Below are positions 1 to 60,992 of a stretch of 60,992 bases of DNA, one piece after another. The first letter of the stretch is position 1; every line of letters starts with the position of its first letter. The DNA comes from Planctomycetia bacterium (GTDB lineage: Bacteria; Planctomycetota; Planctomycetia; Pirellulales; UBA1268): assembly GCA_026401075.1 (NCBI GenBank), contig JAPLNQ010000259.1, positions 1 through 60,992 of the forward strand. Reading direction: 5' to 3'. The notes under the pieces are model-generated. The model was not told where the DNA came from, did not search any database, and was given only the letters and a program-made list of their open reading frames with translations. The translations under genes were made by a program, and so were the position numbers.

Positions 1-1
1 G

Positions 2-3000
2 CAATCGCCGCCGCTCGGTGGCGAGGTTGTCCTCTCCGGCACGGCGACAACCTACACAGGCGTGTCGGTGGCCGGAGCGAAGGTCCGTTGGCATGTGGAG
101 CGAGCCGTGCGCTTTCCGATCTGGTGCCGCTGGTTCTTCCCTGGGCTGCCGTTCGACGGCGGCGGGCAGCGGATCGCACGGGGCACTGCCGTTACGGATG
201 CCGCCGGGAAATTCACGATCACGTTTTCGGCGCGACCCGACAAGAGCGTGCCCAAGGAGTCGCTGCCCGTCTTCACTTACCGCGTCGTGGCCGACGTGAC
301 TGACCCAAGCGGCGAGACGCGGAGCGACGAGCGGAGCGTGAACGCGGGCTACACCGACACCGAGGCCTCGCTCTCGACGGAGGCCTGGCAGGCGACCGGC
401 GCCGATGGGAAACCAGCGGCCGTCGCGATCACGCTCGCCACGACCACGCTCGATGGCCAGCCCCGCGGGGCCGCTGGCACGCTCACCGTCTCGAAGCTCG
501 TGCAGCCGGCGGAGGTGAGCCGCAGCAGCTTTTTTGGCGCGGGGCAAGGTCCGCAACCTATTCGTGCCCGCCGCGGGCAGGGCAGGGGTGTCGTTCGCCC
601 GGCACCACAGCCGCAGCCGAATCCGGCCGATCCCGAGACCTGGGCCTTGGGTGAGGCCCTCGTGAAGGAACAACTCTCCACCGACAAAGCCACCGGAAAA
701 CTCGTGGCCACGGCCACGCTACCGGTCGGCATCTACAAGGCGGTGTTCGAGATTCCGGCGGCCGGCGACATGCCGGCGGTGAAGGCCCAGCGGCTGATCG
801 AGGTGGTCGATGCTGATTCCGACCGCTACGGCATGAAGCGAGCCTTTGTGATGAAGTCGCAGAAGCAGACGGTCGAACCGGGCAGCGAGTTTTTAGCACT
901 GATCGGCACAGGCTACGGCAACGGCCGTGCGCTCGTCGAGATCTCGCAGTCTGGAAAGATTCTCAAGACGTTCTGGACCGTGGCGGGCCGGACGCAATGG
1001 CCCGTGACTATAGACGTCGGCAATGAACACCGTGGCGGTTTTACGGTTCGCGCCTGGATGGTCCGCGATGGCCGGCTCCATATGGAGTCACAGACGATTA
1101 TTGTGCCCTGGACCAACAAGAAGCTGTCGATTGCCTGGGAGCGATTCACGCGTCGGCTCGAGCCCGGCGCGAAGGAGATCTGGCGGGCCAAGATCGCAAG
1201 CGCCGCCGATCCGATCACGGGGCCGGCGGCGCCGGCGCTCGCCGAGATGGTGGCCACCCTCTATGACCAGTCTCTCGATGCCCTCGCCCCGCATCAGTGG
1301 CCCACCGACGGCCTGATGGGCCTGTTTCGGCGGGAGTCGAGCTGGATGAACCTCGCCTTCACGAACTCCGGCGAAGCCTTCAACCAGATTCTCGGCGGCT
1401 TCGCGACCAGCTACGTCGAAGTGCCGGAGATGTCTTACCGCATGCTCCGCGATCCGTTCGGCTCGCCGCTGCGCGGCGGGATAGGCGGCGGGATAGGCGG
1501 AGGGTTTGGCGGTCGCATGATGCGGGGCATGGCCCTCCGCGAAGCCGACAAGATGCCGATGGCGGCGGCCGCGGCGCCAGCCGGCCTGGCGAAGAATGCG
1601 ATGGCGATGGATGGCGTCGAAAAGCGAAAATCCGCGGACGCGAACCGCGATCGCGCGGAGTCCCAGCAGGACAAAGCGACAGGTGGACCCGGCGAGCCAG
1701 CTGGCCAGACGGCGACCGCTGCCGCGGCAGCTCCGCCCCCACGGAAAAACCTGGTCGAGACGGCGTTCTTTCTGCCGACGCTCACGTCGGACAAGGACGG
1801 CAACATCACGATCGAGTTCACGCTGCCAGACACGCTCACCACCTGGCAGTTCAAGGGGCTCGCCCACGACGCAAGCCTTCGCAGCGGCACGATCATCGAT
1901 AGCTGCGTGTCTGCAAAATCCCTGATGGTGGAGCCTGTGGTGCCGCGTTTTCTCCGCGAAGGCGACGTCGTGCAGATTCCAGTGAAGGTGAGCAACACCT
2001 CGACCGGACGGCTCTCGGGCAGCGTGAAGTTCTCGCTCACAGACGCCCGGACGAACGACTCGCGGGACAATCTCGTCGACGGCCCGCGGGAGCTGCCCTT
2101 CGATCTGGCCGCCGGCGAATCGAAGCCGGTCCTCTTTACCGTGAAGGTGGCCGACGGCACCAACACGCTCCGCTATCTCGCCACCGGCTCGGCCGGCAAG
2201 GCGGCTGACGGCGAAGAGGCGATGCTGGTCGTGCTGCCGCGGCGCGTGCTCATCAGCGAGAGCGTGCCGGTGACGCTCCGGGGACCGGGCGAACGGAAGG
2301 TGTCGCTCGACCGTCTCGTAAAGAGTGCCGGCACCGACATCCGCAGCCAGTCGCTCGTCGTGCAGGCGGCCTCGAATCCGGCCTGGTATGCCGTGCTCGC
2401 GCTGCCTTCGATCATGGAACAGGCAGACGAGAGCACCGAGACGCTCTTTACGCGGCTCTACGCCAACAGCCTCGCCCGGCATCTCGCCACGAGCGACCCG
2501 CGGATCGGTAAGGTCTTCGAGCAGTGGAAGGGGGCCGCTGCCGCAGGAAAAGCTGGCGCCCTGGAGAGCCCACTCGAGAAGAACACCGATCTCGTGAAGA
2601 CGCTGCTCGCCGAGACCCCGTGGGTCCGCGACGCGGTGGATGAGAAGGAGGCCCGGGCCCGCATCGCGCTCTTGTTTGACACGACGCGAACCGACAACGA
2701 AGCGCAGGCCGCGCTCAACCGGCTCCAGTCGCTGCGGAACGGCGACGGCGGCTGGCCGTGGTTTCCGGGTGGGCAGACCTGCGACTCCGTCACGCTCGGC
2801 ATCCTGTCGGGGTTCGGCCGGCTCCGCACGGCGGGCGTGAAGGCTGCGATACCCGGCGGCAACGACCTCGTGCAGCCGGCACTCCAGACGATTCCCTGGC
2901 TCGACGGCCGGCTCGTCGAGGAGAAACGTCGCGCGGAAAAGTTCTGGGGCGGCAAGCGAGACGACATCGTGCTCACGCCCATCGGCGTTTACGCCCTCTA

Positions 3001-4120
3001 TGCGCGGAGCTTCTTCACGGCCGACGCACCGCCGCAGGGCGAGGCGGCCGAGGCCATTCGGTGGGCATTTGACATCGGGCGAAAGTGCTGGATGAAGCTC
3101 GACGCCCGGCTCACGCAGGGACACTTGGCAATCGCACTGGCCCGGTCGGGCGACAGGCCGACGGCCCTCTCGATCATCGACAGCCTCCGGCAGCGGGCGG
3201 TCGACGCCGACGTGAAGCCCGGCGCTGAAAAAGAATCCTGGCAGGGGATGTGGTGGCGGGATCCGCATCCGGGCTGGTGGAGCTGGACGTATGCCCCGAT
3301 CGCCACGCAGACGATCATGATCGAGGCTTTTGACGAGGTGGCCGGTGACCGGGATGCCGTCGAGTCGCTCAAGGTCTGGCTCCTCTCGCAGAAGCGGACG
3401 AGCCAGTGGCCCGGCAGCCGCGCGACCGCAGATGCAGTGAGCGCACTGCTCGGCCGCGGCACCGACCTGCTCGCTTCGCAGGAGCTGGTGACCGTGACCG
3501 TGGGCGGTGAGAAGATCTCGCCGGAGCAGGTCGAGGCCGGCACCGGGTTCTTCGAAGAACGGTTCACGCGGCGCGAGATCGAGCCTGCGATGGGCCAGAT
3601 CGTCGTTGCCAAGAAGGACAAGGGCCTCGCCTTCGGCGGCGTCCACTGGCAGTACCTCGACGATATCTCGAGCGTGCCGGCGGCCGGCCGCGAGGAGCTG
3701 TCGATCGAGAAGCAGCTGTTCATCAAGAGGGTGACGAAGGCGGGGCCGGAGCTGGTGCCGGCGGCGAAGGACGGCGCCACAACAGTCGAAATGGGCGACG
3801 AACTGGTCGTGCGGCTGGTGGTGAAGAGCGACCGGGACTACGAGTTCCTCGAACTGCGCGATCATCGGCCAAGCCTCACCGAACCGGTTGACGTGCTCTC
3901 CGGCTGGCGATGGGGGGATGGCGCGGGCTGGTATATGGCCGTCCGCGACGCCTCGACGCAGCTCTTCTTCGAGCGGTTGCCGCGGGGCACGCATGTGTTT
4001 GAGTATTCGCTCCGCGCGGCCCACCGGGGCACGGCCTCGAGCGGCTTCGCGACGATCCAGAGCCGCTACGCCCCCGAGTTCTCCGCCCATTCGGCAAGCA
4101 TCCCGGTGGAGGTGAAGTAG
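2..4120 (+). CDS. alpha-2-macroglobulin family protein, 5'-truncated by window edge, thioester-less type
   Basis: The frame is open from nt 2, with no stop before the GTG at 62 used in the ORF track, so the N-terminus lies outside the window. It has repeated MG-like beta-sandwich segments. A Gly/Ala-rich bait-like stretch (RGGIGGGIGGGFGG...AAAAAPPPRK, ~nt 1450-1750) sits directly before ETAFFLPTLTSDKDGN..PDTLTTWQFKG. There is a TED-like toroid (NGDGGWPWFPGG) and a C-terminal receptor-binding-like domain. The thioester position reads LPSIMEQ rather than CxEQ. Confidence 0.85.
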   Translation, partial: QSPPLGGEVVLSGTATTYTGVSVAGAKVRWHVERAVRFPIWCRWFFPGLPFDGGGQRIARGTAVTDAAGKFTITFSARPDKSVPKESLPVFTYRVVADVTDPSGETRSDERSVNAGYTDTEASLSTEAWQATGADGKPAAVAITLATTTLDGQPRGAAGTLTVSKLVQPAEVSRSSFFGAGQGPQPIRARRGQGRGVVRPAPQPQPNPADPETWALGEALVKEQLSTDKATGKLVATATLPVGIYKAVFEIPAAGDMPAVKAQRLIEVVDADSDRYGMKRAFVMKSQKQTVEPGSEFLALIGTGYGNGRALVEISQSGKILKTFWTVAGRTQWPVTIDVGNEHRGGFTVRAWMVRDGRLHMESQTIIVPWTNKKLSIAWERFTRRLEPGAKEIWRAKIASAADPITGPAAPALAEMVATLYDQSLDALAPHQWPTDGLMGLFRRESSWMNLAFTNSGEAFNQILGGFATSYVEVPEMSYRMLRDPFGSPLRGGIGGGIGGGFGGRMMRGMALREADKMPMAAAAAPAGLAKNAMAMDGVEKRKSADANRDRAESQQDKATGGPGEPAGQTATAAAAAPPPRKNLVETAFFLPTLTSDKDGNITIEFTLPDTLTTWQFKGLAHDASLRSGTIIDSCVSAKSLMVEPVVPRFLREGDVVQIPVKVSNTSTGRLSGSVKFSLTDARTNDSRDNLVDGPRELPFDLAAGESKPVLFTVKVADGTNTLRYLATGSAGKAADGEEAMLVVLPRRVLISESVPVTLRGPGERKVSLDRLVKSAGTDIRSQSLVVQAASNPAWYAVLALPSIMEQADESTETLFTRLYANSLARHLATSDPRIGKVFEQWKGAAAAGKAGALESPLEKNTDLVKTLLAETPWVRDAVDEKEARARIALLFDTTRTDNEAQAALNRLQSLRNGDGGWPWFPGGQTCDSVTLGILSGFGRLRTAGVKAAIPGGNDLVQPALQTIPWLDGRLVEEKRRAEKFWGGKRDDIVLTPIGVYALYARSFFTADAPPQGEAAEAIRWAFDIGRKCWMKLDARLTQGHLAIALARSGDRPTALSIIDSLRQRAVDADVKPGAEKESWQGMWWRDPHPGWWSWTYAPIATQTIMIEAFDEVAGDRDAVESLKVWLLSQKRTSQWPGSRATADAVSALLGRGTDLLASQELVTVTVGGEKISPEQVEAGTGFFEERFTRREIEPAMGQIVVAKKDKGLAFGGVHWQYLDDISSVPAAGREELSIEKQLFIKRVTKAGPELVPAAKDGATTVEMGDELVVRLVVKSDRDYEFLELRDHRPSLTEPVDVLSGWRWGDGAGWYMAVRDASTQLFFERLPRGTHVFEYSLRAAHRGTASSGFATIQSRYAPEFSAHSASIPVEVK

Positions 4121-4180
4121 CCCCCCGTGGCGGCAAGTTTTCAACTTGCCGATGGACAAGATGCAATCTTGTCCCCACGG
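4121..4180. repeat. composite double-hairpin repeat, family B, copy 1
   Basis: Structure is ccgtgg-[ggcaagtt ttc aacttgcc]-gat-[ggacaagat gca atcttgtcc]-ccacgg: two adjacent hairpins closed by a 6-bp outer stem. The same unit recurs at 21397-21486 and 43652-43726. Confidence 0.8.
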
Positions 4181-4226
4181 ACGCCCCGCATCCGCCTCCC
4201 GTCCCCGCCGTGATATCCTTTGCCGT

Positions 4227-4622
4227 ATGACTCCGCACGACCCCGACCCCACCTCCCTCTCGAATGAACTCGCCCGCGAGCGGAATCGCGAGGCAGCCGA
4301 CCGCACGCTCTTGGCGTGGATCCGCACGAGCCTGGCGATGATCAGCCTGGGCTTCGGCATCGAGCGGCTGGGGCAGGCCGCCCTCTCGTTCGAAGGCAGG
4401 CTCTCCGGGTTTTCCCCGCTCAAGACCCAGGTCTTTGGGGCGTCGCTGATCGTGCTGGGCATGGCCGCAACGCTGGCCGGCATGTGGGAGCACCGCCACA
4501 TGCTCACCGCCATCCGCCGCGACGACTACCGCTATGCCGACCGGCCCCCGATCGCCCATTACATGGGCTGGGCGCTGGTGCTGGTGGGCGCGGCGGCGCT
4601 CGCGGCGATGCTGGGGATGTAG
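4227..4622 (+). CDS. DUF202 (YidH-like) small membrane protein
   Basis: ELARERNREAADRTLLAWIRTSLAMISLGFGIERL matches the DUF202 signature and is followed by two more hydrophobic helices. I chose ATG 4227 because the upstream in-frame ATGs (4146-4161) lie inside the family B repeat. Confidence 0.7.
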   Translation: MTPHDPDPTSLSNELARERNREAADRTLLAWIRTSLAMISLGFGIERLGQAALSFEGRLSGFSPLKTQVFGASLIVLGMAATLAGMWEHRHMLTAIRRDDYRYADRPPIAHYMGWALVLVGAAALAAMLGM

Positions 4623-4680
4623 GGTAAGCTCCAGGGATAGCTCTGGGGCTCGTCCCCCGTGTCCCCGGAACGTGCCTGCC

Positions 4681-6915
4681 ATGACCGGCTCCCTCACCGT
4701 CCGCCAGGCGGCTCTCTTCGTCGCAGTCATCACCTGCGTGGCCTTTCTCAATTCGTTCGCAGGCAAGTTCGTCCTCGACGACATCCAGGACATCGAGCAC
4801 AACGTGTCGCTCGAGCAACTGTTCCCGCCCTGGGACGCGATGTTCGTGGGCAACAAGCTGCCTGCGAGGCCTCTGCCCTACCTCACGTTTGCGATCGACC
4901 GTGCAATCTGGGGCGTGCGGCCCTTCGGCTACCACGTCACGAACCTGCTGATCCACGTGATCGCAGCCCTGACGCTCTTCTCCATCGTCAGGGTCACGCT
5001 CCTTTCCCCGCGGCTCCGTGGCCGCTGGGGCGACCGCGCGGTGCCGCTGGCGATGGTGATCGCGATGATCTGGGCCGTGCACCCGCTCCAGACGCAGGCG
5101 GTGACCTACGTCTACCAGCGAATCGAGTCGATGACGGGGATGTTGTGCCTGGTGTCGCTGGCCTGCTACGCGCAGGCAGCGGCGCGGGCGACTGGACGCG
5201 GATGGTCCGTCGCCTGGCTCACCGGCAGCGTGGCAGCGGCGGCCGGGGCAATGGCCTCCAAGGAGAGTGCGGTCGTGCTGCCGCTTGTGATCCTCGCCTA
5301 CGACTGGTTCTTCGTGGCCCACGAGCCGGCTGCATCGTGGCTCCACTCCCTCCGAGGCCGCCTCTGGTACTACGCCCTGCTGGCGAGCACGTGGCTCCTG
5401 ATCGGCCTGCAGCTCGTGATCCAGGCGACCAAATACCAGGAATTCAATGAGAAAAACCATCCGCCGTTCGAGTATGCCCTGACCCAGTCGGGCGTGATCC
5501 TCCATTACCTCAGGCTCGCCGTCTGGCCCGTCGGCCAACAGCTCGACTACTCGAGCTGGCCGGTGGCGACCTCGGTCTGGCAGGTGCTGCCGGCGCTCGT
5601 GACAATCGTCGCGATGCTCGCCATCACGGCCTTGGGCACATGGCAGCGGCGGGCGTGGGCCTGGCTGGGCGTCGTGTTTTTCCTGGCGCTTGCCCCCACG
5701 TCGAGCATCATGCCAATCGAAGCGGTGGCCAACGAGCACCGGATGTACGTCGCGCTAGCCGCGGTGGTGGCGGCGATCGTGATGGGCTCTGTCGATCTGG
5801 CCGACTGGATCGCCGCCCGCCGTCCCGGTCGGCTGTCAGGCGATGCCCGGATTCCAGCGGCGGTCGCCGGCGTCGTGATCATGCTGCTGGTGGTCACGAC
5901 GCAGTTTCGCAACCAGCTCTATTCGAAGGTCGGCGGTATCTGGCTCGACGTGCTCTCCAAGGATCCCGACAACTACCGGGCCAACTGGATGATGGCCAGC
6001 CTCTTCGACAGTGCCGGCGATCCTGAATCAGCCGAACAGTTTGCTGAGCGGTCCCTGCGGGCGAAGCCAACGACTCATGTCTTCAACGACCTTGCCAGCG
6101 GCCGCGTGCAGAGGGGTGATCTTGTAGGCGCCGAGGCGTTCTGTCGCCGCGGGCTCGCGCTGCAGCGGGAACTGCTGCCACCCGGTGACAAGGCCATGCT
6201 GGCCACGATCGGCGATCTGGCCGCGACGTTGCGGCTGGCGGGAAAACGAGACGATGCCGAGGCGATCTACGAACAATTCATAGACGCCATGCGGGAAAAG
6301 CTCGGCCCCGCCGATCCGGTCACACTGACCGCGGCGGCGACCATTGCGGAGGGCCTGAGCCGCAAGGGGGATCATGCAGCGGCCGCAGGACAGGCCCGTG
6401 AGACGCTCGAGGTGGCGCGACGGGCCAGGGGTGGCACCGATGGCCTTTCGATCAGCGCGGCGACTTCGCTCGCCAGAATCCTCATCGCCGCCGGCAGGCC
6501 CGACGATGCCGAGCAGGTCGTACAGGCATCCTTGGCGGATGTTGGAAGGTCGCGGCGAGGCCGCATCATCGACACTGCGGGGCTCGATGACGCGCTTGTG
6601 GAAATCCTCCTGGCAACCGGTCGGATCGACGAAGCCGTGGCCGTACGGCGACGACTGGCGACTGAAGCCGCCTCGCGCTACGGTCTGGATCATCCGCAAT
6701 CGCAGGCGACGGCGACGAAGCTGGCCGTGGCAATGGCCACGCAGGCTACGGCGAAGGGCGACCATGCGGAGGCCGCCAGACTCTATGCGATCCTGGTGGA
6801 TGGCTACACGCAGTCGGTCGGCCCCGACCATCCCGACACCGTTGCCGCGCAGGCCAAACTCGCGGCAGCCCGGCAGGCCGCCGGCCAGCCGCCCGGGGCG
6901 GCCCCGGCCCCCTGA
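4681..6915 (+). CDS. TMTC-like GT-C glycosyltransferase with C-terminal TPR repeats (paralog 1)
   Basis: Polytopic N-terminal half starting FVLDDIQDIEHNVSL...LPARPLPYLTFAIDRAIWGVRPFGYHVTNLLIHV, then TPR-like helical repeats over the last ~300 aa. I chose ATG 4681 because the upstream part of the listed ORF overlaps the DUF202 gene and is Arg/Trp-rich. The paralog at 27277-29121 shares the same N-terminal motifs. Confidence 0.75.
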   Translation: MTGSLTVRQAALFVAVITCVAFLNSFAGKFVLDDIQDIEHNVSLEQLFPPWDAMFVGNKLPARPLPYLTFAIDRAIWGVRPFGYHVTNLLIHVIAALTLFSIVRVTLLSPRLRGRWGDRAVPLAMVIAMIWAVHPLQTQAVTYVYQRIESMTGMLCLVSLACYAQAAARATGRGWSVAWLTGSVAAAAGAMASKESAVVLPLVILAYDWFFVAHEPAASWLHSLRGRLWYYALLASTWLLIGLQLVIQATKYQEFNEKNHPPFEYALTQSGVILHYLRLAVWPVGQQLDYSSWPVATSVWQVLPALVTIVAMLAITALGTWQRRAWAWLGVVFFLALAPTSSIMPIEAVANEHRMYVALAAVVAAIVMGSVDLADWIAARRPGRLSGDARIPAAVAGVVIMLLVVTTQFRNQLYSKVGGIWLDVLSKDPDNYRANWMMASLFDSAGDPESAEQFAERSLRAKPTTHVFNDLASGRVQRGDLVGAEAFCRRGLALQRELLPPGDKAMLATIGDLAATLRLAGKRDDAEAIYEQFIDAMREKLGPADPVTLTAAATIAEGLSRKGDHAAAAGQARETLEVARRARGGTDGLSISAATSLARILIAAGRPDDAEQVVQASLADVGRSRRGRIIDTAGLDDALVEILLATGRIDEAVAVRRRLATEAASRYGLDHPQSQATATKLAVAMATQATAKGDHAEAARLYAILVDGYTQSVGPDHPDTVAAQAKLAAARQAAGQPPGAAPAP

Positions 6916-6944
6916 GCCATCATGCCAATCGGCCCAACTGCCCT

Positions 6945-7014
6945 CACATAAAAGCCCCCGGCGGAAGCCGGGGGACTCCCACATAAAAGCCCTCGGCGGA
7001 AGCCGGGGGACTCC
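6945..7014 (+). repeat. family A GNRA-capped hairpin repeat, two tandem 35-bp copies
   Basis: cacataaaagcccccggcggaagccgggggactcc (6945-6979) is directly repeated at 6980-7014 with one C->T change in the stem. The hairpin is an 8-bp stem cccccggc/gccggggg with a GGAA loop. Confidence 0.9.
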
Positions 7015-7018
7015 GGAT

Positions 7019-7054
7019 CACAACGGATACCGGCCACCACACCGATCCGTTGTG
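7019..7054. terminator. 10-bp stem hairpin between convergent genes
   Basis: cacaacggat (7019-7028) pairs with atccgttgtg (7045-7054) across a 16-nt loop. It lies between the stop at 6915 (+) and the stop at 7063 (-). There is no clear U-tract. Confidence 0.35.
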
Positions 7055-7062
7055 CGGCATCG

Positions 7063-8171
7063 TTACCGGAATGCCACTCCTGACTGCTGCCCCTTCAACC
7101 GGGCGTGGTCGAGGAGAAAAAAGATCTGGCTGCCGACAAGCAGGAGCACGACCACGGCAGCACAGATCACCCGCGCACGGCCCCTCGCCGCCTCCGTGCG
7201 GAGCGACTGAAACCGTAGCCCGGCAATGAGATCGAAGAGCTGGAGCGGCAGAAACGCCTGCCAGATGAACACGATCGGGATGAAATACCTCACCGCCTGA
7301 TAACTGGCCGAGAGAAAAATGCTGTAGAGCGCGACCGTGAGCGCGAACAATGCCCAGACAAAGACCGCCGGGAGTTTTTTCTGTGCCACTCCCGGGGCCA
7401 CCTGCCCGAGCAGCGTGAAGGCGAGACAGAGGAACGCGTCCGCGCGAACGTCTGGTGGTGGAGGGCGGCCTTGCCGAGCAGATCGGCCACGTGCTGCACC
7501 GGCATGTGCCACATATAGGGATCGCAGATCGCGAACACAGCAAACGCGGCCATGACCATCCCGGCGAACTGCCGCCAGCGGAGGGTCGTCCCAAGACCGC
7601 TCATGAGCACAGCGAAAAGAAAAGCCGTCGTGATCGAACCGATGTCGAAGCGGGTCGCCACGGCCAATCCCGCCACGAGGCTCCAGCCGGCGAGCCACCG
7701 CCACGACACCTTCTCCTGCTCCAGTATCCCGAGCGTGATGCGGAGCGTGACCAGCGTGAGCAGCACGAGCAACGGGCCGACCACCGCCGATGTGGGCGTG
7801 GAGACGGCATAGAGCTTGTCGACGGAGAGCGTGCCGACGACGGGCAGCCACCAGAGGCTATCGGGCCTGAGCCTGCGGCAGAGCGTCGCAATTGTGGCAA
7901 TCACGATGCTATTGAAGAGCGTCAGAAAGACCGGGAGCGCCGTCTCATACGAGATGCCGGCCAGATGATGGACGGCAATGGTGCCCAGGATGACGGGGCC
8001 GCCGGGGTGACCGTAGGCGTGTGCCGCGTTGAATTGCTCGGGGCTGCCCGCCTCGACATACCGGGCCTGATCCGACCAGAACGCCTCGTCCAGGATGCCG
8101 ACGTTGAAGAACACGAACCCCTGGCCAAGACAGGCGATGAGCAACGCAACGGCAAAGAAAGAGTTTTTCAT
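7063..8171 (-). pseudogene. GT-C-like polytopic membrane protein, frameshifted
   Basis: The frame from ATG 8171 (MKNSFFAVALLIACLG...GILDEAFWSDQARYVE...) reads as hydrophobic helices down to ...HVADLLGKAALHHQ (~7445-7475), then becomes Arg/Ser-rich junk. A second frame (listed ORF 7063-7851) becomes hydrophobic exactly there (DAFLCLAFTLLGQVAPG...FVWALFALTVALYSIFLSASYQ...). One indel near the ccaccacca run would join the two frames. Confidence 0.6.
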
Positions 8172-8216
8172 GCGGCCCACCACCGAGCGTCCAGCAAACA
8201 CACAAGCCCATCCGAC

Positions 8217-8255
8217 AAAAAACCGCAGCCGGAGAGGATGCCCCTCCGGCTGCGG
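8217..8255 (-). terminator. rho-independent terminator downstream of the DUF1559 gene
   Basis: Perfect 12-bp stem ccgcagccggag (8223-8234) / ctccggctgcgg (8244-8255) with a 9-nt loop. On the minus strand it is followed by TTTTTT (plus-strand A-run 8217-8222). Confidence 0.75.
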
Positions 8256-8309
8256 CGTTTGCGTCGATCTGCCTCAGGCTAGGCCGGAAGCAGAGCTTTA
8301 CGAATCAGA

Positions 8310-9275
8310 CTACGGCTGCTCGCCGGTCGATTCCGAACCGGCACGGGTGTGCAGGTTCCGCATCAGCGTGCCGTCGATTTCAGGCGTCACCTGACCGACG
8401 TGGCCGTCGGCGTAGCCGAACAGCGTGATGCCAGCCTGATGGTTACTCGACTCGGCATAGTCAGTCGAACCATTATAGATCGCAGCAGAGCCAACCGTGG
8501 CCTGATTATCGAGGACACCAAGCGTGCCGCCCGTGCAGCCCGCAGCGGCATAGGTCATCCCCGGTGCAGCGGCATTAACCGCCGTCACCCACGCAGTAGC
8601 ACCGTCGATCCAGCCTGACTTCGTCGCTTCACGACTTTCGCCGACCATGAACGTCTTCGACGTTCCGTCGGTGATCTGAGCCAGCGTGATGCCCGTGTAG
8701 GGGGCACTCGTCTCTGAGCCATACTTCTCAAGCGTGATCACACCACCGCCGGTGCCCAAAATCTGCGGGACGTTGGCAGCGGTCGTCGCGACAGCAGCAA
8801 TGCCCTTGTAGTTCGTCACGCCGCAAGTCGCGACGGTGTTCGCCGTGGCATTCTTCTTGTCACCGGCGAACGACGGGCAGACCAGCTGCGGCAGCGATGT
8901 CTGCGCCTGGGCGGTATTCACAGTCCCGCTAAACGCAGTGGCTAAACGGCTCGAGTTGCTCGAGATCTGCGTGTAGAGGTTCGTCTCCTCCAGGAACGGC
9001 AGGATCGTAGTGATCCAGCTGTAGCCGCCAGCGACGAGGTAGCCGGTGCTCGAGTTGACATTACAGTTTGCCTGCGGCAGACGCCTACGAGCACTTTCAA
9101 AGTTCAGCACGCCCAGGCCGAGCTGCTTGATGTTGTTGGTGCAGGCGCTGCGACGAGCAGCTTCACGAGCCGACTGGACAGCCGGCAGGAGCAGACCAAC
9201 CAGCGTGCCGATGATCGCAATGACCACCAGCAGTTCGACGAGGGTGAAACCCCCGCGATTCTTGGAAATTGTCAT
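8310..9275 (-). CDS. DUF1559 protein with prepilin-type N-terminal methylation motif and H-X9-DG-like C-terminus
   Basis: From ATG 9275 the N-terminus reads [54 protein letters not shown], a type IV pilin-like leader plus the DUF1559 N-terminus. The C-terminal [20 protein letters not shown] resembles the H-X9-DG motif with one extra residue. A GGAGGA sits 5 nt upstream of the ATG. Confidence 0.9.
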
Positions 9276-9280
9276 GAGAA

Positions 9281-9286
9281 TCCTCC
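9281..9286 (-). promoter_or_regulatory. Shine-Dalgarno-like GGAGGA for the DUF1559 gene
   Basis: The minus strand reads GGAGGA-TTCTC-ATG. Confidence 0.6.
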
Positions 9287-9700
9287 ACCCATTTGGGCAT
9301 GAAAAGAAAAGAAACAATAAAAACCCAACCGACAGAAACGAACCGACATAGAAGAGCAGAACGCGTGGAAGAAACCACCCCGCAAACCCAGCCTGACACC
9401 TGTCAACCGTTGGCCATCCCTCTCCGCATGACACACGGCGCCGAAGAAGGCCCTGACTTCTTCACCGGCTACTGAATTGAGGGGTTTTGGAACCCTCCCC
9501 GCGTACTCCTTAATTATTGATGATTTAGTACGTCGCCGTCAATGGGCTAGTTCATCGCGATGCAGAAAAATTTCTGGATTGCAAGGAAAGTCGCCGCCTG
9601 ATCTCCGCAGGAGCCGCGCAAACGCCGTATTTTATCGGTTTTTAGTTGTTTCGTGGCTTCCGCGTCGGGCAGAGGCGGGCGGCGCGGTAGAACGAGTCAC
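9287..9700. promoter_or_regulatory. divergent intergenic/promoter region (DUF1559 gene and lactate permease)
   Basis: About 410 bp without a credible ORF and visibly more AT-rich than the flanks (e.g. ccttaattattgatgatttagtac, gcagaaaaatttctgg). I cannot define -35/-10 elements. Confidence 0.35.
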
Positions 9701-11476
9701 ATGGTCTGGTCGCACGTCTACGATCCGTTGGCCTCGCCGCTGCTCTCCACGCTGGTGGCGACGCTCCCGCTGGTTGCCCTGCTGGGTCTTTTGGCCGGAG
9801 CCGGCTGGTCGGCCCACGCCGCGGCAGGGGCGGGCCTGGCCACCGCCCTGGCGATCGCCGTGGGGATCGTGGGGATGCCAGCCGATGCGGCTCTGGCAGC
9901 CGCCCTCCACGGCGCCGCCTTCGGCCTCTTTCCCATTGGCTGGATCATCGTGACGGCCATGTTTCTCTACCAGCTCACGCTCGAGGCCGGTGCCCTCGAG
10001 ATCATGAAGCGGTCGGTCACCAGGCTCTCCGCCGATCATCGCATGCAGGCCCTCCTGATCGCCTTTTCCTTCGGGGCATTCCTGGAAGGGGCTGCGGGTT
10101 TCGGGGCACCGGTCGCAATCTCCGCAGCACTCCTCACCGGCGCCGGGTTTCCCGCCCTCGAAGCGGCCTGCCTCGCCCTCATTGCCAACACGGCACCAGT
10201 CGCCTTTGGCGCCCTCGGCACGCCGATCATCACGCTGGCGAAGGTGACCGGCCTCGACGAGTTCGCCATTTCCCAGATGGCCGGCCGTCAACTCCCCTTC
10301 TTTTCGCTCATCGTGCCGGCCTGGATGGTGGCCACGATGGCGGGCTGGCGGGGGCTCCTGGCGGTCTGGCCGGCGGTCCTCGTCTGTGGCGGATCCTTCG
10401 CCGTGCTGCAGTTTGCCATGGCCAACTATGTGGGGGCGGCGCTCGTCGATGTGGTGGCGGGAATCGTCAGCCTCGTGACGCTCGCCGTGTTTCTCCGCTG
10501 GTGGCAGCCACGGGAATGCTGGCAGCATGGAACCGGGCGGGCAAAACCGGCACCGGCACTACGGGCGGCACACACCGAGCGAGCCCCTGATCCACAAGAC
10601 TCGCTCCGCGCGATCGCCTGGGCCTGGGCACCATGGGCGTTTCTCTCGGTGGCCGTGTTCTGCTGGGGCCTGCCCACAGTGAAGGCCACGCTCGAAGGCC
10701 GACCCCAGCGCGCGGATACAAGCCCCCGGCGTGAGCCGGGGGATGCGTTGCCCGTGATCGCTGCAGCAACCACACCGCCCGTGGCCGGCATGCCTCTGCT
10801 GCCGAAGAGCATCGTGGCCCCTGAACTCCCCGTGCCCAGGCTCGATGGCCGCATCGCAAAAGTCCCGCCGGCTACCCGTAAGCCGCTCGAAATCGAACGG
10901 GCCATCTACCGGCTCAACTGGCTCTCGGCGGCGGGCACCGGCATCCTCGTGGCGGCTCTGGCCGCGGTGCCGTGGCTCGGTATTCCCTGGCGGCGGGCGG
11001 CCGCGATCTGGTGGGAAAACCTGCAGCGTCTCTCGCTGTCGCTCCTGACAATCGCGGGGATGCTGGCGCTGGCGTTCGTGACCCGGTATTCGGGGACCGA
11101 CGTCACGCTCGGCCTGGCCCTCACCCGGTCAGGCTGGCTCTATCCTGTCTTCTCGGCCCTGCTGGGCTGGCTGGGCGTTGCGCTCACCGGATCCGACACC
11201 GCGAGCAATGCGATGTTCGGCAGTCTGCAACGCGTGACCGCCGAACAGTTGGGCTTGAACCCGCTGCTCATCTGCACGGCCAACAGCACCGGCGGCGTGA
11301 TGGGGAAAATGATCGACGCGCAGAGCATCGTCGTATCGGCGACCGCGACGGGCGTGCACCGCCAGGAAGGTGCGATCTTGCGACGGGTCTTTCCGCACAG
11401 CCTGGCGCTGGCGATCCTCATGGGACTGCTCGTCTGGCTGCAGTCGGGCCCGCTGGCGTGGATGGTGCCACAGTAA
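9701..11476 (+). CDS. lctP: L-lactate/glycolate permease (LctP family)
   Basis: MVWSHVYDPLASPLLSTLVATLPLVALLGLL...FPIGWIIVTAMFLYQLT...LIAFSFGAFLEGAAGFGAPVAISAALL...IANTAPVAFGALGTPI are typical LctP-family blocks. I chose ATG 9701. Confidence 0.88.
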   Translation: MVWSHVYDPLASPLLSTLVATLPLVALLGLLAGAGWSAHAAAGAGLATALAIAVGIVGMPADAALAAALHGAAFGLFPIGWIIVTAMFLYQLTLEAGALEIMKRSVTRLSADHRMQALLIAFSFGAFLEGAAGFGAPVAISAALLTGAGFPALEAACLALIANTAPVAFGALGTPIITLAKVTGLDEFAISQMAGRQLPFFSLIVPAWMVATMAGWRGLLAVWPAVLVCGGSFAVLQFAMANYVGAALVDVVAGIVSLVTLAVFLRWWQPRECWQHGTGRAKPAPALRAAHTERAPDPQDSLRAIAWAWAPWAFLSVAVFCWGLPTVKATLEGRPQRADTSPRREPGDALPVIAAATTPPVAGMPLLPKSIVAPELPVPRLDGRIAKVPPATRKPLEIERAIYRLNWLSAAGTGILVAALAAVPWLGIPWRRAAAIWWENLQRLSLSLLTIAGMLALAFVTRYSGTDVTLGLALTRSGWLYPVFSALLGWLGVALTGSDTASNAMFGSLQRVTAEQLGLNPLLICTANSTGGVMGKMIDAQSIVVSATATGVHRQEGAILRRVFPHSLALAILMGLLVWLQSGPLAWMVPQ

Positions 11477-12404
11477 TCGTCCCATCGGCATCCGCCTGGA
11501 GGCCGAGCACGACCGCGGCCACTGCCCAAGCGTCGGCCTCGGCACAGGTTGCGGACCGTACGGTCGCCGCGCGGTCGGAACTGTCGGAACTGGATGACGC
11601 CACCGGCCGGCCCGTCCGCGGATCGATCGGCGAACGGCCGGGGCGGCAGGTCGATGTGGCGACCGCCATGCCATCGGCAAGAAAAATCTCTTGCGGCTGC
11701 CCGTGCCCGGCATCGGCGGCTCGCAGCCGCACCCGCCACGGTCGGCCTTCGGAGGGCTGCCCCCATGCCCGCACCTCGCCGCCGAGCTCGACGAGATGGG
11801 CCGCCGAGCCGAGTTCCAGAAGCCGCTCGCCGATGCGGTCTACGGCATACCCGGGGGCGATCCCGCTCAGGTCGATCTCGACGCCAGCTTGGGATTTCCG
11901 CAGGGCTGCGCCGGCCTCCGTCGTGGCGGGCCGCGATTCGACCAATCGCATGCCCACACAGCCACGGGCTTCCGCAATTGCGATAGCGGATGGCTCGAGG
12001 GCACGTCCGCTCCAGAGCCGCACGAGGGGGCCGACGGTGATGTCGAAGGCTCCTTCCGACTGCTCGTGGATCTCGCGAGCGGTGTCCACGAGCGTCACGA
12101 GATCCGCCGACACCATCACCCATTCGCCGGCGGCCGCCCCATTGAACCGGCTGGCGTCGGAATCATTTCGCCACGTGCTCGCCGCCCGGTCGATCCGCGC
12201 GAGTACCGCCTCCACCTCACGATGCACCTCGCCGCGGGTCATGCCGGATATGTCGGCGGCCAGCGTCACCCGGTAGGTCGTCCCCATCGCCGGCCCCGCG
12301 AGCGTGGGCATCTCCTCTGCCGCCACCCAAAATGGTGCCAGGCACCAAATTTGGGCAATCTGGCAAATTACCCAGATTTGGTGCCAGGCACCGTTTCCTT
12401 TCAT
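11418..12404 (-). CDS. apbE: FAD:protein FMN transferase (ApbE family)
   Basis: ApbE motif blocks: GAFDITVGPLVRLW, IDLSGIAPGYAVDRI, MAVATST..SPIDPRTGRP and AEADAWAVAAVVLG. ATG 12404 overlaps the upstream stop as ATGA and adds a signal-peptide-like N-terminus (MKGNGAWHQIWVICQIAQIWCLAPFWVAA/EE). The alternative start ATG 12311 gives no signal peptide. The 3' end overlaps convergent lctP by 59 nt. Confidence 0.85.
   Translation of the reverse strand: MKGNGAWHQIWVICQIAQIWCLAPFWVAAEEMPTLAGPAMGTTYRVTLAADISGMTRGEVHREVEAVLARIDRAASTWRNDSDASRFNGAAAGEWVMVSADLVTLVDTAREIHEQSEGAFDITVGPLVRLWSGRALEPSAIAIAEARGCVGMRLVESRPATTEAGAALRKSQAGVEIDLSGIAPGYAVDRIGERLLELGSAAHLVELGGEVRAWGQPSEGRPWRVRLRAADAGHGQPQEIFLADGMAVATSTCRPGRSPIDPRTGRPVASSSSDSSDRAATVRSATCAEADAWAVAAVVLGLQADADGTITVAPSTPAGPTAARRAVP
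12334..12392. repeat. family E palindromic repeat, inverted pair
   Basis: ggtgccaggcaccaaatttgggcaat (12334-12359) and aaattacccagatttggtgccaggcacc (12365-12392) are near-perfect inverted copies. Each contains the 13-bp palindrome GGTGCCWGGCACC. A third copy lies at 24291-24318. Confidence 0.85.
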
Positions 12405-14134
12405 GCTGGCCACCAGTGCACGGCCGCTGCGATGGCGAGGCAACTGAGCAGCAGGCCATCCCGCCACGAAAACCGGTCGGCCCGCCGGTGCAGTCGTAGA
12501 TGGTCGAGCAGCGCACCGGTTGGGCAGCCGTGCCGGCAGTAGGCCATCGGATAGACGCTGCTCGCGACGAGGCTCACGGCGAAGATGACGAGTGCCGCGA
12601 CTCCAGACACCGCCGGGAGATAGGCATCGAACGGCTCCAGATCGACGAGATTCAGCGGGAGGTGGAGCACGGCCGCCAAGATCGCCACCGTAAGCAACAC
12701 CCACGGCAGCGCGACGAGCACTCGCTTCAGCCACTCTGGCACGCTCCGCTTCGGCTTCACGAACCGCACGAGTAGCTGCTGCGCTGCACCGTGCGCACAC
12801 AGATGCGAACAGTAGACGTTCCGCCGCGTCGTGATCGGCAGCACGAGGGCGGCCAGTGTGAGTGCCATGAGCACGACCGCCCCGCGGGCCACGCCCGCCT
12901 GCGCCCAGCCCCACAGTTGCGCCTGCGACAGCAGGGCCCCGGCGCCGAAGCCGAGGTATGCAAGCACGGCGATCGGGAGGGCGAGCCGGCCAAACCACGT
13001 GCCGCGAAGCCGCGTGAATGCGGTAACGATGCCGGCCACGATCACGCCGATGGCGCCCCACTGGGGGCCATCGATGCTCGCGATGGCAGAGGCCAGGAAT
13101 GTCGCCCACGAGGCTCGACGCTGCGTGGCCCGCTGCTCGGCCTGCTGCCGCGCGGCACGAACGATCCCTTCGGCCACGGCCTGACTCGTCATCGTGGCGC
13201 CGCTGACTCCCTCGACACCGGTGTTTCGCGGATCGATGCCCACGATCGCCTCGAGCGACATGCCTCGGTAGACACCCCGAAAGGCCGCGTCGTCGCGGAC
13301 ATAGCCGACGTAGGGCTCGTTGTCGTAGCTGGTGAGCACCGCCACGCCACAGACTTTTCCCGTGGCATCGAAGCCGACCAACGCATCGGTCGGGCCCTGA
13401 TAGCCGATCACGCGGTCGGCCGCCGGGCTCGTCCGCAGCGCCCAGCCCAGCGGGATCGCGTCGGCCGCCAGCACGCGGATCACCGCCGGATCGCCAGGAT
13501 CGGGCTCGATCCGCACGGCATCAGGATAGATCAGCTTCAGGTCGGCGAGCGTGGGCGGTTGCTCGAACCGGCTCGCCGACGCCGTGCCCCCCAGCCGTCG
13601 CACGAGGGCCTCGGCGATCGCCAGGCTCGTGAGCGTGGCCCCCGCCACCGCATGGGCCTTCTCCGGCTTCATCCCGGCCAGCTCTTCAAGCGATTTTCCA
13701 CGGAACGATTGCCAGAAGGCGGCGTCGCGTTCCACCGCACGCACATGGTCTCGCGTGTCGCGGCTAGAGAGCACCTCGATGCCGGCCACACGGAGGTCGC
13801 GATCGCAGACGACGAGCAGATCGGTCGGCCCCGAGAAGCCGATCGCGGCATCGCCCGCGGGCGACGTGCGGAGCATCGTGCCCACGCGTTCCCCTGCCGC
13901 ATCGAGGAGGTCGCGGCCCCCCGCCACGGCATCCGCCGGGCCGCCGATCGCTGCCGCCTCGGGCAGATACTTCTGCACCTGTGCGATCGGCAGGCTGGCC
14001 AGATCGGCGGCCGAGTGCCGACCGACATATCGGACATGCTCCGCATGCACGAGCCACGCGATCGCCGCCACGACCGCCACGCGGGCCGCGTGCGCGACGA
14101 TCGGCACGAGACTCCGCGCACCACGATGCAGCAC
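12401..14134 (-). CDS. membrane protein with two FMN_bind domains and a NosR/NapH-like polytopic C-terminal half
   Basis: One N-terminal TM helix, then two FMN_bind-like domains ending in the flavinylation motifs HAVAGATLTSLAIAEAL and VEGVSGATMTSQAVAEGI. After these come ~6 TM helices with Cx3C motifs (VYCSHLCAHGAAQ, AYCRHGCPTGALLD). GTG start at 14134, 6 nt after the upstream stop. Confidence 0.8.
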   Translation of the reverse strand: MLHRGARSLVPIVAHAARVAVVAAIAWLVHAEHVRYVGRHSAADLASLPIAQVQKYLPEAAAIGGPADAVAGGRDLLDAAGERVGTMLRTSPAGDAAIGFSGPTDLLVVCDRDLRVAGIEVLSSRDTRDHVRAVERDAAFWQSFRGKSLEELAGMKPEKAHAVAGATLTSLAIAEALVRRLGGTASASRFEQPPTLADLKLIYPDAVRIEPDPGDPAVIRVLAADAIPLGWALRTSPAADRVIGYQGPTDALVGFDATGKVCGVAVLTSYDNEPYVGYVRDDAAFRGVYRGMSLEAIVGIDPRNTGVEGVSGATMTSQAVAEGIVRAARQQAEQRATQRRASWATFLASAIASIDGPQWGAIGVIVAGIVTAFTRLRGTWFGRLALPIAVLAYLGFGAGALLSQAQLWGWAQAGVARGAVVLMALTLAALVLPITTRRNVYCSHLCAHGAAQQLLVRFVKPKRSVPEWLKRVLVALPWVLLTVAILAAVLHLPLNLVDLEPFDAYLPAVSGVAALVIFAVSLVASSVYPMAYCRHGCPTGALLDHLRLHRRADRFSWRDGLLLSCLAIAAAVHWWPA

Positions 14135-14143
14135 AGCGGTCTC

Positions 14144-16459
14144 CTACTTGACGGTCGGCGTGACAGTTGGCACGAGCATCACGGCGTCGGCGTGGGCATT
14201 CCCTTTGGCACCGTCGGTGCCGATCACCACGACGCAGGCATCTCCCTTGCCGAGGTTCACGCGGCTCGCGGATCCAAAGCCACCGTCAAGGGGCGCCGGC
14301 TGCCGCATGTCGAGCCGGACGCTTGTGCGGCCCGCAGGGGTCTCCACGAGCACTGGTACCGCGGCGCCGCGATTCTCGTGGGGCAGCCAGCTGACGAGCA
14401 CGTCGTAGCTGCCAGGAACCGGCGCCGTGAGTTCATATCGGATCGTGGCTCCGCTGTCGGCTGCCGCATAGAGATAGCCCCGGCCCACGAAGCCCTTGAG
14501 TCCGGTGCCCTCGGTCCAACTGCCTTCACGAACCGCCCGCAAGTCGTCCTCAACGACGGCCCCGCGATCCTTGGCGAGCTTCCGCGGATCGATCCCCATG
14601 GGGGGCCCATGCGGGCCGGCCAGCGGCAGGGCGTCGGCCGGGATCTCGATCGGCGACGAGAGGCTCATGCGGCGGGCCTTGCCCGGCAGCTTCAGGAGTT
14701 CGTCCACGTCGCCCCAGTGCTTCTCATACACGCCACGCGGATTCGTGCCGTGCTTGATCGCCACGCTCGCCGCCTTGCCCACCACCTCCCCCATCATCCC
14801 GCAGGTCTTCATCACGCGAACGGTGCCGAGCGCCTCGTGCGTGACGGAGATACAACGCCCGGCCATGAAGAGGTTGTCAACGTTCTTGGAGTAGAAGCAG
14901 CGGTACGGAACGGGATAGCCGTAGGCCCGGTCGATGCGGTCGTCAAACTTCGCGATCGAGATGAACGGGTTGTCGGGAAACTTCTTCGCGTATTCCTGCT
15001 TGGGATAGTGCAGGTCGATCGACCAGGTGGAGGGCACACACCCGTCGGGGAACTCCCGCTTGCCCACGACGTCTTCGTGCGTGAGCACGACGTCGCCGAG
15101 GATCCGGCGGCTCTCCCGCGGCCCCCCGATGGCGGCCACCCAGGTGAGGACGGCGTTCGCGTGCTTGTCGGCCCCGTCGCCGTTCTTCATCGCGTTGAAA
15201 GCGCCGTAGACCGCGCGAAGGTTCCAGTCACGGATCCCCTCTGCGTCGGCCAGCGGATCCTTGTCGAAGCCGCTCTCCCAGAACCACTCGCCGTGATGGC
15301 TGCGCGGATAAGGAAAGTCCGCCATCGTGAGCGGCAGCGCCCACGGCGTCTCGGGAAACGTCTGCGGGCCGTCGGCCTCGTCCCAGGACCACATGTTGCT
15401 CATCCCCATCCGACCCTTCTCCTCCATCACGGTCTCGGCGTCGGCCAGGTTGCCGATCGTGGCATGGCCGGTGGCGTCGCAGAAGAATCGGCCGGTGAAC
15501 CGCAGCTCGCGGCTCGTTCGAGTATCGAGACCGGTGATGCTCTTGATCCGCGTGCCGTCCCGCTCAGCGGCGAAGGCATGCGTGTTGAGAAAGAGATCGA
15601 TGTTCGGCTCCGCGCGAACGATCCGCTCCTTCTTGGCATCCTCAAACTCCTCATAGGTGCCGGGGCTCTTCTTCGCGTGGTCGCAGAACTCCTCGATGAT
15701 TTCACCGACCCGCGGATACTTACCGCGACGGATCAGCCCCTGCGCCCAGACACGGATCTCACTCGACCCATTGCCACCAAGCACCGGCCGATCCTGCACG
15801 AGCGCAACCTTCAGTCCCATGCGTGCTGAAGAAAGCGCGGCTCCCATGCCTGAGTAGCCGCCGCCGATCACGACCAGATCGTAGGGCCCCTTGGTCTCCG
15901 GCTCCGCTGGCAGACCGAGCGACGTCCGCCGCCAACTGGCCAGGACGGCCGAATCGTTCGGGGGTGGCGTGGCGTCGGTAGTGAAGACGATGCAGTCGCA
16001 GCGGCCGTCGAAGCCGGTGAGATCGCGCAGACCGATGGTTGCCTCGCCGGCCGGCAGCGACACCGTGCCGCCATCCTGCCAGCCCCACGCGGCGCCGTTG
16101 GTGCCGCATGGCTCTGCCAGCGGCGTGCCGTTGACGACCACTTGAAATCGACCCGGCGATCCCGCGGCGTTCCACCGCGCCACCCAGTCCTTCGTGCGGA
16201 CAAACACGCGATACTCACCGGCAGTGGGAATGGCGACCTTCGTCGTGGCATCGGCCACCGGCTTGCCCAGGCCGTGCGCGAGCAGGTAGGGCGATCCCAT
16301 CTGTTCGATGAACTGCGTGTCGAGCGTCCAGCCGCCGTGGTCGGCGAAGCTCTCGGCCTCCACGAGCACCGTGGCCGCGTCGGCGTGCCCACCACAAAGG
16401 GCACTGGAAAGACCGGCCAAGAGGAGGAACGCTGGGGCAAGGCTGGTGATCACGCGCAT
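14144..16459 (-). CDS. secreted FAD-dependent oxidoreductase flanked by CBM-like beta-sandwich domains
   Basis: From ATG 16459 there is a Sec-type signal (MRVITSLAPAFLLLAGLSSALCGGHADAA). The N-terminal domain VLVEAESFADHGGWTLDTQF...GEYRVFVRTKDW is CBM-like. The dinucleotide fold reads YDLVVIGGGYSGMGAALSSARMGLKVALVQDRPVLGGNGSSE. The C-terminal domain GSWTEGTG..GYLYAAADSGATIRYEL..PGSYDVLVSW is also CBM-like. Confidence 0.8.
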   Translation of the reverse strand: MRVITSLAPAFLLLAGLSSALCGGHADAATVLVEAESFADHGGWTLDTQFIEQMGSPYLLAHGLGKPVADATTKVAIPTAGEYRVFVRTKDWVARWNAAGSPGRFQVVVNGTPLAEPCGTNGAAWGWQDGGTVSLPAGEATIGLRDLTGFDGRCDCIVFTTDATPPPNDSAVLASWRRTSLGLPAEPETKGPYDLVVIGGGYSGMGAALSSARMGLKVALVQDRPVLGGNGSSEIRVWAQGLIRRGKYPRVGEIIEEFCDHAKKSPGTYEEFEDAKKERIVRAEPNIDLFLNTHAFAAERDGTRIKSITGLDTRTSRELRFTGRFFCDATGHATIGNLADAETVMEEKGRMGMSNMWSWDEADGPQTFPETPWALPLTMADFPYPRSHHGEWFWESGFDKDPLADAEGIRDWNLRAVYGAFNAMKNGDGADKHANAVLTWVAAIGGPRESRRILGDVVLTHEDVVGKREFPDGCVPSTWSIDLHYPKQEYAKKFPDNPFISIAKFDDRIDRAYGYPVPYRCFYSKNVDNLFMAGRCISVTHEALGTVRVMKTCGMMGEVVGKAASVAIKHGTNPRGVYEKHWGDVDELLKLPGKARRMSLSSPIEIPADALPLAGPHGPPMGIDPRKLAKDRGAVVEDDLRAVREGSWTEGTGLKGFVGRGYLYAAADSGATIRYELTAPVPGSYDVLVSWLPHENRGAAVPVLVETPAGRTSVRLDMRQPAPLDGGFGSASRVNLGKGDACVVVIGTDGAKGNAHADAVMLVPTVTPTVK

Positions 16460-16697
16460 GGTCGTATCTCTCCGGCAATTCTGGCGATGAAGCATGACGC
16501 CTGCATCATGCCTGAAGACTTCACATCGTTTCAAGCTTCAACCAACCACGAATCCCAGTATTCTGGCCGCCGCGACGAGATCCAAGCAAACGCGTCAAAA
16601 ACCTGCATTTCCGCGGCAGTCTGCAGCCAATTGCGTCGACACCCATCGACCAAGCAACTACGCTTGACGCGTCCTTGAACGCCCTGCCCACCAGAGG

Positions 16698-19600
16698 ATG
16701 ACGCAGACCATGCTCGCCCGTCCTGCTTCCGCGCCTCTGATGCCGGCCCTGCTCACGGTCGTTCTGCTGTCCGGTGCCTCGGCACTGGCCGCCGACCTCG
16801 CGGGCCAAGACGCCACGGCCGACACGGCCAGCAATGCCTTCTCCCACTTCGGGATCTTCGCCAAGACGTCCCCGCGGCCAGACGCCTGCCCGCCCGGCAC
16901 GACGTCGCTGCCGCTCGAACTCCACCGCGGCGACCACATCTGCCTGATCGGCAACACACTCTTCGAACGTACCCAACTCTTCGGGCATCTGCCCGCCCTG
17001 CTGCACGCCGGCTTCCCTGACCACGAACTCGTCATCCGCAACCTCGCCTGGTCGGCCGACGAAATCGATCTGGCCCCCCGACCGGAAAACTTCGCCGACG
17101 TCGACCAACATCTGGCGTATTTCAAGGCTGACGTGATCCTCGCCGCCTACGGGTTCAACGAGTCATTCGCGGGCGAGGATGGACTGCCGGCGTTCCGGCG
17201 AAAACTCGCGGCGTTTCTCGGAGGGCTCAAGACGAAGGCGTTCAACGGCCGGACTGCCGCCCGCATCGTGCTGGTCTCGCCGATCGCCAACGAGAATCTG
17301 CCAGGCGTGGCGGCAGCCGACAACAACAATCCGCGGATCTGTCTCTACGTCGAGGCGATGCGGGAGGTGGCCCGTGACGCGGAGGTCGGCTTCGCCGATG
17401 TCTTCACGCCGACGCTGGCCGCGATCTCGAATCCGACCACGACGCTCACGATCAACGGCTGCCACCTTACTTCCCGCGGTGACGAACTCTTCGCGCGATC
17501 GCTGTTTCAACAGTGCTTCGGCCGCGAGCCGCCGGCCATCGACGAGAAGCTCCGTCTGGCCGCCGTCGATCTCGACCGGCAGTTCTTCCGTCGCTACCGG
17601 CCGCTGAACACATTCTATTACACCGGCGGACGCAACAAGGATTACGGCTATCTCGACTTCCTGCCGGCGCTTCGCAACTTCGACATCATGTGCGCCAACC
17701 GCGACCGGTGGATCTGGGACATCGCCCATGGCCGCCCGGTGGCGGACAAGGCGGACGATACCAACCTCCCCGCGATGCCGCCGGTCAACGAGAGCCGCGG
17801 GGCCAACGAGTGGCTGTCCGCGGCGGAGGAATTGAAGGCCTTCAAGATCGACCCGCGGTTCACGGTGAACCTCTTCGCCGGCGAGGAGCAGTTTCCCGAG
17901 ATCGCCAATCCGATCCAGGCCCGCTTCGATGCCCGCGGCCGGCTCTGGGTGAGCACGTCGCAGGCCTATCCGCATATCTATCCTGGCATGGAGGCCTGCG
18001 ACCGCCTCGTGATTCTCGAAGACACCGATGGCGACGGTCGGGCCGATACGTCGAAGATTTTCGCCGACGACCTGCATCTTCCACTGTCGTTCGAGTTTGG
18101 CGACGGCGGCGTCTACGTGTCGGAGCAGCCGCACCTGACGTTCCTTCGGGATACCGACGGTGACGACCGGGCGGATGTCCACGACGTCGTGCTTTCGGGA
18201 TTCGGCACCGAAGACTCCCACCACTCGCTCCACGACTTCATCTGGTCGCCCGACGGCGGCCTCATCTTCCGCGAAAGCGTCTTCCACCATTCGCAGGTCG
18301 AGACACCCTACGGCCCGGTACGGCAGCACAACAGCGGCTGGTTCAGGTACGAACCCCGCACGCACCGGCTCACGAGTTTCGGCAGTTATCCCAGCACGAA
18401 TCCCTGGGGCGTGGCCTACGACCCGTGGGGCAATCACGTCGCGAGCCACCCGATCTTCGCCGAAGCGTTTCATGCACTCGACCCGCCGTATCCGCGACAG
18501 CATGCGGCGCCTCAGGGTCTGCAGGCCTATTCAGGCACCTGCGGCCAGGCCTTCGTCGATGCGCCGGGATTTCCACGGGATATGCACGGCGGCTTCATCA
18601 AGGTCCGCTACAAGCCCACCAATCGCATCGAGATCCACAGCTGGGTCGAGGGCGGCTATGGCTACGATGAACAGTACGCGGGGGATCTGCTCTTTTCGAC
18701 CAATCTGAGCTTCATCCCGGTCGACCTCCACTTCGGACCGCGCGGCGACCTCTTCGCGATCGACTGGTACAACCCGGTCAAGGGTCACGCGCAGTATTCG
18801 CTGCGGGACAGCCGCCGCAACCGCGAGTCAGGCCGCATCTGGCGGATCACCGCCACAGACGGCCGACTCGGCGACATGCCCCGCATCAACGGCGCTGGTG
18901 AAGCCGACCTGGCACGACTGCTCGGACACCCGGAATTTCGCATCCGCTATCTAGCCACCCGGGAACTCGCGTCCCGCGACCGTGCCGCGGCCGCGGCGGC
19001 TGTCGATGCCTGGGCGGCGGGACTCAATCCCAACGATCCGTCGTTTCTCCGCCACACGACCGAGGCGATGTGGGCGCTCAGCACGATCGGCGCGGTGCGG
19101 CCCGAGTTGCTGCGCACACTCGCATCCGCGACCGACCACCACGCTCGGGCCGCGGCGGCACGGCAGCTGAGGTTCTGGCACGACGTGCTTTCCGATCGGC
19201 ACGAACTCCTGTCTGCGGCCGCCGGCGACAGGTCCGGCCTCGTGCGGATGGAGGCGGCGATCACCGCCAGTTGGATCGGCACTCGGGAATCCCTCGATGC
19301 CGTCCTCGCCATCTGCCGACAGCCGCTCGGTGGCCACCTGGCCTACGCTGCCACCTGCGCGCTCGAGTCGCACGCGCTCCGCCGGCATTGGGAATCCGAT
19401 GCCTCCTCGCCGGTGCCCAGCCTCCTGAAGCGGGCCAGCCGGAGCCTGCGGATCGCGGAGCCGAAACCGACGACCGAGGAGCGGAAGTTCGACCAGCAAC
19501 CCGGCCTGACCGAGGTCCGGATTGGGTGCGAGCCGGAACGGATGCTCTTCACCAATCGGCAGTTCGTCGTCCGGCCGGGGCAGCCTGTGAAGCTCGTCTT

Positions 19601-20453
19601 CACCAACCCCGACGCGACCGACCACAACCTCGTGATCGTCCGACCGGGCACGCTCGCGGAGGTGGGCATGGCCGCCAACGACATGGCCAAGGATCCGAGC
19701 AACGCCACGGGCGACTTCGTGCCCGATTCGAAGCGGGATCTCATCGTCGCCGCCACGCCGATGATCGGGCCCACGCGAAAATCCACCGCGCATGTGCTTC
19801 GCTTCGAGGCTCCGACCGAACCGGGTCTCTATCCCTACGTGTGCACGTTCCCCGGTCACTGGATCGTGATGAATGGACAGATGGTCGTGGCCAGGGATGC
19901 GGCGCAGGCGGAAGAGCTGCTGGCGACCTGCCGGCCGAAGATCGTGAAGGCCTGGACGCTCGATGATTTTCCGGTGATCAAGACGGCAACCGACGAGGCG
20001 ACGCTGACCCGTGGCATGCATGCCTTCGCAAAGGCGCAGTGCACGCAGTGCCACGTGGCGGCCGGGCATGGCGTGAATCTTGGACCGAATCTGGTCGAGA
20101 GCACGAAGAAGTATCGGGGCCGGGAACTCCTCGAACAAGTGCTCGAGCCGTCGAAGGTGATTCACGACCTCTACCGGACGATGCAGTTCGTGCTGGACAG
20201 CGGCCGGGTCGTCTCGGGCGTGGTGCTCGAGGAATCGGCAGACTCCTACCGGGTTGCAACGAACCTGCTCACGCCCCAACAGACGCTCACCATCCGGAAG
20301 GCTGATGTGGAGGAGCGGATCGGGTCGCAGGTCTCGGCGATGCCCTCGGGACTGCTGAACGTGTTGTCGCCGGAGGAAGTGCTGGCGCTCGTGTCATTTC
20401 TGGAGGCCGGGGAAAACCTGCCGGCAGCCTTGCGGCATACCCCGCATCCGTAG
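16698..20453 (+). CDS. multidomain periplasmic protein: SGNH hydrolase-like + beta-propeller dehydrogenase-like + HEAT repeats + cupredoxin + c-type cytochrome
   Basis: Signal peptide, then an SGNH-like block (HICLIGNTLFERTQ..DVILAAYGFNESFAG). Next a propeller-like region (GRLWVSTSQAYPH..DTDGDGRAD), HEAT-like helical repeats and a cupredoxin copper site (NPDATDHNLVIV...YPYVCTFPGHWIVMNG). The heme motif AQCTQCH comes near the end. This is typical planctomycete/verrucomicrobial 'membrane-bound dehydrogenase / heme-binding' architecture. Confidence 0.8.
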   Translation: MTQTMLARPASAPLMPALLTVVLLSGASALAADLAGQDATADTASNAFSHFGIFAKTSPRPDACPPGTTSLPLELHRGDHICLIGNTLFERTQLFGHLPALLHAGFPDHELVIRNLAWSADEIDLAPRPENFADVDQHLAYFKADVILAAYGFNESFAGEDGLPAFRRKLAAFLGGLKTKAFNGRTAARIVLVSPIANENLPGVAAADNNNPRICLYVEAMREVARDAEVGFADVFTPTLAAISNPTTTLTINGCHLTSRGDELFARSLFQQCFGREPPAIDEKLRLAAVDLDRQFFRRYRPLNTFYYTGGRNKDYGYLDFLPALRNFDIMCANRDRWIWDIAHGRPVADKADDTNLPAMPPVNESRGANEWLSAAEELKAFKIDPRFTVNLFAGEEQFPEIANPIQARFDARGRLWVSTSQAYPHIYPGMEACDRLVILEDTDGDGRADTSKIFADDLHLPLSFEFGDGGVYVSEQPHLTFLRDTDGDDRADVHDVVLSGFGTEDSHHSLHDFIWSPDGGLIFRESVFHHSQVETPYGPVRQHNSGWFRYEPRTHRLTSFGSYPSTNPWGVAYDPWGNHVASHPIFAEAFHALDPPYPRQHAAPQGLQAYSGTCGQAFVDAPGFPRDMHGGFIKVRYKPTNRIEIHSWVEGGYGYDEQYAGDLLFSTNLSFIPVDLHFGPRGDLFAIDWYNPVKGHAQYSLRDSRRNRESGRIWRITATDGRLGDMPRINGAGEADLARLLGHPEFRIRYLATRELASRDRAAAAAAVDAWAAGLNPNDPSFLRHTTEAMWALSTIGAVRPELLRTLASATDHHARAAAARQLRFWHDVLSDRHELLSAAAGDRSGLVRMEAAITASWIGTRESLDAVLAICRQPLGGHLAYAATCALESHALRRHWESDASSPVPSLLKRASRSLRIAEPKPTTEERKFDQQPGLTEVRIGCEPERMLFTNRQFVVRPGQPVKLVFTNPDATDHNLVIVRPGTLAEVGMAANDMAKDPSNATGDFVPDSKRDLIVAATPMIGPTRKSTAHVLRFEAPTEPGLYPYVCTFPGHWIVMNGQMVVARDAAQAEELLATCRPKIVKAWTLDDFPVIKTATDEATLTRGMHAFAKAQCTQCHVAAGHGVNLGPNLVESTKKYRGRELLEQVLEPSKVIHDLYRTMQFVLDSGRVVSGVVLEESADSYRVATNLLTPQQTLTIRKADVEERIGSQVSAMPSGLLNVLSPEEVLALVSFLEAGENLPAALRHTPHP

Positions 20454-20475
20454 CGAGGCGGGGTGCCGGCGCGTT

Positions 20476-21348
20476 CTACCGACGACGGCTTGCCACGGCC
20501 ATGGCGATCGAGACCATCGGCAGGATGAGACAGATCACGCCGGCGGCAAGCAGGGTTCCCGTGACCGGCGTCACGTCGAACCGCGACCGGCCCGCGAGCG
20601 TCTGCACGAGGGCGAAGCAGCCGATGAGCGTCGTGCCGACGGTGGCCGCCGCCACCAGCCAGAAGCGACTTGGTTCCGTGACGCCGGCCCGCCGCGCCGC
20701 CCAGGCGAGCAGCGGCAGCCACTGCAGCGCATGGATGACCGCGCCATGGGGAAACTTCGGCACGCCGGCGACGCCGTAGTGTTCAGGGGGGAGCCCCGCC
20801 GCCATCCGCATGTCGCCATGCACGCTCACCCAGATGCCGAGCCCACACGAGATCACGAGCAACACGAGCCCTGCCCGGGCAGCCAGCAGCATGTCCGGAG
20901 CGAGGCCCGTGGGCTGCCGGAGGAATCGAATCGTGAGGTCGACAGCGATGAGCGTGACCCAGAGGATGAGCAGGCCCATCGCGTCGTAGAGCACCGAGTC
21001 GAATGGCGTCGAGCGGTTGAAATGGCTGGCCACGCCACGCCAGGTCTGCAGATTGATCAGGCCCACTTCCACCAGGAGCGCCCAGGCAACGGTCGCCGCC
21101 AGCCAGGCATCGCCGCGACGCCACGGCAGTTGGGCCCACGCCCAACCGAGCGACAGGCACGTCAGGCCGCCCGAGATGCCGAAGAGGATCGGCTTCCGCC
21201 AGGTGACCGGCCCCTCCCACGGACCTCCAAGCACGGCCCAGACGACGAGGTGGGCCAGTCCGCTGACGACGAGCAGGAGGCCGATCACGGCCAGTAGTTG
21301 CGCGCGTCGGTCACGAAACCAGTCTCGAGAAGGCGATTGAAGGTCCAT
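20476..21348 (-). CDS. hypothetical polytopic membrane protein
   Basis: From ATG 21348 (MDLQSPSRDWFRDRRAQLLAVIGLLLVVSGLAHLVVW...) there are about 8 hydrophobic helices. I recognise no family. The upstream part of the listed ORF runs through a family B repeat. Confidence 0.6.
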   Translation of the reverse strand: MDLQSPSRDWFRDRRAQLLAVIGLLLVVSGLAHLVVWAVLGGPWEGPVTWRKPILFGISGGLTCLSLGWAWAQLPWRRGDAWLAATVAWALLVEVGLINLQTWRGVASHFNRSTPFDSVLYDAMGLLILWVTLIAVDLTIRFLRQPTGLAPDMLLAARAGLVLLVISCGLGIWVSVHGDMRMAAGLPPEHYGVAGVPKFPHGAVIHALQWLPLLAWAARRAGVTEPSRFWLVAAATVGTTLIGCFALVQTLAGRSRFDVTPVTGTLLAAGVICLILPMVSIAMAVASRRR

Positions 21349-21396
21349 GCTCGATGAGTCTACGTCGAAACGCTCCGGCGAGCCGGGGGTCGTCTT

Positions 21397-21486
21397 CCGT
21401 GGGGACACGATTTCATCTTGTTCGCATCGTGGGGACAAGATTTTATCTTGTCCAAAAATCACAAGTTGAAAACTTGTGGCCACGGG
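21397..21486. repeat. family B composite hairpin repeat, copy 2 (reverse orientation, plus a degenerate partial copy)
   Basis: cgtggggacaagattttatcttgtcc...cacaagttgaaaacttgtggccacggg, preceded by the degenerate ccgtggggacacgatttcatcttgttc. It lies in the divergent intergenic region 21349-21568. Confidence 0.8.
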
Positions 21487-21568
21487 TCAACGCTCTGGCC
21501 ACGGCGCACGACGTTCAGTGGCGATACCGCTTGAGCCCCAAGCCGTATTCCACGACACTGCTCCCATC

Positions 21569-22555
21569 ATGAACACACGCACATTCGGACGGACGGGCTG
21601 GCAGGTTTCCGAGATCGGCTTCGGCGCCTGGGGCATCGGCGGCGGGCAGTGGGGCGGCGCCGACGACGCCGAATCGATGGCCGCACTCCACAAAGCCCTC
21701 GACTGCGGCATCACTTTTTTCGACACCGCCGACGTCTACGGCGATGGCCTGAGTGAACGCCTGATCGCCCGCCTCCGCCGCGAACGCTCCGAGCCCTTCT
21801 TCGTAGCCACGAAGGCGGGCCGGCGGCTCAATCCCCACACGGCCAACGGCTACAACGCAGCGAACCTCACGGCCTTCATCGATCGCAGCCTGAAAAACCT
21901 CGAGACCGACCGGATCGATCTCGTGCAGCTGCATTGCCCACCGACCGATGTCTATTACCGCCCCGAGGTCTTCCAGGCTCTCGATGACCTCGTCGTCGCC
22001 GGCAAGGTCCGCCACTACGGCGTGAGCGTCGAACGCGTCGAGGAGGCCCTCAAGGCGATCGAATATCCAAACGTGCAGTCGGTGCAGATCATTTTCAACG
22101 CCTTCCGCCTGCGGCCCGCGGAACTCTTCTTCGAAGTCGCGATGAGACGGCAGGTGGCCGTGATCGCACGGGTGCCACTGGCCAGCGGTCTGCTGAGCGG
22201 GAAGTTCTCCCGCGCCACCGAGTTTCCCGCCGACGACCACCGCGCATTCAACCGCGAGGGCGCCGGCTTCGACCGGGGCGAGACATTCTCCGGCGTCGAC
22301 TACGAAACAGGCCTTGAGACTGTGGAACACCTGCGGCCGCTGGTGCCGCCCGGTGCGACACTTGCACAGTTTGCACTCAAGTGGATCCTGTCATTCGAGG
22401 CCGTCTCGTGCGTGATTCCTGGTGCGCGTCGGCCCTCGCAGGTGGAGGACAACGCCCGCGCCGCCAACCTGCCGCCACTCTCGGCCCAGACGCTGGCCGC
22501 GGTGCAGGAGATCTACGACGATCGCGTCCGCCCGCTCGTGCATCATCGGTGGTGA
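21569..22555 (+). CDS. aldo/keto reductase
   Basis: MNTRTFGRTGWQVSEIGFGAWGIGGGQWGG..ALDCGITFFDTADVYGDGLSE..IDLVQLHCP..VRHYGVSVE are classic AKR blocks. I chose ATG 21569. Confidence 0.9.
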   Translation: MNTRTFGRTGWQVSEIGFGAWGIGGGQWGGADDAESMAALHKALDCGITFFDTADVYGDGLSERLIARLRRERSEPFFVATKAGRRLNPHTANGYNAANLTAFIDRSLKNLETDRIDLVQLHCPPTDVYYRPEVFQALDDLVVAGKVRHYGVSVERVEEALKAIEYPNVQSVQIIFNAFRLRPAELFFEVAMRRQVAVIARVPLASGLLSGKFSRATEFPADDHRAFNREGAGFDRGETFSGVDYETGLETVEHLRPLVPPGATLAQFALKWILSFEAVSCVIPGARRPSQVEDNARAANLPPLSAQTLAAVQEIYDDRVRPLVHHRW

Positions 22556-22623
22556 GCAGGTCGGTCGCTCACGCATATCCCATCGCTCACGCTCCGGGCT
22601 TCTCTGCACGTGGCAGCGCCTCC

Positions 22624-22656
22624 CATACAAGCCCCCGGCGGAAGCCGGGGGACTCC
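22624..22656 (+). repeat. family A GNRA-capped hairpin repeat
   Basis: catacaagcccccggcggaagccgggggactcc is nearly identical to the 6945-7014 units. Confidence 0.85.
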
Positions 22657-22671
22657 GGGTGTGACCATCGT

Positions 22672-22758
22672 CCCGCGTGCCATGCCGATCCGGGCTTGCT
22701 GATCCGGGAAGAGCCCAACGGCCCGGTGTCCCCGGGCTTCCGCCCAGGGCTTTTTGTC
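22672..22758 (-). repeat. family A long variant (MITE-like ~75-90 nt unit)
   Basis: The reverse complement gacaaaaagccctgggcggaagcccggggac..cgttgggc..cccggatc..gcatggcacgcggg aligns along its length with 41468-41539. It carries an internal duplication of cccggatc. Confidence 0.75.
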
Positions 22759-22780
22759 AAAACACGCGCCGAGCCCGGCG

Positions 22781-24215
22781 TTAAGCCAGCATGCCTTTCA
22801 CCACATGCCCCTGCACGTCGGTGAGCCGGAACTGGCGGCCTTGGTAGCGGAACGTCAGCTTCGTGTGGTCGATGCCCACCATGTGCATGATCGTGGCCTG
22901 CATGTCGTGGATGTGCACCGGGTCGGCCGTGATGTTCCAGGCGTAGTCGTCGGTCGAACCATAGACATGGCCACGAATAGGCCTTGCCAAAGTGATCGCG
23001 ACCCTTGGGATTGGCCGGGTCGCCCTGGCCGAAGGGCGTCCGCCCGAACTCGCCGCCCCAGGCGACCAGCGTGTCGGTGAGCAGGCCGCGCTCTTTGAGG
23101 TCCTGCACGAGCGCCGCCGACGGGCCCTCCGTGTCGCGGCACTGCGTTTCGAGCTGCGTGAACAGGTTGCCATGCTGGTCCCAACCGGCGTGCATCAGCT
23201 GCACGAACCGCGTACCCCGCTCGAGCAGCCGCCGCGCGATCAGGCAGTTGTAGGCGAAGCTGCCCTTCACGTGCACGTCGGCCCCGTAGCGGTCGAGCAC
23301 GTGCTTGGGCTCGTCCGAAAAATCGACGAGGTCGGGCACGCTCGCCTGCATCCGGTAGGCCATCTCGTATTGCGCGATCCGCGTGTCGATCTCCGGATCG
23401 CCGTAGTCGGCCAGATGGGCCGCGTTCATGGCGGCGATGTCGTCGAGCAGCGCCCGTCGCGACTCACGGCTCACGCCGGCAGGGTTCGCCAGATACGGCA
23501 CCGGATCGCCCGTGTTGCGAAACCGCACGCCCTGGAACCGGCTCGGCAGGAAGCCGCTACCCCAGTAGTGGTCGAAGAAGAGCTGGCCGCAGCTCTTCTC
23601 CTTGTCGGAGGAGGTCATCACCACGAAGGCCGGCAGTTCATCGGTGTCGCAGCCGAGGCCGTAGCTCATCCACGCGCCCATGCTCGGCCGGCCCGGTACC
23701 TGCGCGCCGGTCATAAAAAACGTTACGCCCGGGGCGTGGTTCACCGCTTCGGTGTGCATGCTCCTCACCAGGCAGATCTCGTCGGCGATGCCGCCGATGC
23801 CGGGCAGCATCTCGCTCATCTCGATGCCCGATTTGCCGTACTTCCTGAAGCCCTTGATCGGCGCGACGACCGGCCATTTGGCATAGCCGCTCGACATCGT
23901 CGAGAGCCGCGTGCTGCCGCGGACGCTCTCGGGGATATCCTCGCCACCGCGGCTGATCAGCGCAGGCTTAGGATCGAAGAGGTCGACGTGCGACGGCCCG
24001 CCTCCCTGCCAGAGCATGACGACCCGCTTCGCCGTCGGCGGATGATGCGGCAGCCCTGGCAGGCCGGGCGCCGCTCGGGCCTCAGCCACATCGCTCGCTG
24101 CCGGTGCGTCGCGGTTAAGCAACGACGCCAGCGCGACCGCGCCGATGCCCAGGCCGGCCGAGCCAAAGAGCCGACGGCGGGTGAAAAAGGGGACGCAGCT
24201 CTTTTCTGTGTTCAT
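22781..24215 (-). pseudogene. DUF1501 (sulfatase-like) protein, reading frame broken near 22975-22985
   Basis: There is a Tat-like N-terminus (TRRRLFGSAGLGIGAVALASLL) and DUF1501 blocks up to ...GRDHFGKAYS, after which the frame gives junk. The conserved C-terminus (IRGHVYGSTDDYAWNITADPVHIHDMQATIMHMVGIDHTKLTFRYQGRQFRLTDVQGHVVKGMLA*) is in another frame (listed ORF 22781-23173). The expected ~7-residue WMAGGG-like segment between the two parts is absent. Confidence 0.7.
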
Positions 24216-24271
24216 CGTTGGCTTCCTTTTTTGGAACGTAGCAGGATGGAAAAGAGCTGCGTCCCCTTTTT
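24184..24271. repeat. family C inverted repeat pair bracketing the DUF1501 start codon
   Basis: aaaaaggggacgcagctcttttc (24184-24206) and its reverse complement gaaaagagctgcgtccccttttt (24249-24271) are 23-bp perfect arms. The 42-nt spacer contains the ATG (24215-24213) and an AGGAAG. Confidence 0.9.
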
Positions 24272-24290
24272 CTCGGCCTCCCCTCGGCTC

Positions 24291-24318
24291 AAATTACCCA
24301 AATTTGGTGGCTGGCACC
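24291..24318 (+). repeat. family E palindromic repeat, single copy
   Basis: aaattacccaaatttggtggctggcacc matches 12365-12392. Confidence 0.8.
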
Positions 24319-24326
24319 TTTTCTGG

Positions 24327-26978
24327 TCACTCACGCGTCAGGGCCTCGTCGAGATTGAACATGCCCAGGCAGACGCTGCTCAGGGCCGCATGCTCGGCGA
24401 GGTCGAGCGACTCGTCGCGACTGCTCTCGCCCACGCTCACGAGTTGCTTCGCCGCCTCGGCGTCGGCCCGATAGGCCGCCAGTTGCCGCTCGTGCATCCG
24501 CCGCAGCGCGGTCAGGTCGTAGTCGGTCGGCCGGCGGCCGAGCACGCGGCGAAACATGAACGCAAGCCGCCCGTCGGTGTCAGCAGCGGCCATCATGGCC
24601 TTCGCGGCCAGCACGCGGGCCGCCTCCACCCAGGTGGGATCGTTCAGCGTCGTGAGGGCGTGCAGCGGCGTGCAGGTGCGGCTGGCCCGCACACTGCACG
24701 TCTGCCGATTGGCCATGTCGAACATGTTGGCCGGGTTCACCGTCCGCCGCCAAAACGTGTAGAGGCTGCGGCGATAGAGGTCGCTGCCATGCGACGCCGG
24801 ATAGGTGAAGTCACGTTCTTTCGTGATCGCCAAAGCCTCCCAGATCTCGTCCGGCTGATAGGGATAGACGGGCTGGCCACCAAGCCTCCGGTCAAGCAGA
24901 CCGCTGGCGGAAAGCGCCACGTCGCGGAGCACCATCGACGGCATCCGAAACCGGCTGGCCCGCGCGAAGAGACGATTCTCCGGATCCTTCACCAGATGAT
25001 CGGCCGTCACCCTGCTCACCTGCCGGTAGGTGGCACTCGTGACCAGAAGCCTGTGCATCTGTTTCTGGCTCCATCCCCGGTCGCGAAACTCCACCGCCAG
25101 CCAGTCGAGCAGCTGCATGTGGGCGGGATACTCGCTCTGCACCCCCATGTCTTCGGTCGTCTTCACGATCCCGATGCCGAAGAAGTGCTGCCACATTCGG
25201 TTGACCTGCACGCGGGCCGTCAGCGGATGTTCCGGCAGGAAGAGCCACCGCGCCAGTCCGAGCCGGTTGGCCGGAGCGCCGTCCGGCAGCGGCGGCAGAA
25301 ACGCCGGCGCGGTGAACGCAATCTTCTCCCCCTTGGGCGAGAGATAGTCGCCGCGGTCGAGGATCTTCGTCTCCCGCGGATTGGCGTCGCTCATCACCAT
25401 TGCTCGGGGCAGCTGATCCCCCTTGTAGTCGTCGAACGCCTTCTTTGCGGCTTCATACTTCACGACCTGCGGCAGATTCTTGACGACATCCGCTTTCACC
25501 TTGGAATCGAAGTGACTGCGGAGCTGGTTCTCGATCGACTTTTTTTCATCCTCGGTGCGGTCCTTCTCCGGCTTGCGCAAGAGCGGCGTTAGTCCGCGGG
25601 AGAGATCATTGCCGTCGGCCGGTTCGCCGTCGGCGAAGAGGCCGGCCTTCCAGGCCGCATAGGCGGCGTCGAGCACCGGTTTGGCATCGCTCTCAAGCTG
25701 CTTCGTGTCAGCCTCGAGTTCGGCGAGCTTTTTTTTGTTTTCCTCAGTCGGCAGTTCGATCACCGGCGGTGCCACGCGAATCCGGGCCGAAAACCGCGTC
25801 GGCGTTCCCGATTCGGGCACACGGTTGAAGGCGTCGAGCAACGCGTAGTAGTCGGCTTGAGTCATCGGATCGTATTTATGGTCGTGGCACTGGGCGCAGG
25901 CCATCGTGAGGCCGAGCCACGTCGTGCTCGTCGTGTCGACCCGGTCGAAGAGGTTGTTGAACCGCTGCTCCTCGGCGATGGCACCTCCCTCGCCGTTCAA
26001 GAGATGGTTGCGGTTGAAGCCGCTGGCGATCTTCTGATCGAGAGTGGCCTGTTCGGTGGCGGCAGGCGGCAGCAGGTCGCCCGCCAACTGCTCTGTGGAA
26101 AAACGGTCGAACGGCATATCGGCGTTGAGGGCCTTCACCACCCAATCCCGCCAGATCCACTGCCAGGTGTCGCCATCCTGCTGGAAGCCGTTGGAATCGG
26201 CGTAGCGGGCGACGTCGAGCCAGGAGAGCGCCATTCGCTCGCCGTAGTGCGGGCTGGCGAGGAGGCGGTCGACCAGTTTTTCATAGGCCTGCGGATCGGG
26301 GTCGGCAACGAAGGCATCGACCTCCTCGGGCGTGGGTGGCAGGCCGACCAAATCAGCGTGGAGCCGGCGGATGAGCGTGGCCCGGTCGGCCTCGGGCGAC
26401 GGTTTCATTCCGGCGTGTTCCAACTTCACGAGCACGAATCGATCGATGTCGTTCTTCGCCCAAGCTGCGTGCTTCGGCTCAGATGGCTGCGGTCGCACCG
26501 GCGGCACGAAGCCCCAGTGCGTCGCGTAGACGGCCCCTTCCTCGATCCAGCGGTCGAGGAGTTTTTTTTGGTCGTCGGAGAGCCGCCGGTTGGAATTCGG
26601 CGGCGGCATGACGACGTCGGCGTCGGTCGAGTGGATGCGTTCGAGCAGCACGCTCGCACCAGAATCGCCCGGCACGATCGCGCCGGCATGAATCGCAGCC
26701 TCGCGGTCATCGAGCCGCAGGTCAGCCTGCCGCTTGTTGCCGTCCTGTCCGTGGCAATAGAAGCAGTTCTCGGAGAGGATCGGCCGGATGTCGCGATTGA
26801 AGTCGAGCGACTGAGCCACCGTCTGGGCAACCGGTTCGGACGCCCCGACCGTCGTCCAGATCGTCATCACCATCGTCATCCAAGCCGCCACCATCAGCAT
26901 GGCGACGACCGCCGCTCGCGATGGCAGAAACCGCCACGCTGGCCGCTGGATCGCGAGAGACCGTTTCGAGCAACCCAT
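24327..26978 (-). CDS. planctomycete cytochrome-c-domain protein (PSCyt1/PSCyt2(DUF1549)/PSD1(DUF1553) family)
   Basis: An N-terminal TM/signal is followed by NRDIRPILSENCFYCHGQDGNKRQADLRLDD (PSCyt1 CxxCH). DUF1549-like blocks (DIDRFVLVKLE..GMKPSPEADRATLIRRL) and DUF1553-like blocks (CAQCHDHKYDP) follow. It is the usual upstream partner of DUF1501. I chose ATG 26978. Confidence 0.88.
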   Translation of the reverse strand: MGCSKRSLAIQRPAWRFLPSRAAVVAMLMVAAWMTMVMTIWTTVGASEPVAQTVAQSLDFNRDIRPILSENCFYCHGQDGNKRQADLRLDDREAAIHAGAIVPGDSGASVLLERIHSTDADVVMPPPNSNRRLSDDQKKLLDRWIEEGAVYATHWGFVPPVRPQPSEPKHAAWAKNDIDRFVLVKLEHAGMKPSPEADRATLIRRLHADLVGLPPTPEEVDAFVADPDPQAYEKLVDRLLASPHYGERMALSWLDVARYADSNGFQQDGDTWQWIWRDWVVKALNADMPFDRFSTEQLAGDLLPPAATEQATLDQKIASGFNRNHLLNGEGGAIAEEQRFNNLFDRVDTTSTTWLGLTMACAQCHDHKYDPMTQADYYALLDAFNRVPESGTPTRFSARIRVAPPVIELPTEENKKKLAELEADTKQLESDAKPVLDAAYAAWKAGLFADGEPADGNDLSRGLTPLLRKPEKDRTEDEKKSIENQLRSHFDSKVKADVVKNLPQVVKYEAAKKAFDDYKGDQLPRAMVMSDANPRETKILDRGDYLSPKGEKIAFTAPAFLPPLPDGAPANRLGLARWLFLPEHPLTARVQVNRMWQHFFGIGIVKTTEDMGVQSEYPAHMQLLDWLAVEFRDRGWSQKQMHRLLVTSATYRQVSRVTADHLVKDPENRLFARASRFRMPSMVLRDVALSASGLLDRRLGGQPVYPYQPDEIWEALAITKERDFTYPASHGSDLYRRSLYTFWRRTVNPANMFDMANRQTCSVRASRTCTPLHALTTLNDPTWVEAARVLAAKAMMAAADTDGRLAFMFRRVLGRRPTDYDLTALRRMHERQLAAYRADAEAAKQLVSVGESSRDESLDLAEHAALSSVCLGMFNLDEALTRE

Positions 26979-27276
26979 GGAACTTTTCCGTGAGGGGTTA
27001 CCCGCTTCGCCGATCCGAAGGCACGAGCCAGGCGGACCGCGGACCAGATTGGTCGATCGGCGGGAAAAAACCAGCGCTCTGAAGGATAGCACCCAAACTG
27101 GCCCATGGCCAGCGATGGTGCTGTCTTAAAATGAGTGACATTCGACGCTGTTTCTCCCGCGGTCTTGCGGCCATAGATGCTGCCCACCTGGCTGGTCATA
27201 ATGAGGCTTTCCTGTTTTCCAGGTTCCCGTCAACAAATCGCCGCCCCCTTCCACCAGCGTGGACCAGACGCACAGC

Positions 27277-29121
27277 ATGGCCGCCTTGAACCCCCGATCA
27301 ATACCCTGGCTGGCTCCCCTGTTCGTCGTCGGCTGCACACTGGCCGCCTTTCTCAACTCGCTCGACGGCGAGTTTCTGATGGACGACCACACGGAGATCG
27401 TCGGCAATCCGTTGATGGATTCGTTGTGGCCTCCCTGGCGAGTCATGTTCATCGGCCATCAACTCCCGTCGCGACCGCTGCCCTATCTGACCTTCGCCAT
27501 CGACCATGCCGTCTGGGGCAGAGGGCCTTTCGGCTATCACGTCACGAACCTCGCCATCCACGTCGTCGCCGCGCTGTCGCTTTTCTTCGTGACGCGAACC
27601 ACGCTCTCCTCGCCGCGGCTCCGCAACAGCTGCGGTAGCCATGCTGACGTCCTTGCGGCGGTCATCGCCTCACTGTGGAGCGTGCACCCCCTCAACACGC
27701 AGGCCGTGACCTACATCTACCAGCGACTGGAGTCGGCGTCGGCGATGCTCTGCCTGCTCTCGCTGGCGGCATTCGCCGGCGCCGTCGCGCGGCAGTGGAA
27801 TTTCCGCTGGCTGGCAGGCAGCGTGCTGGCGTCGGCGGCCGCGATGCTCTCCAAGGAGACCGCGGTGGTGCTCCCGCTCCTCATCGCCAGCTACGACTGG
27901 CTCTTCTGCGGCGACCCACCAGCCCCGGCGGGCCGCCGCACCCGGTATTACTCGGCCCTGTGCTCGACCTGGCTGGTCCTCGGCGCGCAGATGGTTGCGC
28001 AGGCCGGCCTGTACCACCACACGGGCATGTATGGAGCCTCACCCGTTGACTACTTCCTCACACAGCCTCGGGTGATCCTCCATTACATGCGGCTCGCGTT
28101 CTGGCCCTTCGGTCTCTGCTTTGATCCCAACTGGACGCTGCTCACGAACTGGTCCGATATCCTGCCGGCGTTTCTGTTCATGACAGCGCTTGGCCTCGCG
28201 GTGGTCTACGGCCTAGCGCGGCGCCGCCCCTGGGCCTGGCCGGGAGCCATGTTCCTGCTCGCCCTTGCGCCGTCGTCGAGTTTCATGCCTCTCGGGCAGA
28301 TCGCGGCGGAATATCGGATGTACCTGGCACTGGCGGCCGTCATGGCCGCGGTCGTGCTCGGCATCCACGCGGCGATTCGGAAGTGGGTGAAGGCCGGAGC
28401 CTGCCGTACTGCGTTCTTCCGCGGAGCGGCCGGCCTGGCCCTCGCCGCGGTCGGTGTGCTCATCGTCCTCACGCAGGAACGGAACGCTCTCTACGCGACG
28501 CCGGGGGGCATCTGGCTCGACGTGATCGAGCAGGGCGCGGGCGGCACGCGGGCCCTCTGGAACATCGCGGTCGCCTGTGATGAACATCACGAGTTCGACG
28601 CTGCCATCAAATACGCCGACGACGTGATGGCGCGCAATCCTAGCCTCGTGGTCTACGAGCACCTCGTCTCGCGCCGTCTCCGGGAGGGCGACACCGCCAC
28701 TGCGGAACGCTATCTGCGGCATGCGGTCGTCACTCAGGCGGAACGCATCAATCGCGGCGACACGCTCGCCGTGCAGAACATGGCATACCTCGCCTCGGTC
28801 CTCAGGATGCGAGGGCAATTCGCTGAAGCCGAGGCGCTGGCAGCCGAGCACGTCGATCAGGTGCGGAACACGCTGGGTGTCGACCATCCGCTGACCGGCG
28901 AACTGCTGGCGATCCGTGCAGATGGCCTGCTCCGCGCAGGTGATATCGTCGCTGCCGAAGAAGCTGCCCGTGCAGCCTACGCGGTGCAGTTGCGGGCCGG
29001 GAAGCAGGCGGACATTGGGGGCGGCACTGCCGGCAGATGCCTGGCGAGGATTCTTCGACAACAGGGCCGGGCCGCCGAGGCCGACGAGATCGAACGGCAA
29101 AGCCAACGGGCGAAGAACTAG
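27277..29121 (+). CDS. TMTC-like GT-C glycosyltransferase with C-terminal TPR repeats (paralog 2)
   Basis: EFLMDDHTEIVGNPLM...LPSRPLPYLTFAIDHAVWGRGPFGYHVTNLAIHVVAALSLFF parallels 4681-6915 block for block. The C-terminal TPR-like region is shorter. Alternative GTG start at 27259. Confidence 0.75.
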   Translation: MAALNPRSIPWLAPLFVVGCTLAAFLNSLDGEFLMDDHTEIVGNPLMDSLWPPWRVMFIGHQLPSRPLPYLTFAIDHAVWGRGPFGYHVTNLAIHVVAALSLFFVTRTTLSSPRLRNSCGSHADVLAAVIASLWSVHPLNTQAVTYIYQRLESASAMLCLLSLAAFAGAVARQWNFRWLAGSVLASAAAMLSKETAVVLPLLIASYDWLFCGDPPAPAGRRTRYYSALCSTWLVLGAQMVAQAGLYHHTGMYGASPVDYFLTQPRVILHYMRLAFWPFGLCFDPNWTLLTNWSDILPAFLFMTALGLAVVYGLARRRPWAWPGAMFLLALAPSSSFMPLGQIAAEYRMYLALAAVMAAVVLGIHAAIRKWVKAGACRTAFFRGAAGLALAAVGVLIVLTQERNALYATPGGIWLDVIEQGAGGTRALWNIAVACDEHHEFDAAIKYADDVMARNPSLVVYEHLVSRRLREGDTATAERYLRHAVVTQAERINRGDTLAVQNMAYLASVLRMRGQFAEAEALAAEHVDQVRNTLGVDHPLTGELLAIRADGLLRAGDIVAAEEAARAAYAVQLRAGKQADIGGGTAGRCLARILRQQGRAAEADEIERQSQRAKN

Positions 29122-29142
29122 CCACCGCGGCCCGACACCCGT

Positions 29143-29841
29143 TCACCCCAGAAGGTTGTATCGAAGAATACAACGCAGCGCCGAGAACCCGTCCTTCCAG
29201 CCGATCTTCTTCCCTTCGGCGTAGGTCCGGCCGGAATAGCTCACCGACACCTCGTAGATGCGGCATCCCAGCCGGGCCACCTTCGCCGTGATCTCCGGTT
29301 CGAATCCGAACCGGTTTTCGGTGAGCGTGATCTGCCTGAGCACGTCGGTCCGAAACGCCTTGTAGCAGCACTCCATGTCGGAGAGGTTCACGTTGGAGAG
29401 CATGTTGCTCAGGGTCGTGAGCATCCAGTTGCCAACAGAATGCCAATAGTAGAGCACGCGGTGCGTCTGTCCGAGAAAGCGGGTGCCGAAGACCACATCA
29501 GCCCTGCCGTCGAGCAGAGGGGTGAGGAGTTGGGGATACTCGCGGGGGTCGTATTCGAGATCGGCATCCTGCACGATCACGATATCGCCGGTGGCGGCGG
29601 CGAAGCCTGTCCGCAGCGCGGCGCCCTTGCCGGCATTCTTGTCGTGCAAGCAGATCCTGATGTCAGGCCGCGAGGCGACATGCTCTGCGAGCCATTCCCG
29701 CGTGCCGTCCGTCGAGCCGTCGTCGACGACGACGATTTCCATCGTCAGTCCATCAGGCAGCGGCGCGGCCTTGACCCGGTCCATGATCTGCGGGAGGAGG
29801 ACACGTTCGTTGTAGACCGGGATGCCGACGCTCAGTTTCAT
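29143..29841 (-). CDS. GT2 polyprenyl-phosphate glycosyltransferase (Dpm1/GtrB-like)
   Basis: [65 protein letters not shown] are canonical GT2 DxD/ED blocks. The soluble ~230-aa size is typical of dolichyl/undecaprenyl-phosphate sugar synthases. Confidence 0.85.
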
Positions 29842-29934
29842 GCGCTGCGTTCTCAAGTGCTACGACCAGAAACCACTCTCGACACACGATCGTACCAACC
29901 CTTCCGACCATCGAGCAGCCGGAACAAACCACTC

Positions 29935-31926
29935 CTATTCGATGAACCTCGCCGCCTGGGCGGGTGCCCCCGCGTCGAGGAGAGCCTGAAACGTCTGTGG
30001 CTCGAGACGGTAGACGAGAATCGCACCGTTGAGTGTCTCATCCGGCTCGCGTTCCCTAAGTTGGGCGAGAAAGCGATGGTATTCGAGAAGTTGAAACTCT
30101 TCGCCGATCTGCACGAACACGTCCTCGGTAATTCCATGAGCCTTTTGCCGCTCTTCAGAGGAGAGCGGTGTCAGCAGAGCCATTGCCAGCTTGCGATCCT
30201 GGTACCGTTCTTCCAGGCTTGCCCGCCACGGCCCCCACAGAGGCATGTAGATCCCCTGGAGATGCGTTGCACTGATGCAGTACGTCCCCGGCCTCAGGGG
30301 AGGCAGCGGCACTCGCTCGAAGGCTGTCGGAAGCAGGGTCAGGGCGGGCCGCATGGACGCCATCGGTGAGGAATCAAAGAGGCATCCATAGATCGGATGT
30401 TCGTCACCGTAGTCGCTTCGTTCACGAGCGACAAACGATTCGAGCGCGGCGTGCTCCTGACCCCAGTCAAGATTACTGTCGACGAGGTAGTGCCACGCAT
30501 CGTCGCGTCCGACGATGCCGTTGAAGAAGGCCAGATAGTTTGGAAACGCCCACAGGCTCGCCAGTGAGGTGCACGCCGCAAGCGCCCACGGCAACCATCG
30601 CAGTCTGGGCCGCGCCCGGGTCAGCGCCGGCAGAGAACCAAGCAGGACGAAGATGACGGGATAAATCGGCAACAGGTGCCGATGACCGATGTTCAGCGTC
30701 GTCGTGACCGACGCTGCCCAGTAGACCGCCAACAGGGTGAAGAGCGGCGCGAGCGGATACCAGGACCGCTCGCCCGATGCCTGGAATCGAGTCTGCACCC
30801 AGCGAACGGCAAACACCGGCAGCAGAAAGAGCCCAGCCAACGTCGACAGCGGCGTCTTCACGAGGAACGTGACTGGAAAATAAGACCACCAGCCATCGAT
30901 CGAGTAGTCGCCACAGAAGAAGCTCTCCCGCAACAGCGAGCTGAGCACGTAAGCCATGCCGTAGAGATATCCTTCCGGCACGACGTGGTGCTCCCCCAGA
31001 AAGGCCAGCAGTTGGCCCTTGAAACCGCCGACTCCTCTCGTGACGCCGTTGAGCGTACCCCACCGGAACAATGCGCCGGACGGAACCGTCTGGATGTTCA
31101 TGGCTTCATAGCGGCAACCGAAAGAAAACCACACGACCAGCCATGCGGCGAAGCCGACCAACGCGAGGCACGCTCCCACCGTGGCAAGGCCGGCATAGGT
31201 CGATACCCTTCGCGGCTGGCCACGCCAGGACACCTCCCACGCCGGGCCATAGCAGCTGCGGATGGCAAGCAGGATCATCCCCACCAGGATCTCCAAGGGC
31301 GCCGAAAACTTGGCGACGAACAGACCGGCGACCGCGAGAGCCGCTACGATTGCCGTGCGGAACGACTGCAGTTGCAGCATCCGCCAGATCGCCAGCGTGC
31401 TGCAGCCAAAGAAAAATGCGGCGCACGTGTCCGATGTCGCGAGCGGGGCGTTCGCAAGCAACGTCGTGTCGGCGAGGCAGAACGCGAGCGACAGCCACGC
31501 TCCCTCAGGCCCAAACAGTTCGCGGCTCCAGCGATAGACAAGGAGGGCGACGAGCACGCCCCAGATCGCGGCGAAAGACCTCGCATACACGAACATCAAA
31601 CGCGACGGATTACCTGTTTCGAAGAGATACGCCCGCGACAGGGCCATCATGTCACTTTCGGCCCAGCCAGGATGCTCGAACGAGGGCAGCGGCCAGCCGG
31701 CCATCACGAGGGGGATCGCACACCAGCGTTGCGGCAGATTGCCGTTCTCCGGCTGCAGTCGGTAATCGTTCAGCCACCAATACGATGACCCGCCGATGAT
31801 GTGAAAGAATTCATCGGATGTCCCCGATTTTTGGAGCGTGGAACCGACAGCCACGCACCACCAGAGGGCAAGCGCAGCCGCGAGCAGAAGCGGTTCGGCA
31901 TGACGATGACGAAGCAGGCGATCCAT
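29935..31926 (-). CDS. GT-C (GT39/PMT_2-like) polytopic glycosyltransferase
   Basis: About 12 TM helices. The first-loop acidic motif is GTSDEFFHIIGGSSYWWLNDYRLQPENGNLPQRW. There is a large soluble C-terminal domain. An alternative GTG start at 31947 overlaps the upstream stop as GTGA. Confidence 0.7.
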   Translation of the reverse strand: MDRLLRHRHAEPLLLAAALALWWCVAVGSTLQKSGTSDEFFHIIGGSSYWWLNDYRLQPENGNLPQRWCAIPLVMAGWPLPSFEHPGWAESDMMALSRAYLFETGNPSRLMFVYARSFAAIWGVLVALLVYRWSRELFGPEGAWLSLAFCLADTTLLANAPLATSDTCAAFFFGCSTLAIWRMLQLQSFRTAIVAALAVAGLFVAKFSAPLEILVGMILLAIRSCYGPAWEVSWRGQPRRVSTYAGLATVGACLALVGFAAWLVVWFSFGCRYEAMNIQTVPSGALFRWGTLNGVTRGVGGFKGQLLAFLGEHHVVPEGYLYGMAYVLSSLLRESFFCGDYSIDGWWSYFPVTFLVKTPLSTLAGLFLLPVFAVRWVQTRFQASGERSWYPLAPLFTLLAVYWAASVTTTLNIGHRHLLPIYPVIFVLLGSLPALTRARPRLRWLPWALAACTSLASLWAFPNYLAFFNGIVGRDDAWHYLVDSNLDWGQEHAALESFVARERSDYGDEHPIYGCLFDSSPMASMRPALTLLPTAFERVPLPPLRPGTYCISATHLQGIYMPLWGPWRASLEERYQDRKLAMALLTPLSSEERQKAHGITEDVFVQIGEEFQLLEYHRFLAQLREREPDETLNGAILVYRLEPQTFQALLDAGAPAQAARFIE

Positions 31927-31943
31927 TCCGACAGGTGGGCCTC

Positions 31944-33614
31944 TCACGGCGCCTCACCCTGGTCCTCGACCGCCCAGAGGTTCTTCTGCGAAGCCACGAA
32001 GAGTGTCTTGTTGGCCGCGCACGGAATCGACCAGACCGGCGTGCCCAGTTTGATGTCCGCCAGCACCTTCTTCTCGAGCCCGGCGGCCAGCACGACGAGC
32101 GACTTCCTCGTGCCGATCCAGACCTTGCCGTCGGCCACGAGCGTGCTCGACCAGATCTCCTCGCGGGTGTCGTGCACCCAGTGCAGCCGGCCCGTGGCCG
32201 CGTCGAGGCAGTGCACCTTGCCGGCATACTCGGCCGCATAGACAAGCCCGTCTGCGACGGCCACCGTCGAGAGCGCCCGTCCGATGCCTGTGTATTGCCA
32301 GACCCGGCCGCTCTTCGCGATGTCGCCCGTGCCGTCGATCGCGATGCAGGAGAGCGCACCGCGGCCAGGCCCATGCACTGGATCCTGGCCGATGCCGACA
32401 TAGACCCGGTTGCCCACGACCACCGGCGATCCGATCACCTCGTTGGGGCTCACGAGCATGCCGTCGGCGTCGAGCGTGCGCGGGCCGCCGCGGACGAGCG
32501 CCCAGTAGTCGATCTTCACGCCGCCCCGCTCCCGGTAGCCGGGAGGATTGCAATCGAACGACCAAGTCTCCCGAAGGATCGCCGGCTGGAGGGCCGCCGG
32601 CTGGAGGAACGCTGGAGTGGGCGTCGCCGGTTGCCCGCCCGCCACAGCCTTGGCCGACAGCTGCTCAAAGCCGTGACAAAGGCCGTCGCCGCCGCCAAAC
32701 ACGACCTCCTTACGGCCCTTCACGTCGGCCAGCGTGGGCGACGACCATTGCCCATGAAACACGTTCGCACTGATCCGGCCGTCGTCCCGCGCGAGCAGCT
32801 TCCCCGACCGCTTGTCGAGCACGATCAGCGACGCCGCCGTCGGCAGCACGACCTTGCCGTCGTAGACGCCATTGGCCGTGCCCATATAGAGATGGTCGCC
32901 GACGACGAGAATCGAGCAGTTGGCGGCATCGTGCGGAAACACCGGCAGGTCGCGGATCATGTCGAACCGCCAGAGAATGTCGGCGTCGCGGTCCGCAGGC
33001 TCGACGGGAGCCGCCCCCTCGGGCACCGAGAAGCTCGCCTCGGCGGTAAACGGACCATCGTTGCCATTGGCCATGCCGGCCACGTCGAGGCAGACCACTT
33101 CACAACGATTGGTGACGAGGTAGACGCGGTCGCCGTCGACGGTCGCCGTCGAGCAGATGCCGAGGTTCATATCGTCAAAATCCTCGCTCACCTTCGAGCG
33201 GTCGATCTCCAGCCGCGGCACCACCAGCCGCCAGATCAGGCTGCCGGTCTTTTCGTCGAGGCACATGAGCACGCCGCCACGGGTCGGCGCAAACCGCTCG
33301 TCGTCGAGATCCTCGTCGTTGGTGCCGATGTAGACGCGGCCGTTGGCCACCACCGGGCAGGAATAGTTTTCGCTGCCGAGGCGGACCATCCAGCGAACGT
33401 TCTTCGTCGTGGCGGGATCGAATCCGAGCCGGTCGCGTTTCTTTCTGCCGGGATGAAACGACGCCGGCAGGCCCGCCTCACGGGAGACGAGGTTGCGGTA
33501 CTGCCCTCCGCCCCACTGCGGCCAATCCGCGGCGACGGCGGGTGATCGCGTCACGGCCGACAACACCGCAACTGTGACGAGGGCCAGGATTCGGCAGGCG
33601 TTCTTGGACCGCAT
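31944..33614 (-). CDS. secreted PQQ-like (BamB-type) beta-propeller repeat protein
   Basis: From ATG 33614 there is a signal peptide (MRSKNACRILALVTVAVLSAVTRSPAVAADWPQWGG). Repeated propeller blades follow (VANGRVYIGTND, DGDRVYLVTN, VGDHLYMGTANG, VGNRVYVGIG, VADGLVYAAE, VADGKVWIGT). Confidence 0.85.
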   Translation of the reverse strand: MRSKNACRILALVTVAVLSAVTRSPAVAADWPQWGGGQYRNLVSREAGLPASFHPGRKKRDRLGFDPATTKNVRWMVRLGSENYSCPVVANGRVYIGTNDEDLDDERFAPTRGGVLMCLDEKTGSLIWRLVVPRLEIDRSKVSEDFDDMNLGICSTATVDGDRVYLVTNRCEVVCLDVAGMANGNDGPFTAEASFSVPEGAAPVEPADRDADILWRFDMIRDLPVFPHDAANCSILVVGDHLYMGTANGVYDGKVVLPTAASLIVLDKRSGKLLARDDGRISANVFHGQWSSPTLADVKGRKEVVFGGGDGLCHGFEQLSAKAVAGGQPATPTPAFLQPAALQPAILRETWSFDCNPPGYRERGGVKIDYWALVRGGPRTLDADGMLVSPNEVIGSPVVVGNRVYVGIGQDPVHGPGRGALSCIAIDGTGDIAKSGRVWQYTGIGRALSTVAVADGLVYAAEYAGKVHCLDAATGRLHWVHDTREEIWSSTLVADGKVWIGTRKSLVVLAAGLEKKVLADIKLGTPVWSIPCAANKTLFVASQKNLWAVEDQGEAP

Positions 33615-33632
33615 GGAAATTTCCCCGGTGTC

Positions 33633-33638
33633 AGGAGG
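33633..33638 (+). promoter_or_regulatory. Shine-Dalgarno AGGAGG for the flavoprotein gene
   Basis: AGGAGG lies 9 nt upstream of ATG 33648. Confidence 0.6.
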
Positions 33639-33647
33639 ATATTGTTG

Positions 33648-35039
33648 ATGCACGCAGTCTCCGGGTCCAGACACATGCTTCCGTCTCGCATGACACACGA
33701 AAACCAACCCCTGCAGCCCTCGCCTCCCCTCGACGGTGAGCCGGCCCCCGCACCGGCGGCCCGGACAAGGGATGCAGCCGCCCGTCGGGTCGACATCGCG
33801 ATCGTGGGCGCCGGGGCAGCCGGACTCTTCGCGACAGCCTGGGCAGGACGCACGGCCCGGGGCCGCGGCCTGACGCCGTCGATCGTGGCGGTGGATGGTG
33901 CCCGCAAGCTCGGCGCAAAGATTCTCGTGGCCGGTGGCGGCCGCTGCAACGTCACACACTGGCAGGTGGCCGACACCGACTTCGTCGGCAGCACGCCACC
34001 GGCGATCCGCAAGGTGCTCGCACGCTTCACGGTGGACGACACGGTCACCTTTTTCAAGGCGGCGGGCGTGGAACTCAAGCGCGAAGACACCGGCAAGCTC
34101 TTCCCCGTCACCGACTCGGCACGGACGGTGCTCGATGCCCTCGTCCGCGAGGCCACCGGCTGTGGTGCCACGCTCGTGCATCCCGCGCGGGTTGAAGCAA
34201 TCGTTCGCGACGCCGACGGCTTTCTCGTGACGACATCAGCCGGGCCACTCCGCGCGGCCCGCGTGATCCTCTGCAGCGGTGGAAAGTCGCTGCCCAAATC
34301 GGGCTCCGACGGCAGTGGCCATGCCCTGGCCATGTCGCTTGGCCATTCGCTCACGTCGCCGATCGTGCCGGCGCTGGTGCCGCTCACGCTGCCAGCCGGA
34401 CACTGGATCACGGAGCTGTCGGGCCTCACGCTGCCCACCGAACTCGTCCTCTCGACAGCCAGCGGCAAGCGCACGACGGCCAGCACCGGCAGCACGCTCT
34501 GCACTCACTTCGGCCTCTCCGGCCCGGCCGTGCTCGACATCAGCCGCCACTGGCTCGTTGCCAGGGACCGCGCCGCCTCCGCGGGCCAACCGCCCGTGAA
34601 GCTCTCGATCAACTGGCTACCGGAAACCCATACCGGCGCCGTCGACGACATGCTGCTCGAGTCGCGGGGCCGCGGCCCGCTCGCCGTGTTGCGGGAGCAT
34701 CTTCCCGACCGCCTCGCGCGGCGGCTCTGCGAACTCGCCGGGGCACCCACCACCGGCGACCTGCCCCGCGAACCACGGAAGCGACTGGTGACGCTGCTCA
34801 CCGGAACGCCGCTGGAGGTCACAGGGGATCGCGGCTTCACGCTCGCCGAGGCCACGGCCGGCGGTGTGCCGCTCTCGGAGGTCCGCCTCGACACGATGGA
34901 GAGCCGCCTCTGTCCGGGGCTGCATTTTGCTGGCGAAGTGCTCGATGTCGACGGTCGGATCGGCGGCTTCAACTTCCAGTGGGCCTGGGCCAGCGGCTTC
35001 CTGGCCGGCACCGCCGCGGCGGCCCTTTACGAGAGCTAA
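33648..35039 (+). CDS. HI0933/BaiN-like NAD(P)/FAD-dependent oxidoreductase
   Basis: VDIAIVGAGAAGLFATAWAGR...KILVAGGGRCNVTH...CSGGKSLPKSGSDGSGHALAMSLGH...GLHFAGEVLDVDGRIGGFNFQWAWASG are typical HI0933-like blocks. Confidence 0.85.
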   Translation: MHAVSGSRHMLPSRMTHENQPLQPSPPLDGEPAPAPAARTRDAAARRVDIAIVGAGAAGLFATAWAGRTARGRGLTPSIVAVDGARKLGAKILVAGGGRCNVTHWQVADTDFVGSTPPAIRKVLARFTVDDTVTFFKAAGVELKREDTGKLFPVTDSARTVLDALVREATGCGATLVHPARVEAIVRDADGFLVTTSAGPLRAARVILCSGGKSLPKSGSDGSGHALAMSLGHSLTSPIVPALVPLTLPAGHWITELSGLTLPTELVLSTASGKRTTASTGSTLCTHFGLSGPAVLDISRHWLVARDRAASAGQPPVKLSINWLPETHTGAVDDMLLESRGRGPLAVLREHLPDRLARRLCELAGAPTTGDLPREPRKRLVTLLTGTPLEVTGDRGFTLAEATAGGVPLSEVRLDTMESRLCPGLHFAGEVLDVDGRIGGFNFQWAWASGFLAGTAAAALYES

Positions 35040-36160
35040 AAGGGGACGCAGCTCTTTTCCGACTTCTTTTCCGAAGTCGGAAAAGAGCTGCGTCCCCTTT
35101 TTTCCGGTCCCCTTTTTTCCGGTTGCCGCTCGGACAGCGGCGCGAGCAGACGCTCTGCGGCGGCCGTCACCTGCTCGACGCTGACGGCCAGCATCGAGCG
35201 TGCGCCCCGGGCCGCAGACGAACCGGCGCAGACGACTTCGCTGGCAGTCTTCCAGGGATGCCATTGCCGGGGATCGCTCGGACCAAAAAGCGCCACCACC
35301 GGCACGCCGTGCGATGCGGCGACGTGCGGCAGACCACTGTCGATGCCCACGCAGAGATCCATCCGCGCAAGCAACCCGCCCACCTGCCGCAGTGGCACCG
35401 AGGCCGAGTGATCGTGGACATGGCCGACGACCCGCGGGGCAAGAAGGCTGATGACATCCGCATGCAGGTCGGCATCCGCCGGGCCCCCGCAGAAGAAGAC
35501 CTCACAGCCGCGTACGGCAACCAGCCATTCGATCACGGCGGCCCAGCGGTCGGTCGGCCAGTGCTTCTCCCGATTGGTCGAACGCATCGCCAGGAAGACC
35601 CGAGGCCGTCCGGTGGGCACGTTCGCGAGCAGACTGTCGAGCGGTGCCCGATCCCGTTCGCATACCCAGTTCTCATTGTGGCCGTCATCGACGTCGATGC
35701 CGTCGCCACGCAGCAGGTCGAGGTAGGCCTCCGCCTGATGACGACCAGGGTGCACGCCCACGGCCCGGGACAACAGCCAGCCCCGTCCCTCCGCCCCATG
35801 GCCGACCCGCCACGGGATGCCGGCCAGCCGGACCAGCAGCGCACTGGAGAACGACCGCTTGAAGAGATAGGCCCGGGAATACCCGCGTGACCGCAGCCAG
35901 GCAGCATGCGCGAGAAGGCCAGCCAGTGCCTGGTGTGGGAGACGCTGCGAACGCGGCGGCCGCGGCCAGGCCATCAGTTCGTCCGTGTAGGGACAGTGGG
36001 CCAACACCGCCGCCGCGGCTGGCACGATCAACACGTCGATGACCGCCCGTGGAAACCGTCGTCGCAGATTGCGGAGGAAGGGAATGCCCAGCACCGTGTC
36101 GCCGAGGAAGGCGTTGCCAACCACAAGGATCCGCTCAGTCTGTGCAGGCGTGGCTGGCAT
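35036..36160 (-). CDS. GT9 glycosyltransferase (ADP-heptose:LPS heptosyltransferase-like)
   Basis: From ATG 36160: ERILVVGNAFLGDTVLGIPFLRNLRRRFP...EKHWPTDRWAAVIEWL...FFCGGPADAD...LCVGIDSGLPHVAASHGVPVVALFGPSDP are GT9 blocks. The C-terminal tail (EKRGPEKRGRSSFPTSEKKSEKSCVPF) is encoded by the family C repeat, so the true C-terminus is uncertain. Confidence 0.82.
   Translation of the reverse strand: MPATPAQTERILVVGNAFLGDTVLGIPFLRNLRRRFPRAVIDVLIVPAAAAVLAHCPYTDELMAWPRPPRSQRLPHQALAGLLAHAAWLRSRGYSRAYLFKRSFSSALLVRLAGIPWRVGHGAEGRGWLLSRAVGVHPGRHQAEAYLDLLRGDGIDVDDGHNENWVCERDRAPLDSLLANVPTGRPRVFLAMRSTNREKHWPTDRWAAVIEWLVAVRGCEVFFCGGPADADLHADVISLLAPRVVGHVHDHSASVPLRQVGGLLARMDLCVGIDSGLPHVAASHGVPVVALFGPSDPRQWHPWKTASEVVCAGSSAARGARSMLAVSVEQVTAAAERLLAPLSERQPEKRGPEKRGRSSFPTSEKKSEKSCVPF
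35038..35101. terminator. family C perfect 29-bp palindrome between convergent genes (bidirectional terminator-like)
   Basis: aaaaggggacgcagctcttttccgacttc (35038-35066), loop ttttcc, gaagtcggaaaagagctgcgtcccctttt (35073-35101). It is followed by a T-run and two partial copies (ccggtcccctttttt). It starts inside the TAA of the + gene and lies within the last ~22 codons of the - ORF. Confidence 0.7.
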
Positions 36161-36188
36161 GATTGGCGTTTCCCGATGGCAGCTGCCG

Positions 36189-39100
36189 CTACCGCGCGAA
36201 TCCCACGAAGAAGCTGAACAGCTGCTTGCTGTCGTAGGGGGCGTAGACCACCGGGACGGCGAAGTCGAGCGCGATCGGCGCCGGCCCCATCGCCGGCAGG
36301 GTGATCCGCAGGCCGAAGCCGGGCGCCACCCGCATGTTGCTGATCGACACATTCGACTCGACGGTGCCGAAGTCGGTGAAGACGACACCGCGAAGCGCGT
36401 CGTTGGCCGTAATTGGAAACATGTATTCGACCGTGTTGAGCCACTCGAACGGACCGCCGATGATGGCGGCATTCTGGCTGGCGTTGACGGGCGACGCGCC
36501 GGCGACCGTCTGCCGCGGGCTGGCCCCGCGAAAGGTGAAACCGCGGAGGGTGTTGTAGCCACCCGCGAAGAAGTTGTCGTAGGCGGGCGTGTTCGGCCCC
36601 GACATGCCCAGCACGGAGCCGATCGAGAGCACGTGCCGGCCCGAGCCGTCGGGCCGCTCGTTGAGCAGAAAATACTGCCTGCCCTCGAGGATGCCGCGCG
36701 GGTAGACGAAGGTGCCGACCACCTGCTCGAACTCGAAGGTCGCCAGATGGCCCTGCGTCGGCAGGAAGGGGCTGTCGCGGGTGTCGTGGACGAGCCCGCC
36801 GCTGAAGCCGTAGACGGAATTCGTGCCGTACATGTTCTGGATGGCGGGAGTGAGGATCCGTGGGTTGTAGACGTCGACACTCTCGCCGCGAAACGCGGTG
36901 TTCACCGACAGGTCGGGGGCGAACTTGAACTGATAGCCCAGGCCCACGCGACCACCCACGCGGCCTTCCGCCCAGTCGTAGAAATACCGCGTGTAGTAGG
37001 AGGCGCTTGTGGACAGGCCGATCCGCGTGTCGAAGAGATACGGTTCCTGGAACGTGGCCGTATACCGCTGCAACTGCGTGCCCGGCGCGGCCTCGAGCCG
37101 GAACCGTTGGCCGGCTCCGCGGAAGGCGGTGCCGTTGCGGATATCGTCCCAACTCTGTGGCAGGCGGGTGATGTCGAAGTTTTGTTCGTCGACGACGATG
37201 TTGCCGACGAGCCCGGCATTGGAATTGACGCCCGCACCGATCATCAGGCGGCCCGTCTGCGTCTCCTCCGCATCCACATCGACGATGACGTAGGGCTCCT
37301 GGCCCGGAAAGACCTGCAGCGGCTCGGCACCGAAGTTGGGCACCATGCCTGGCTGGGCCATTCCCGGCGGCATCAGCCCTGGCTGCATCATGCCGGGCTG
37401 GGCCATGCCTGGCTGCATCATGCCGGGCTGGGCCATGCCGGGCTGGACCATGCCGGGCTGATATTGCACCGGCTGCATCATGCCGGGCTGCACGGCCGGT
37501 GCGGGCCCTCCCGGAAACGCCTGGGCAACGGGGGCCTGGGCCACGTAGACGGGAGCCCGCGGGGCGGGCGCCACGGTCCGCGAATAATCGACCGCCTCGG
37601 GGCCTGTCGGCGCAAGCGGCGATCCTCCCCAGGCCTGCGCGGCTGGCTGGGTCGCCGGCGCCGGACTCTGGCCGCGCCACACCGGCTTCGCCGCGACCGT
37701 CTGCTGCCTGTTGTCCTCAGGGTTCCACTCCCCTTCGAGCACGAGATCGATCTCCGCGTCTTCTTCGTCGGCGGCGTCGGGGCTCTGCCCGCGGAAACCA
37801 GGCCGCTTGGGGTCGCGGGCAATCTGCTTGTTCTCACCCCCCTCGGGCTTGCTGAAGGCAATGCGGGGCCCCTCGCCCTTGGCGGCATCGGCGAGAAACA
37901 GACTGCTCGACTTCAGGCGACGTTCGTCGTCGCGAAGCTTGCGAATATCGAGGATGTCGCCCGGCCGCAGCGAAAGCCGGTTGAGGACGGTGCTGTGGCG
38001 GGTGTGCGGATGTTCGCCGCGGATGCGGATATTGATCTTGCCCACGCGGTACCGCTGTCCCTCGTCGATGTTGTAGACGAGGTCGAGTTGACCGGGTTCC
38101 TCGAGAAACCGCGGATCGGCCCTGATGTCGGCGAAGACGAACCCACGGCCGCCGTAGATATCGCGGATCATGCCGAGGTCGGCATCCATCTTCGACTGGT
38201 TGAAGGGCTGGCCGCTGGTGAGCTTGAGTTCTCTGGAGATGAACTCGCTCTTGAACTTGCTGTTGCCGACGAACGACACGTTCCGGACGGCATAGCGAGG
38301 TCCCTCGTTGATAACGAACGTGAGCATCGTCCATTCACGCTTGCCGCCGTTGACCACCTCGACCTCGCGGCCCACCTTGGCCTGAAAGAAACCGAGACTG
38401 CGGTAGTAGGCGGTGAGCGCCTCGACATCGGCGTCGATCTTGGCACGGTCGAGATCGCCGCCGAGCAGCCACAACACACCGGGCTTCGACTTGATCTGCG
38501 TGAGCAGGCGGGCATCGTTGGCGATCGTGTTCCCGACGAAACCCGTCCACAGCGACTTGCGGCTCCGCCCCTCGTCGATGAGGAACACGGCCCCCTTGTC
38601 GCCAGGCTTATTGCCCTCGATCGTGGTCACCTTCGCGGCGTCGTAGCCCTTCTCGTGGTAATACGACTCGATCCGACGACGGGCCTCTTCGACCACGTAG
38701 GCATCCATCGAGTCGCCAACGTCGATCTCGGCCTTCTTCCGGATGGTGCGGGATGGCACCCGCTGGTTACCGACGTATTTGACATACCGCAGCATCGGCC
38801 GCTCCACCACCTGGAAGATCACGACCACGCCTTCCTTGACGCGGACGTACTTCGGGTGGACATCGACGAATTTGCGGCAGCGGTGGAGCGTGCGGACGTC
38901 CTCCTCGATCGCCTGGGCGTCGAAGATCTGGCCGGCACGGGTCACGAGCTTGGGAAGCTTCGACACGTCTGTCGCATGGTTGCCTTCAATCCGCACCTCG
39001 ACGATGCGGTTGGCTTCGTCAACGGCGGTAGCCGCCGGGGGTGTGGGCTGCGGCAGGGGCGTGACGCCCCCTGGCAATTGAGGCTGTTGGCCGTGGGCGG

Positions 39101-39248
39101 CCGCGATCCAAAGCCCCGCGATCCACAGCCCTGCCAATGCCCGCGGCAGCAGCCGGCAGGTGGCAGAGAAGAACCATCCGCTGACGTCGGCCAAAGGGCC
39201 CGACCGTCGAGACGAGAGCGTGTCGGTGCGGGGGGTGCGCAAAAACAT
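36189..39248 (-). CDS. bamA: outer membrane protein assembly factor BamA with a large low-complexity insert
   Basis: From ATG 39248 there is a signal-like N-terminus. POTRA repeats follow (IVEVRIEGNHATD, VKYVGNQRVPSRTIRKK, VSFVGNSKFKSEFISREL, INIRIRGEHPHTRHSTVLNRL). The Omp85 barrel reads ETQTGRLMIGAGVNSNAGLVG...NFFAGGYNTLRGF...APGFGLRITLPAMGPAPIALDFAVPV...FSFFVGFAR*. The 300-aa upstream extension in the ORF track is not supported. Confidence 0.9.
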   Translation of the reverse strand: MFLRTPRTDTLSSRRSGPLADVSGWFFSATCRLLPRALAGLWIAGLWIAAAHGQQPQLPGGVTPLPQPTPPAATAVDEANRIVEVRIEGNHATDVSKLPKLVTRAGQIFDAQAIEEDVRTLHRCRKFVDVHPKYVRVKEGVVVIFQVVERPMLRYVKYVGNQRVPSRTIRKKAEIDVGDSMDAYVVEEARRRIESYYHEKGYDAAKVTTIEGNKPGDKGAVFLIDEGRSRKSLWTGFVGNTIANDARLLTQIKSKPGVLWLLGGDLDRAKIDADVEALTAYYRSLGFFQAKVGREVEVVNGGKREWTMLTFVINEGPRYAVRNVSFVGNSKFKSEFISRELKLTSGQPFNQSKMDADLGMIRDIYGGRGFVFADIRADPRFLEEPGQLDLVYNIDEGQRYRVGKINIRIRGEHPHTRHSTVLNRLSLRPGDILDIRKLRDDERRLKSSSLFLADAAKGEGPRIAFSKPEGGENKQIARDPKRPGFRGQSPDAADEEDAEIDLVLEGEWNPEDNRQQTVAAKPVWRGQSPAPATQPAAQAWGGSPLAPTGPEAVDYSRTVAPAPRAPVYVAQAPVAQAFPGGPAPAVQPGMMQPVQYQPGMVQPGMAQPGMMQPGMAQPGMMQPGLMPPGMAQPGMVPNFGAEPLQVFPGQEPYVIVDVDAEETQTGRLMIGAGVNSNAGLVGNIVVDEQNFDITRLPQSWDDIRNGTAFRGAGQRFRLEAAPGTQLQRYTATFQEPYLFDTRIGLSTSASYYTRYFYDWAEGRVGGRVGLGYQFKFAPDLSVNTAFRGESVDVYNPRILTPAIQNMYGTNSVYGFSGGLVHDTRDSPFLPTQGHLATFEFEQVVGTFVYPRGILEGRQYFLLNERPDGSGRHVLSIGSVLGMSGPNTPAYDNFFAGGYNTLRGFTFRGASPRQTVAGASPVNASQNAAIIGGPFEWLNTVEYMFPITANDALRGVVFTDFGTVESNVSISNMRVAPGFGLRITLPAMGPAPIALDFAVPVVYAPYDSKQLFSFFVGFAR

Positions 39249-39542
39249 CAATGGTGCCGATGAGGGAATGGGCGGCAGTGGGCCGGGGAGGAATACCGGA
39301 CCCCGGGACTGCGTCACAAGCCGAAAAGTGTCCGATGATCTGGGGTCCGGCTCGGGTTCCGGTCCGTTTTTGTCTGGCCCGGACCGTATGGATTCCCCAC
39401 GGTTCGCCCGTCCTGCCCAGATGCCGATGCTTGACTGCGACGGGCAAACTCCTGTATTTTTCCATGTTTCCGCCTGTTTCTGTGTTTTTCCCGCGAGCAC
39501 GGCTCGCCGGGTGCATGGCATCCACGACGTCGGCCCCTGCCC

Positions 39543-40694
39543 ATGCCGCCCATGGTCATTGATCTGCGCCGCACAGACGACGCCCGCGATGTTGTCCATC
39601 GTGCGGTTCAGGCTTTGGCAGAGGGCAGGGCCGTCGCCTTTCCGACGGAAACCGATTACGTGGTCGCCGCCAGCGCGCGGCATGTGGAGGCTGTTGAGCG
39701 GCTCCGCTGTCTGGCTGCTGAGCGGTCTGGTGAGCCCCAGTTGTCGCTGGCCCTCAAGAGCGCCGACGAGGCGCTCGATTGGGCCCCCCGTCTGAGCCCG
39801 CTTGGTCAACGGCTGTCCCGGCGGTGCTGGCCCGGACCGGTGACGATCATCGTCGATGACGATCATCCGGACAGCCTCGTCAATAGGCTGCCGCCGGGCG
39901 TGCGGCAGTTGATCGTCGGCTCCGGCCAACTGCGGCTCCGGGTGCCGGGCCACCGCATGCTTGCAGACTGCATGCGGATGCTGGCAGGCCCCGTGGTGCT
40001 GGCGGAGCCCGGCGGAGGAGACGACTCTGCAGCGGTTACGGCGGAGCAGGTGGTCGCCCGGTGCGAGGCGGCCGGGGCCGCCGTGAGTCTGGTGATCGAC
40101 GACGGCCGCGCCAGGTATGCCCAGCCGGCATCGACGATCGCGATCGATGATTCCGGCTTTCGCGTGGTGCATCCCGGCATCGTCTCAGAGGAAACACTGC
40201 GCCGGCTGTCCAGCCTGATGGTGCTCTTTGTCTGCACGGGCAATACCTGCCGCAGCCCGATGGCGGAGACGCTCTTTCGGGAGTTGGTCGCGGAGCGGTT
40301 CAACTGCAGAGCCGACGAGATCGAACGACATGGCGTCATGGTTGCCAGTGCCGGAATCGCCGCCTGGGGGGGTGGCAAGGCGAGCACCGGCGCCCTCGAG
40401 GCGATGCGGGAGCGGGGCGCCGATCTTTCGGGCCACGAGAGCCAGCCGTTGACGGAAAACCTCGCCCGGCAGGCTGACGTGATCTGGACCATGACGGCGT
40501 CGCATCGGGCGAACATTCTCGCCCAATTTCCCGAGTCGGGCGGCCGCGTGGCGATGCTTTCCCCCGATCGGCTCGACGTGATCGACCCCATCGGGGGCAC
40601 GCTGGCGACCTACCGAAAATGTGCCGAGCAAATCCGCGAGCATTTGGCGAACAGACTGGATACACTCGAATCCCAGCTTTTCGGCGGCTCGTGA
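39543..40694 (+). CDS. fusion protein: L-threonylcarbamoyladenylate synthase (YrdC/TsaC domain) + low-molecular-weight phosphatase domain
   Basis: The N-terminal ~205 aa form a YrdC-like domain (AVAFPTETDYVVAAS...WPGPVTIIV...LRLRVPGH...PASTIAIDDSGFRVVHPGIV). The C-terminal ~175 aa form an LMW-PTP domain with P-loop VLFVCTGNTCRSPMAE and a DP acid loop (DVIDPIGG). Confidence 0.85.
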   Translation: MPPMVIDLRRTDDARDVVHRAVQALAEGRAVAFPTETDYVVAASARHVEAVERLRCLAAERSGEPQLSLALKSADEALDWAPRLSPLGQRLSRRCWPGPVTIIVDDDHPDSLVNRLPPGVRQLIVGSGQLRLRVPGHRMLADCMRMLAGPVVLAEPGGGDDSAAVTAEQVVARCEAAGAAVSLVIDDGRARYAQPASTIAIDDSGFRVVHPGIVSEETLRRLSSLMVLFVCTGNTCRSPMAETLFRELVAERFNCRADEIERHGVMVASAGIAAWGGGKASTGALEAMRERGADLSGHESQPLTENLARQADVIWTMTASHRANILAQFPESGGRVAMLSPDRLDVIDPIGGTLATYRKCAEQIREHLANRLDTLESQLFGGS

Positions 40695-40700
40695 GCCGTG

Positions 40701-40772
40701 GGCAAGGCTGACCGTCGTGGTCAGGCTGGTCATGCTGGTCAGGCTGGTCATACTGGTCTTGCTGGTCATGGA
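40701..40772 (+). repeat. 9-bp tandem array (GGTCWKRCT-like, 6 clear + 2 degenerate units)
   Basis: Six clear units: ggtcaggct ggtcatgct ggtcaggct ggtcatact ggtcttgct ggtcatgga (40719-40772). They are preceded by two degenerate units, ggcaaggct and gaccgtcgt. Confidence 0.85.
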
Positions 40773-40774
40773 CC

Positions 40775-40810
40775 GAGTTTGTCAGGGAGTTTGTCAGGGA
40801 GTTTTTCATG
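40775..40810 (+). repeat. 12-bp tandem array x3 ending in the rpiB start codon
   Basis: gagtttgtcagg (40775-86), gagtttgtcagg (40787-98), gagtttttcATG (40799-810). Confidence 0.85.
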
Positions 40811-41275
40811 CGGATTGCCATTGGCAGCGATCATCGGGGCGTGGCGGCGAAACTACGCCTGATTGGGCTTCTCGAGCGCATGGACAACGAGGTGGTCGAC
40901 TGCGGCTGCCTCAGTGACGAAGCCGTCGACTATCCCGACATCGCGGCGGACGTTGCCAGGAGAGTCAGCCACGGCACCGCCGACCGCGGCATCCTGCTGT
41001 GCTGCACAGGCGTGGGCATGGCGATCGCCGCCAACAAGCTGCCGGGCGTCCGTGCGGCGACCTGCCACGATGAGGTGACCGCCGAAATGAGCCTTCGCCA
41101 CAACGACCTCAACGTGCTCTGCCTGTCGGCCGAGATGATCGGGCCCGAGGTGCAGGACAAGCTGATTCGCACCTGGCTGGAAACGCCATTCGAGGGGGGA
41201 CGCCATGCCCGGCGGGTCGCCAAGATCGCAGCCCTGGAATGCGGCGGCGGCGACAAGACTGACACGAAGTCCTGA
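40808..41275 (+). CDS. rpiB: ribose-5-phosphate isomerase B
   Basis: MRIAIGSDHRGVAAKLRL...DYPDIAADVARRV..RGILLCCTGVGMAIAANKLPGVRAA.CHD...RHNDLNVLCL are canonical RpiB/LacAB blocks. Confidence 0.92.
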   Translation: MRIAIGSDHRGVAAKLRLIGLLERMDNEVVDCGCLSDEAVDYPDIAADVARRVSHGTADRGILLCCTGVGMAIAANKLPGVRAATCHDEVTAEMSLRHNDLNVLCLSAEMIGPEVQDKLIRTWLETPFEGGRHARRVAKIAALECGGGDKTDTKS

Positions 41276-41320
41276 CCGCGGCGGGTCCACGGACGTGGAT
41301 GCCGATATCCGCTGCGACGC

Positions 41321-41346
41321 GGAGTCCCCCAGCTTCCGCCGAGGGC
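41321..41346 (-). repeat. family A hairpin repeat, degenerate reverse copy
   Basis: ggagtcccccagcttccgccgagggc is the reverse complement of the gccc(c/t)cggcggaagc(c/t)gggggactcc core, with 2 changes that still allow G-U pairing. Confidence 0.7.
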
Positions 41347-41467
41347 ACCGGTTCACGCGAAACACGACATCGTGTCGCCCTGACAGGCGGATGCCTGTCC
41401 TCAGTCAGGCGCTTGGCCGACTCCGTCGGCTGGTGCTTACCCGGCCCTCCGGGCCTGACGCACGTTC

Positions 41468-41539
41468 GACAAAAAGCCCCGGACGGAAGTCCGGGGACGT
41501 TGGGTCGTTGGGCAACCCCGGATCTGCATGGAACGCGGG
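41468..41539 (+). repeat. family A long variant (MITE-like unit)
   Basis: gacaaaaagccccggacggaagtccggggacgttgggtcgttgggcaaccccggatctgcatggaacgcggg aligns with the reverse complement of 22672-22758. The hairpin stem has a compensatory change relative to the canonical copy (ccccggAc/gTccgggg). Confidence 0.8.
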
Positions 41540-41773
41540 CAAGATGCCGTGTTTCGCGGAAATGCGGAAAGTGGTCATGTCGTAGCGGTCGTGCCGTCCG
41601 AGAGCCTGAAAAACGGGTAAAAAACCTGAGGAAATTCGTTGAACCCGCGGGTGGCGTTGGTATCGTCGAATTTTGGAGCGGGTCAGAGCCGGCGTGTGCC
41701 GGTGACCAGCTCTCTGGCCACACACGGCCTCCCGCACGTCCCCCAACACGCCCTTTTACGGAATTCGCACGGT

Positions 41774-42391
41774 ATGCCTCTCGCTCACCATCCCGACTCC
41801 GACGAAGTCGACTGCCTCCTACGCAACTGCGAACTGCGCAATGAAATCGAGCCCTACCTGGATGAGGCGATCTGGGAAATCGACTTTCGCCTCCTGCCCA
41901 CCGCCGTCGAAAATCGGTTCCTGGAATCGATGCTGGCGTGGGAGCGGGCGCCGCTGGTGCCGATCGCCCGCTGGTTCGAGCCCCCGCTGGCCCTGCAGCC
42001 GGCCTGCACGCTCGACGACGAACAGGTCAGAGAGCGGCTCTGGGAGACGATCGAGAAGCTCTACTCCCAGCGGGTGGTGCTCGACTTCACCGATCATCTT
42101 CCCGACCGGGAACTCTATGCCCTCATCCGCCGCGACATCCTGCCGGCCACGGTCAAGCGGGTGGACCTGCCCGACAACTATTTCCACTGGGATTGCAGTG
42201 TTTGGGATTGCAGTATGTGGGATTGCGGCCTTCGGGATGGCGGCACCACCGAAGCCGAGGACGCGACGGTCTGGCTCATCTACTACGCCACCGACGAGGA
42301 GCGGGAGCAGTGGAGCCTCGAGGAGGGCCGCGATCCGCCCCCGCGGGCCGTGCCGCCCTATCCCCGGGCACTGCCGACCGCGCCTGTGTGA
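41774..42391 (+). CDS. hypothetical acidic protein with W-D-C tandem repeat
   Basis: From ATG 41774 (MPLAHHPDSDEVDCLLRNCELRNEIEPYLDEAIWEIDF...) the composition looks coding and globular, but I recognise no family. An internal 15-bp x4 repeat encodes WDCSV WDCSM WDCGL RDGGT. Confidence 0.5.
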   Translation: MPLAHHPDSDEVDCLLRNCELRNEIEPYLDEAIWEIDFRLLPTAVENRFLESMLAWERAPLVPIARWFEPPLALQPACTLDDEQVRERLWETIEKLYSQRVVLDFTDHLPDRELYALIRRDILPATVKRVDLPDNYFHWDCSVWDCSMWDCGLRDGGTTEAEDATVWLIYYATDEEREQWSLEEGRDPPPRAVPPYPRALPTAPV

Positions 42392-42482
42392 TCCTGTTTC
42401 CGCATCCTTCGCGGAGTTTCCGTTGGGTTGACTCCAACCGTATGCTTCTGGAGGTCGTCATCACCCTGCGGAGAGAGAGATC

Positions 42483-43607
42483 GTGAAGTGCAGACATGGC
42501 TGGTTGACCTGCCTGGGCAGTTGCCTCGGCGCCTTCGTGCTCCTGCTGCCGTCTGCCCGCGCTGCCGACGAGGTGGCGATGCGGACGGCGATCACCGAGG
42601 CATCGGCCTACCTGATCGACCAGGGCCAAGCTGCCGACGGGGGCTTCTCGTCGCAGACCGGCCCCGCCGTCACGGCGCTCGCGGTGACGGCGCTGGTGAA
42701 GACCGGCACGCCTGTCGATGCGCCAGCTGTGCAGAAAGGCATCGACTACCTGCTCCGCTTCAAGCAGGCGGACGGTGGCATCTATCCGCCTGACTCGTTC
42801 GTGTCCAACTACGAGACGTCGATCGCGATGGTGGCACTGGCCGCCTGCAACCGCGACGGACGCTACGACGAGCAGATCAAGGCCGCGCAGGCATTCGTGA
42901 AGGGGTTGCAGTGGGACGACGGGGAGGGGAAGGGCACAGCCGATCCGGCCTACGGAGGCGCGGGCTACGGCCGCAAGGGCCGGCCGGATCTCTCGAACAC
43001 GTCGTTTCTGATCGAAGCCCTGCAGAGCGTGGGGGTGGGGGCCGATGATCCGGCGATCCAGCGGGCGCTGGTGTTTGTGTCGCGGACACAGAACCTCGAG
43101 GGTTCCCACAACACGCTACCGTTTCCCGCCAAGAACCCTGACGGCGGCTTCTACTACACGCCGGCCGCCGGAGGCGAAAGCCAGGCGGGCATGACGCCCG
43201 AGGGGGGTTTGAGGAGCTACGGTTCGATGACCTATGCCGGGCTCAAGAGCATGATCTTCGCCGGCCTCACCAAGGACGATCCCCGCGTGAAGGCGGCGGT
43301 TGCCTGGCTGGCGAAACACTACACGTTCACCGAGAACCCCGGCCTGGGCGATGCCGGTCTCTACTACTACTTCCAGACGGCGGCCAAGGCCCTCGACACC
43401 CTCGGCGAGGAGACGTTCACCGACGCAGCCGGCGTCAATCACGCCTGGCGGAGCGAACTAGCCGACGCCATCATCGCCCGGCAGCAGCCCGACGGTTCGT
43501 GGGTGAACACCAACCCGCGGTGGATGGAGGGAGACCCCAACCTCGTCACCAGCTACACGCTGCTGGCTCTGGCCTCCTGCCTGCCGAAACTCCCTGCCGC
43601 AAAGTAG
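42483..43607 (+). CDS. secreted prenyltransferase/squalene-oxidase-repeat (alpha/alpha toroid) protein
   Basis: GTG start with a signal peptide (MKCRHGWLTCLGSCLGAFVLLLPSARAADE). Repeated toroid motifs follow (DGGFSSQTGPAVTALAV, ADGGIYPP, GGAGYG..GRPDLSNTSFLIEAL, PDGGFYYTP, QQPDGSWVN). Confidence 0.75.
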   Translation: MKCRHGWLTCLGSCLGAFVLLLPSARAADEVAMRTAITEASAYLIDQGQAADGGFSSQTGPAVTALAVTALVKTGTPVDAPAVQKGIDYLLRFKQADGGIYPPDSFVSNYETSIAMVALAACNRDGRYDEQIKAAQAFVKGLQWDDGEGKGTADPAYGGAGYGRKGRPDLSNTSFLIEALQSVGVGADDPAIQRALVFVSRTQNLEGSHNTLPFPAKNPDGGFYYTPAAGGESQAGMTPEGGLRSYGSMTYAGLKSMIFAGLTKDDPRVKAAVAWLAKHYTFTENPGLGDAGLYYYFQTAAKALDTLGEETFTDAAGVNHAWRSELADAIIARQQPDGSWVNTNPRWMEGDPNLVTSYTLLALASCLPKLPAAK

Positions 43608-43651
43608 CGGCGACGAACAGGAATCACGCTACGGGACGGCGTACACCCCGT

Positions 43652-43726
43652 CCCCCGTGGCGGCAAGTTTTCAACTTGTCCGTGTCCCGGCGCGTATTCC
43701 ACAAGTTAAAAACTCGTGGCCACGGG
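43652..43726. repeat. family B repeat, two half-units in inverted orientation between convergent genes
   Basis: cccccgtggcggcaagttttcaacttgtcc (43652-43681) and ccacaagttaaaaactcgtggccacggg (43699-43726). Confidence 0.8.
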
Positions 43727-43759
43727 TCGAACTCCTTCGGCCGCGTCATCCGTCCCCAC

Positions 43760-45643
<1,884 letters not shown>

Positions 45644-45657
45644 GACACGGGCTCCTC

Positions 45658-45695
45658 GGCGGACATTCGGGCGGACATTCGGCGCACGACATTCG
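45658..45695. repeat. short direct repeats in the hemA-zwf spacer
   Basis: ggcggacattcg (45658-69), ggcggacattcg (45670-81) and gcgcacgacattcg (45682-95). They lie 15-52 nt upstream of the zwf start on the minus strand. Confidence 0.75.
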
Positions 45696-45725
45696 CCGCA
45701 GCATGATCGATCAGAGGCCCAACGT

Positions 45726-47003
45726 TCAATCCTTCAGATCGAACAGCCGCTTGAGAGCGTCGAGCAGGCCGTGCGGCGAGCCCGCGCGGCTCTCGCTTCG
45801 CAGCGAGGCCAGTGGCGGATGGAGGAGCTTCGCCGCATAGCGGTCGAAGGACTGGCGGATCTCGGCCCGCGACGCGTCGTCGAGTCCCGGCAGCCGCCTG
45901 AACAGCCGATCGAGCTCCGCATCGCCCGTCTCGCTCCAGCCCGCGCGAAGCCGCTCGATCACGGGCGCGGTCGAACGGTGGTGCAGATCGCCCATGAATC
46001 GCTGCGTTTCCTCGTCGATGATCGTGAGCGCCGCCGGAAGTTCACGCTGCCGGCTCTTCCGGTTGGCCGCGCAGGCTGCGGCGAGATCATCGACCGAGTA
46101 GAGCCAGACGCCGGGCCGCTGGCCGATCCGCGGATCGAAGTCGCGCGGCACGGCCAGGTCGAGTACGACTAGCGGCCGCCCGGCGCGTCGCAACTCCACC
46201 TCCGCAAACAATTCCAAAGACACGACCGGCGCCGTCGCTCCCGTCGTGCTCACCACGAGGTCGGCCGCCGCGAGTTCCGCGGAAAGGTTTTCGAACCTGC
46301 CGGCCCGCGCGCCGAGCCGCGCTGCCAGGTCGCCAGCCCGGCCGGCGGTGCGGTTGACGATGAGCACGTCACGGGCTCCGGCCACCCGCAGGTAACGCAG
46401 CGTCTCGGCTGCCATCTTGCCGGCGCCGATGAGCAGCACCCGCTTGTCGTCAAACCGCTCGAAGACACCACTGGCGAAGTCTGCGACGGCCACGCTTGGG
46501 ATCGACAGCCGCTCGCGGCCAATGGCGGTCTCGGTGGCCACCCGCTTGGCGGTCCGCAAGGCGGCCTGAAACATCTCACCCGTGAGCGGACCGGAGGTGC
46601 GGCTCTCCTGCGCGAGACTCCACGCCTGCTTCACCTGTGCCACGATCTGCGGTTCGCCGAGCACCATGCTGTCGAGGCCGGCCGCCACGCTGAAGAGATG
46701 CCGGACCACTGCCTCGTCGCGGTCGCCGGCGAGCACTGGAGTGAGCAGGCTTGCATCGATACCCCGGCATTCCGCCAGAAACGACACCAGCTGGTCGGGC
46801 GGTGGCGGCGGCCCGTCGGCCTCCGCACAGGCGGCGTAGAACTCCACTCGATTGCAGGTCGAGAGCAGCACGCCCTCCCGCCCAGGAAATCGCTCGCGAA
46901 AACGGGTAAGCGCCTCGGCCGCCTGCTCGGCGGAGAAGGCCAGCCGCTCACGGAGCGCCAAGGGTACCGTGCGATGGGTTCCGCCCACGAAGGCCAGCGT
47001 CAT
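45726..47003 (-). CDS. hemA: glutamyl-tRNA reductase
   Basis: LLSTCNRVEFY, GEPQIVAQVKQAW, and LLIGAGKMAAETLRYL (NADP fold). ATG 47003 overlaps the upstream stop (ATGA). Confidence 0.92.
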   Translation of the reverse strand: MTLAFVGGTHRTVPLALRERLAFSAEQAAEALTRFRERFPGREGVLLSTCNRVEFYAACAEADGPPPPPDQLVSFLAECRGIDASLLTPVLAGDRDEAVVRHLFSVAAGLDSMVLGEPQIVAQVKQAWSLAQESRTSGPLTGEMFQAALRTAKRVATETAIGRERLSIPSVAVADFASGVFERFDDKRVLLIGAGKMAAETLRYLRVAGARDVLIVNRTAGRAGDLAARLGARAGRFENLSAELAAADLVVSTTGATAPVVSLELFAEVELRRAGRPLVVLDLAVPRDFDPRIGQRPGVWLYSVDDLAAACAANRKSRQRELPAALTIIDEETQRFMGDLHHRSTAPVIERLRAGWSETGDAELDRLFRRLPGLDDASRAEIRQSFDRYAAKLLHPPLASLRSESRAGSPHGLLDALKRLFDLKD

Positions 47004-47908
47004 GGCGCGGCCTCCCGGTCAATGGCCTGCTGGTCGACGGCATGCGAGACCACAGGCTGCACCGGCGGTGCGCCGTGTCGGGTCGTTCCAAAAACCCCCC
47101 ACAGGATCGACGCCGTGAGCACGGCGAAGCTGACCAGCGACAGCCAGGCGGCTGACCGCGGCCCGTCAGCGCTGCGGCGGGTCACCCGCGCCGCCACGGC
47201 CGCGGTCACCAGCCACGCCACCAGCGCCGCCATCCTCAAGACCACGGGATCGGTCCAAGGCACGGTCTCCAGGAGTCCGCGTTGCCGGTTGACGGCATTG
47301 AGGACGATGCCCGAGAGGAAGCCTGCCGCGGCCGTCCACGCCGCGATCATGAGCGTGCGATCGGTGGCGTGCGCGAGACGCTCGAGGCTCGGCAGGCGAA
47401 AGCTGCGAAGCGGCGGCTGCTTGCGGGCCAGCCTGCCCGCCTGAATCAGCCACAAGGCTCCTGCCAGGGCGCCGATGGCCACCGCAACGCTTGCCGCCAG
47501 ATTGAAGATCCCGTGAATCGCCCCCCAGATCTGCGTGGCCGGACTCTGTGGAAACGGAGTCCGGCTCGATACCTGCGCGGCACCGATGAGTCCCAGCACG
47601 ACCGGCAGCATGAACAGCCCGACGGGGGTGCGTGGGTTGGCGATCGTCAGCCACAGATAGCCACCAGCCAACAGCCAGGCCGCCAACAGATACCAATCGA
47701 AGGCGCTCGACAGGGGCACCGCCGGTTCGTGGGTGGCCCGCCAGGCGAGGAACAACGTGTGGGCCACGAGCCCCGCCACGCCGAATGCGATCATGGCCGC
47801 CCCCCGCACTCCGGAGCGGAAGAGCAGCCGGGAAGCCTCGCAGGCCAGCGCCACGGCGTAGCTCGCCGCGAAGCAGACGACTGAAATACCCGATACGAAT
47901 TCGATCAT
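47000..47908 (-). CDS. cytochrome c assembly-family (CcsA/HemX-like) membrane protein
   Basis: From ATG 47908 (MIEFVSGISVVCFAASYAVALACE...) there are ~8 TM helices. It is translationally coupled to hemA, as hemX is linked to hemA in Bacillus. I see no WWD heme-handling motif. The upstream part of the listed ORF runs through family D repeats. Confidence 0.55.
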   Translation of the reverse strand: MIEFVSGISVVCFAASYAVALACEASRLLFRSGVRGAAMIAFGVAGLVAHTLFLAWRATHEPAVPLSSAFDWYLLAAWLLAGGYLWLTIANPRTPVGLFMLPVVLGLIGAAQVSSRTPFPQSPATQIWGAIHGIFNLAASVAVAIGALAGALWLIQAGRLARKQPPLRSFRLPSLERLAHATDRTLMIAAWTAAAGFLSGIVLNAVNRQRGLLETVPWTDPVVLRMAALVAWLVTAAVAARVTRRSADGPRSAAWLSLVSFAVLTASILWGVFGTTRHGAPPVQPVVSHAVDQQAIDREAAP

Positions 47909-47950
47909 GCTGATCCCTGCGGTGCGTCGCCGTTTATTGTAGTCTGCCTG

Positions 47951-48092
47951 AAAAATAGGGACGGGAGCGAATTTCGCTACTGTATGGGTAAAAATAGGGA
48001 CGGGAGCGAATTTCGCATGCCGACAGTGAGGTGTCGGACTCGTACCGTAATGAAATTCGCTCCCGTCCCTATTTTTCTCCGTCCCTATTTTT
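47951..48092. repeat. family D repeats: 2 direct + 1 inverted + 1 partial copy
   Basis: aaaaatagggacgggagcgaatttcgc occurs at 47951-47977 and 47990-48016. An inverted copy gaaattcgctcccgtccctattttt is at 48052-48076, and a partial ccgtccctattttt at 48079-48092. An inner hairpin ccgaca-gtgagg-tgtcgg sits at 48020-48037. Confidence 0.9.
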
Positions 48093-48113
48093 CTATCGCC
48101 CCCCGAGCACCCG

Positions 48114-49232
48114 ATGTCCGATCCCATCCTCCCAACCGATCCCACCCCGTCCCAGTCGGGCCGTTCCCCGCTGGCTCTGGACTCTGCTAACGGCGCGTCT
48201 ACAGCAGAGCGTCGCAGTCAGGCGCTGCTCATGCGGGCCTGCCGCCGCGAGCCGGTGGAACGCACGCCCGTATGGCTGATGCGACAGGCGGGCCGCTACC
48301 TGCCGGAATACCGCCGCGTGCGGGAGCAGGTTGACTTCATGGGGCTGGTGAAGAATCCGCGACTGGCGGCGGAAGTGATGATCGCCACGGTCGACCGGCT
48401 CGGTGTCGATGCGGCGATCATCTTCAGCGATCTGCTCCCCATCCTCGAGCCGATGGGCATGGATCTTGAGTTCGCGGTGGGGGAGGGCCCGGTGATCCAC
48501 AATCCGCTTCGCGAACCGGCCGACGTGCAGCGGCTCCATGAGCTGGAGGATCTCGAGCCGCTCGACTACGTGATGGACGTCGTGCGGGCCACCCGCGCGG
48601 GGCTCGACGATTCGATTCCTGTGATCGGCTTCGCCGGCGCGCCCTTCACGCTGGCCGGCTACTGCATCGAGGGGGGCACGAGCAAAGCCTGGCTCCACAC
48701 CAAGACGCTCATGTACCGCCACGAGGCTGCCTGGCACGACCTGATGGACAGGATCGCCCGCGCCGTGAGCCGCTATCTCGTGGCCCAGCTCGATGCCGGA
48801 GCACAGCTGGTGCAACTCTTCGACAGCTGGGTTGGCTGCCTCTCTCCCGACGACTACACGCGCTACGTGCTGCCCCACAGCCGCACGGCGATCCACGAGG
48901 CGGCGCGGCGGGCACCGGTGATTCACTTCGCCACCGGCAATCCCGCGCTCCTGCCGCTCCTCGCCGAAGCGGGCGGCTCCGTGATCGGCATCGACTGGCG
49001 GATCGAATTGAGCGACGCCTGGCGGCTGGTCGGCCACGACCGCGCGGTGCAGGGCAACCTCGATCCGGTGGTGTTGCTATCAGACCGCGACACGGTCCGC
49101 CGGCAGACGCAGCACGTGCTGGCACAGGCCGCCGGCCGCCCGGGCCATATCTTCAACCTCGGCCACGGCATTCTCCCCCAGACGCCTGTGGAAAACGTGC
49201 TCGAACTGATCGCGACAGTCAAGAACTCGTAG
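48114..49232 (+). CDS. hemE: uroporphyrinogen decarboxylase
   Basis: RTPVWLMRQAGRYLPEYR is the canonical HemE motif, with IFSDLL and VIGFAGAPFTLAGY. Confidence 0.93.
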   Translation: MSDPILPTDPTPSQSGRSPLALDSANGASTAERRSQALLMRACRREPVERTPVWLMRQAGRYLPEYRRVREQVDFMGLVKNPRLAAEVMIATVDRLGVDAAIIFSDLLPILEPMGMDLEFAVGEGPVIHNPLREPADVQRLHELEDLEPLDYVMDVVRATRAGLDDSIPVIGFAGAPFTLAGYCIEGGTSKAWLHTKTLMYRHEAAWHDLMDRIARAVSRYLVAQLDAGAQLVQLFDSWVGCLSPDDYTRYVLPHSRTAIHEAARRAPVIHFATGNPALLPLLAEAGGSVIGIDWRIELSDAWRLVGHDRAVQGNLDPVVLLSDRDTVRRQTQHVLAQAAGRPGHIFNLGHGILPQTPVENVLELIATVKNS

Positions 49233-49354
49233 CCGCCGTGAGGCCCGCCCCTCGCCAAGTGTGGCCCCGGCGAGGTACAACAGCGTGTTGCGCGCAAAAC
49301 GGCCCCGCTGCCGTTGCGTCGTGCGCAACCACTTTCCCACCTGGTGTGTGCCGC

Positions 49355-52300
49355 ATGACGAGCCTGGAAAAACGCCTGTTCAACCTGTTCGAACCTGCTG
49401 ATGTCTCGAAGGCACGGCTGCTCGTGCTCAAGCGGGTCTGGTGTCCACGGGTCGGACACGTGCATGCGACCATCGACGGCGACGATGGGGACGCTCAGGA
49501 GGTGCGGCTGGAACTCTCGGCACGCCGCAAGGGCGGCATGTCGCTTGAAAGCCACTCCAGCAGCCCTCTGGGCCGAACCGGCAAGCCCTGTGCACTCCTA
49601 GCTGCGGTGTTGCTCGAGGTCGACCGTCGGGGGCTGTTCTCGAACCTGCACGACCACACCCCACTGACGCTCGACATTGTGCCGGCCGAGGACCACGAAG
49701 AGCTGGCAGCCGAGGACGACAGGAGTCTTGAAGACGACGACGCTGATCAGGACCACGGAGCCTCGCGATCCCCCGCGGTGCGGAACGTGTCTCCCCCCGT
49801 GACAAGCGCGGTCACCGTTGGCAGCCGCGCGGGATCGACGCGACTCCCGGCCTGGGCGGCCGAACTCGACGAACGCCGGCGGCTCGTCGAGCCGGCCGTG
49901 CGCGATCGCATGGTCACTATCACCGACAACCGCAAATCGGCAGGCGCGGTCATCTTTCTGCTCGATCTCGCCGCTTCGGCGGATGCCCGCGCGGCCGTGC
50001 TCGTGCCCGGGCGGATGCAGCTCGACGTGGCGGGCAACGCCACCGGCCGGCCACGGCCGATCGTGATCGGCCCGGGGCAGGTAGAGCTTGACCAGCTCGA
50101 TGCCCAGGAACGGTCCATCCTCGCGCAACTCGTCGGCGCCTTGGCCGTGGGTGAGCTCGGCGGCACCGAGCCGCTCGAGCGGCGGACGATCGCCCGCGTG
50201 GTGGTGAGCTCGCAATCGGCGGCCACGCACCTGGCCATGCTCTGCGAAACCGGCCGCCTCGTGCTGCAGCCTGAGCCGCGGCGAAACCCCGACCTCGTCG
50301 TACCCTTGGTGTGGGATGGCGGACGGCCCTGGGAATTTGCGCTCGTGCTCGAGCCCGACGACGTCGCGAGCACCCGCGCCGAGACCGTCGCCGACATGGC
50401 CGCCGAGGGCAAGCCGTTGCCGCGGCCAGGCCGGGCCACGCTCCGCGGCATGCTCGTCCGCGGCAGCGAGCGGAAGGACCTACGGACGCCCCGGGCGATC
50501 CTGCGGTCAGGGCTGATCGTGTTCGACGATCGGCTGGCACGACTGGCCGTGACCGGCACAGGCGGCTGGATGGAACAATTTGAACGTCGCGGTCCGATCG
50601 AATTCTCGGGCAGTCAGGTCGATGGGCTCATCGACCGGCTGGCGATGGTGGCCGATCTGCCACGGCTGGAACTACCTGGCTGGACAGGCTGGCAAATTGA
50701 ATCGGGAGCCCCGCGACCGAAGCTCGTGCTCGACGATTCCCCCACCGTCAGCCTCGATGCCGAGGACGAGATGGTGCCGCCCGACGAAGACGGTGGTGGC
50801 CGTGCCATCCGCCCGGCGCGGCGCCGTTCGACGCCACGTGTCCAACTCGCTGGCCGAATCTGGTTCGATTACGCCGGCATCGTGATCGCCGCCGATGCAC
50901 CCGCTGGTGGCGCCACCGACCCTACACGGCGAATCCTCGTGCGGCGCGACCGGGCCGCGGAACGCGACGCAATCGCGATGCTGCCACGGTATGGCGGCAT
51001 GGCGCCGCGGATCGGCGACACGGATACCGCCGACACCGGCCACCACGTGGAGATCGCCCGAGCCAGGCTCGACGCCTCCGTGTCGCAATTGGCCGCCGCG
51101 GGCTGGACGGTCGAGGTTTCCGGCCGCCGCTACCGGCCGGCCGGCAGTGTGGCCTGGAACGTGACCAGCGGAATCGACTGGTTTGAACTGTCGGCGGCGA
51201 TCGACTTCGGCGGTGTCACGGCCGATCTCCCCGCCTTGCTCGAGGCGCTCGCGAAGGGGAGCCGCTCCGTGGAGTTGTCGGACGGTTCCATGGGGATCCT
51301 GCCTGAGTCACTCGCGGCGCAGATCGAGCCGATGGCGGTGCTCGCACAGAAGCATGATGGCCGCCTGAGGTATGGCCGGATCCAGATGGCCCTCCTCGAC
51401 GCGCTCTTGGCGGGCCAGCCGCAGTCGCAGGTCGACGAGGCCTTCGAACGGATTCGCGATGAGCTGTCCCGCGGCGAACGTCCCGAGGCCGAGGATGAAC
51501 CGGAAGGCTTTCAGGGAACGCTGCGGCACTACCAGCGGGAAGGGCTTGGCTGGCTCTCGTTCCTCGAACGGATGGGCCTGGGCGGCTGCTTGGCCGACGA
51601 CATGGGTCTCGGCAAGACGATCCAGGTGCTGGCGATGTTCATTCGGCGGCAGACGATGCTCACCACCGGCGGCATCGCGCATCGCCCGTCGCTGGTCATC
51701 GTGCCGAAGAGTCTCGTGTTCAACTGGATCGAGGAAGCCCGCAAGTTCGCGCCTTCGTTGCGGGTGCTCAACTACACGGGGAATACCAGGGTCGATGAGG
51801 CGGGGTCCTTGGCGGATCACGACATCATCCTCACCACCTACGGCACCCTGCGCCGCGACATCATCAACCACCGCGAGATCGAGTTCGACTACGTGGTGCT
51901 CGACGAGGCGCAATCGATCAAGAATGCCTCCAGCCAGGCGGCCAAGGCCTGCCGCCTGCTGCGGGCCCGCCATCGCCTGGCCCTCACCGGCACGCCGGTG
52001 GAAAACCACATTGGCGAGCTCTGGAGCATCTTCGAGTTTCTCAATCCCGGCCAACTCGGCAGCGCCACACGGCTCAAGCGGTTTCTGGCAGGTGGCCGCA
52101 CGAGCTCCGATGTCGTGGCCCGCGCCGTCCGACCCTACCTCTTGCGGCGCACCAAGAAACAGGTGCTCTCCGACCTGCCGGAGAAGACCGAGCAGACGCT
52201 GTACTGCGAACTCGGCGAGGAACAGCGGAAGGTCTACGATGAACTGCGGGAGCACTACCGCCTGGAACTGTCAGGCCGGATCGGTCGCATGGGTATTGGC

Positions 52301-52900
52301 CGGTCGCGGATCGCGGTGCTCGAGGCGCTCCTGCGGTTGCGTCAAACGGCCTGCCACCCCGGCCTCGTCGATCCCGCCCGCCTCGACGAGCCAGCAGCCA
52401 AACTCGACACGCTGCTAGAGCAGCTGTCGGAGGTGATCGACGAGGGCCACAAGGTGCTCGTGTTCAGCCAGTTCACCAGTTTTCTTTCAATCGTGCGCCG
52501 CCACCTCGACGAACGCGGGATCACCTACGAATACCTCGACGGCAAGACGACCGACCGGCAGGCACGCGTGCAACGGTTTCAGGAAGACGCCGACTGCCGT
52601 CTGTTCCTTGTGAGCCTGAAGGCGGGCGGCCAGGGTCTCAACCTCACCGCGGCGGACTACATCTACATCCTCGACCCATGGTGGAATCCGGCGGTCGAGG
52701 CCCAGGCGGTGGACCGGGCCCATCGCATCGGCCAGACTCGTCGAGTCTTCGCCTACCGGCTGATCGCGCGGGACACAGTCGAGGAGAAGATCGTCGCGCT
52801 CCAGGATCGCAAGCGGGAACTGGCGGAGTCGATCGTCCGCGCCGACGAGAGCATGGTCTCGAGCCTGACGGCCGAGGACGTCGAGATGCTGCTCTCGTAA
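49355..52900 (+). CDS. SNF2-family helicase with long N-terminal SNF2-associated region
   Basis: Motifs: LRHYQREGLGWL, LADDMGLGKTIQ, VLDEAQSIKN, LALTGTPVENHIGELWSIFEFLNPG, a Helicase_C region (VLVFSQFTSFL..FLVSLKAGGQGLNLTAADYIYILDPWWNPAVEAQAVDRAHRIGQ). I chose ATG 49355. Confidence 0.88.
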   Translation: MTSLEKRLFNLFEPADVSKARLLVLKRVWCPRVGHVHATIDGDDGDAQEVRLELSARRKGGMSLESHSSSPLGRTGKPCALLAAVLLEVDRRGLFSNLHDHTPLTLDIVPAEDHEELAAEDDRSLEDDDADQDHGASRSPAVRNVSPPVTSAVTVGSRAGSTRLPAWAAELDERRRLVEPAVRDRMVTITDNRKSAGAVIFLLDLAASADARAAVLVPGRMQLDVAGNATGRPRPIVIGPGQVELDQLDAQERSILAQLVGALAVGELGGTEPLERRTIARVVVSSQSAATHLAMLCETGRLVLQPEPRRNPDLVVPLVWDGGRPWEFALVLEPDDVASTRAETVADMAAEGKPLPRPGRATLRGMLVRGSERKDLRTPRAILRSGLIVFDDRLARLAVTGTGGWMEQFERRGPIEFSGSQVDGLIDRLAMVADLPRLELPGWTGWQIESGAPRPKLVLDDSPTVSLDAEDEMVPPDEDGGGRAIRPARRRSTPRVQLAGRIWFDYAGIVIAADAPAGGATDPTRRILVRRDRAAERDAIAMLPRYGGMAPRIGDTDTADTGHHVEIARARLDASVSQLAAAGWTVEVSGRRYRPAGSVAWNVTSGIDWFELSAAIDFGGVTADLPALLEALAKGSRSVELSDGSMGILPESLAAQIEPMAVLAQKHDGRLRYGRIQMALLDALLAGQPQSQVDEAFERIRDELSRGERPEAEDEPEGFQGTLRHYQREGLGWLSFLERMGLGGCLADDMGLGKTIQVLAMFIRRQTMLTTGGIAHRPSLVIVPKSLVFNWIEEARKFAPSLRVLNYTGNTRVDEAGSLADHDIILTTYGTLRRDIINHREIEFDYVVLDEAQSIKNASSQAAKACRLLRARHRLALTGTPVENHIGELWSIFEFLNPGQLGSATRLKRFLAGGRTSSDVVARAVRPYLLRRTKKQVLSDLPEKTEQTLYCELGEEQRKVYDELREHYRLELSGRIGRMGIGRSRIAVLEALLRLRQTACHPGLVDPARLDEPAAKLDTLLEQLSEVIDEGHKVLVFSQFTSFLSIVRRHLDERGITYEYLDGKTTDRQARVQRFQEDADCRLFLVSLKAGGQGLNLTAADYIYILDPWWNPAVEAQAVDRAHRIGQTRRVFAYRLIARDTVEEKIVALQDRKRELAESIVRADESMVSSLTAEDVEMLLS

Positions 52901-52996
52901 CTGGCTGTGGAAAATGCCATCCCCGCAGTCCTGTTCAACAAGCCTCATGAAACCCTAACCGCTCTCGACTACGAAATAACCTGCTAGAGTCGCGTT

Positions 52997-53068
52997 CAGG
53001 CCCCGCTGTCGAATCCAGGCCCCGCTGTCGAGTACAGGCCCCACTGTCGAGTACAGGCCCAGCCTGGG
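52997..53068 (+). repeat. 19-bp tandem direct repeat x3.5 upstream of the response regulator
   Basis: caggccccgctgtcgaatc (52997-53015), caggccccgctgtcgagta (53016-34), caggccccactgtcgagta (53035-53), and the partial caggcccagcctggg (53054-68). Confidence 0.9.
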
Positions 53069-53089
53069 AAACAGAAAGTGATTGCCCCG

Positions 53090-53779
53090 ATGGCCGGACA
53101 ACAGATCCTTGTGGTCGATGATGAAGAGGATCTGCTGGAATTGGTGAGCTACAAACTCTCCAAGGACGGCTATCGCGTGCAGTGCGTGGGCACCGGCGAA
53201 GATGCACTCAAGACCGCGCGGAAGCAGCCACCCGACCTGATCGTGCTCGACTGGATGCTCCCGTCGGTCGACGGCCTCGAGGTCTGCCGGCGGCTCAAGA
53301 GCGACCCCAAGACCCGCGACATCCCGATCATCATGCTCACGGCCAAGGGTGAGGAGAGCGACATGGTCGCGGGGCTCGAACGCGGCGCCGACGACTACAT
53401 CGCCAAGCCGTTCAGCCCGCGGGTGCTCTCGGCCCGCGTCAAGGCCCTCCTGCGACGCAAGGAGGCCGATTCGAAGGCAGGCCAGGAGACGACGATCGAC
53501 GTCCACGAACTGTCGATCCATCCCGGCCGGCACGAGGTGACCCTGGCCGGCACGCCGGTCGAACTGACCTATACCGAGTTCGCCCTGCTGCAATTCCTGG
53601 CCAAGAGACCGGGCTGGGCCTACACCCGCACGCAGATTGTCGACGCGGTCAAGGGGGAGGATTATCCTGTGACGGAGCGCTCGGTGGACGTCCAAGTCGC
53701 CGGCCTGCGCAAGAAACTCGGCGAGTTCGGTTCCTACATCGAAACCGTCCGTGGCGTGGGATACCGGTTCCGGGCGTGA
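53090..53779 (+). CDS. OmpR/PhoB-family response regulator
   Basis: ILVVDDEEDLLELV..PDLIVLDWMLPSVDGLEVCRRLK..PIIMLTAKGEE..GADDYIAKPFSPRVL forms the receiver domain. LTYTEFALLQFLAKRPG..VDVQVAGLRKKL..IETVRGVGYRF forms the winged-helix domain. Alternative GTG start at 53078. Confidence 0.9.
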   Translation: MAGQQILVVDDEEDLLELVSYKLSKDGYRVQCVGTGEDALKTARKQPPDLIVLDWMLPSVDGLEVCRRLKSDPKTRDIPIIMLTAKGEESDMVAGLERGADDYIAKPFSPRVLSARVKALLRRKEADSKAGQETTIDVHELSIHPGRHEVTLAGTPVELTYTEFALLQFLAKRPGWAYTRTQIVDAVKGEDYPVTERSVDVQVAGLRKKLGEFGSYIETVRGVGYRFRA

Positions 53780-53858
53780 CACGAGTCTTGGTTCAGAGTC
53801 TCGGTCCCGAGTCCATCCCTGTCCGTTCCGGTCGTTCGCAGTCCTTCGCAGCTTTTTC

Positions 53859-55643
53859 ATGGCCCGCTCGCGGTTCGTCTGGCATGTGTTCGCGGGCTTC
53901 TGCGCGATGGTCGCAGCAGGCTCCGTCGGCTGCTTCTGGTTGGCAAGCGTGCAACTGGCCTGGCTGGCCGATGCCTCCCAGTTGCAGCGGGTGGCCGACA
54001 TGGCGACGGGACTGACCGCAATCTTTCCCACTCGCGCCGACGCGCTCGATCCCACCGCGTTCGCCGATGCCACGCGGCGGATGGTCGGCGGCATGCGGGC
54101 CCGCATGGACCTTCTCGCCCCCGACGGAACCGTGCTGGCCACGTCTGCCCCGGGCGGCGTCGTCGGAGAGCGGTCTGCGACGGCTGATGCACTCGTCGAG
54201 GAAGCCCGGGCCGGACGGATCGCCCGGTCCAGCCGCTACGATGCCACCGCCGGAAAACGCATCCTGGTGGTGGCCGCGCCCGTTGGTCCGGCTGGCCAGC
54301 CTGCGGGCATCATCCGAGTCACGGCGGACACGATCGACTCCGATGCCGAATTGTCGCGGTCCCTGCGGTGGCTGTTGCTCGGCTTCCTGGCGTGGGCAGC
54401 GGCGGCACTGGCCGTCGGCCTCGCGGTGGCCAACCGGCTCGCTCGACCAGTCGCCGACCTGTCGCTGGCCGCGGCCCGTCTGGCCGACGGCGATACAAGT
54501 GCTCCCATTCCGGTGGCGGAATCGGCGGAGCTGTCCGCACTCGCCGACGCGATTGCATCGCTGCGCGAACAGCTCGTGGAACGCGGACTCACGATCGGCA
54601 GGCAGGGCACGCAGCAGGAGGCGGTGCTCGGCAGCATGATCGAGGGTGTGCTGGCCATCGACGCCCGGCAGCGTGTCGTGGGCATCAACCGTGCCGCCGC
54701 CGAGCTCCTCGCGGTCGATTCGGATCGTGCCATTCGCCGCCCCCTGCAGGAGGTGGTCCGCAACCCCGATCTGCGGCGGTTCGCTCTGCGGGCGATCGAC
54801 TGCCGCGAGCCCGTCGAGGATGACCTCCTCCTTCGCGGCGTTCGCGACCGTACGATCCGCCTGCGGGGCACGGCGCTGCGGGATCTGTCGGGCGAGGGCG
54901 GGGCGGTGATCGTCTTGAACGACGTGACCGCGATGGAGCGGCTGGAAAACATCCGCCGCGACTTCGTCGCCAACGTGTCGCACGAACTCAAGACACCAAT
55001 CGCCTCGATCAAGGGCTTTGTGGAGACGTTGCTCGACGGGGCGGCCGATGACCCGGTCGACCAGCGCCGGTTTCTGGAAATCATCGCGAGGCAGGCCGAC
55101 CGGCTCGCGTCGATCATCGAGGACCTGCTGGCACTCTCTCGGATCGAGCAGAGCGAAGGCACGGGCAACCTGCCACGGGAGGCCGTCCGCATGGCCGATC
55201 TGCTCTCAGCCGTGACCGTCGACTGCCTGCCGCGGGCCGGCGACCGTTCCATCCAACTCGACGTCTCCTGCGATCCTCACATCGAGTCGGAGGTCAACGC
55301 GCCGCTCCTGGAGCAGGCACTGATCAACCTCGTTGATAATGCCATCAAGTACAGCGATCCGGGCCGCACGGTCTGGATCACGGTCGGCGTCGAGACGGCA
55401 GCGACAGACCGCGCTCCAGCAGTGGTCATCACCGTCCGCGACGAAGGCTGTGGCATCGATGCCGAACACCTGCCACGGCTCTTCGAGCGGTTCTACCGCG
55501 TCGACAAGGCCCGCAGCCGCAAGCTCGGCGGCACGGGGTTGGGGCTCTCGATCGTGAAGCATATCGTGCAGGCTCACGGCGGCACGGTAGCCGTGGAGAG
55601 TCAGCCGGGCGTGGGCAGCACGTTCACGATCCGCCTGCCGTGA
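53859..55643 (+). CDS. PhoR-like sensor histidine kinase (TM-sensor-TM, HAMP, PAS, HisKA, HATPase)
   Basis: H-box FVANVSHELKTPIASIKGFVETL, N-box LINLVDNAIKYS, G-boxes RDEGCGI and GGTGLGLSIVKHIV. There is a HAMP-like ANRLARPVADL and a PAS-like segment. I chose ATG 53859. Confidence 0.88.
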   Translation: MARSRFVWHVFAGFCAMVAAGSVGCFWLASVQLAWLADASQLQRVADMATGLTAIFPTRADALDPTAFADATRRMVGGMRARMDLLAPDGTVLATSAPGGVVGERSATADALVEEARAGRIARSSRYDATAGKRILVVAAPVGPAGQPAGIIRVTADTIDSDAELSRSLRWLLLGFLAWAAAALAVGLAVANRLARPVADLSLAAARLADGDTSAPIPVAESAELSALADAIASLREQLVERGLTIGRQGTQQEAVLGSMIEGVLAIDARQRVVGINRAAAELLAVDSDRAIRRPLQEVVRNPDLRRFALRAIDCREPVEDDLLLRGVRDRTIRLRGTALRDLSGEGGAVIVLNDVTAMERLENIRRDFVANVSHELKTPIASIKGFVETLLDGAADDPVDQRRFLEIIARQADRLASIIEDLLALSRIEQSEGTGNLPREAVRMADLLSAVTVDCLPRAGDRSIQLDVSCDPHIESEVNAPLLEQALINLVDNAIKYSDPGRTVWITVGVETAATDRAPAVVITVRDEGCGIDAEHLPRLFERFYRVDKARSRKLGGTGLGLSIVKHIVQAHGGTVAVESQPGVGSTFTIRLP

Positions 55644-55660
55644 CCCTTGTCCAGAGCGAC

Positions 55661-56662
55661 TCACATTCCGTTCACGACGTTTCGCAAGGGCTGACCCAGC
55701 AGCGCCCGCCGGCACGCGTCGGTGCCCTTTACCCGCATGTCCATGAGGCCTTGCTCGGAATAGAAGGCGGCGTGCGGATTGACGATGAGTCGCTCGAATG
55801 CCGGATGATCGCGGTCCCGCCAGGCGACGAGCAGCGGGTCGTCTGAGGCGGGCGGCTCCTGCGGCAACACGTCGATGCCGGCGCCGGCGAGCCGGCCCGA
55901 GGCGAGGGCCGCGGGAATGGCCGATGTGTCGACCACGCCGCCGCGGGCGGTGTTCACGAGGAACGCACCCTGGGGCAACAGCTCGAGCGTGTTGGCGTTG
56001 ACGAGCGCCTTCGTCTCGTCGGTGAGCGGACAGTGGAGGCTCAGCACGAAGGCCTGCCGGAAGAGGTCCTCGACCGACTCGACGCGGCGGATGCCGAGGG
56101 CTTTGTCGAAACCGTCCTGGCGATAGGGGTCGTAGAAGGCCACATCCATGCCGATCGCCTTGGCCCGCAGGGCAGTGGCGATACCGATGCGGCCCAGGCC
56201 GACGATCGCGAACGTGCGGCCCCGAAGGCGATGGAGCGGCGCGAAGACGTGATACATCCACGGATCGGGGCGATCGCGGAGGCGGGTGTTGAACTGGTGG
56301 ATGCCGCGGGTGAGGGCCAGCGTCATGCCGATCGCCGAGTCGGCCACCTCCTCGGTGCCGTAGTCGGGCACGTTGGCCACGGCAATGCCGCGTTCGCGGG
56401 CGAAGGCATGATCGACGTTGTCGAAGCCCACGCCGCAGCGGACGATCAGCCGGCAGTGTTTCAGCCGCTCGATCGTGTGCCGGGTGAGCCTGATGTTGTG
56501 GTACATCATGATCGCGGCGGCATCCTCGATCCGGCCGACGAACTCGTCCTCGTGGTGGGCGTCGAAGGCCTCGACCGTGGCCAGGCCAGTCAGGGCCTCG
56601 CGCTCGGTGGCGAGGTCGTCATTGATGAAGTCGGTGATCACGATCTTGTGCATACGATGCAT
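55661..56662 (-). CDS. D-isomer-specific 2-hydroxyacid dehydrogenase (CtBP-like)
   Basis: VRCGVGFDNVDHAFARERGIAVANVPDYGTEEVADSAI, GRTFAIVGLGRIGIATALRAKAIGMDV (NAD fold), NTARGGVVD and PHAAFYS. ATG 56662, or 56653. Confidence 0.88.
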   Translation of the reverse strand: MHRMHKIVITDFINDDLATEREALTGLATVEAFDAHHEDEFVGRIEDAAAIMMYHNIRLTRHTIERLKHCRLIVRCGVGFDNVDHAFARERGIAVANVPDYGTEEVADSAIGMTLALTRGIHQFNTRLRDRPDPWMYHVFAPLHRLRGRTFAIVGLGRIGIATALRAKAIGMDVAFYDPYRQDGFDKALGIRRVESVEDLFRQAFVLSLHCPLTDETKALVNANTLELLPQGAFLVNTARGGVVDTSAIPAALASGRLAGAGIDVLPQEPPASDDPLLVAWRDRDHPAFERLIVNPHAAFYSEQGLMDMRVKGTDACRRALLGQPLRNVVNGM

Positions 56663-56900
56663 TCCCTGAGGTGAGTCTTGCTGTGGGTCACGTCTCGCTC
56701 GGCGGCAGCCGTCAACGCACCCAGATGCCCCGGCCGGTGCCGCCACGCGGCGTCCCACGTCTTCGTGACGACCAGCGGCCGCAGGTCGTCGAGCGACGAA
56801 GCAGCCATGCTCCGAGTGCCGCAGAGGCTGATCACCGTGGCCACCAGCCGGCCTGTCAGGCATGCAGCGGCCAACAACCGGGATGATACCGGGATTCGCT

Positions 56901-57713
56901 TCATCGTTTGGACCGTCCTTTCGCGGCATCGGCCTTGAGGTCTTGCTCGGCCCAGTCGAGGTGCCGTCGCATCGCCGCCTCGGCAGCCCGCGGGTCGTGC
57001 CGCTCGACGGCGGCGAGGATTTCGCGGTGGCCAACGATCGCCGGCTCCGGCCCGGCCGCCTTGATCGTCCGTCGCCTCGACTCGACGAGCAGCCCCCCGA
57101 GCGTCTTCAAGAGCACCGAGAACACCGGGTTGTCAGTCGCCTCGGCGAGCAGTTCGTGAAAGCGGATATCGGCGTCGACGCGGTCTTTGAGCCCGGTGGC
57201 CCGTTCGAGGTCATCGATCACCGCCCGCAGGGCCGCGATTTGTGCGTCGCCCGCCCGCTCCGCCGCGAGCCCCGCGATCGCCGACTCGAGCGGCCGGCGC
57301 ACCTCGGTGAGCTGCAGGAGCGTCGTGCAAGACCGCTGCAGGAGCAGTTCGAGCGATTCGATCGTCGGACCGGCATCGACCTCCGCCACCCGCGGACGTG
57401 CCCCCTGGCTCATCACGATGAGCCCCTGCGACCGCAGGCTCCGCATCGCCTCGCGGATGACGGTCCGCGAAACCGTCAGCGACTCGGCGAGATCCCCTTC
57501 GCTGGGCAACGACATGCCGGCGGCGTAGGAGCCGGAGACGATCTCCTTGCGAAGGTAGCCGATCACCTGGGCGACGAGGTCGCCTTCGGCAGCGGATTTG
57601 CCCGCCACGGCGAGGCGGGCCTTGCCGGGTGGCCGGCCAGGAGGACGGGGCGAGCGACGGGCGGCGGATGCAGGCACGATGGGTTCTCGGAAAACGGTTT
57701 TTTGGCGAGCCAA
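56901..57713 (-). CDS. GntR-family (FadR/FCD subfamily) transcriptional regulator
   Basis: LPSEGDLAESLTVSRTVIREAMRSLRSQGLIVMSQGARPRV forms a GntR wHTH, followed by an all-helical FCD-like C-terminus. The start is uncertain: TTG 57713 or GTG 57677. The N-terminal ~40 aa are Arg/Pro-rich. Confidence 0.8.
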   Translation of the reverse strand: MARQKTVFREPIVPASAARRSPRPPGRPPGKARLAVAGKSAAEGDLVAQVIGYLRKEIVSGSYAAGMSLPSEGDLAESLTVSRTVIREAMRSLRSQGLIVMSQGARPRVAEVDAGPTIESLELLLQRSCTTLLQLTEVRRPLESAIAGLAAERAGDAQIAALRAVIDDLERATGLKDRVDADIRFHELLAEATDNPVFSVLLKTLGGLLVESRRRTIKAAGPEPAIVGHREILAAVERHDPRAAEAAMRRHLDWAEQDLKADAAKGRSKR

Positions 57714-57807
57714 GCCCTATCGTATAAGCAGGCGGACACGACAGAAAGTCCCCGCGGCGGCCAGCCGAAAGCAGGGGGCGTGTCGCTGGGAGTCCGTTGG
57801 CACCGAG

Positions 57808-57969
57808 ATGGCTCAGACGCGAGGCACGATCGCTCGACACCAGACCGTGTTTCTGCTCTCCGCCGCCTCACGTAGCATCACCGGCGCCAATATCATGGCC
57901 GACCTCGGCATGACGAGCCTGCTCGTCAGCCGCGAGCCCTACTCTTCGAAACCAATCACCGGAGCCTGA
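57808..57969 (+). pseudogene. possible relic of an SDR C-terminus
   Basis: ...TVFLLSAASRSITGANIMADLGMTS resembles the conserved SDR C-terminal block (FLxSDxASxITGxxIxVDGGxT), but no Rossmann or catalytic part precedes it. The ORF ends 1 nt before the cyclase start. Confidence 0.3.
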
Positions 57970-57970
57970 C

Positions 57971-58600
57971 ATGCCGCTTGTCGATCTCTCCCACCCGCTC
58001 GTCCACGGGCAGCAGACCTTTCCATCCGACCCGAAGCTCTCGATCGTGCCGCACGGCACCACCGCCACGCTCCGCTACAACATCTCGCAGGTGGTGATGT
58101 CGACCCATCAGGGCACGCACCTCGACGCGATGTACCACTTCGTCGACGACGGCAAAACGCTCGACCAGATGCCGCTCGACTGGTTCTACGGGCCCGCCAC
58201 GGTGCTGCGGATCCCGAAGGCCCCACAGGAGGAGATCACCGCCGACGACTTCCGACGTCATGAGAGCGTGCTCGTGCCAGGGGCCAAGATCATTTACGAG
58301 ACCGGCTGGCACCGGCAGTTTGGCGCCGAAAACTTCTTCAGCGATTTTCCGTCGCTCACGCAGGAGGCCGCTCGCTACCTCGTCTCCCGCGGTATCCGCA
58401 TGCTCGGCATGGACACGCCCACGCCCAGCCGCGACTGGTTCGAGGTGCACCACATCCTCTTGGCGAAGGATGCAGAGATCGTCGTGGTCGAGTCGCTCGC
58501 CCATCTCGACCAGATACCCGACGCCATTACCTTCATCGGCTTCCCACTCAATTTCGCCGGCCGCGATGGCTCGCCGATCCGGGCCGTGGCGATGGTGTGA
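57971..58600 (+). CDS. cyclase-family protein (kynurenine formamidase-like)
   Basis: VDLSHPL..GQQTFPSDP...STHQGTHLDAMYHF..DQMPLD...G.DTPTPS are typical putative-cyclase blocks. Confidence 0.85.
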   Translation: MPLVDLSHPLVHGQQTFPSDPKLSIVPHGTTATLRYNISQVVMSTHQGTHLDAMYHFVDDGKTLDQMPLDWFYGPATVLRIPKAPQEEITADDFRRHESVLVPGAKIIYETGWHRQFGAENFFSDFPSLTQEAARYLVSRGIRMLGMDTPTPSRDWFEVHHILLAKDAEIVVVESLAHLDQIPDAITFIGFPLNFAGRDGSPIRAVAMV

Positions 58601-58644
58601 GTAGTCACGCGCGACCGACGCCGCGCGAACGGCAAGCACTGACG

Positions 58645-59364
58645 TTAGGCAAGGCGAGTGCCGCCGTCCACCGGCAGGCAGATGCCGGTGACGGAATCGT
58701 TCTCGAGGAGAAACAGCACGGCGTGGGCGACATGCTCGAGAGTGCCCTCGCGATGCGCCGGCGTGCCGGCGAGCACGCAGTTGGCCCGCACCCGCGGGTT
58801 GCGGGCAGCGAACTCCTTCGCCAGGCTCTGCGTCATGGCGGTGATCGCCCCCTGGCTTGGAAAGAAGGCGGCCGAGCCGGTCGTGGGCCTTTCCACCGCT
58901 GAGTCGCCCATCATGACGATGCTGCCGCCCTCGGGCTGCCGCACCATGAAGGCCCCCGCCTCCTGCGCCGCCACGAACGCGGCCACGCAGTTGATGTCGA
59001 AGTGGGTCCGCAGATCGTCGGCCGTCACCTCTTCCAGCGGCCCGGCTTGCCGGATCGCGGCACAGGTCACGACCGCATCGATGCGGCCGAAGTGATCGGC
59101 CACGCGTTGCACCATGGCCCGCACCGGCCCTTCGTCGCGGAGGTTCGCCGTGACGGCCAGGCTCGGCACGCCGGCCGCAGCGAGCTGATCGGCCAGCGCA
59201 CGGGCCTCCTGCAGCGACCCGTGGGCGTGGATCGCCACGGCATAGCCGCGCGAGGCCAAGGCCCGCACGACCGCCGCTCCCATGCCTCGTTCACCGCCGG
59301 TGACGAGCGCCACGCGGCCCGTCTGCGCAAGAGCCCCGGGGACAAAGACAAGTGGTTCGTACAT
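58645..59364 (-). CDS. SDR-family oxidoreductase
   Basis: From ATG 59364: GRVALVTGGERGMGAAVVRALASRGYAV (TGxxxGxG), RIDAVVTCAAI and GSIVMMGDS. The C-terminus is VTGICLPVDGG. Confidence 0.85.
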   Translation of the reverse strand: MYEPLVFVPGALAQTGRVALVTGGERGMGAAVVRALASRGYAVAIHAHGSLQEARALADQLAAAGVPSLAVTANLRDEGPVRAMVQRVADHFGRIDAVVTCAAIRQAGPLEEVTADDLRTHFDINCVAAFVAAQEAGAFMVRQPEGGSIVMMGDSAVERPTTGSAAFFPSQGAITAMTQSLAKEFAARNPRVRANCVLAGTPAHREGTLEHVAHAVLFLLENDSVTGICLPVDGGTRLA

Positions 59365-59456
59365 CAAGCGTCTCCGGGAAAGCGTGCGGGGCGGCAGCGG
59401 CCGTTTCATCCTGACCTTCAGGTCGGCCAGGTCAGCCAAGCCGGCATCTTGATCGG

Positions 59457-60548
59457 CTACGCCGGCGTCTTCATCGTCTCATGAAAATCGAGGATCTTCT
59501 GCCAGGCCTCCTCGGCCGTTTCGGCGTAGGTGAAGAGCTTGAGATGCTCGTCCGAGATCACGCCGCTGTCAGCGAGAAACTGGAAGTTGATCACCTTCGA
59601 CCAGTAGTCGCGACCAAACAGGATGATCGGCACCGGCTGCATGCGGTGCGTCTGCCGCAGTGTGAGCGTCTCGAACATCTCGTCGAGCGTGCCGAAACCA
59701 CCCGGAAAGAGCACGACGGCGGCAGCCCGCAGAATGAAGTGAAACTTGCGCAAGGCAAAATACTTGAACTGAAAACAGAGTTCCGGCGTGATGAACGGAT
59801 TGGGCTGCTGCTCGCTGGGGAGTTTGATGTTGAGGCCGATCGATTTACAGCCGACGTCGAACGCACCCCGATTGGCCGCTTCCATGATCCCTGGGCCGCC
59901 GCCAGTGATGATCACATAGTCACGCTTGTCGTCGCACTGGTTGTCGATCGATACGAGTCGGGCAAACTCGCGGGCCGCATCGTAGTAGCGGCAGTAGGCG
60001 AGGAGTTGTTCTGCCCGCTTGAGTTCGCGGGCGAGCCCCTCCACGGCCTTCGCCGACGCCGGGACGGCGGCCGAAGCCAAGCCCGACGCCGGGACGGCGG
60101 CCGTATTCAGCGCCGACGCCGGGACGGCGGCCACATCCTTCGCCGACGCCGGGACGGCGGCCGTAGCCTGCGCCCGCGCCATGGCGCGGCGGGCCTCCGA
60201 CAGCCGCCGCTCCGCCGCGGGCCGTTCCACGATCTGTGTGCCGCCAAACACGATCACCGTGGAGGTGATGCTGTCAGCCAGGAAGGCCAGTTCCGGCTTG
60301 CCGAGTTCGAGCAGCATCCGCACACCGCGCATCTCGGACTTGTCGAGCAGATGCCGGTCATCTTGCGCCAGGCTGTAGCTGGGAGAGGAGAGGATCGCCT
60401 CCATGTTTTCTGCGACCAGGGCCACGTCGTCGCCGAGCGTGGTGTCAGGCAGGATGCTGCACGCCTTGGGACGGACTGGAGCCGTCCCAGCGGTAGCCGG
60501 GGGTTTCAGCCCAGCAGACTTGCCTGTCTTTGGTGTCTTTGATGTCAT
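59457..60548 (-). CDS. LOG-family (TIGR00730-type) protein with repeat-containing insertion
   Basis: STVIVFGGT...ITGGGPGIMEAANRGAFDVG..SIGLNIKLPSEQQPN...FPGGFGTLDEMFETLTLRQ are LOG/lysine-decarboxylase-like blocks. A ~85-aa insert between the first strand and the GGGPG block includes 4 x 10-aa AAVPASAxxx repeats. Confidence 0.82.
   Translation of the reverse strand: MTSKTPKTGKSAGLKPPATAGTAPVRPKACSILPDTTLGDDVALVAENMEAILSSPSYSLAQDDRHLLDKSEMRGVRMLLELGKPELAFLADSITSTVIVFGGTQIVERPAAERRLSEARRAMARAQATAAVPASAKDVAAVPASALNTAAVPASGLASAAVPASAKAVEGLARELKRAEQLLAYCRYYDAAREFARLVSIDNQCDDKRDYVIITGGGPGIMEAANRGAFDVGCKSIGLNIKLPSEQQPNPFITPELCFQFKYFALRKFHFILRAAAVVLFPGGFGTLDEMFETLTLRQTHRMQPVPIILFGRDYWSKVINFQFLADSGVISDEHLKLFTYAETAEEAWQKILDFHETMKTPA
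60048..60168. repeat. 30-bp tandem repeat x4 inside the LOG-family CDS
   Basis: The core cgacgccgggacggcggcc recurs at 60054, 60084, 60114 and 60144. This exact 30-nt period is in frame. Confidence 0.9.
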
Positions 60549-60621
60549 GATTTCTTGTGTGTCTTGGCCATGGCGATCTCCGTGCCGTCAATCGATAGAC
60601 GTCGATTCTCGTTGAAACGAT

Positions 60622-60992
60622 TCAGGAATCCAGCCGGGCGATGGTGCCGATGGCGGGAATCTCCACATCCCAGCCGCGGGTCTCCCGGAGGAAATCTGCC
60701 AAGCCGCGGGCAGCCGGCGGTTCGCCATGCACGAGGAACGTTTTCCGGGGCGCGGGCATGCCCGCGAGCCAGCGGCCGAGCTCGCGGCGGTCGGCGTGGC
60801 CGGAGAGGGCGTCGACCCGCCGCACGGCGGCCTTGACCGGAATGTCGCGACCGTGGATGCGGAGATATTTTGCCCCGTCGATGAGCGACCGGCCCCGCGT
60901 GCCGGTGGCCTGGAAGCCCGCTACCAGGACCGTCGTCTTGGGATCGGGCAGCCGCTGGACGAGATGGTGGAGGATGCGTCCGCCGTTCATCA
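60622..60992 (-). CDS. MBL-fold beta-CASP hydrolase, C-terminal part only (5' end outside window)
   Basis: GGRILHHLVQRL..TVLVAGFQATGTRGRSL...VRRVDALSGHADRRELGRWL..TFLVHGEP is typical of the beta-CASP/RNA-metabolising MBL C-terminus. The frame is open to the window edge. Confidence 0.8.
   Translation of the reverse strand, partial: MNGGRILHHLVQRLPDPKTTVLVAGFQATGTRGRSLIDGAKYLRIHGRDIPVKAAVRRVDALSGHADRRELGRWLAGMPAPRKTFLVHGEPPAARGLADFLRETRGWDVEIPAIGTIARLDS

Follow-up and report, generated by a model that had tools for sequence, protein, structure and literature searches.

A survey of 2465 flavinylation clusters describes, in its text, modular partners and mostly unassigned reactions (Meheust et al. 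2021, eLife; PMC8238504). Among the systems set out there are the ‘NapH-like systems’, clusters of ApbE with a multi-transmembrane (TM) PF12801 protein that bears one N-terminal, extracytosolic FMN_bind domain, lying beside a periplasmic oxidoreductase, for which the text names NosZ, PceA, NirS and ExaA (PMC8238504). PceC/RdhC, a membrane protein of organohalide respiration, has one exocytoplasmic FMN domain (covalently flavinylated in PceC), six TM helices and two cytoplasm-side Cys motifs, which in PceC are both CX3CP, and no C-terminal 4Fe–4S domains; PceC is encoded with rdhA/rdhB and has been proposed to link quinol to a periplasmic enzyme (Buttet et al. 2018; PMC5928378). The quinone interaction of PceC-type modules is itself a proposal, and the CX3C(P) motifs could either be Fe–S ligands or form disulfides (PMC5928378).

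Other extracytoplasmic flavin systems share parts of this layout. In the NosR–ApbE–NosZ system, NosR combines a periplasmic, ApbE-flavinylated FMN_bind domain with a NapH-type TM module and a C-terminal cytoplasmic 2x[4Fe–4S] domain; it is encoded in nos clusters, is needed for the activity of its periplasmic enzyme and has a role in both the maturation of and the electron supply to N2O reductase. In the flavin-based extracellular electron transfer of Listeria, PplA, a soluble lipoprotein fed by Ndh2/DMK/EetAB, carries two tandem FMN_bind domains with ApbE sites that act as an extracytosolic relay, and has a dedicated ApbE-type transferase, FmnB. Shewanella UrdA, Listeria FrdA and flavocytochrome c3 are exported FAD enzymes, UrdA and FrdA being flavinylated periplasmic reductases, that receive electrons through a covalent FMN domain; all belong to the FAD_binding_2 family and carry that domain as a fusion. 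Sugar oxidation in the periplasm is carried out by the FAD enzymes glucoside 3-dehydrogenase and gluconate 2-dehydrogenase, which are Tat-exported members of the GMC family and feed the respiratory chain through a cytochrome c subunit.

Here we analyse a 60,992-nucleotide stretch of planctomycete DNA (contig JAPLNQ010000259.1; the window) that encodes an exported FAD enzyme, a membrane conduit and an ApbE. The trio belongs to the NapH-like flavinylation systems of Meheust et al. 2021, with which, as the survey text describes them, it shares neighbouring genes for ApbE, a periplasmic oxidoreductase and a PF12801 multi-TM protein with extracytosolic FMN_bind; it differs in having two FMN_bind domains instead of one and a PF12831 FAD enzyme in place of the named partners (PMC8238504). 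Neither PF12831 nor planctomycetes is mentioned in the text and part of the supplements of that survey (PMC8238504). The original prediction had called the trio an uncharacterised ‘orphan’: we found no published characterisation of this combination in the literature, but its class had already been catalogued (PMC8238504).

A minus-strand cluster with an exported FAD enzyme

As predicted, the three open reading frames are co-directional, all on the minus strand: the FAD enzyme (771 amino acids (aa); 14144..16459), the conduit (577 aa; 12401..14134) and apbE, for an FAD:protein FMN transferase (328 aa; 11418..12404). The stop codon of the FAD gene is separated from the GTG start of the conduit by 9 nt (GAGACCGCT), not by the 6 nt first reported, and this spacer holds GGAG; the ATG of apbE overlaps the conduit stop codon as ATGA, which the junction sequence confirms. 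A search of the region for sigma-70-like promoters gave a single match (16505..16534, minus strand; 9/12 matches), 46 nt ahead of the start codon of the FAD gene; it is weak evidence, with shuffled sequences averaging 0.4 sites, and planctomycete promoters may differ from this consensus.

Profile searches upheld the family assignments proposed for all three products. The FAD enzyme has a PF12831 (FAD_oxidored) core (E = 5.8e-69; 233.8 bits, cut-off 27) between two β-sandwich domains, and its ~8000 close homologues form 959 clusters at 50% identity (E ≤ 1e-30). It begins with a Sec-type signal peptide (aa 1–28, 16376..16459, ending GGHADA before ATVLVEAE; hydrophobic segment aa 3–21). A signal peptide directly precedes the mature LVEAE start in all 42 orthologues examined, mostly ending in small-x-A before a Thr, and a consensus Tat motif was found in none of the 42.

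The AF2 model of the enzyme is of high confidence (pLDDT 93.5) and, with Foldseek and a Golvesin_C match, bears out the two CBM-like domains that had been proposed to flank the FAD core. The N-terminal β-sandwich (aa ~30–165; 15965..16372) resembles CBM6/CBM35 (TMt 0.70–0.75), and Pfam CBM_35 matches weakly, under the cut-off, at aa 71–147 (E = 0.0044). Its residues W44, W92, W125, W127, D146 and R153 are invariant among 66 diverse relatives, and the domain is conserved in this enzyme subfamily as an integral component, not an appended module. The C-terminal Golvesin_C β-sandwich (aa 642–763; 14171..14536; 62.1 bits, E = 7.5e-17), a putative carbohydrate-binding domain, resembles the C-terminal domain of a Paenibacillus xanthan lyase, 6F2P, by profile match (E = 2.9e-11) and as the first-ranked Foldseek hit (rmsd 2.3); it is missing from many conduit-coupled homologues. 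Between them lie the FAD-binding and catalytic domains (aa ~188–600; 14660..15898) with the Rossmann motif GGGYSGMGAA. Thirteen positions here are invariant in the same 66 relatives (G199, G201, G204, D328, E407, R410, D411, R448, D456, D472, D482, H484 and R520). PDB fold matches to this part were limited to generic two-domain flavoproteins (TMt ≤ 0.42), likeness to UrdA/FrdA-type reductases being equally generic; no PDB sequence relatives were detected beyond the Rossmann motif, and we found no characterised member or solved structure for the catalytic domain.

A predicted two-flavin membrane conduit and its transferase

The conduit, which has 1528 homologues, was predicted to consist of one TM helix, two FMN_bind domains with the motifs AGATLTS and SGATMTS, and a six-TM half with CSHLCA and CRHGCP, and all of these elements are present: FMN_bind matches in two stretches (E = 1.8e-18), as does Fer4_5 (PF12801; E = 2.8e-12), and the seven TM segments comprise one at the N terminus and six in the second half. 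The FMN_bind domains arose by internal duplication (aa 84–179 and 229–326; 48% identity, E = 2e-26). In domain 1 (aa 84–179; 13598..13885), the candidate flavinylated residue is Thr167 (codon 13634–13636) in AGAT; G165, T167, L168 and T169 are invariant, and 73 homologues retain the motif. In domain 2 (aa 229–327; 13154..13450; best Pfam stretch aa 244–327), the candidate is Thr314 (codon 13193–13195) in EGVSGAT. An alignment of this domain with RnfG from solved structures of the Rnf complex extends over the SGAT site, whose core is kept in nearly all of the 73 homologues and reads SGAS in the most distant.

The six-TM module (aa 356–577; 12404..13069) holds two cytoplasm-facing Cys motifs, C442-x3-C446 (12797–12811) and C533-x3-C537-P (12521–12538). 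All four cysteines are invariant, as are H444, H448 and H545, and the cysteines are conserved in the 73 homologues. The Cys motifs lie in K/R-rich loops, which by the positive-inside rule places the FMN domains outside, in agreement with the experimentally determined topology of PceC (PMC5928378). Both FMN_bind domains are thus predicted to face the periplasm, the compartment of the Sec-exported FAD enzyme and, given its signal sequence, of ApbE, as the original prediction required. The conduit falls far short of the NCBIfam cut-offs for both NosR and NapH (NosR score 61 against 1000), and it carries neither the C-terminal ferredoxin domain nor the nos surroundings of NosR. Its architecture most closely resembles PceC/RdhC, with which it shares the exocytoplasmic FMN domain, six TM helices, two cytoplasm-side Cys motifs and the absence of C-terminal 4Fe–4S domains (PMC5928378). 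Unlike PceC, it has two FMN domains, an extra N-terminal TM anchor and a first motif that is CX3CA in most homologues rather than CX3CP, and no reductive dehalogenase accompanies the trio. Its tandem domains recall PplA, although here they are fused to a membrane module.

ApbE (Pfam E = 4.2e-57, 194.1 bits) starts with a signal sequence of ~30–31 residues (aa 1–31, MKGNGAWHQIWVICQIAQIWCLAPFWVAAEE, 12312..12404, minus strand; hydrophobic segment aa 10–28) that is unusually Trp-rich in the window. In nearly all of 78 homologues, a hydrophobic, signal-like N terminus directly precedes [EDG]LPTxAGPAMGTTYRV.

Conservation and gene neighbourhood

Relatives of the conduit are encoded at 218 places in species-representative genomes, of which 80 were kept for neighbourhood analysis. 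All 80 are from metagenome-assembled genomes (MAGs), nearly all labelled planctomycete and mostly Pirellulales from lake water. Of the 68 loci with room for it, 61 have the FAD gene upstream of the conduit and co-directional with it, at a distance of tens of bases; apbE follows directly in 76 of 80 with room. The trio is therefore syntenic in related genomes, as had been anticipated, and the linkage of the three genes is tight and conserved; the counts were measured within one phylum and are inflated by shared ancestry. The FAD gene–conduit pairing holds with completely different flanking genes and at conduit identities of 31–48%: where the FAD enzyme has diverged to 53% and 51% identity, it is still paired with conduits only 39% and 31% identical, which retain both flavinylation motifs and both Cys motifs. 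Seven loci have conduit and apbE with no FAD gene nearby, so the conduit may serve other clients.

Consistent with the original prediction, no nos, nap, nqr or rnf genes were detected among the 15 larger open reading frames scanned in 1–34 kb of the window, and no Ndh2/Eet genes were found near the trio. A possible fourth component is a conserved six-TM protein with three invariant His residues and no assigned family (20476..21348, minus strand; no Pfam match). It occurs upstream of the FAD gene on the same strand in 14 loci, directly adjoining it in five (L002, L004, L006, L009 and L029); it has 749 homologues, and none of the 120 matches listed carries a Pfam annotation.

The earlier guess of a glycan-derived substrate gained independent support from domain fusions and neighbourhoods. 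FAD enzyme relatives are fused to GH97, GH27/36, GH16, GH29, GH20 and GH129 domains, as well as to apiosidase-like, GDSL esterase and F5/8-type-C domains, and one stand-alone relative lies within a LacI/GH30/GH43 locus. At distant loci, sulfatases, Tat-exported Gfo/Idh/MocA genes and a 3-keto-disaccharide-hydrolase-like protein (a weak, sub-threshold match) are found in or beside the cluster. Because of the glycosidase-type fusions, the nearby sulfatases and Gfo/Idh/MocA genes and the two CBM-like domains, the substrate is most likely a sugar, glycoside or glycan fragment, although such neighbours are very common in planctomycete genomes and part of the association could be background.

Discussion

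The three genes are probably a single operon that encodes a redox module outside the cytoplasm, in which the FAD enzyme is wired to the membrane through flavins. As for UrdA, FrdA and flavocytochrome c3, FAD would have to be supplied outside the cytoplasm, here to the periplasm, where it would serve ApbE as the source of the FMN that becomes covalently bound at T167 and T314. A short relay made up of both FMN domains would then connect the active site of the FAD enzyme with the six-TM module of PceC/NapH type, whose four invariant cysteines on the cytoplasmic side, with the conserved histidines, would link it to a membrane electron pool, most plausibly menaquinone/menaquinol. Coupling to the quinone pool, the direction of electron flow and the substrate are inferences. 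We lean slightly towards the oxidative direction, from substrate through FAD, FMN, FMN and the membrane module to quinone, which would make the FAD enzyme a dehydrogenase that supplies the respiratory chain from the periplasm. We do so because many close paralogues work with no conduit and often occur as glycoside hydrolase fusions; O2 as acceptor is the only ubiquitous redox partner outside the cell, so the chemistry of the family is more likely substrate oxidation. The analogy with glucoside 3-dehydrogenase and gluconate 2-dehydrogenase would be functional only, the enzyme here being of PF12831, Sec-exported and served by a flavin carrier. In contrast to UrdA, FrdA and flavocytochrome c3, the enzyme here lies outside the FAD_binding_2 family and has its FMN domains on a separate membrane protein.

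Against this direction, electrons in the studied NapH-family modules flow outward: NapH, NosR and probably PceC deliver them to a reductase (PMC8238504, PMC5928378), so that all characterised conduits of the family, counting the proposed role of PceC, supply periplasmic reductases. By the same route, menaquinol could supply electrons that cross the PceC-like module and the pair of FMNs, reach the FAD enzyme and end on an extracytoplasmic acceptor such as an α,β-unsaturated carboxylate, for example the 4,5-unsaturated uronate ends from polysaccharide lyases. Such a quinol-dependent reductase, which we consider unlikely, would have its parallel in the flavinylated reductases of fumarate and urocanate. 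The N-terminal domain matches a CBM35 structure (2W47) that binds 4,5-anhydrogalacturonic acid, the C-terminal domain resembles a xanthan lyase domain, and the best flavoenzyme folds, although weak, are fumarate reductase/flavocytochrome c3 and APS reductase. These folds are generic, however (fumarate reductases at TMt ≤ 0.32 and 10–15% identity), and FAD_binding_2 matches at the Rossmann motif only. No extracellular reductant is evident for the stand-alone and glycoside hydrolase-fused paralogues, polysaccharide lyases are absent from the neighbourhoods examined, and the lake-water Pirellulales are presumably aerobic heterotrophs.

That the FAD module is found fused to glycosidases of many unrelated families suggests an accessory role in the cleavage of glycosides rather than one in energy metabolism, and many paralogues do without the conduit. 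The enzyme might accordingly be glycan-active but redox-neutral, needing reduced flavin or a transient oxidation–elimination, with conduit and ApbE as its activation; the conduit would only keep it redox-active where NAD(P)H is absent, as in NosR–NosZ, where NosZ activity is sustained only with NosR (PMC5928378). We judge this improbable: paralogues that stand alone would require activation in that compartment as well, to keep two FMN domains and their own transferase in ~90% of loci is a heavy cost for occasional repair, and no precedent is known inside PF12831. Several of the seven loci with no FAD gene are flanked by PSCyt/PSD and DUF1501 genes, one (L040) has a Tat-exported Gfo/Idh/MocA gene directly upstream in its place, and a PVC-type heme protein diverges from the trio in the window, L011 and L028. 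Conduit and ApbE could thus be a general periplasmic electron hub with PSCyt/PSD cytochromes, the heme protein or Gfo/Idh/MocA enzymes as clients, the FAD gene being adjacent by inherited gene order. This is very unlikely given the persistence of the same-strand FAD gene across diverged conduits and flanks; moreover, PSCyt/DUF1501 pairs are ubiquitous in planctomycete genomes and the heme neighbour occurs in those three loci only.

The principle of such membrane wiring has already been catalogued; its carbohydrate-associated FAD enzyme partner has not. On the reading that we favour, a periplasmic enzyme wired to the membrane through flavins, the module most likely works as an electrical link that joins extracytoplasmic sugar chemistry to the respiratory membrane.

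A conserved three-gene cluster

The three minus-strand genes at 14144–16459, 12401–14134 and 11418–12404 have exactly the coordinates of the original prediction. Profile searches identify the product of the first (771 amino acids (aa)) as a PF12831 (FAD_oxidored) protein comprising FAD and cap domains (E = 5.8e-69; 233.8 bits against a gathering score of 27), with Golvesin_C at aa 642–763 (E = 7.5e-17) and a sub-threshold CBM_35 match in the N-terminal region. The product of the middle gene (577 aa), hereafter the conduit, contains the expected FMN_bind domains, found as two stretches (E = 1.8e-18, 67.4 bits), and two stretches of Fer4_5 (PF12801; E = 2.8e-12, 46.9 bits against a cut-off of 22). 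The third product is an ApbE protein (PF02424; E = 4.2e-57, 194.1 bits, aa 40–304 of 328). The FMN_bind domains of the conduit arose by internal duplication (aa 84–179 against 229–326, 48% identity). As anticipated, the conduit gene and apbE share an ATGA overlap (junction GCATGAAA); the spacer between the FAD gene and the conduit gene, counted earlier as 6 nt, is 9 nt long, and this junction reads TAG-GAGACCGCT-GTG with GGAG inside. A plus-strand open reading frame (ORF) at 12791–15829 (1012 aa), antisense to the FAD and conduit genes, was rejected as a high-GC artefact, because GC3-weighted gene selection preferred the overlapping minus-strand genes (GC3 about 0.82).

More than 1500 conduit homologues exist, and every one with an organism name is from a planctomycete. 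In species-representative genomes, 218 places encode a conduit relative, and 80 of these loci were kept; all are metagenome-assembled genomes (MAGs), nearly all labelled Planctomycetota and mostly Pirellulales, and a few bins that carry the labels Kuenenia or Chitinophagaceae are probably misassigned. When the window proteins were compared by tblastn with these 80 loci and three metagenome contigs, the trio proved syntenic in related genomes, as had been predicted. Where at least 2.5 kb of room was available (68 loci), the FAD gene lies upstream on the same strand in 61 (43 adjacent, 18 within 5 kb) and is absent from seven; apbE immediately follows the conduit gene in 76 of the 80 loci with room. 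Sequence conservation is highest for the FAD protein (65–93% identity across loci), followed by the conduit (48–89%) and ApbE (39–82%).

The converse test started from the FAD enzyme. An exhaustive search for its family returned 9723 representative clusters at E ≤ 1e-3 and 959 (at 50% identity) at E ≤ 1e-30, with matches typically covering aa ~28–590, that is, the N-terminal beta-sandwich and FAD core, and with variable extensions. An FMN_bind and Fer4_5 gene follows each of two family representatives, P0241 (53% identity) and P0246 (51% identity), and these partner conduits retain all motifs at only 39% and 31% identity to the window conduit. Five other representatives, at 44–53% identity, are stand-alone. 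The conduit-coupled enzymes therefore form one clade of a larger FAD family, and the FAD–conduit pairing has persisted through extensive divergence and through complete replacement of the flanking genes.

Some loci carry inserted genes. In five of the most distant conduit-coupled ones, a sulfatase gene with a CSPTR formylglycine motif lies on the opposite strand between the FAD and conduit genes (L077, 8347–9954, minus strand; L079, L082, L083 and L070), and a different sulfatase occurs in L030 and L067. The operon is therefore split in those loci, with the genes still together.

Predicted export, topology and flavinylation

The FAD protein begins with a typical Sec signal peptide. A signal peptide directly precedes the mature LVEAE start in all 42 orthologues examined, most ending in small-x-A followed by Thr, and none of the 42 has a consensus twin-arginine motif. 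Because the enzyme would thus be exported unfolded, FAD should be needed in the periplasm. One locus has a gene that may bear on this supply: in L087, a MatE (MATE efflux) gene (2490–3833, plus strand) lies directly upstream of a stand-alone relative of the FAD enzyme. In Shewanella the MATE-family protein Bfe carries FAD to the periplasm, so the L087 protein is a possible flavin exporter; a search of the window for its homologue gave no match.

ApbE starts with a 30-residue hydrophobic segment. Its signal sequence, MKGNGAWHQIWVICQIAQIWCLAPFWVAA (12312–12404, minus strand), is unusually rich in Trp, Gln and His, both in the window and in its nearest relatives. Of 78 homologues, nearly all have a hydrophobic, signal-like segment just before the conserved ELPTLAGPAMGTTYRV, which in more distant ones is an ordinary signal peptide rich in Ala, Leu and Val. 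On the junction sequence and these homologues, a cytoplasmic ApbE was rejected. In the conduit, the two Cys motifs lie in loops that are very rich in K and R, separated by an acidic loop. By the positive-inside rule, the Cys motifs are predicted to be cytoplasmic and the 330-residue double FMN_bind region periplasmic, which argues against cytoplasmic FMN domains, an outcome that would have undermined the original proposal. The FMN domains and ApbE are thus predicted to be extracytosolic, in keeping with a NapH-like system; the same topology has been shown experimentally for PceC and NosR (PMC5928378). The N-terminal transmembrane (TM) anchor of the conduit (aa 8–30; 14045–14113, minus strand) has invariant R18, W27, H30, E32 and H33. 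Such charged and polar residues are unusual for a simple anchor and suggest a functional role, for example in ligand binding or helix packing.

ApbE uses FAD as its FMN donor and recognizes D-x-x-[S/T]-G-A-[S/T], in which the last Thr or Ser is the acceptor (PMC12052999). FMN_bind domain 1 of the conduit reads HAVAGAT in the window and DAV[AG]G[AS]T in homologues, with A or G rather than S or T at position −3; domain 2 reads EGVSGAT, with E replacing the D of the consensus. Both domains are, from their motifs, putative ApbE substrates with candidate sites at T167 and T314. These threonines and the four cysteines are kept in 73 conduit homologues, T314 becoming Ser in the most distant. The second Cys motif reads CRHGCP and the first, in the window, CSHLCA; most homologues have CX3CA at the first, whereas five homologues and the related loci L084 and L086 have CP there.

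The FAD protein itself also contains a core ApbE target motif, DSGAT (aa 668–672; 14444–14458, minus strand), in a surface loop of Golvesin_C. The [ST]GA[ST] core is kept in 56 of 72 orthologues, the remaining 16 having SAAT, SNAT, SDAT or SGSK. More distant relatives, the conduit-coupled P0241 among them, lack it in their Golvesin_C, and many conduit-coupled homologues have no such domain at all. DSGAT is a possible third flavinylation site, and probably not an essential one.

A carbohydrate-linked flavoprotein family

An AlphaFold2 model of the FAD protein built from 66 diverse sequences reached a pLDDT of 93.5 and a pTM of 0.87; it superseded a model from 40 close orthologues in which the pLDDT fell below 50 for aa 345–552, leaving the catalytic domain unusable. 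The expected pair of CBM-like beta-sandwiches around the FAD core was recovered: in Foldseek searches of the PDB, the N-terminal domain resembles CBM6/CBM35 modules (TMt about 0.7) and the C-terminal domain resembles that of xanthan lyase 6F2P. The catalytic part had no matches other than two-domain flavoproteins of a generic kind (fumarate reductase/succinate dehydrogenase flavoprotein, flavocytochrome c3, APS reductase, geranylgeranyl reductase and GidA), all at TMt ≤ 0.42 and r.m.s.d. > 10 Å. PDB sequence and profile searches gave no hits outside the Rossmann motif and the xanthan lyase domain, and we abandoned the attempt to name a reaction from structure. Assignment to the fumarate/urocanate-reductase type of flavinylated reductase was also rejected (FAD_binding_2 aligns only at aa 194–243; Foldseek TMt about 0.3, r.m.s.d. 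> 12). Neither the literature nor the PDB yielded a characterized PF12831 reaction or a solved PF12831 catalytic domain, and literature searches on FAD_oxidored, Golvesin, ApbE in planctomycetes and FAD oxidoreductases in PULs found nothing relevant.

The genomic associations of the family point to its substrate. Long relatives are fused to GH97, melibiase (GH27/36), GH16, alpha-L-fucosidase (GH29), GH20 or GH129 domains, and others to apiosidase-like, GDSL esterase, F5/8 type C, Laminin_G_3 or FGE-sulfatase domains; one stand-alone relative is flanked by LacI, two GH30 genes and GH43. In lower-GC Pirellulales/Planctomycetaceae MAGs, which hold the most distant of the conduit-coupled loci, the interposed sulfatase gene is accompanied downstream by genes for a 3-keto-disaccharide-hydrolase-like protein (a weak match, below the Pfam cut-off), an esterase–sulfatase fusion and a Gfo/Idh/MocA oxidoreductase exported by Tat. 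In five more loci the cluster adjoins a gene of another Gfo/Idh/MocA family, whose N terminus contains RR and is Tat-like. The fusions and neighbourhoods make a carbohydrate substrate likely, and the breadth of the fused glycosidases suggests that the reaction occurs on a general sugar feature.

Neighbouring genes

No nos, nap, nqr or rnf gene occurs among the 15 larger ORFs scanned in window 1–34 kb, as originally stated; nor were a reductive dehalogenase or Listeria-type extracellular electron transfer domains (Ndh2, EetA/EetB, DmkA/B, PplA, FmnB) found among the ORFs scanned there. This region also encodes an alpha-2-macroglobulin-like protein, TPR proteins, an aldo/keto reductase, DUF1501 and PSCyt/PSD1 proteins. 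Convergent with apbE, and overlapping its 3′ end by 59 nt, is a gene for an LctP protein of the L-lactate/glycolate permease family (9653–11476, plus strand), beyond which lies a DUF1559 pseudopilin-like gene (8310–9434). LctP is the convergent apbE neighbour in 29 related loci as well, with no evident functional link between the two. Several loci (L003, 6181–7634; L022, L032, L036 and L069) have DUF1559 pseudopilin-like and small (about 152 aa) lipoprotein-like genes immediately upstream of the FAD gene and in its orientation.

Divergent from the FAD gene is a 1251-aa PVC-type heme-binding protein (16698–20453, plus strand), in which GDSL esterase, DUF7133 dehydrogenase-like and HEAT-repeat regions accompany the azurin-like and cytochrome c domains that had been recognized as cupredoxin and cytochrome c. 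Only the related loci L011 and L028 have a close orthologue (78% identity) in this position, and in both it lies between the FAD gene and the gene for a 6-TM protein. In the window, the 6-TM protein gene lies at 20476–21483 on the minus strand (likely true start, 21348) and belongs to no Pfam family. The His-rich product has the invariant motifs WRKPILFG, QxWRGVxSHFNR, AGVPKFPHGxxIHAxQWLP and TLxGRxRFD. It has 749 homologues, of which the few with names are planctomycete; the 120 listed all lack a Pfam annotation. In 14 loci an orthologue precedes the FAD gene in the same orientation, right next to it in five of these, and the gene is still near the FAD gene in the most distant locus group. 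The 6-TM protein could be a fourth, membrane-embedded component of the redox chain.

Relation to known systems

NapH-like flavinylation systems are defined by a PF12801 (or K19339) protein in a cluster with an FMN_bind or ApbE gene (PMC8238504), and by its domain content the trio is one of them (Meheust et al. 2021). The module is accordingly not an ‘orphan’, as first described, and belongs to an already catalogued class. That survey counts 2465 NapH-like clusters, names NosZ, PceA, NirS and ExaA as partners and describes the reactions of most such systems as unknown (PMC8238504). The trio is a variant of this class whose enzyme partner comes from a large family of carbohydrate-linked flavoproteins; we found no characterized member of that family.

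The description of the conduit as ‘NosR/NapH-like’ holds at the level of this class and fails for the individual proteins, as its NosR, RnfG and NapH matches in NCBIfam are weak and far below threshold. NosR model NF046105 reaches 61 bits (cut-off 1000), over aa 196–336 only, and the conduit has neither the C-terminal cytoplasmic 2×[4Fe–4S] ferredoxin domain nor the nos cluster of NosR; our literature search found no paper on a NosR-type structure. NapH models score 17 bits against cut-offs of 213–234, and NapH differs in having four TM helices, two CX3CP and two 4Fe–4S motifs, and NapG/NapAB partners; the ORFs scanned include no nap genes. The closest architecture is that of PceC/RdhC, which shares with the conduit six TM helices, an FMN domain with a conserved Thr and the lack of a C-terminal 4Fe–4S domain, the conduit ending 39 aa past its second Cys motif. 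The conduit differs from PceC/RdhC in its two FMN domains and in its extra N-terminal anchor with invariant R18, H30, E32 and H33. Whereas PceC/RdhC has two CX3CP motifs, the first motif of the conduit is mostly CX3CA and the second is CRHGCP, and whereas PceC/RdhC sits in an rdh cluster with rdhA/rdhB, the trio has no dehalogenase among its neighbours. The spacing of the two FMN_bind domains (147 residues) is similar to that in the paired ‘FMN-bind2’ units of Huang et al. 2024.

Discussion

In the mechanism that we propose, ApbE would attach FMN to T167 and T314, and the two FMN domains, as a flavin relay, would link the FAD of the soluble enzyme to the six-TM module. On the inner face of the membrane, the only candidate redox or ligand residues are the four invariant cysteines and H444, H448 and H545. 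The conduit lacks the cytoplasmic 4Fe–4S domain of NosR and NapH, which makes a cytoplasmic ferredoxin-type partner less likely; the TM modules of NapH and PceC have been proposed to exchange electrons with the quinone pool (PMC5928378).

The direction of electron flow divides the possible readings. We lean towards the FAD enzyme being a dehydrogenase that passes electrons inward to the respiratory chain. An improbable alternative is a reductase with outward flow, for which NapH, NosR and PceC offer precedent; however, the conduit-less paralogues have only O2 as an extracellular acceptor, which points to substrate oxidation. Indeed, that many paralogues, including glycosidase fusions, have no conduit and can rely only on O2 suggests that the FAD family oxidizes its substrate, and in the conduit-coupled clade the electrons from the substrate would go to the respiratory chain rather than to O2. 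We consider it similarly improbable that the enzyme is redox-neutral and needs reductive activation; an electron hub or some other arrangement takes up what likelihood is left. Extending the dehydrogenase reading, we offer tentatively, and with some doubt, that the PF12831 subfamily with an integral N-terminal sandwich (959 clusters) is a class of extracytoplasmic, carbohydrate-oxidizing enzymes and that one Pirellulales clade has become linked to respiration through a covalent di-flavin wire. If so, periplasmic oxidation of glycans or glycosides would directly energize the membrane, as a flavin counterpart of cytochrome c-linked sugar dehydrogenases.

The association of the three genes is genuine. 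PF12831 ‘FAD-dependent oxidoreductases’ are abundant in glycan-degrading Planctomycetota and related bacteria, and the operon provides genetic evidence that at least one PF12831 clade carries out extracytoplasmic electron transfer and names its likely redox partner. The family thereby becomes approachable by experiment, with the FMN domains as physiological partner, and the NapH-like systems are extended by an enzyme class linked to carbohydrates and by a fused di-FMN architecture. Should the oxidative direction prove right, freshwater and marine planctomycetes would use this module to link polysaccharide turnover to respiration.
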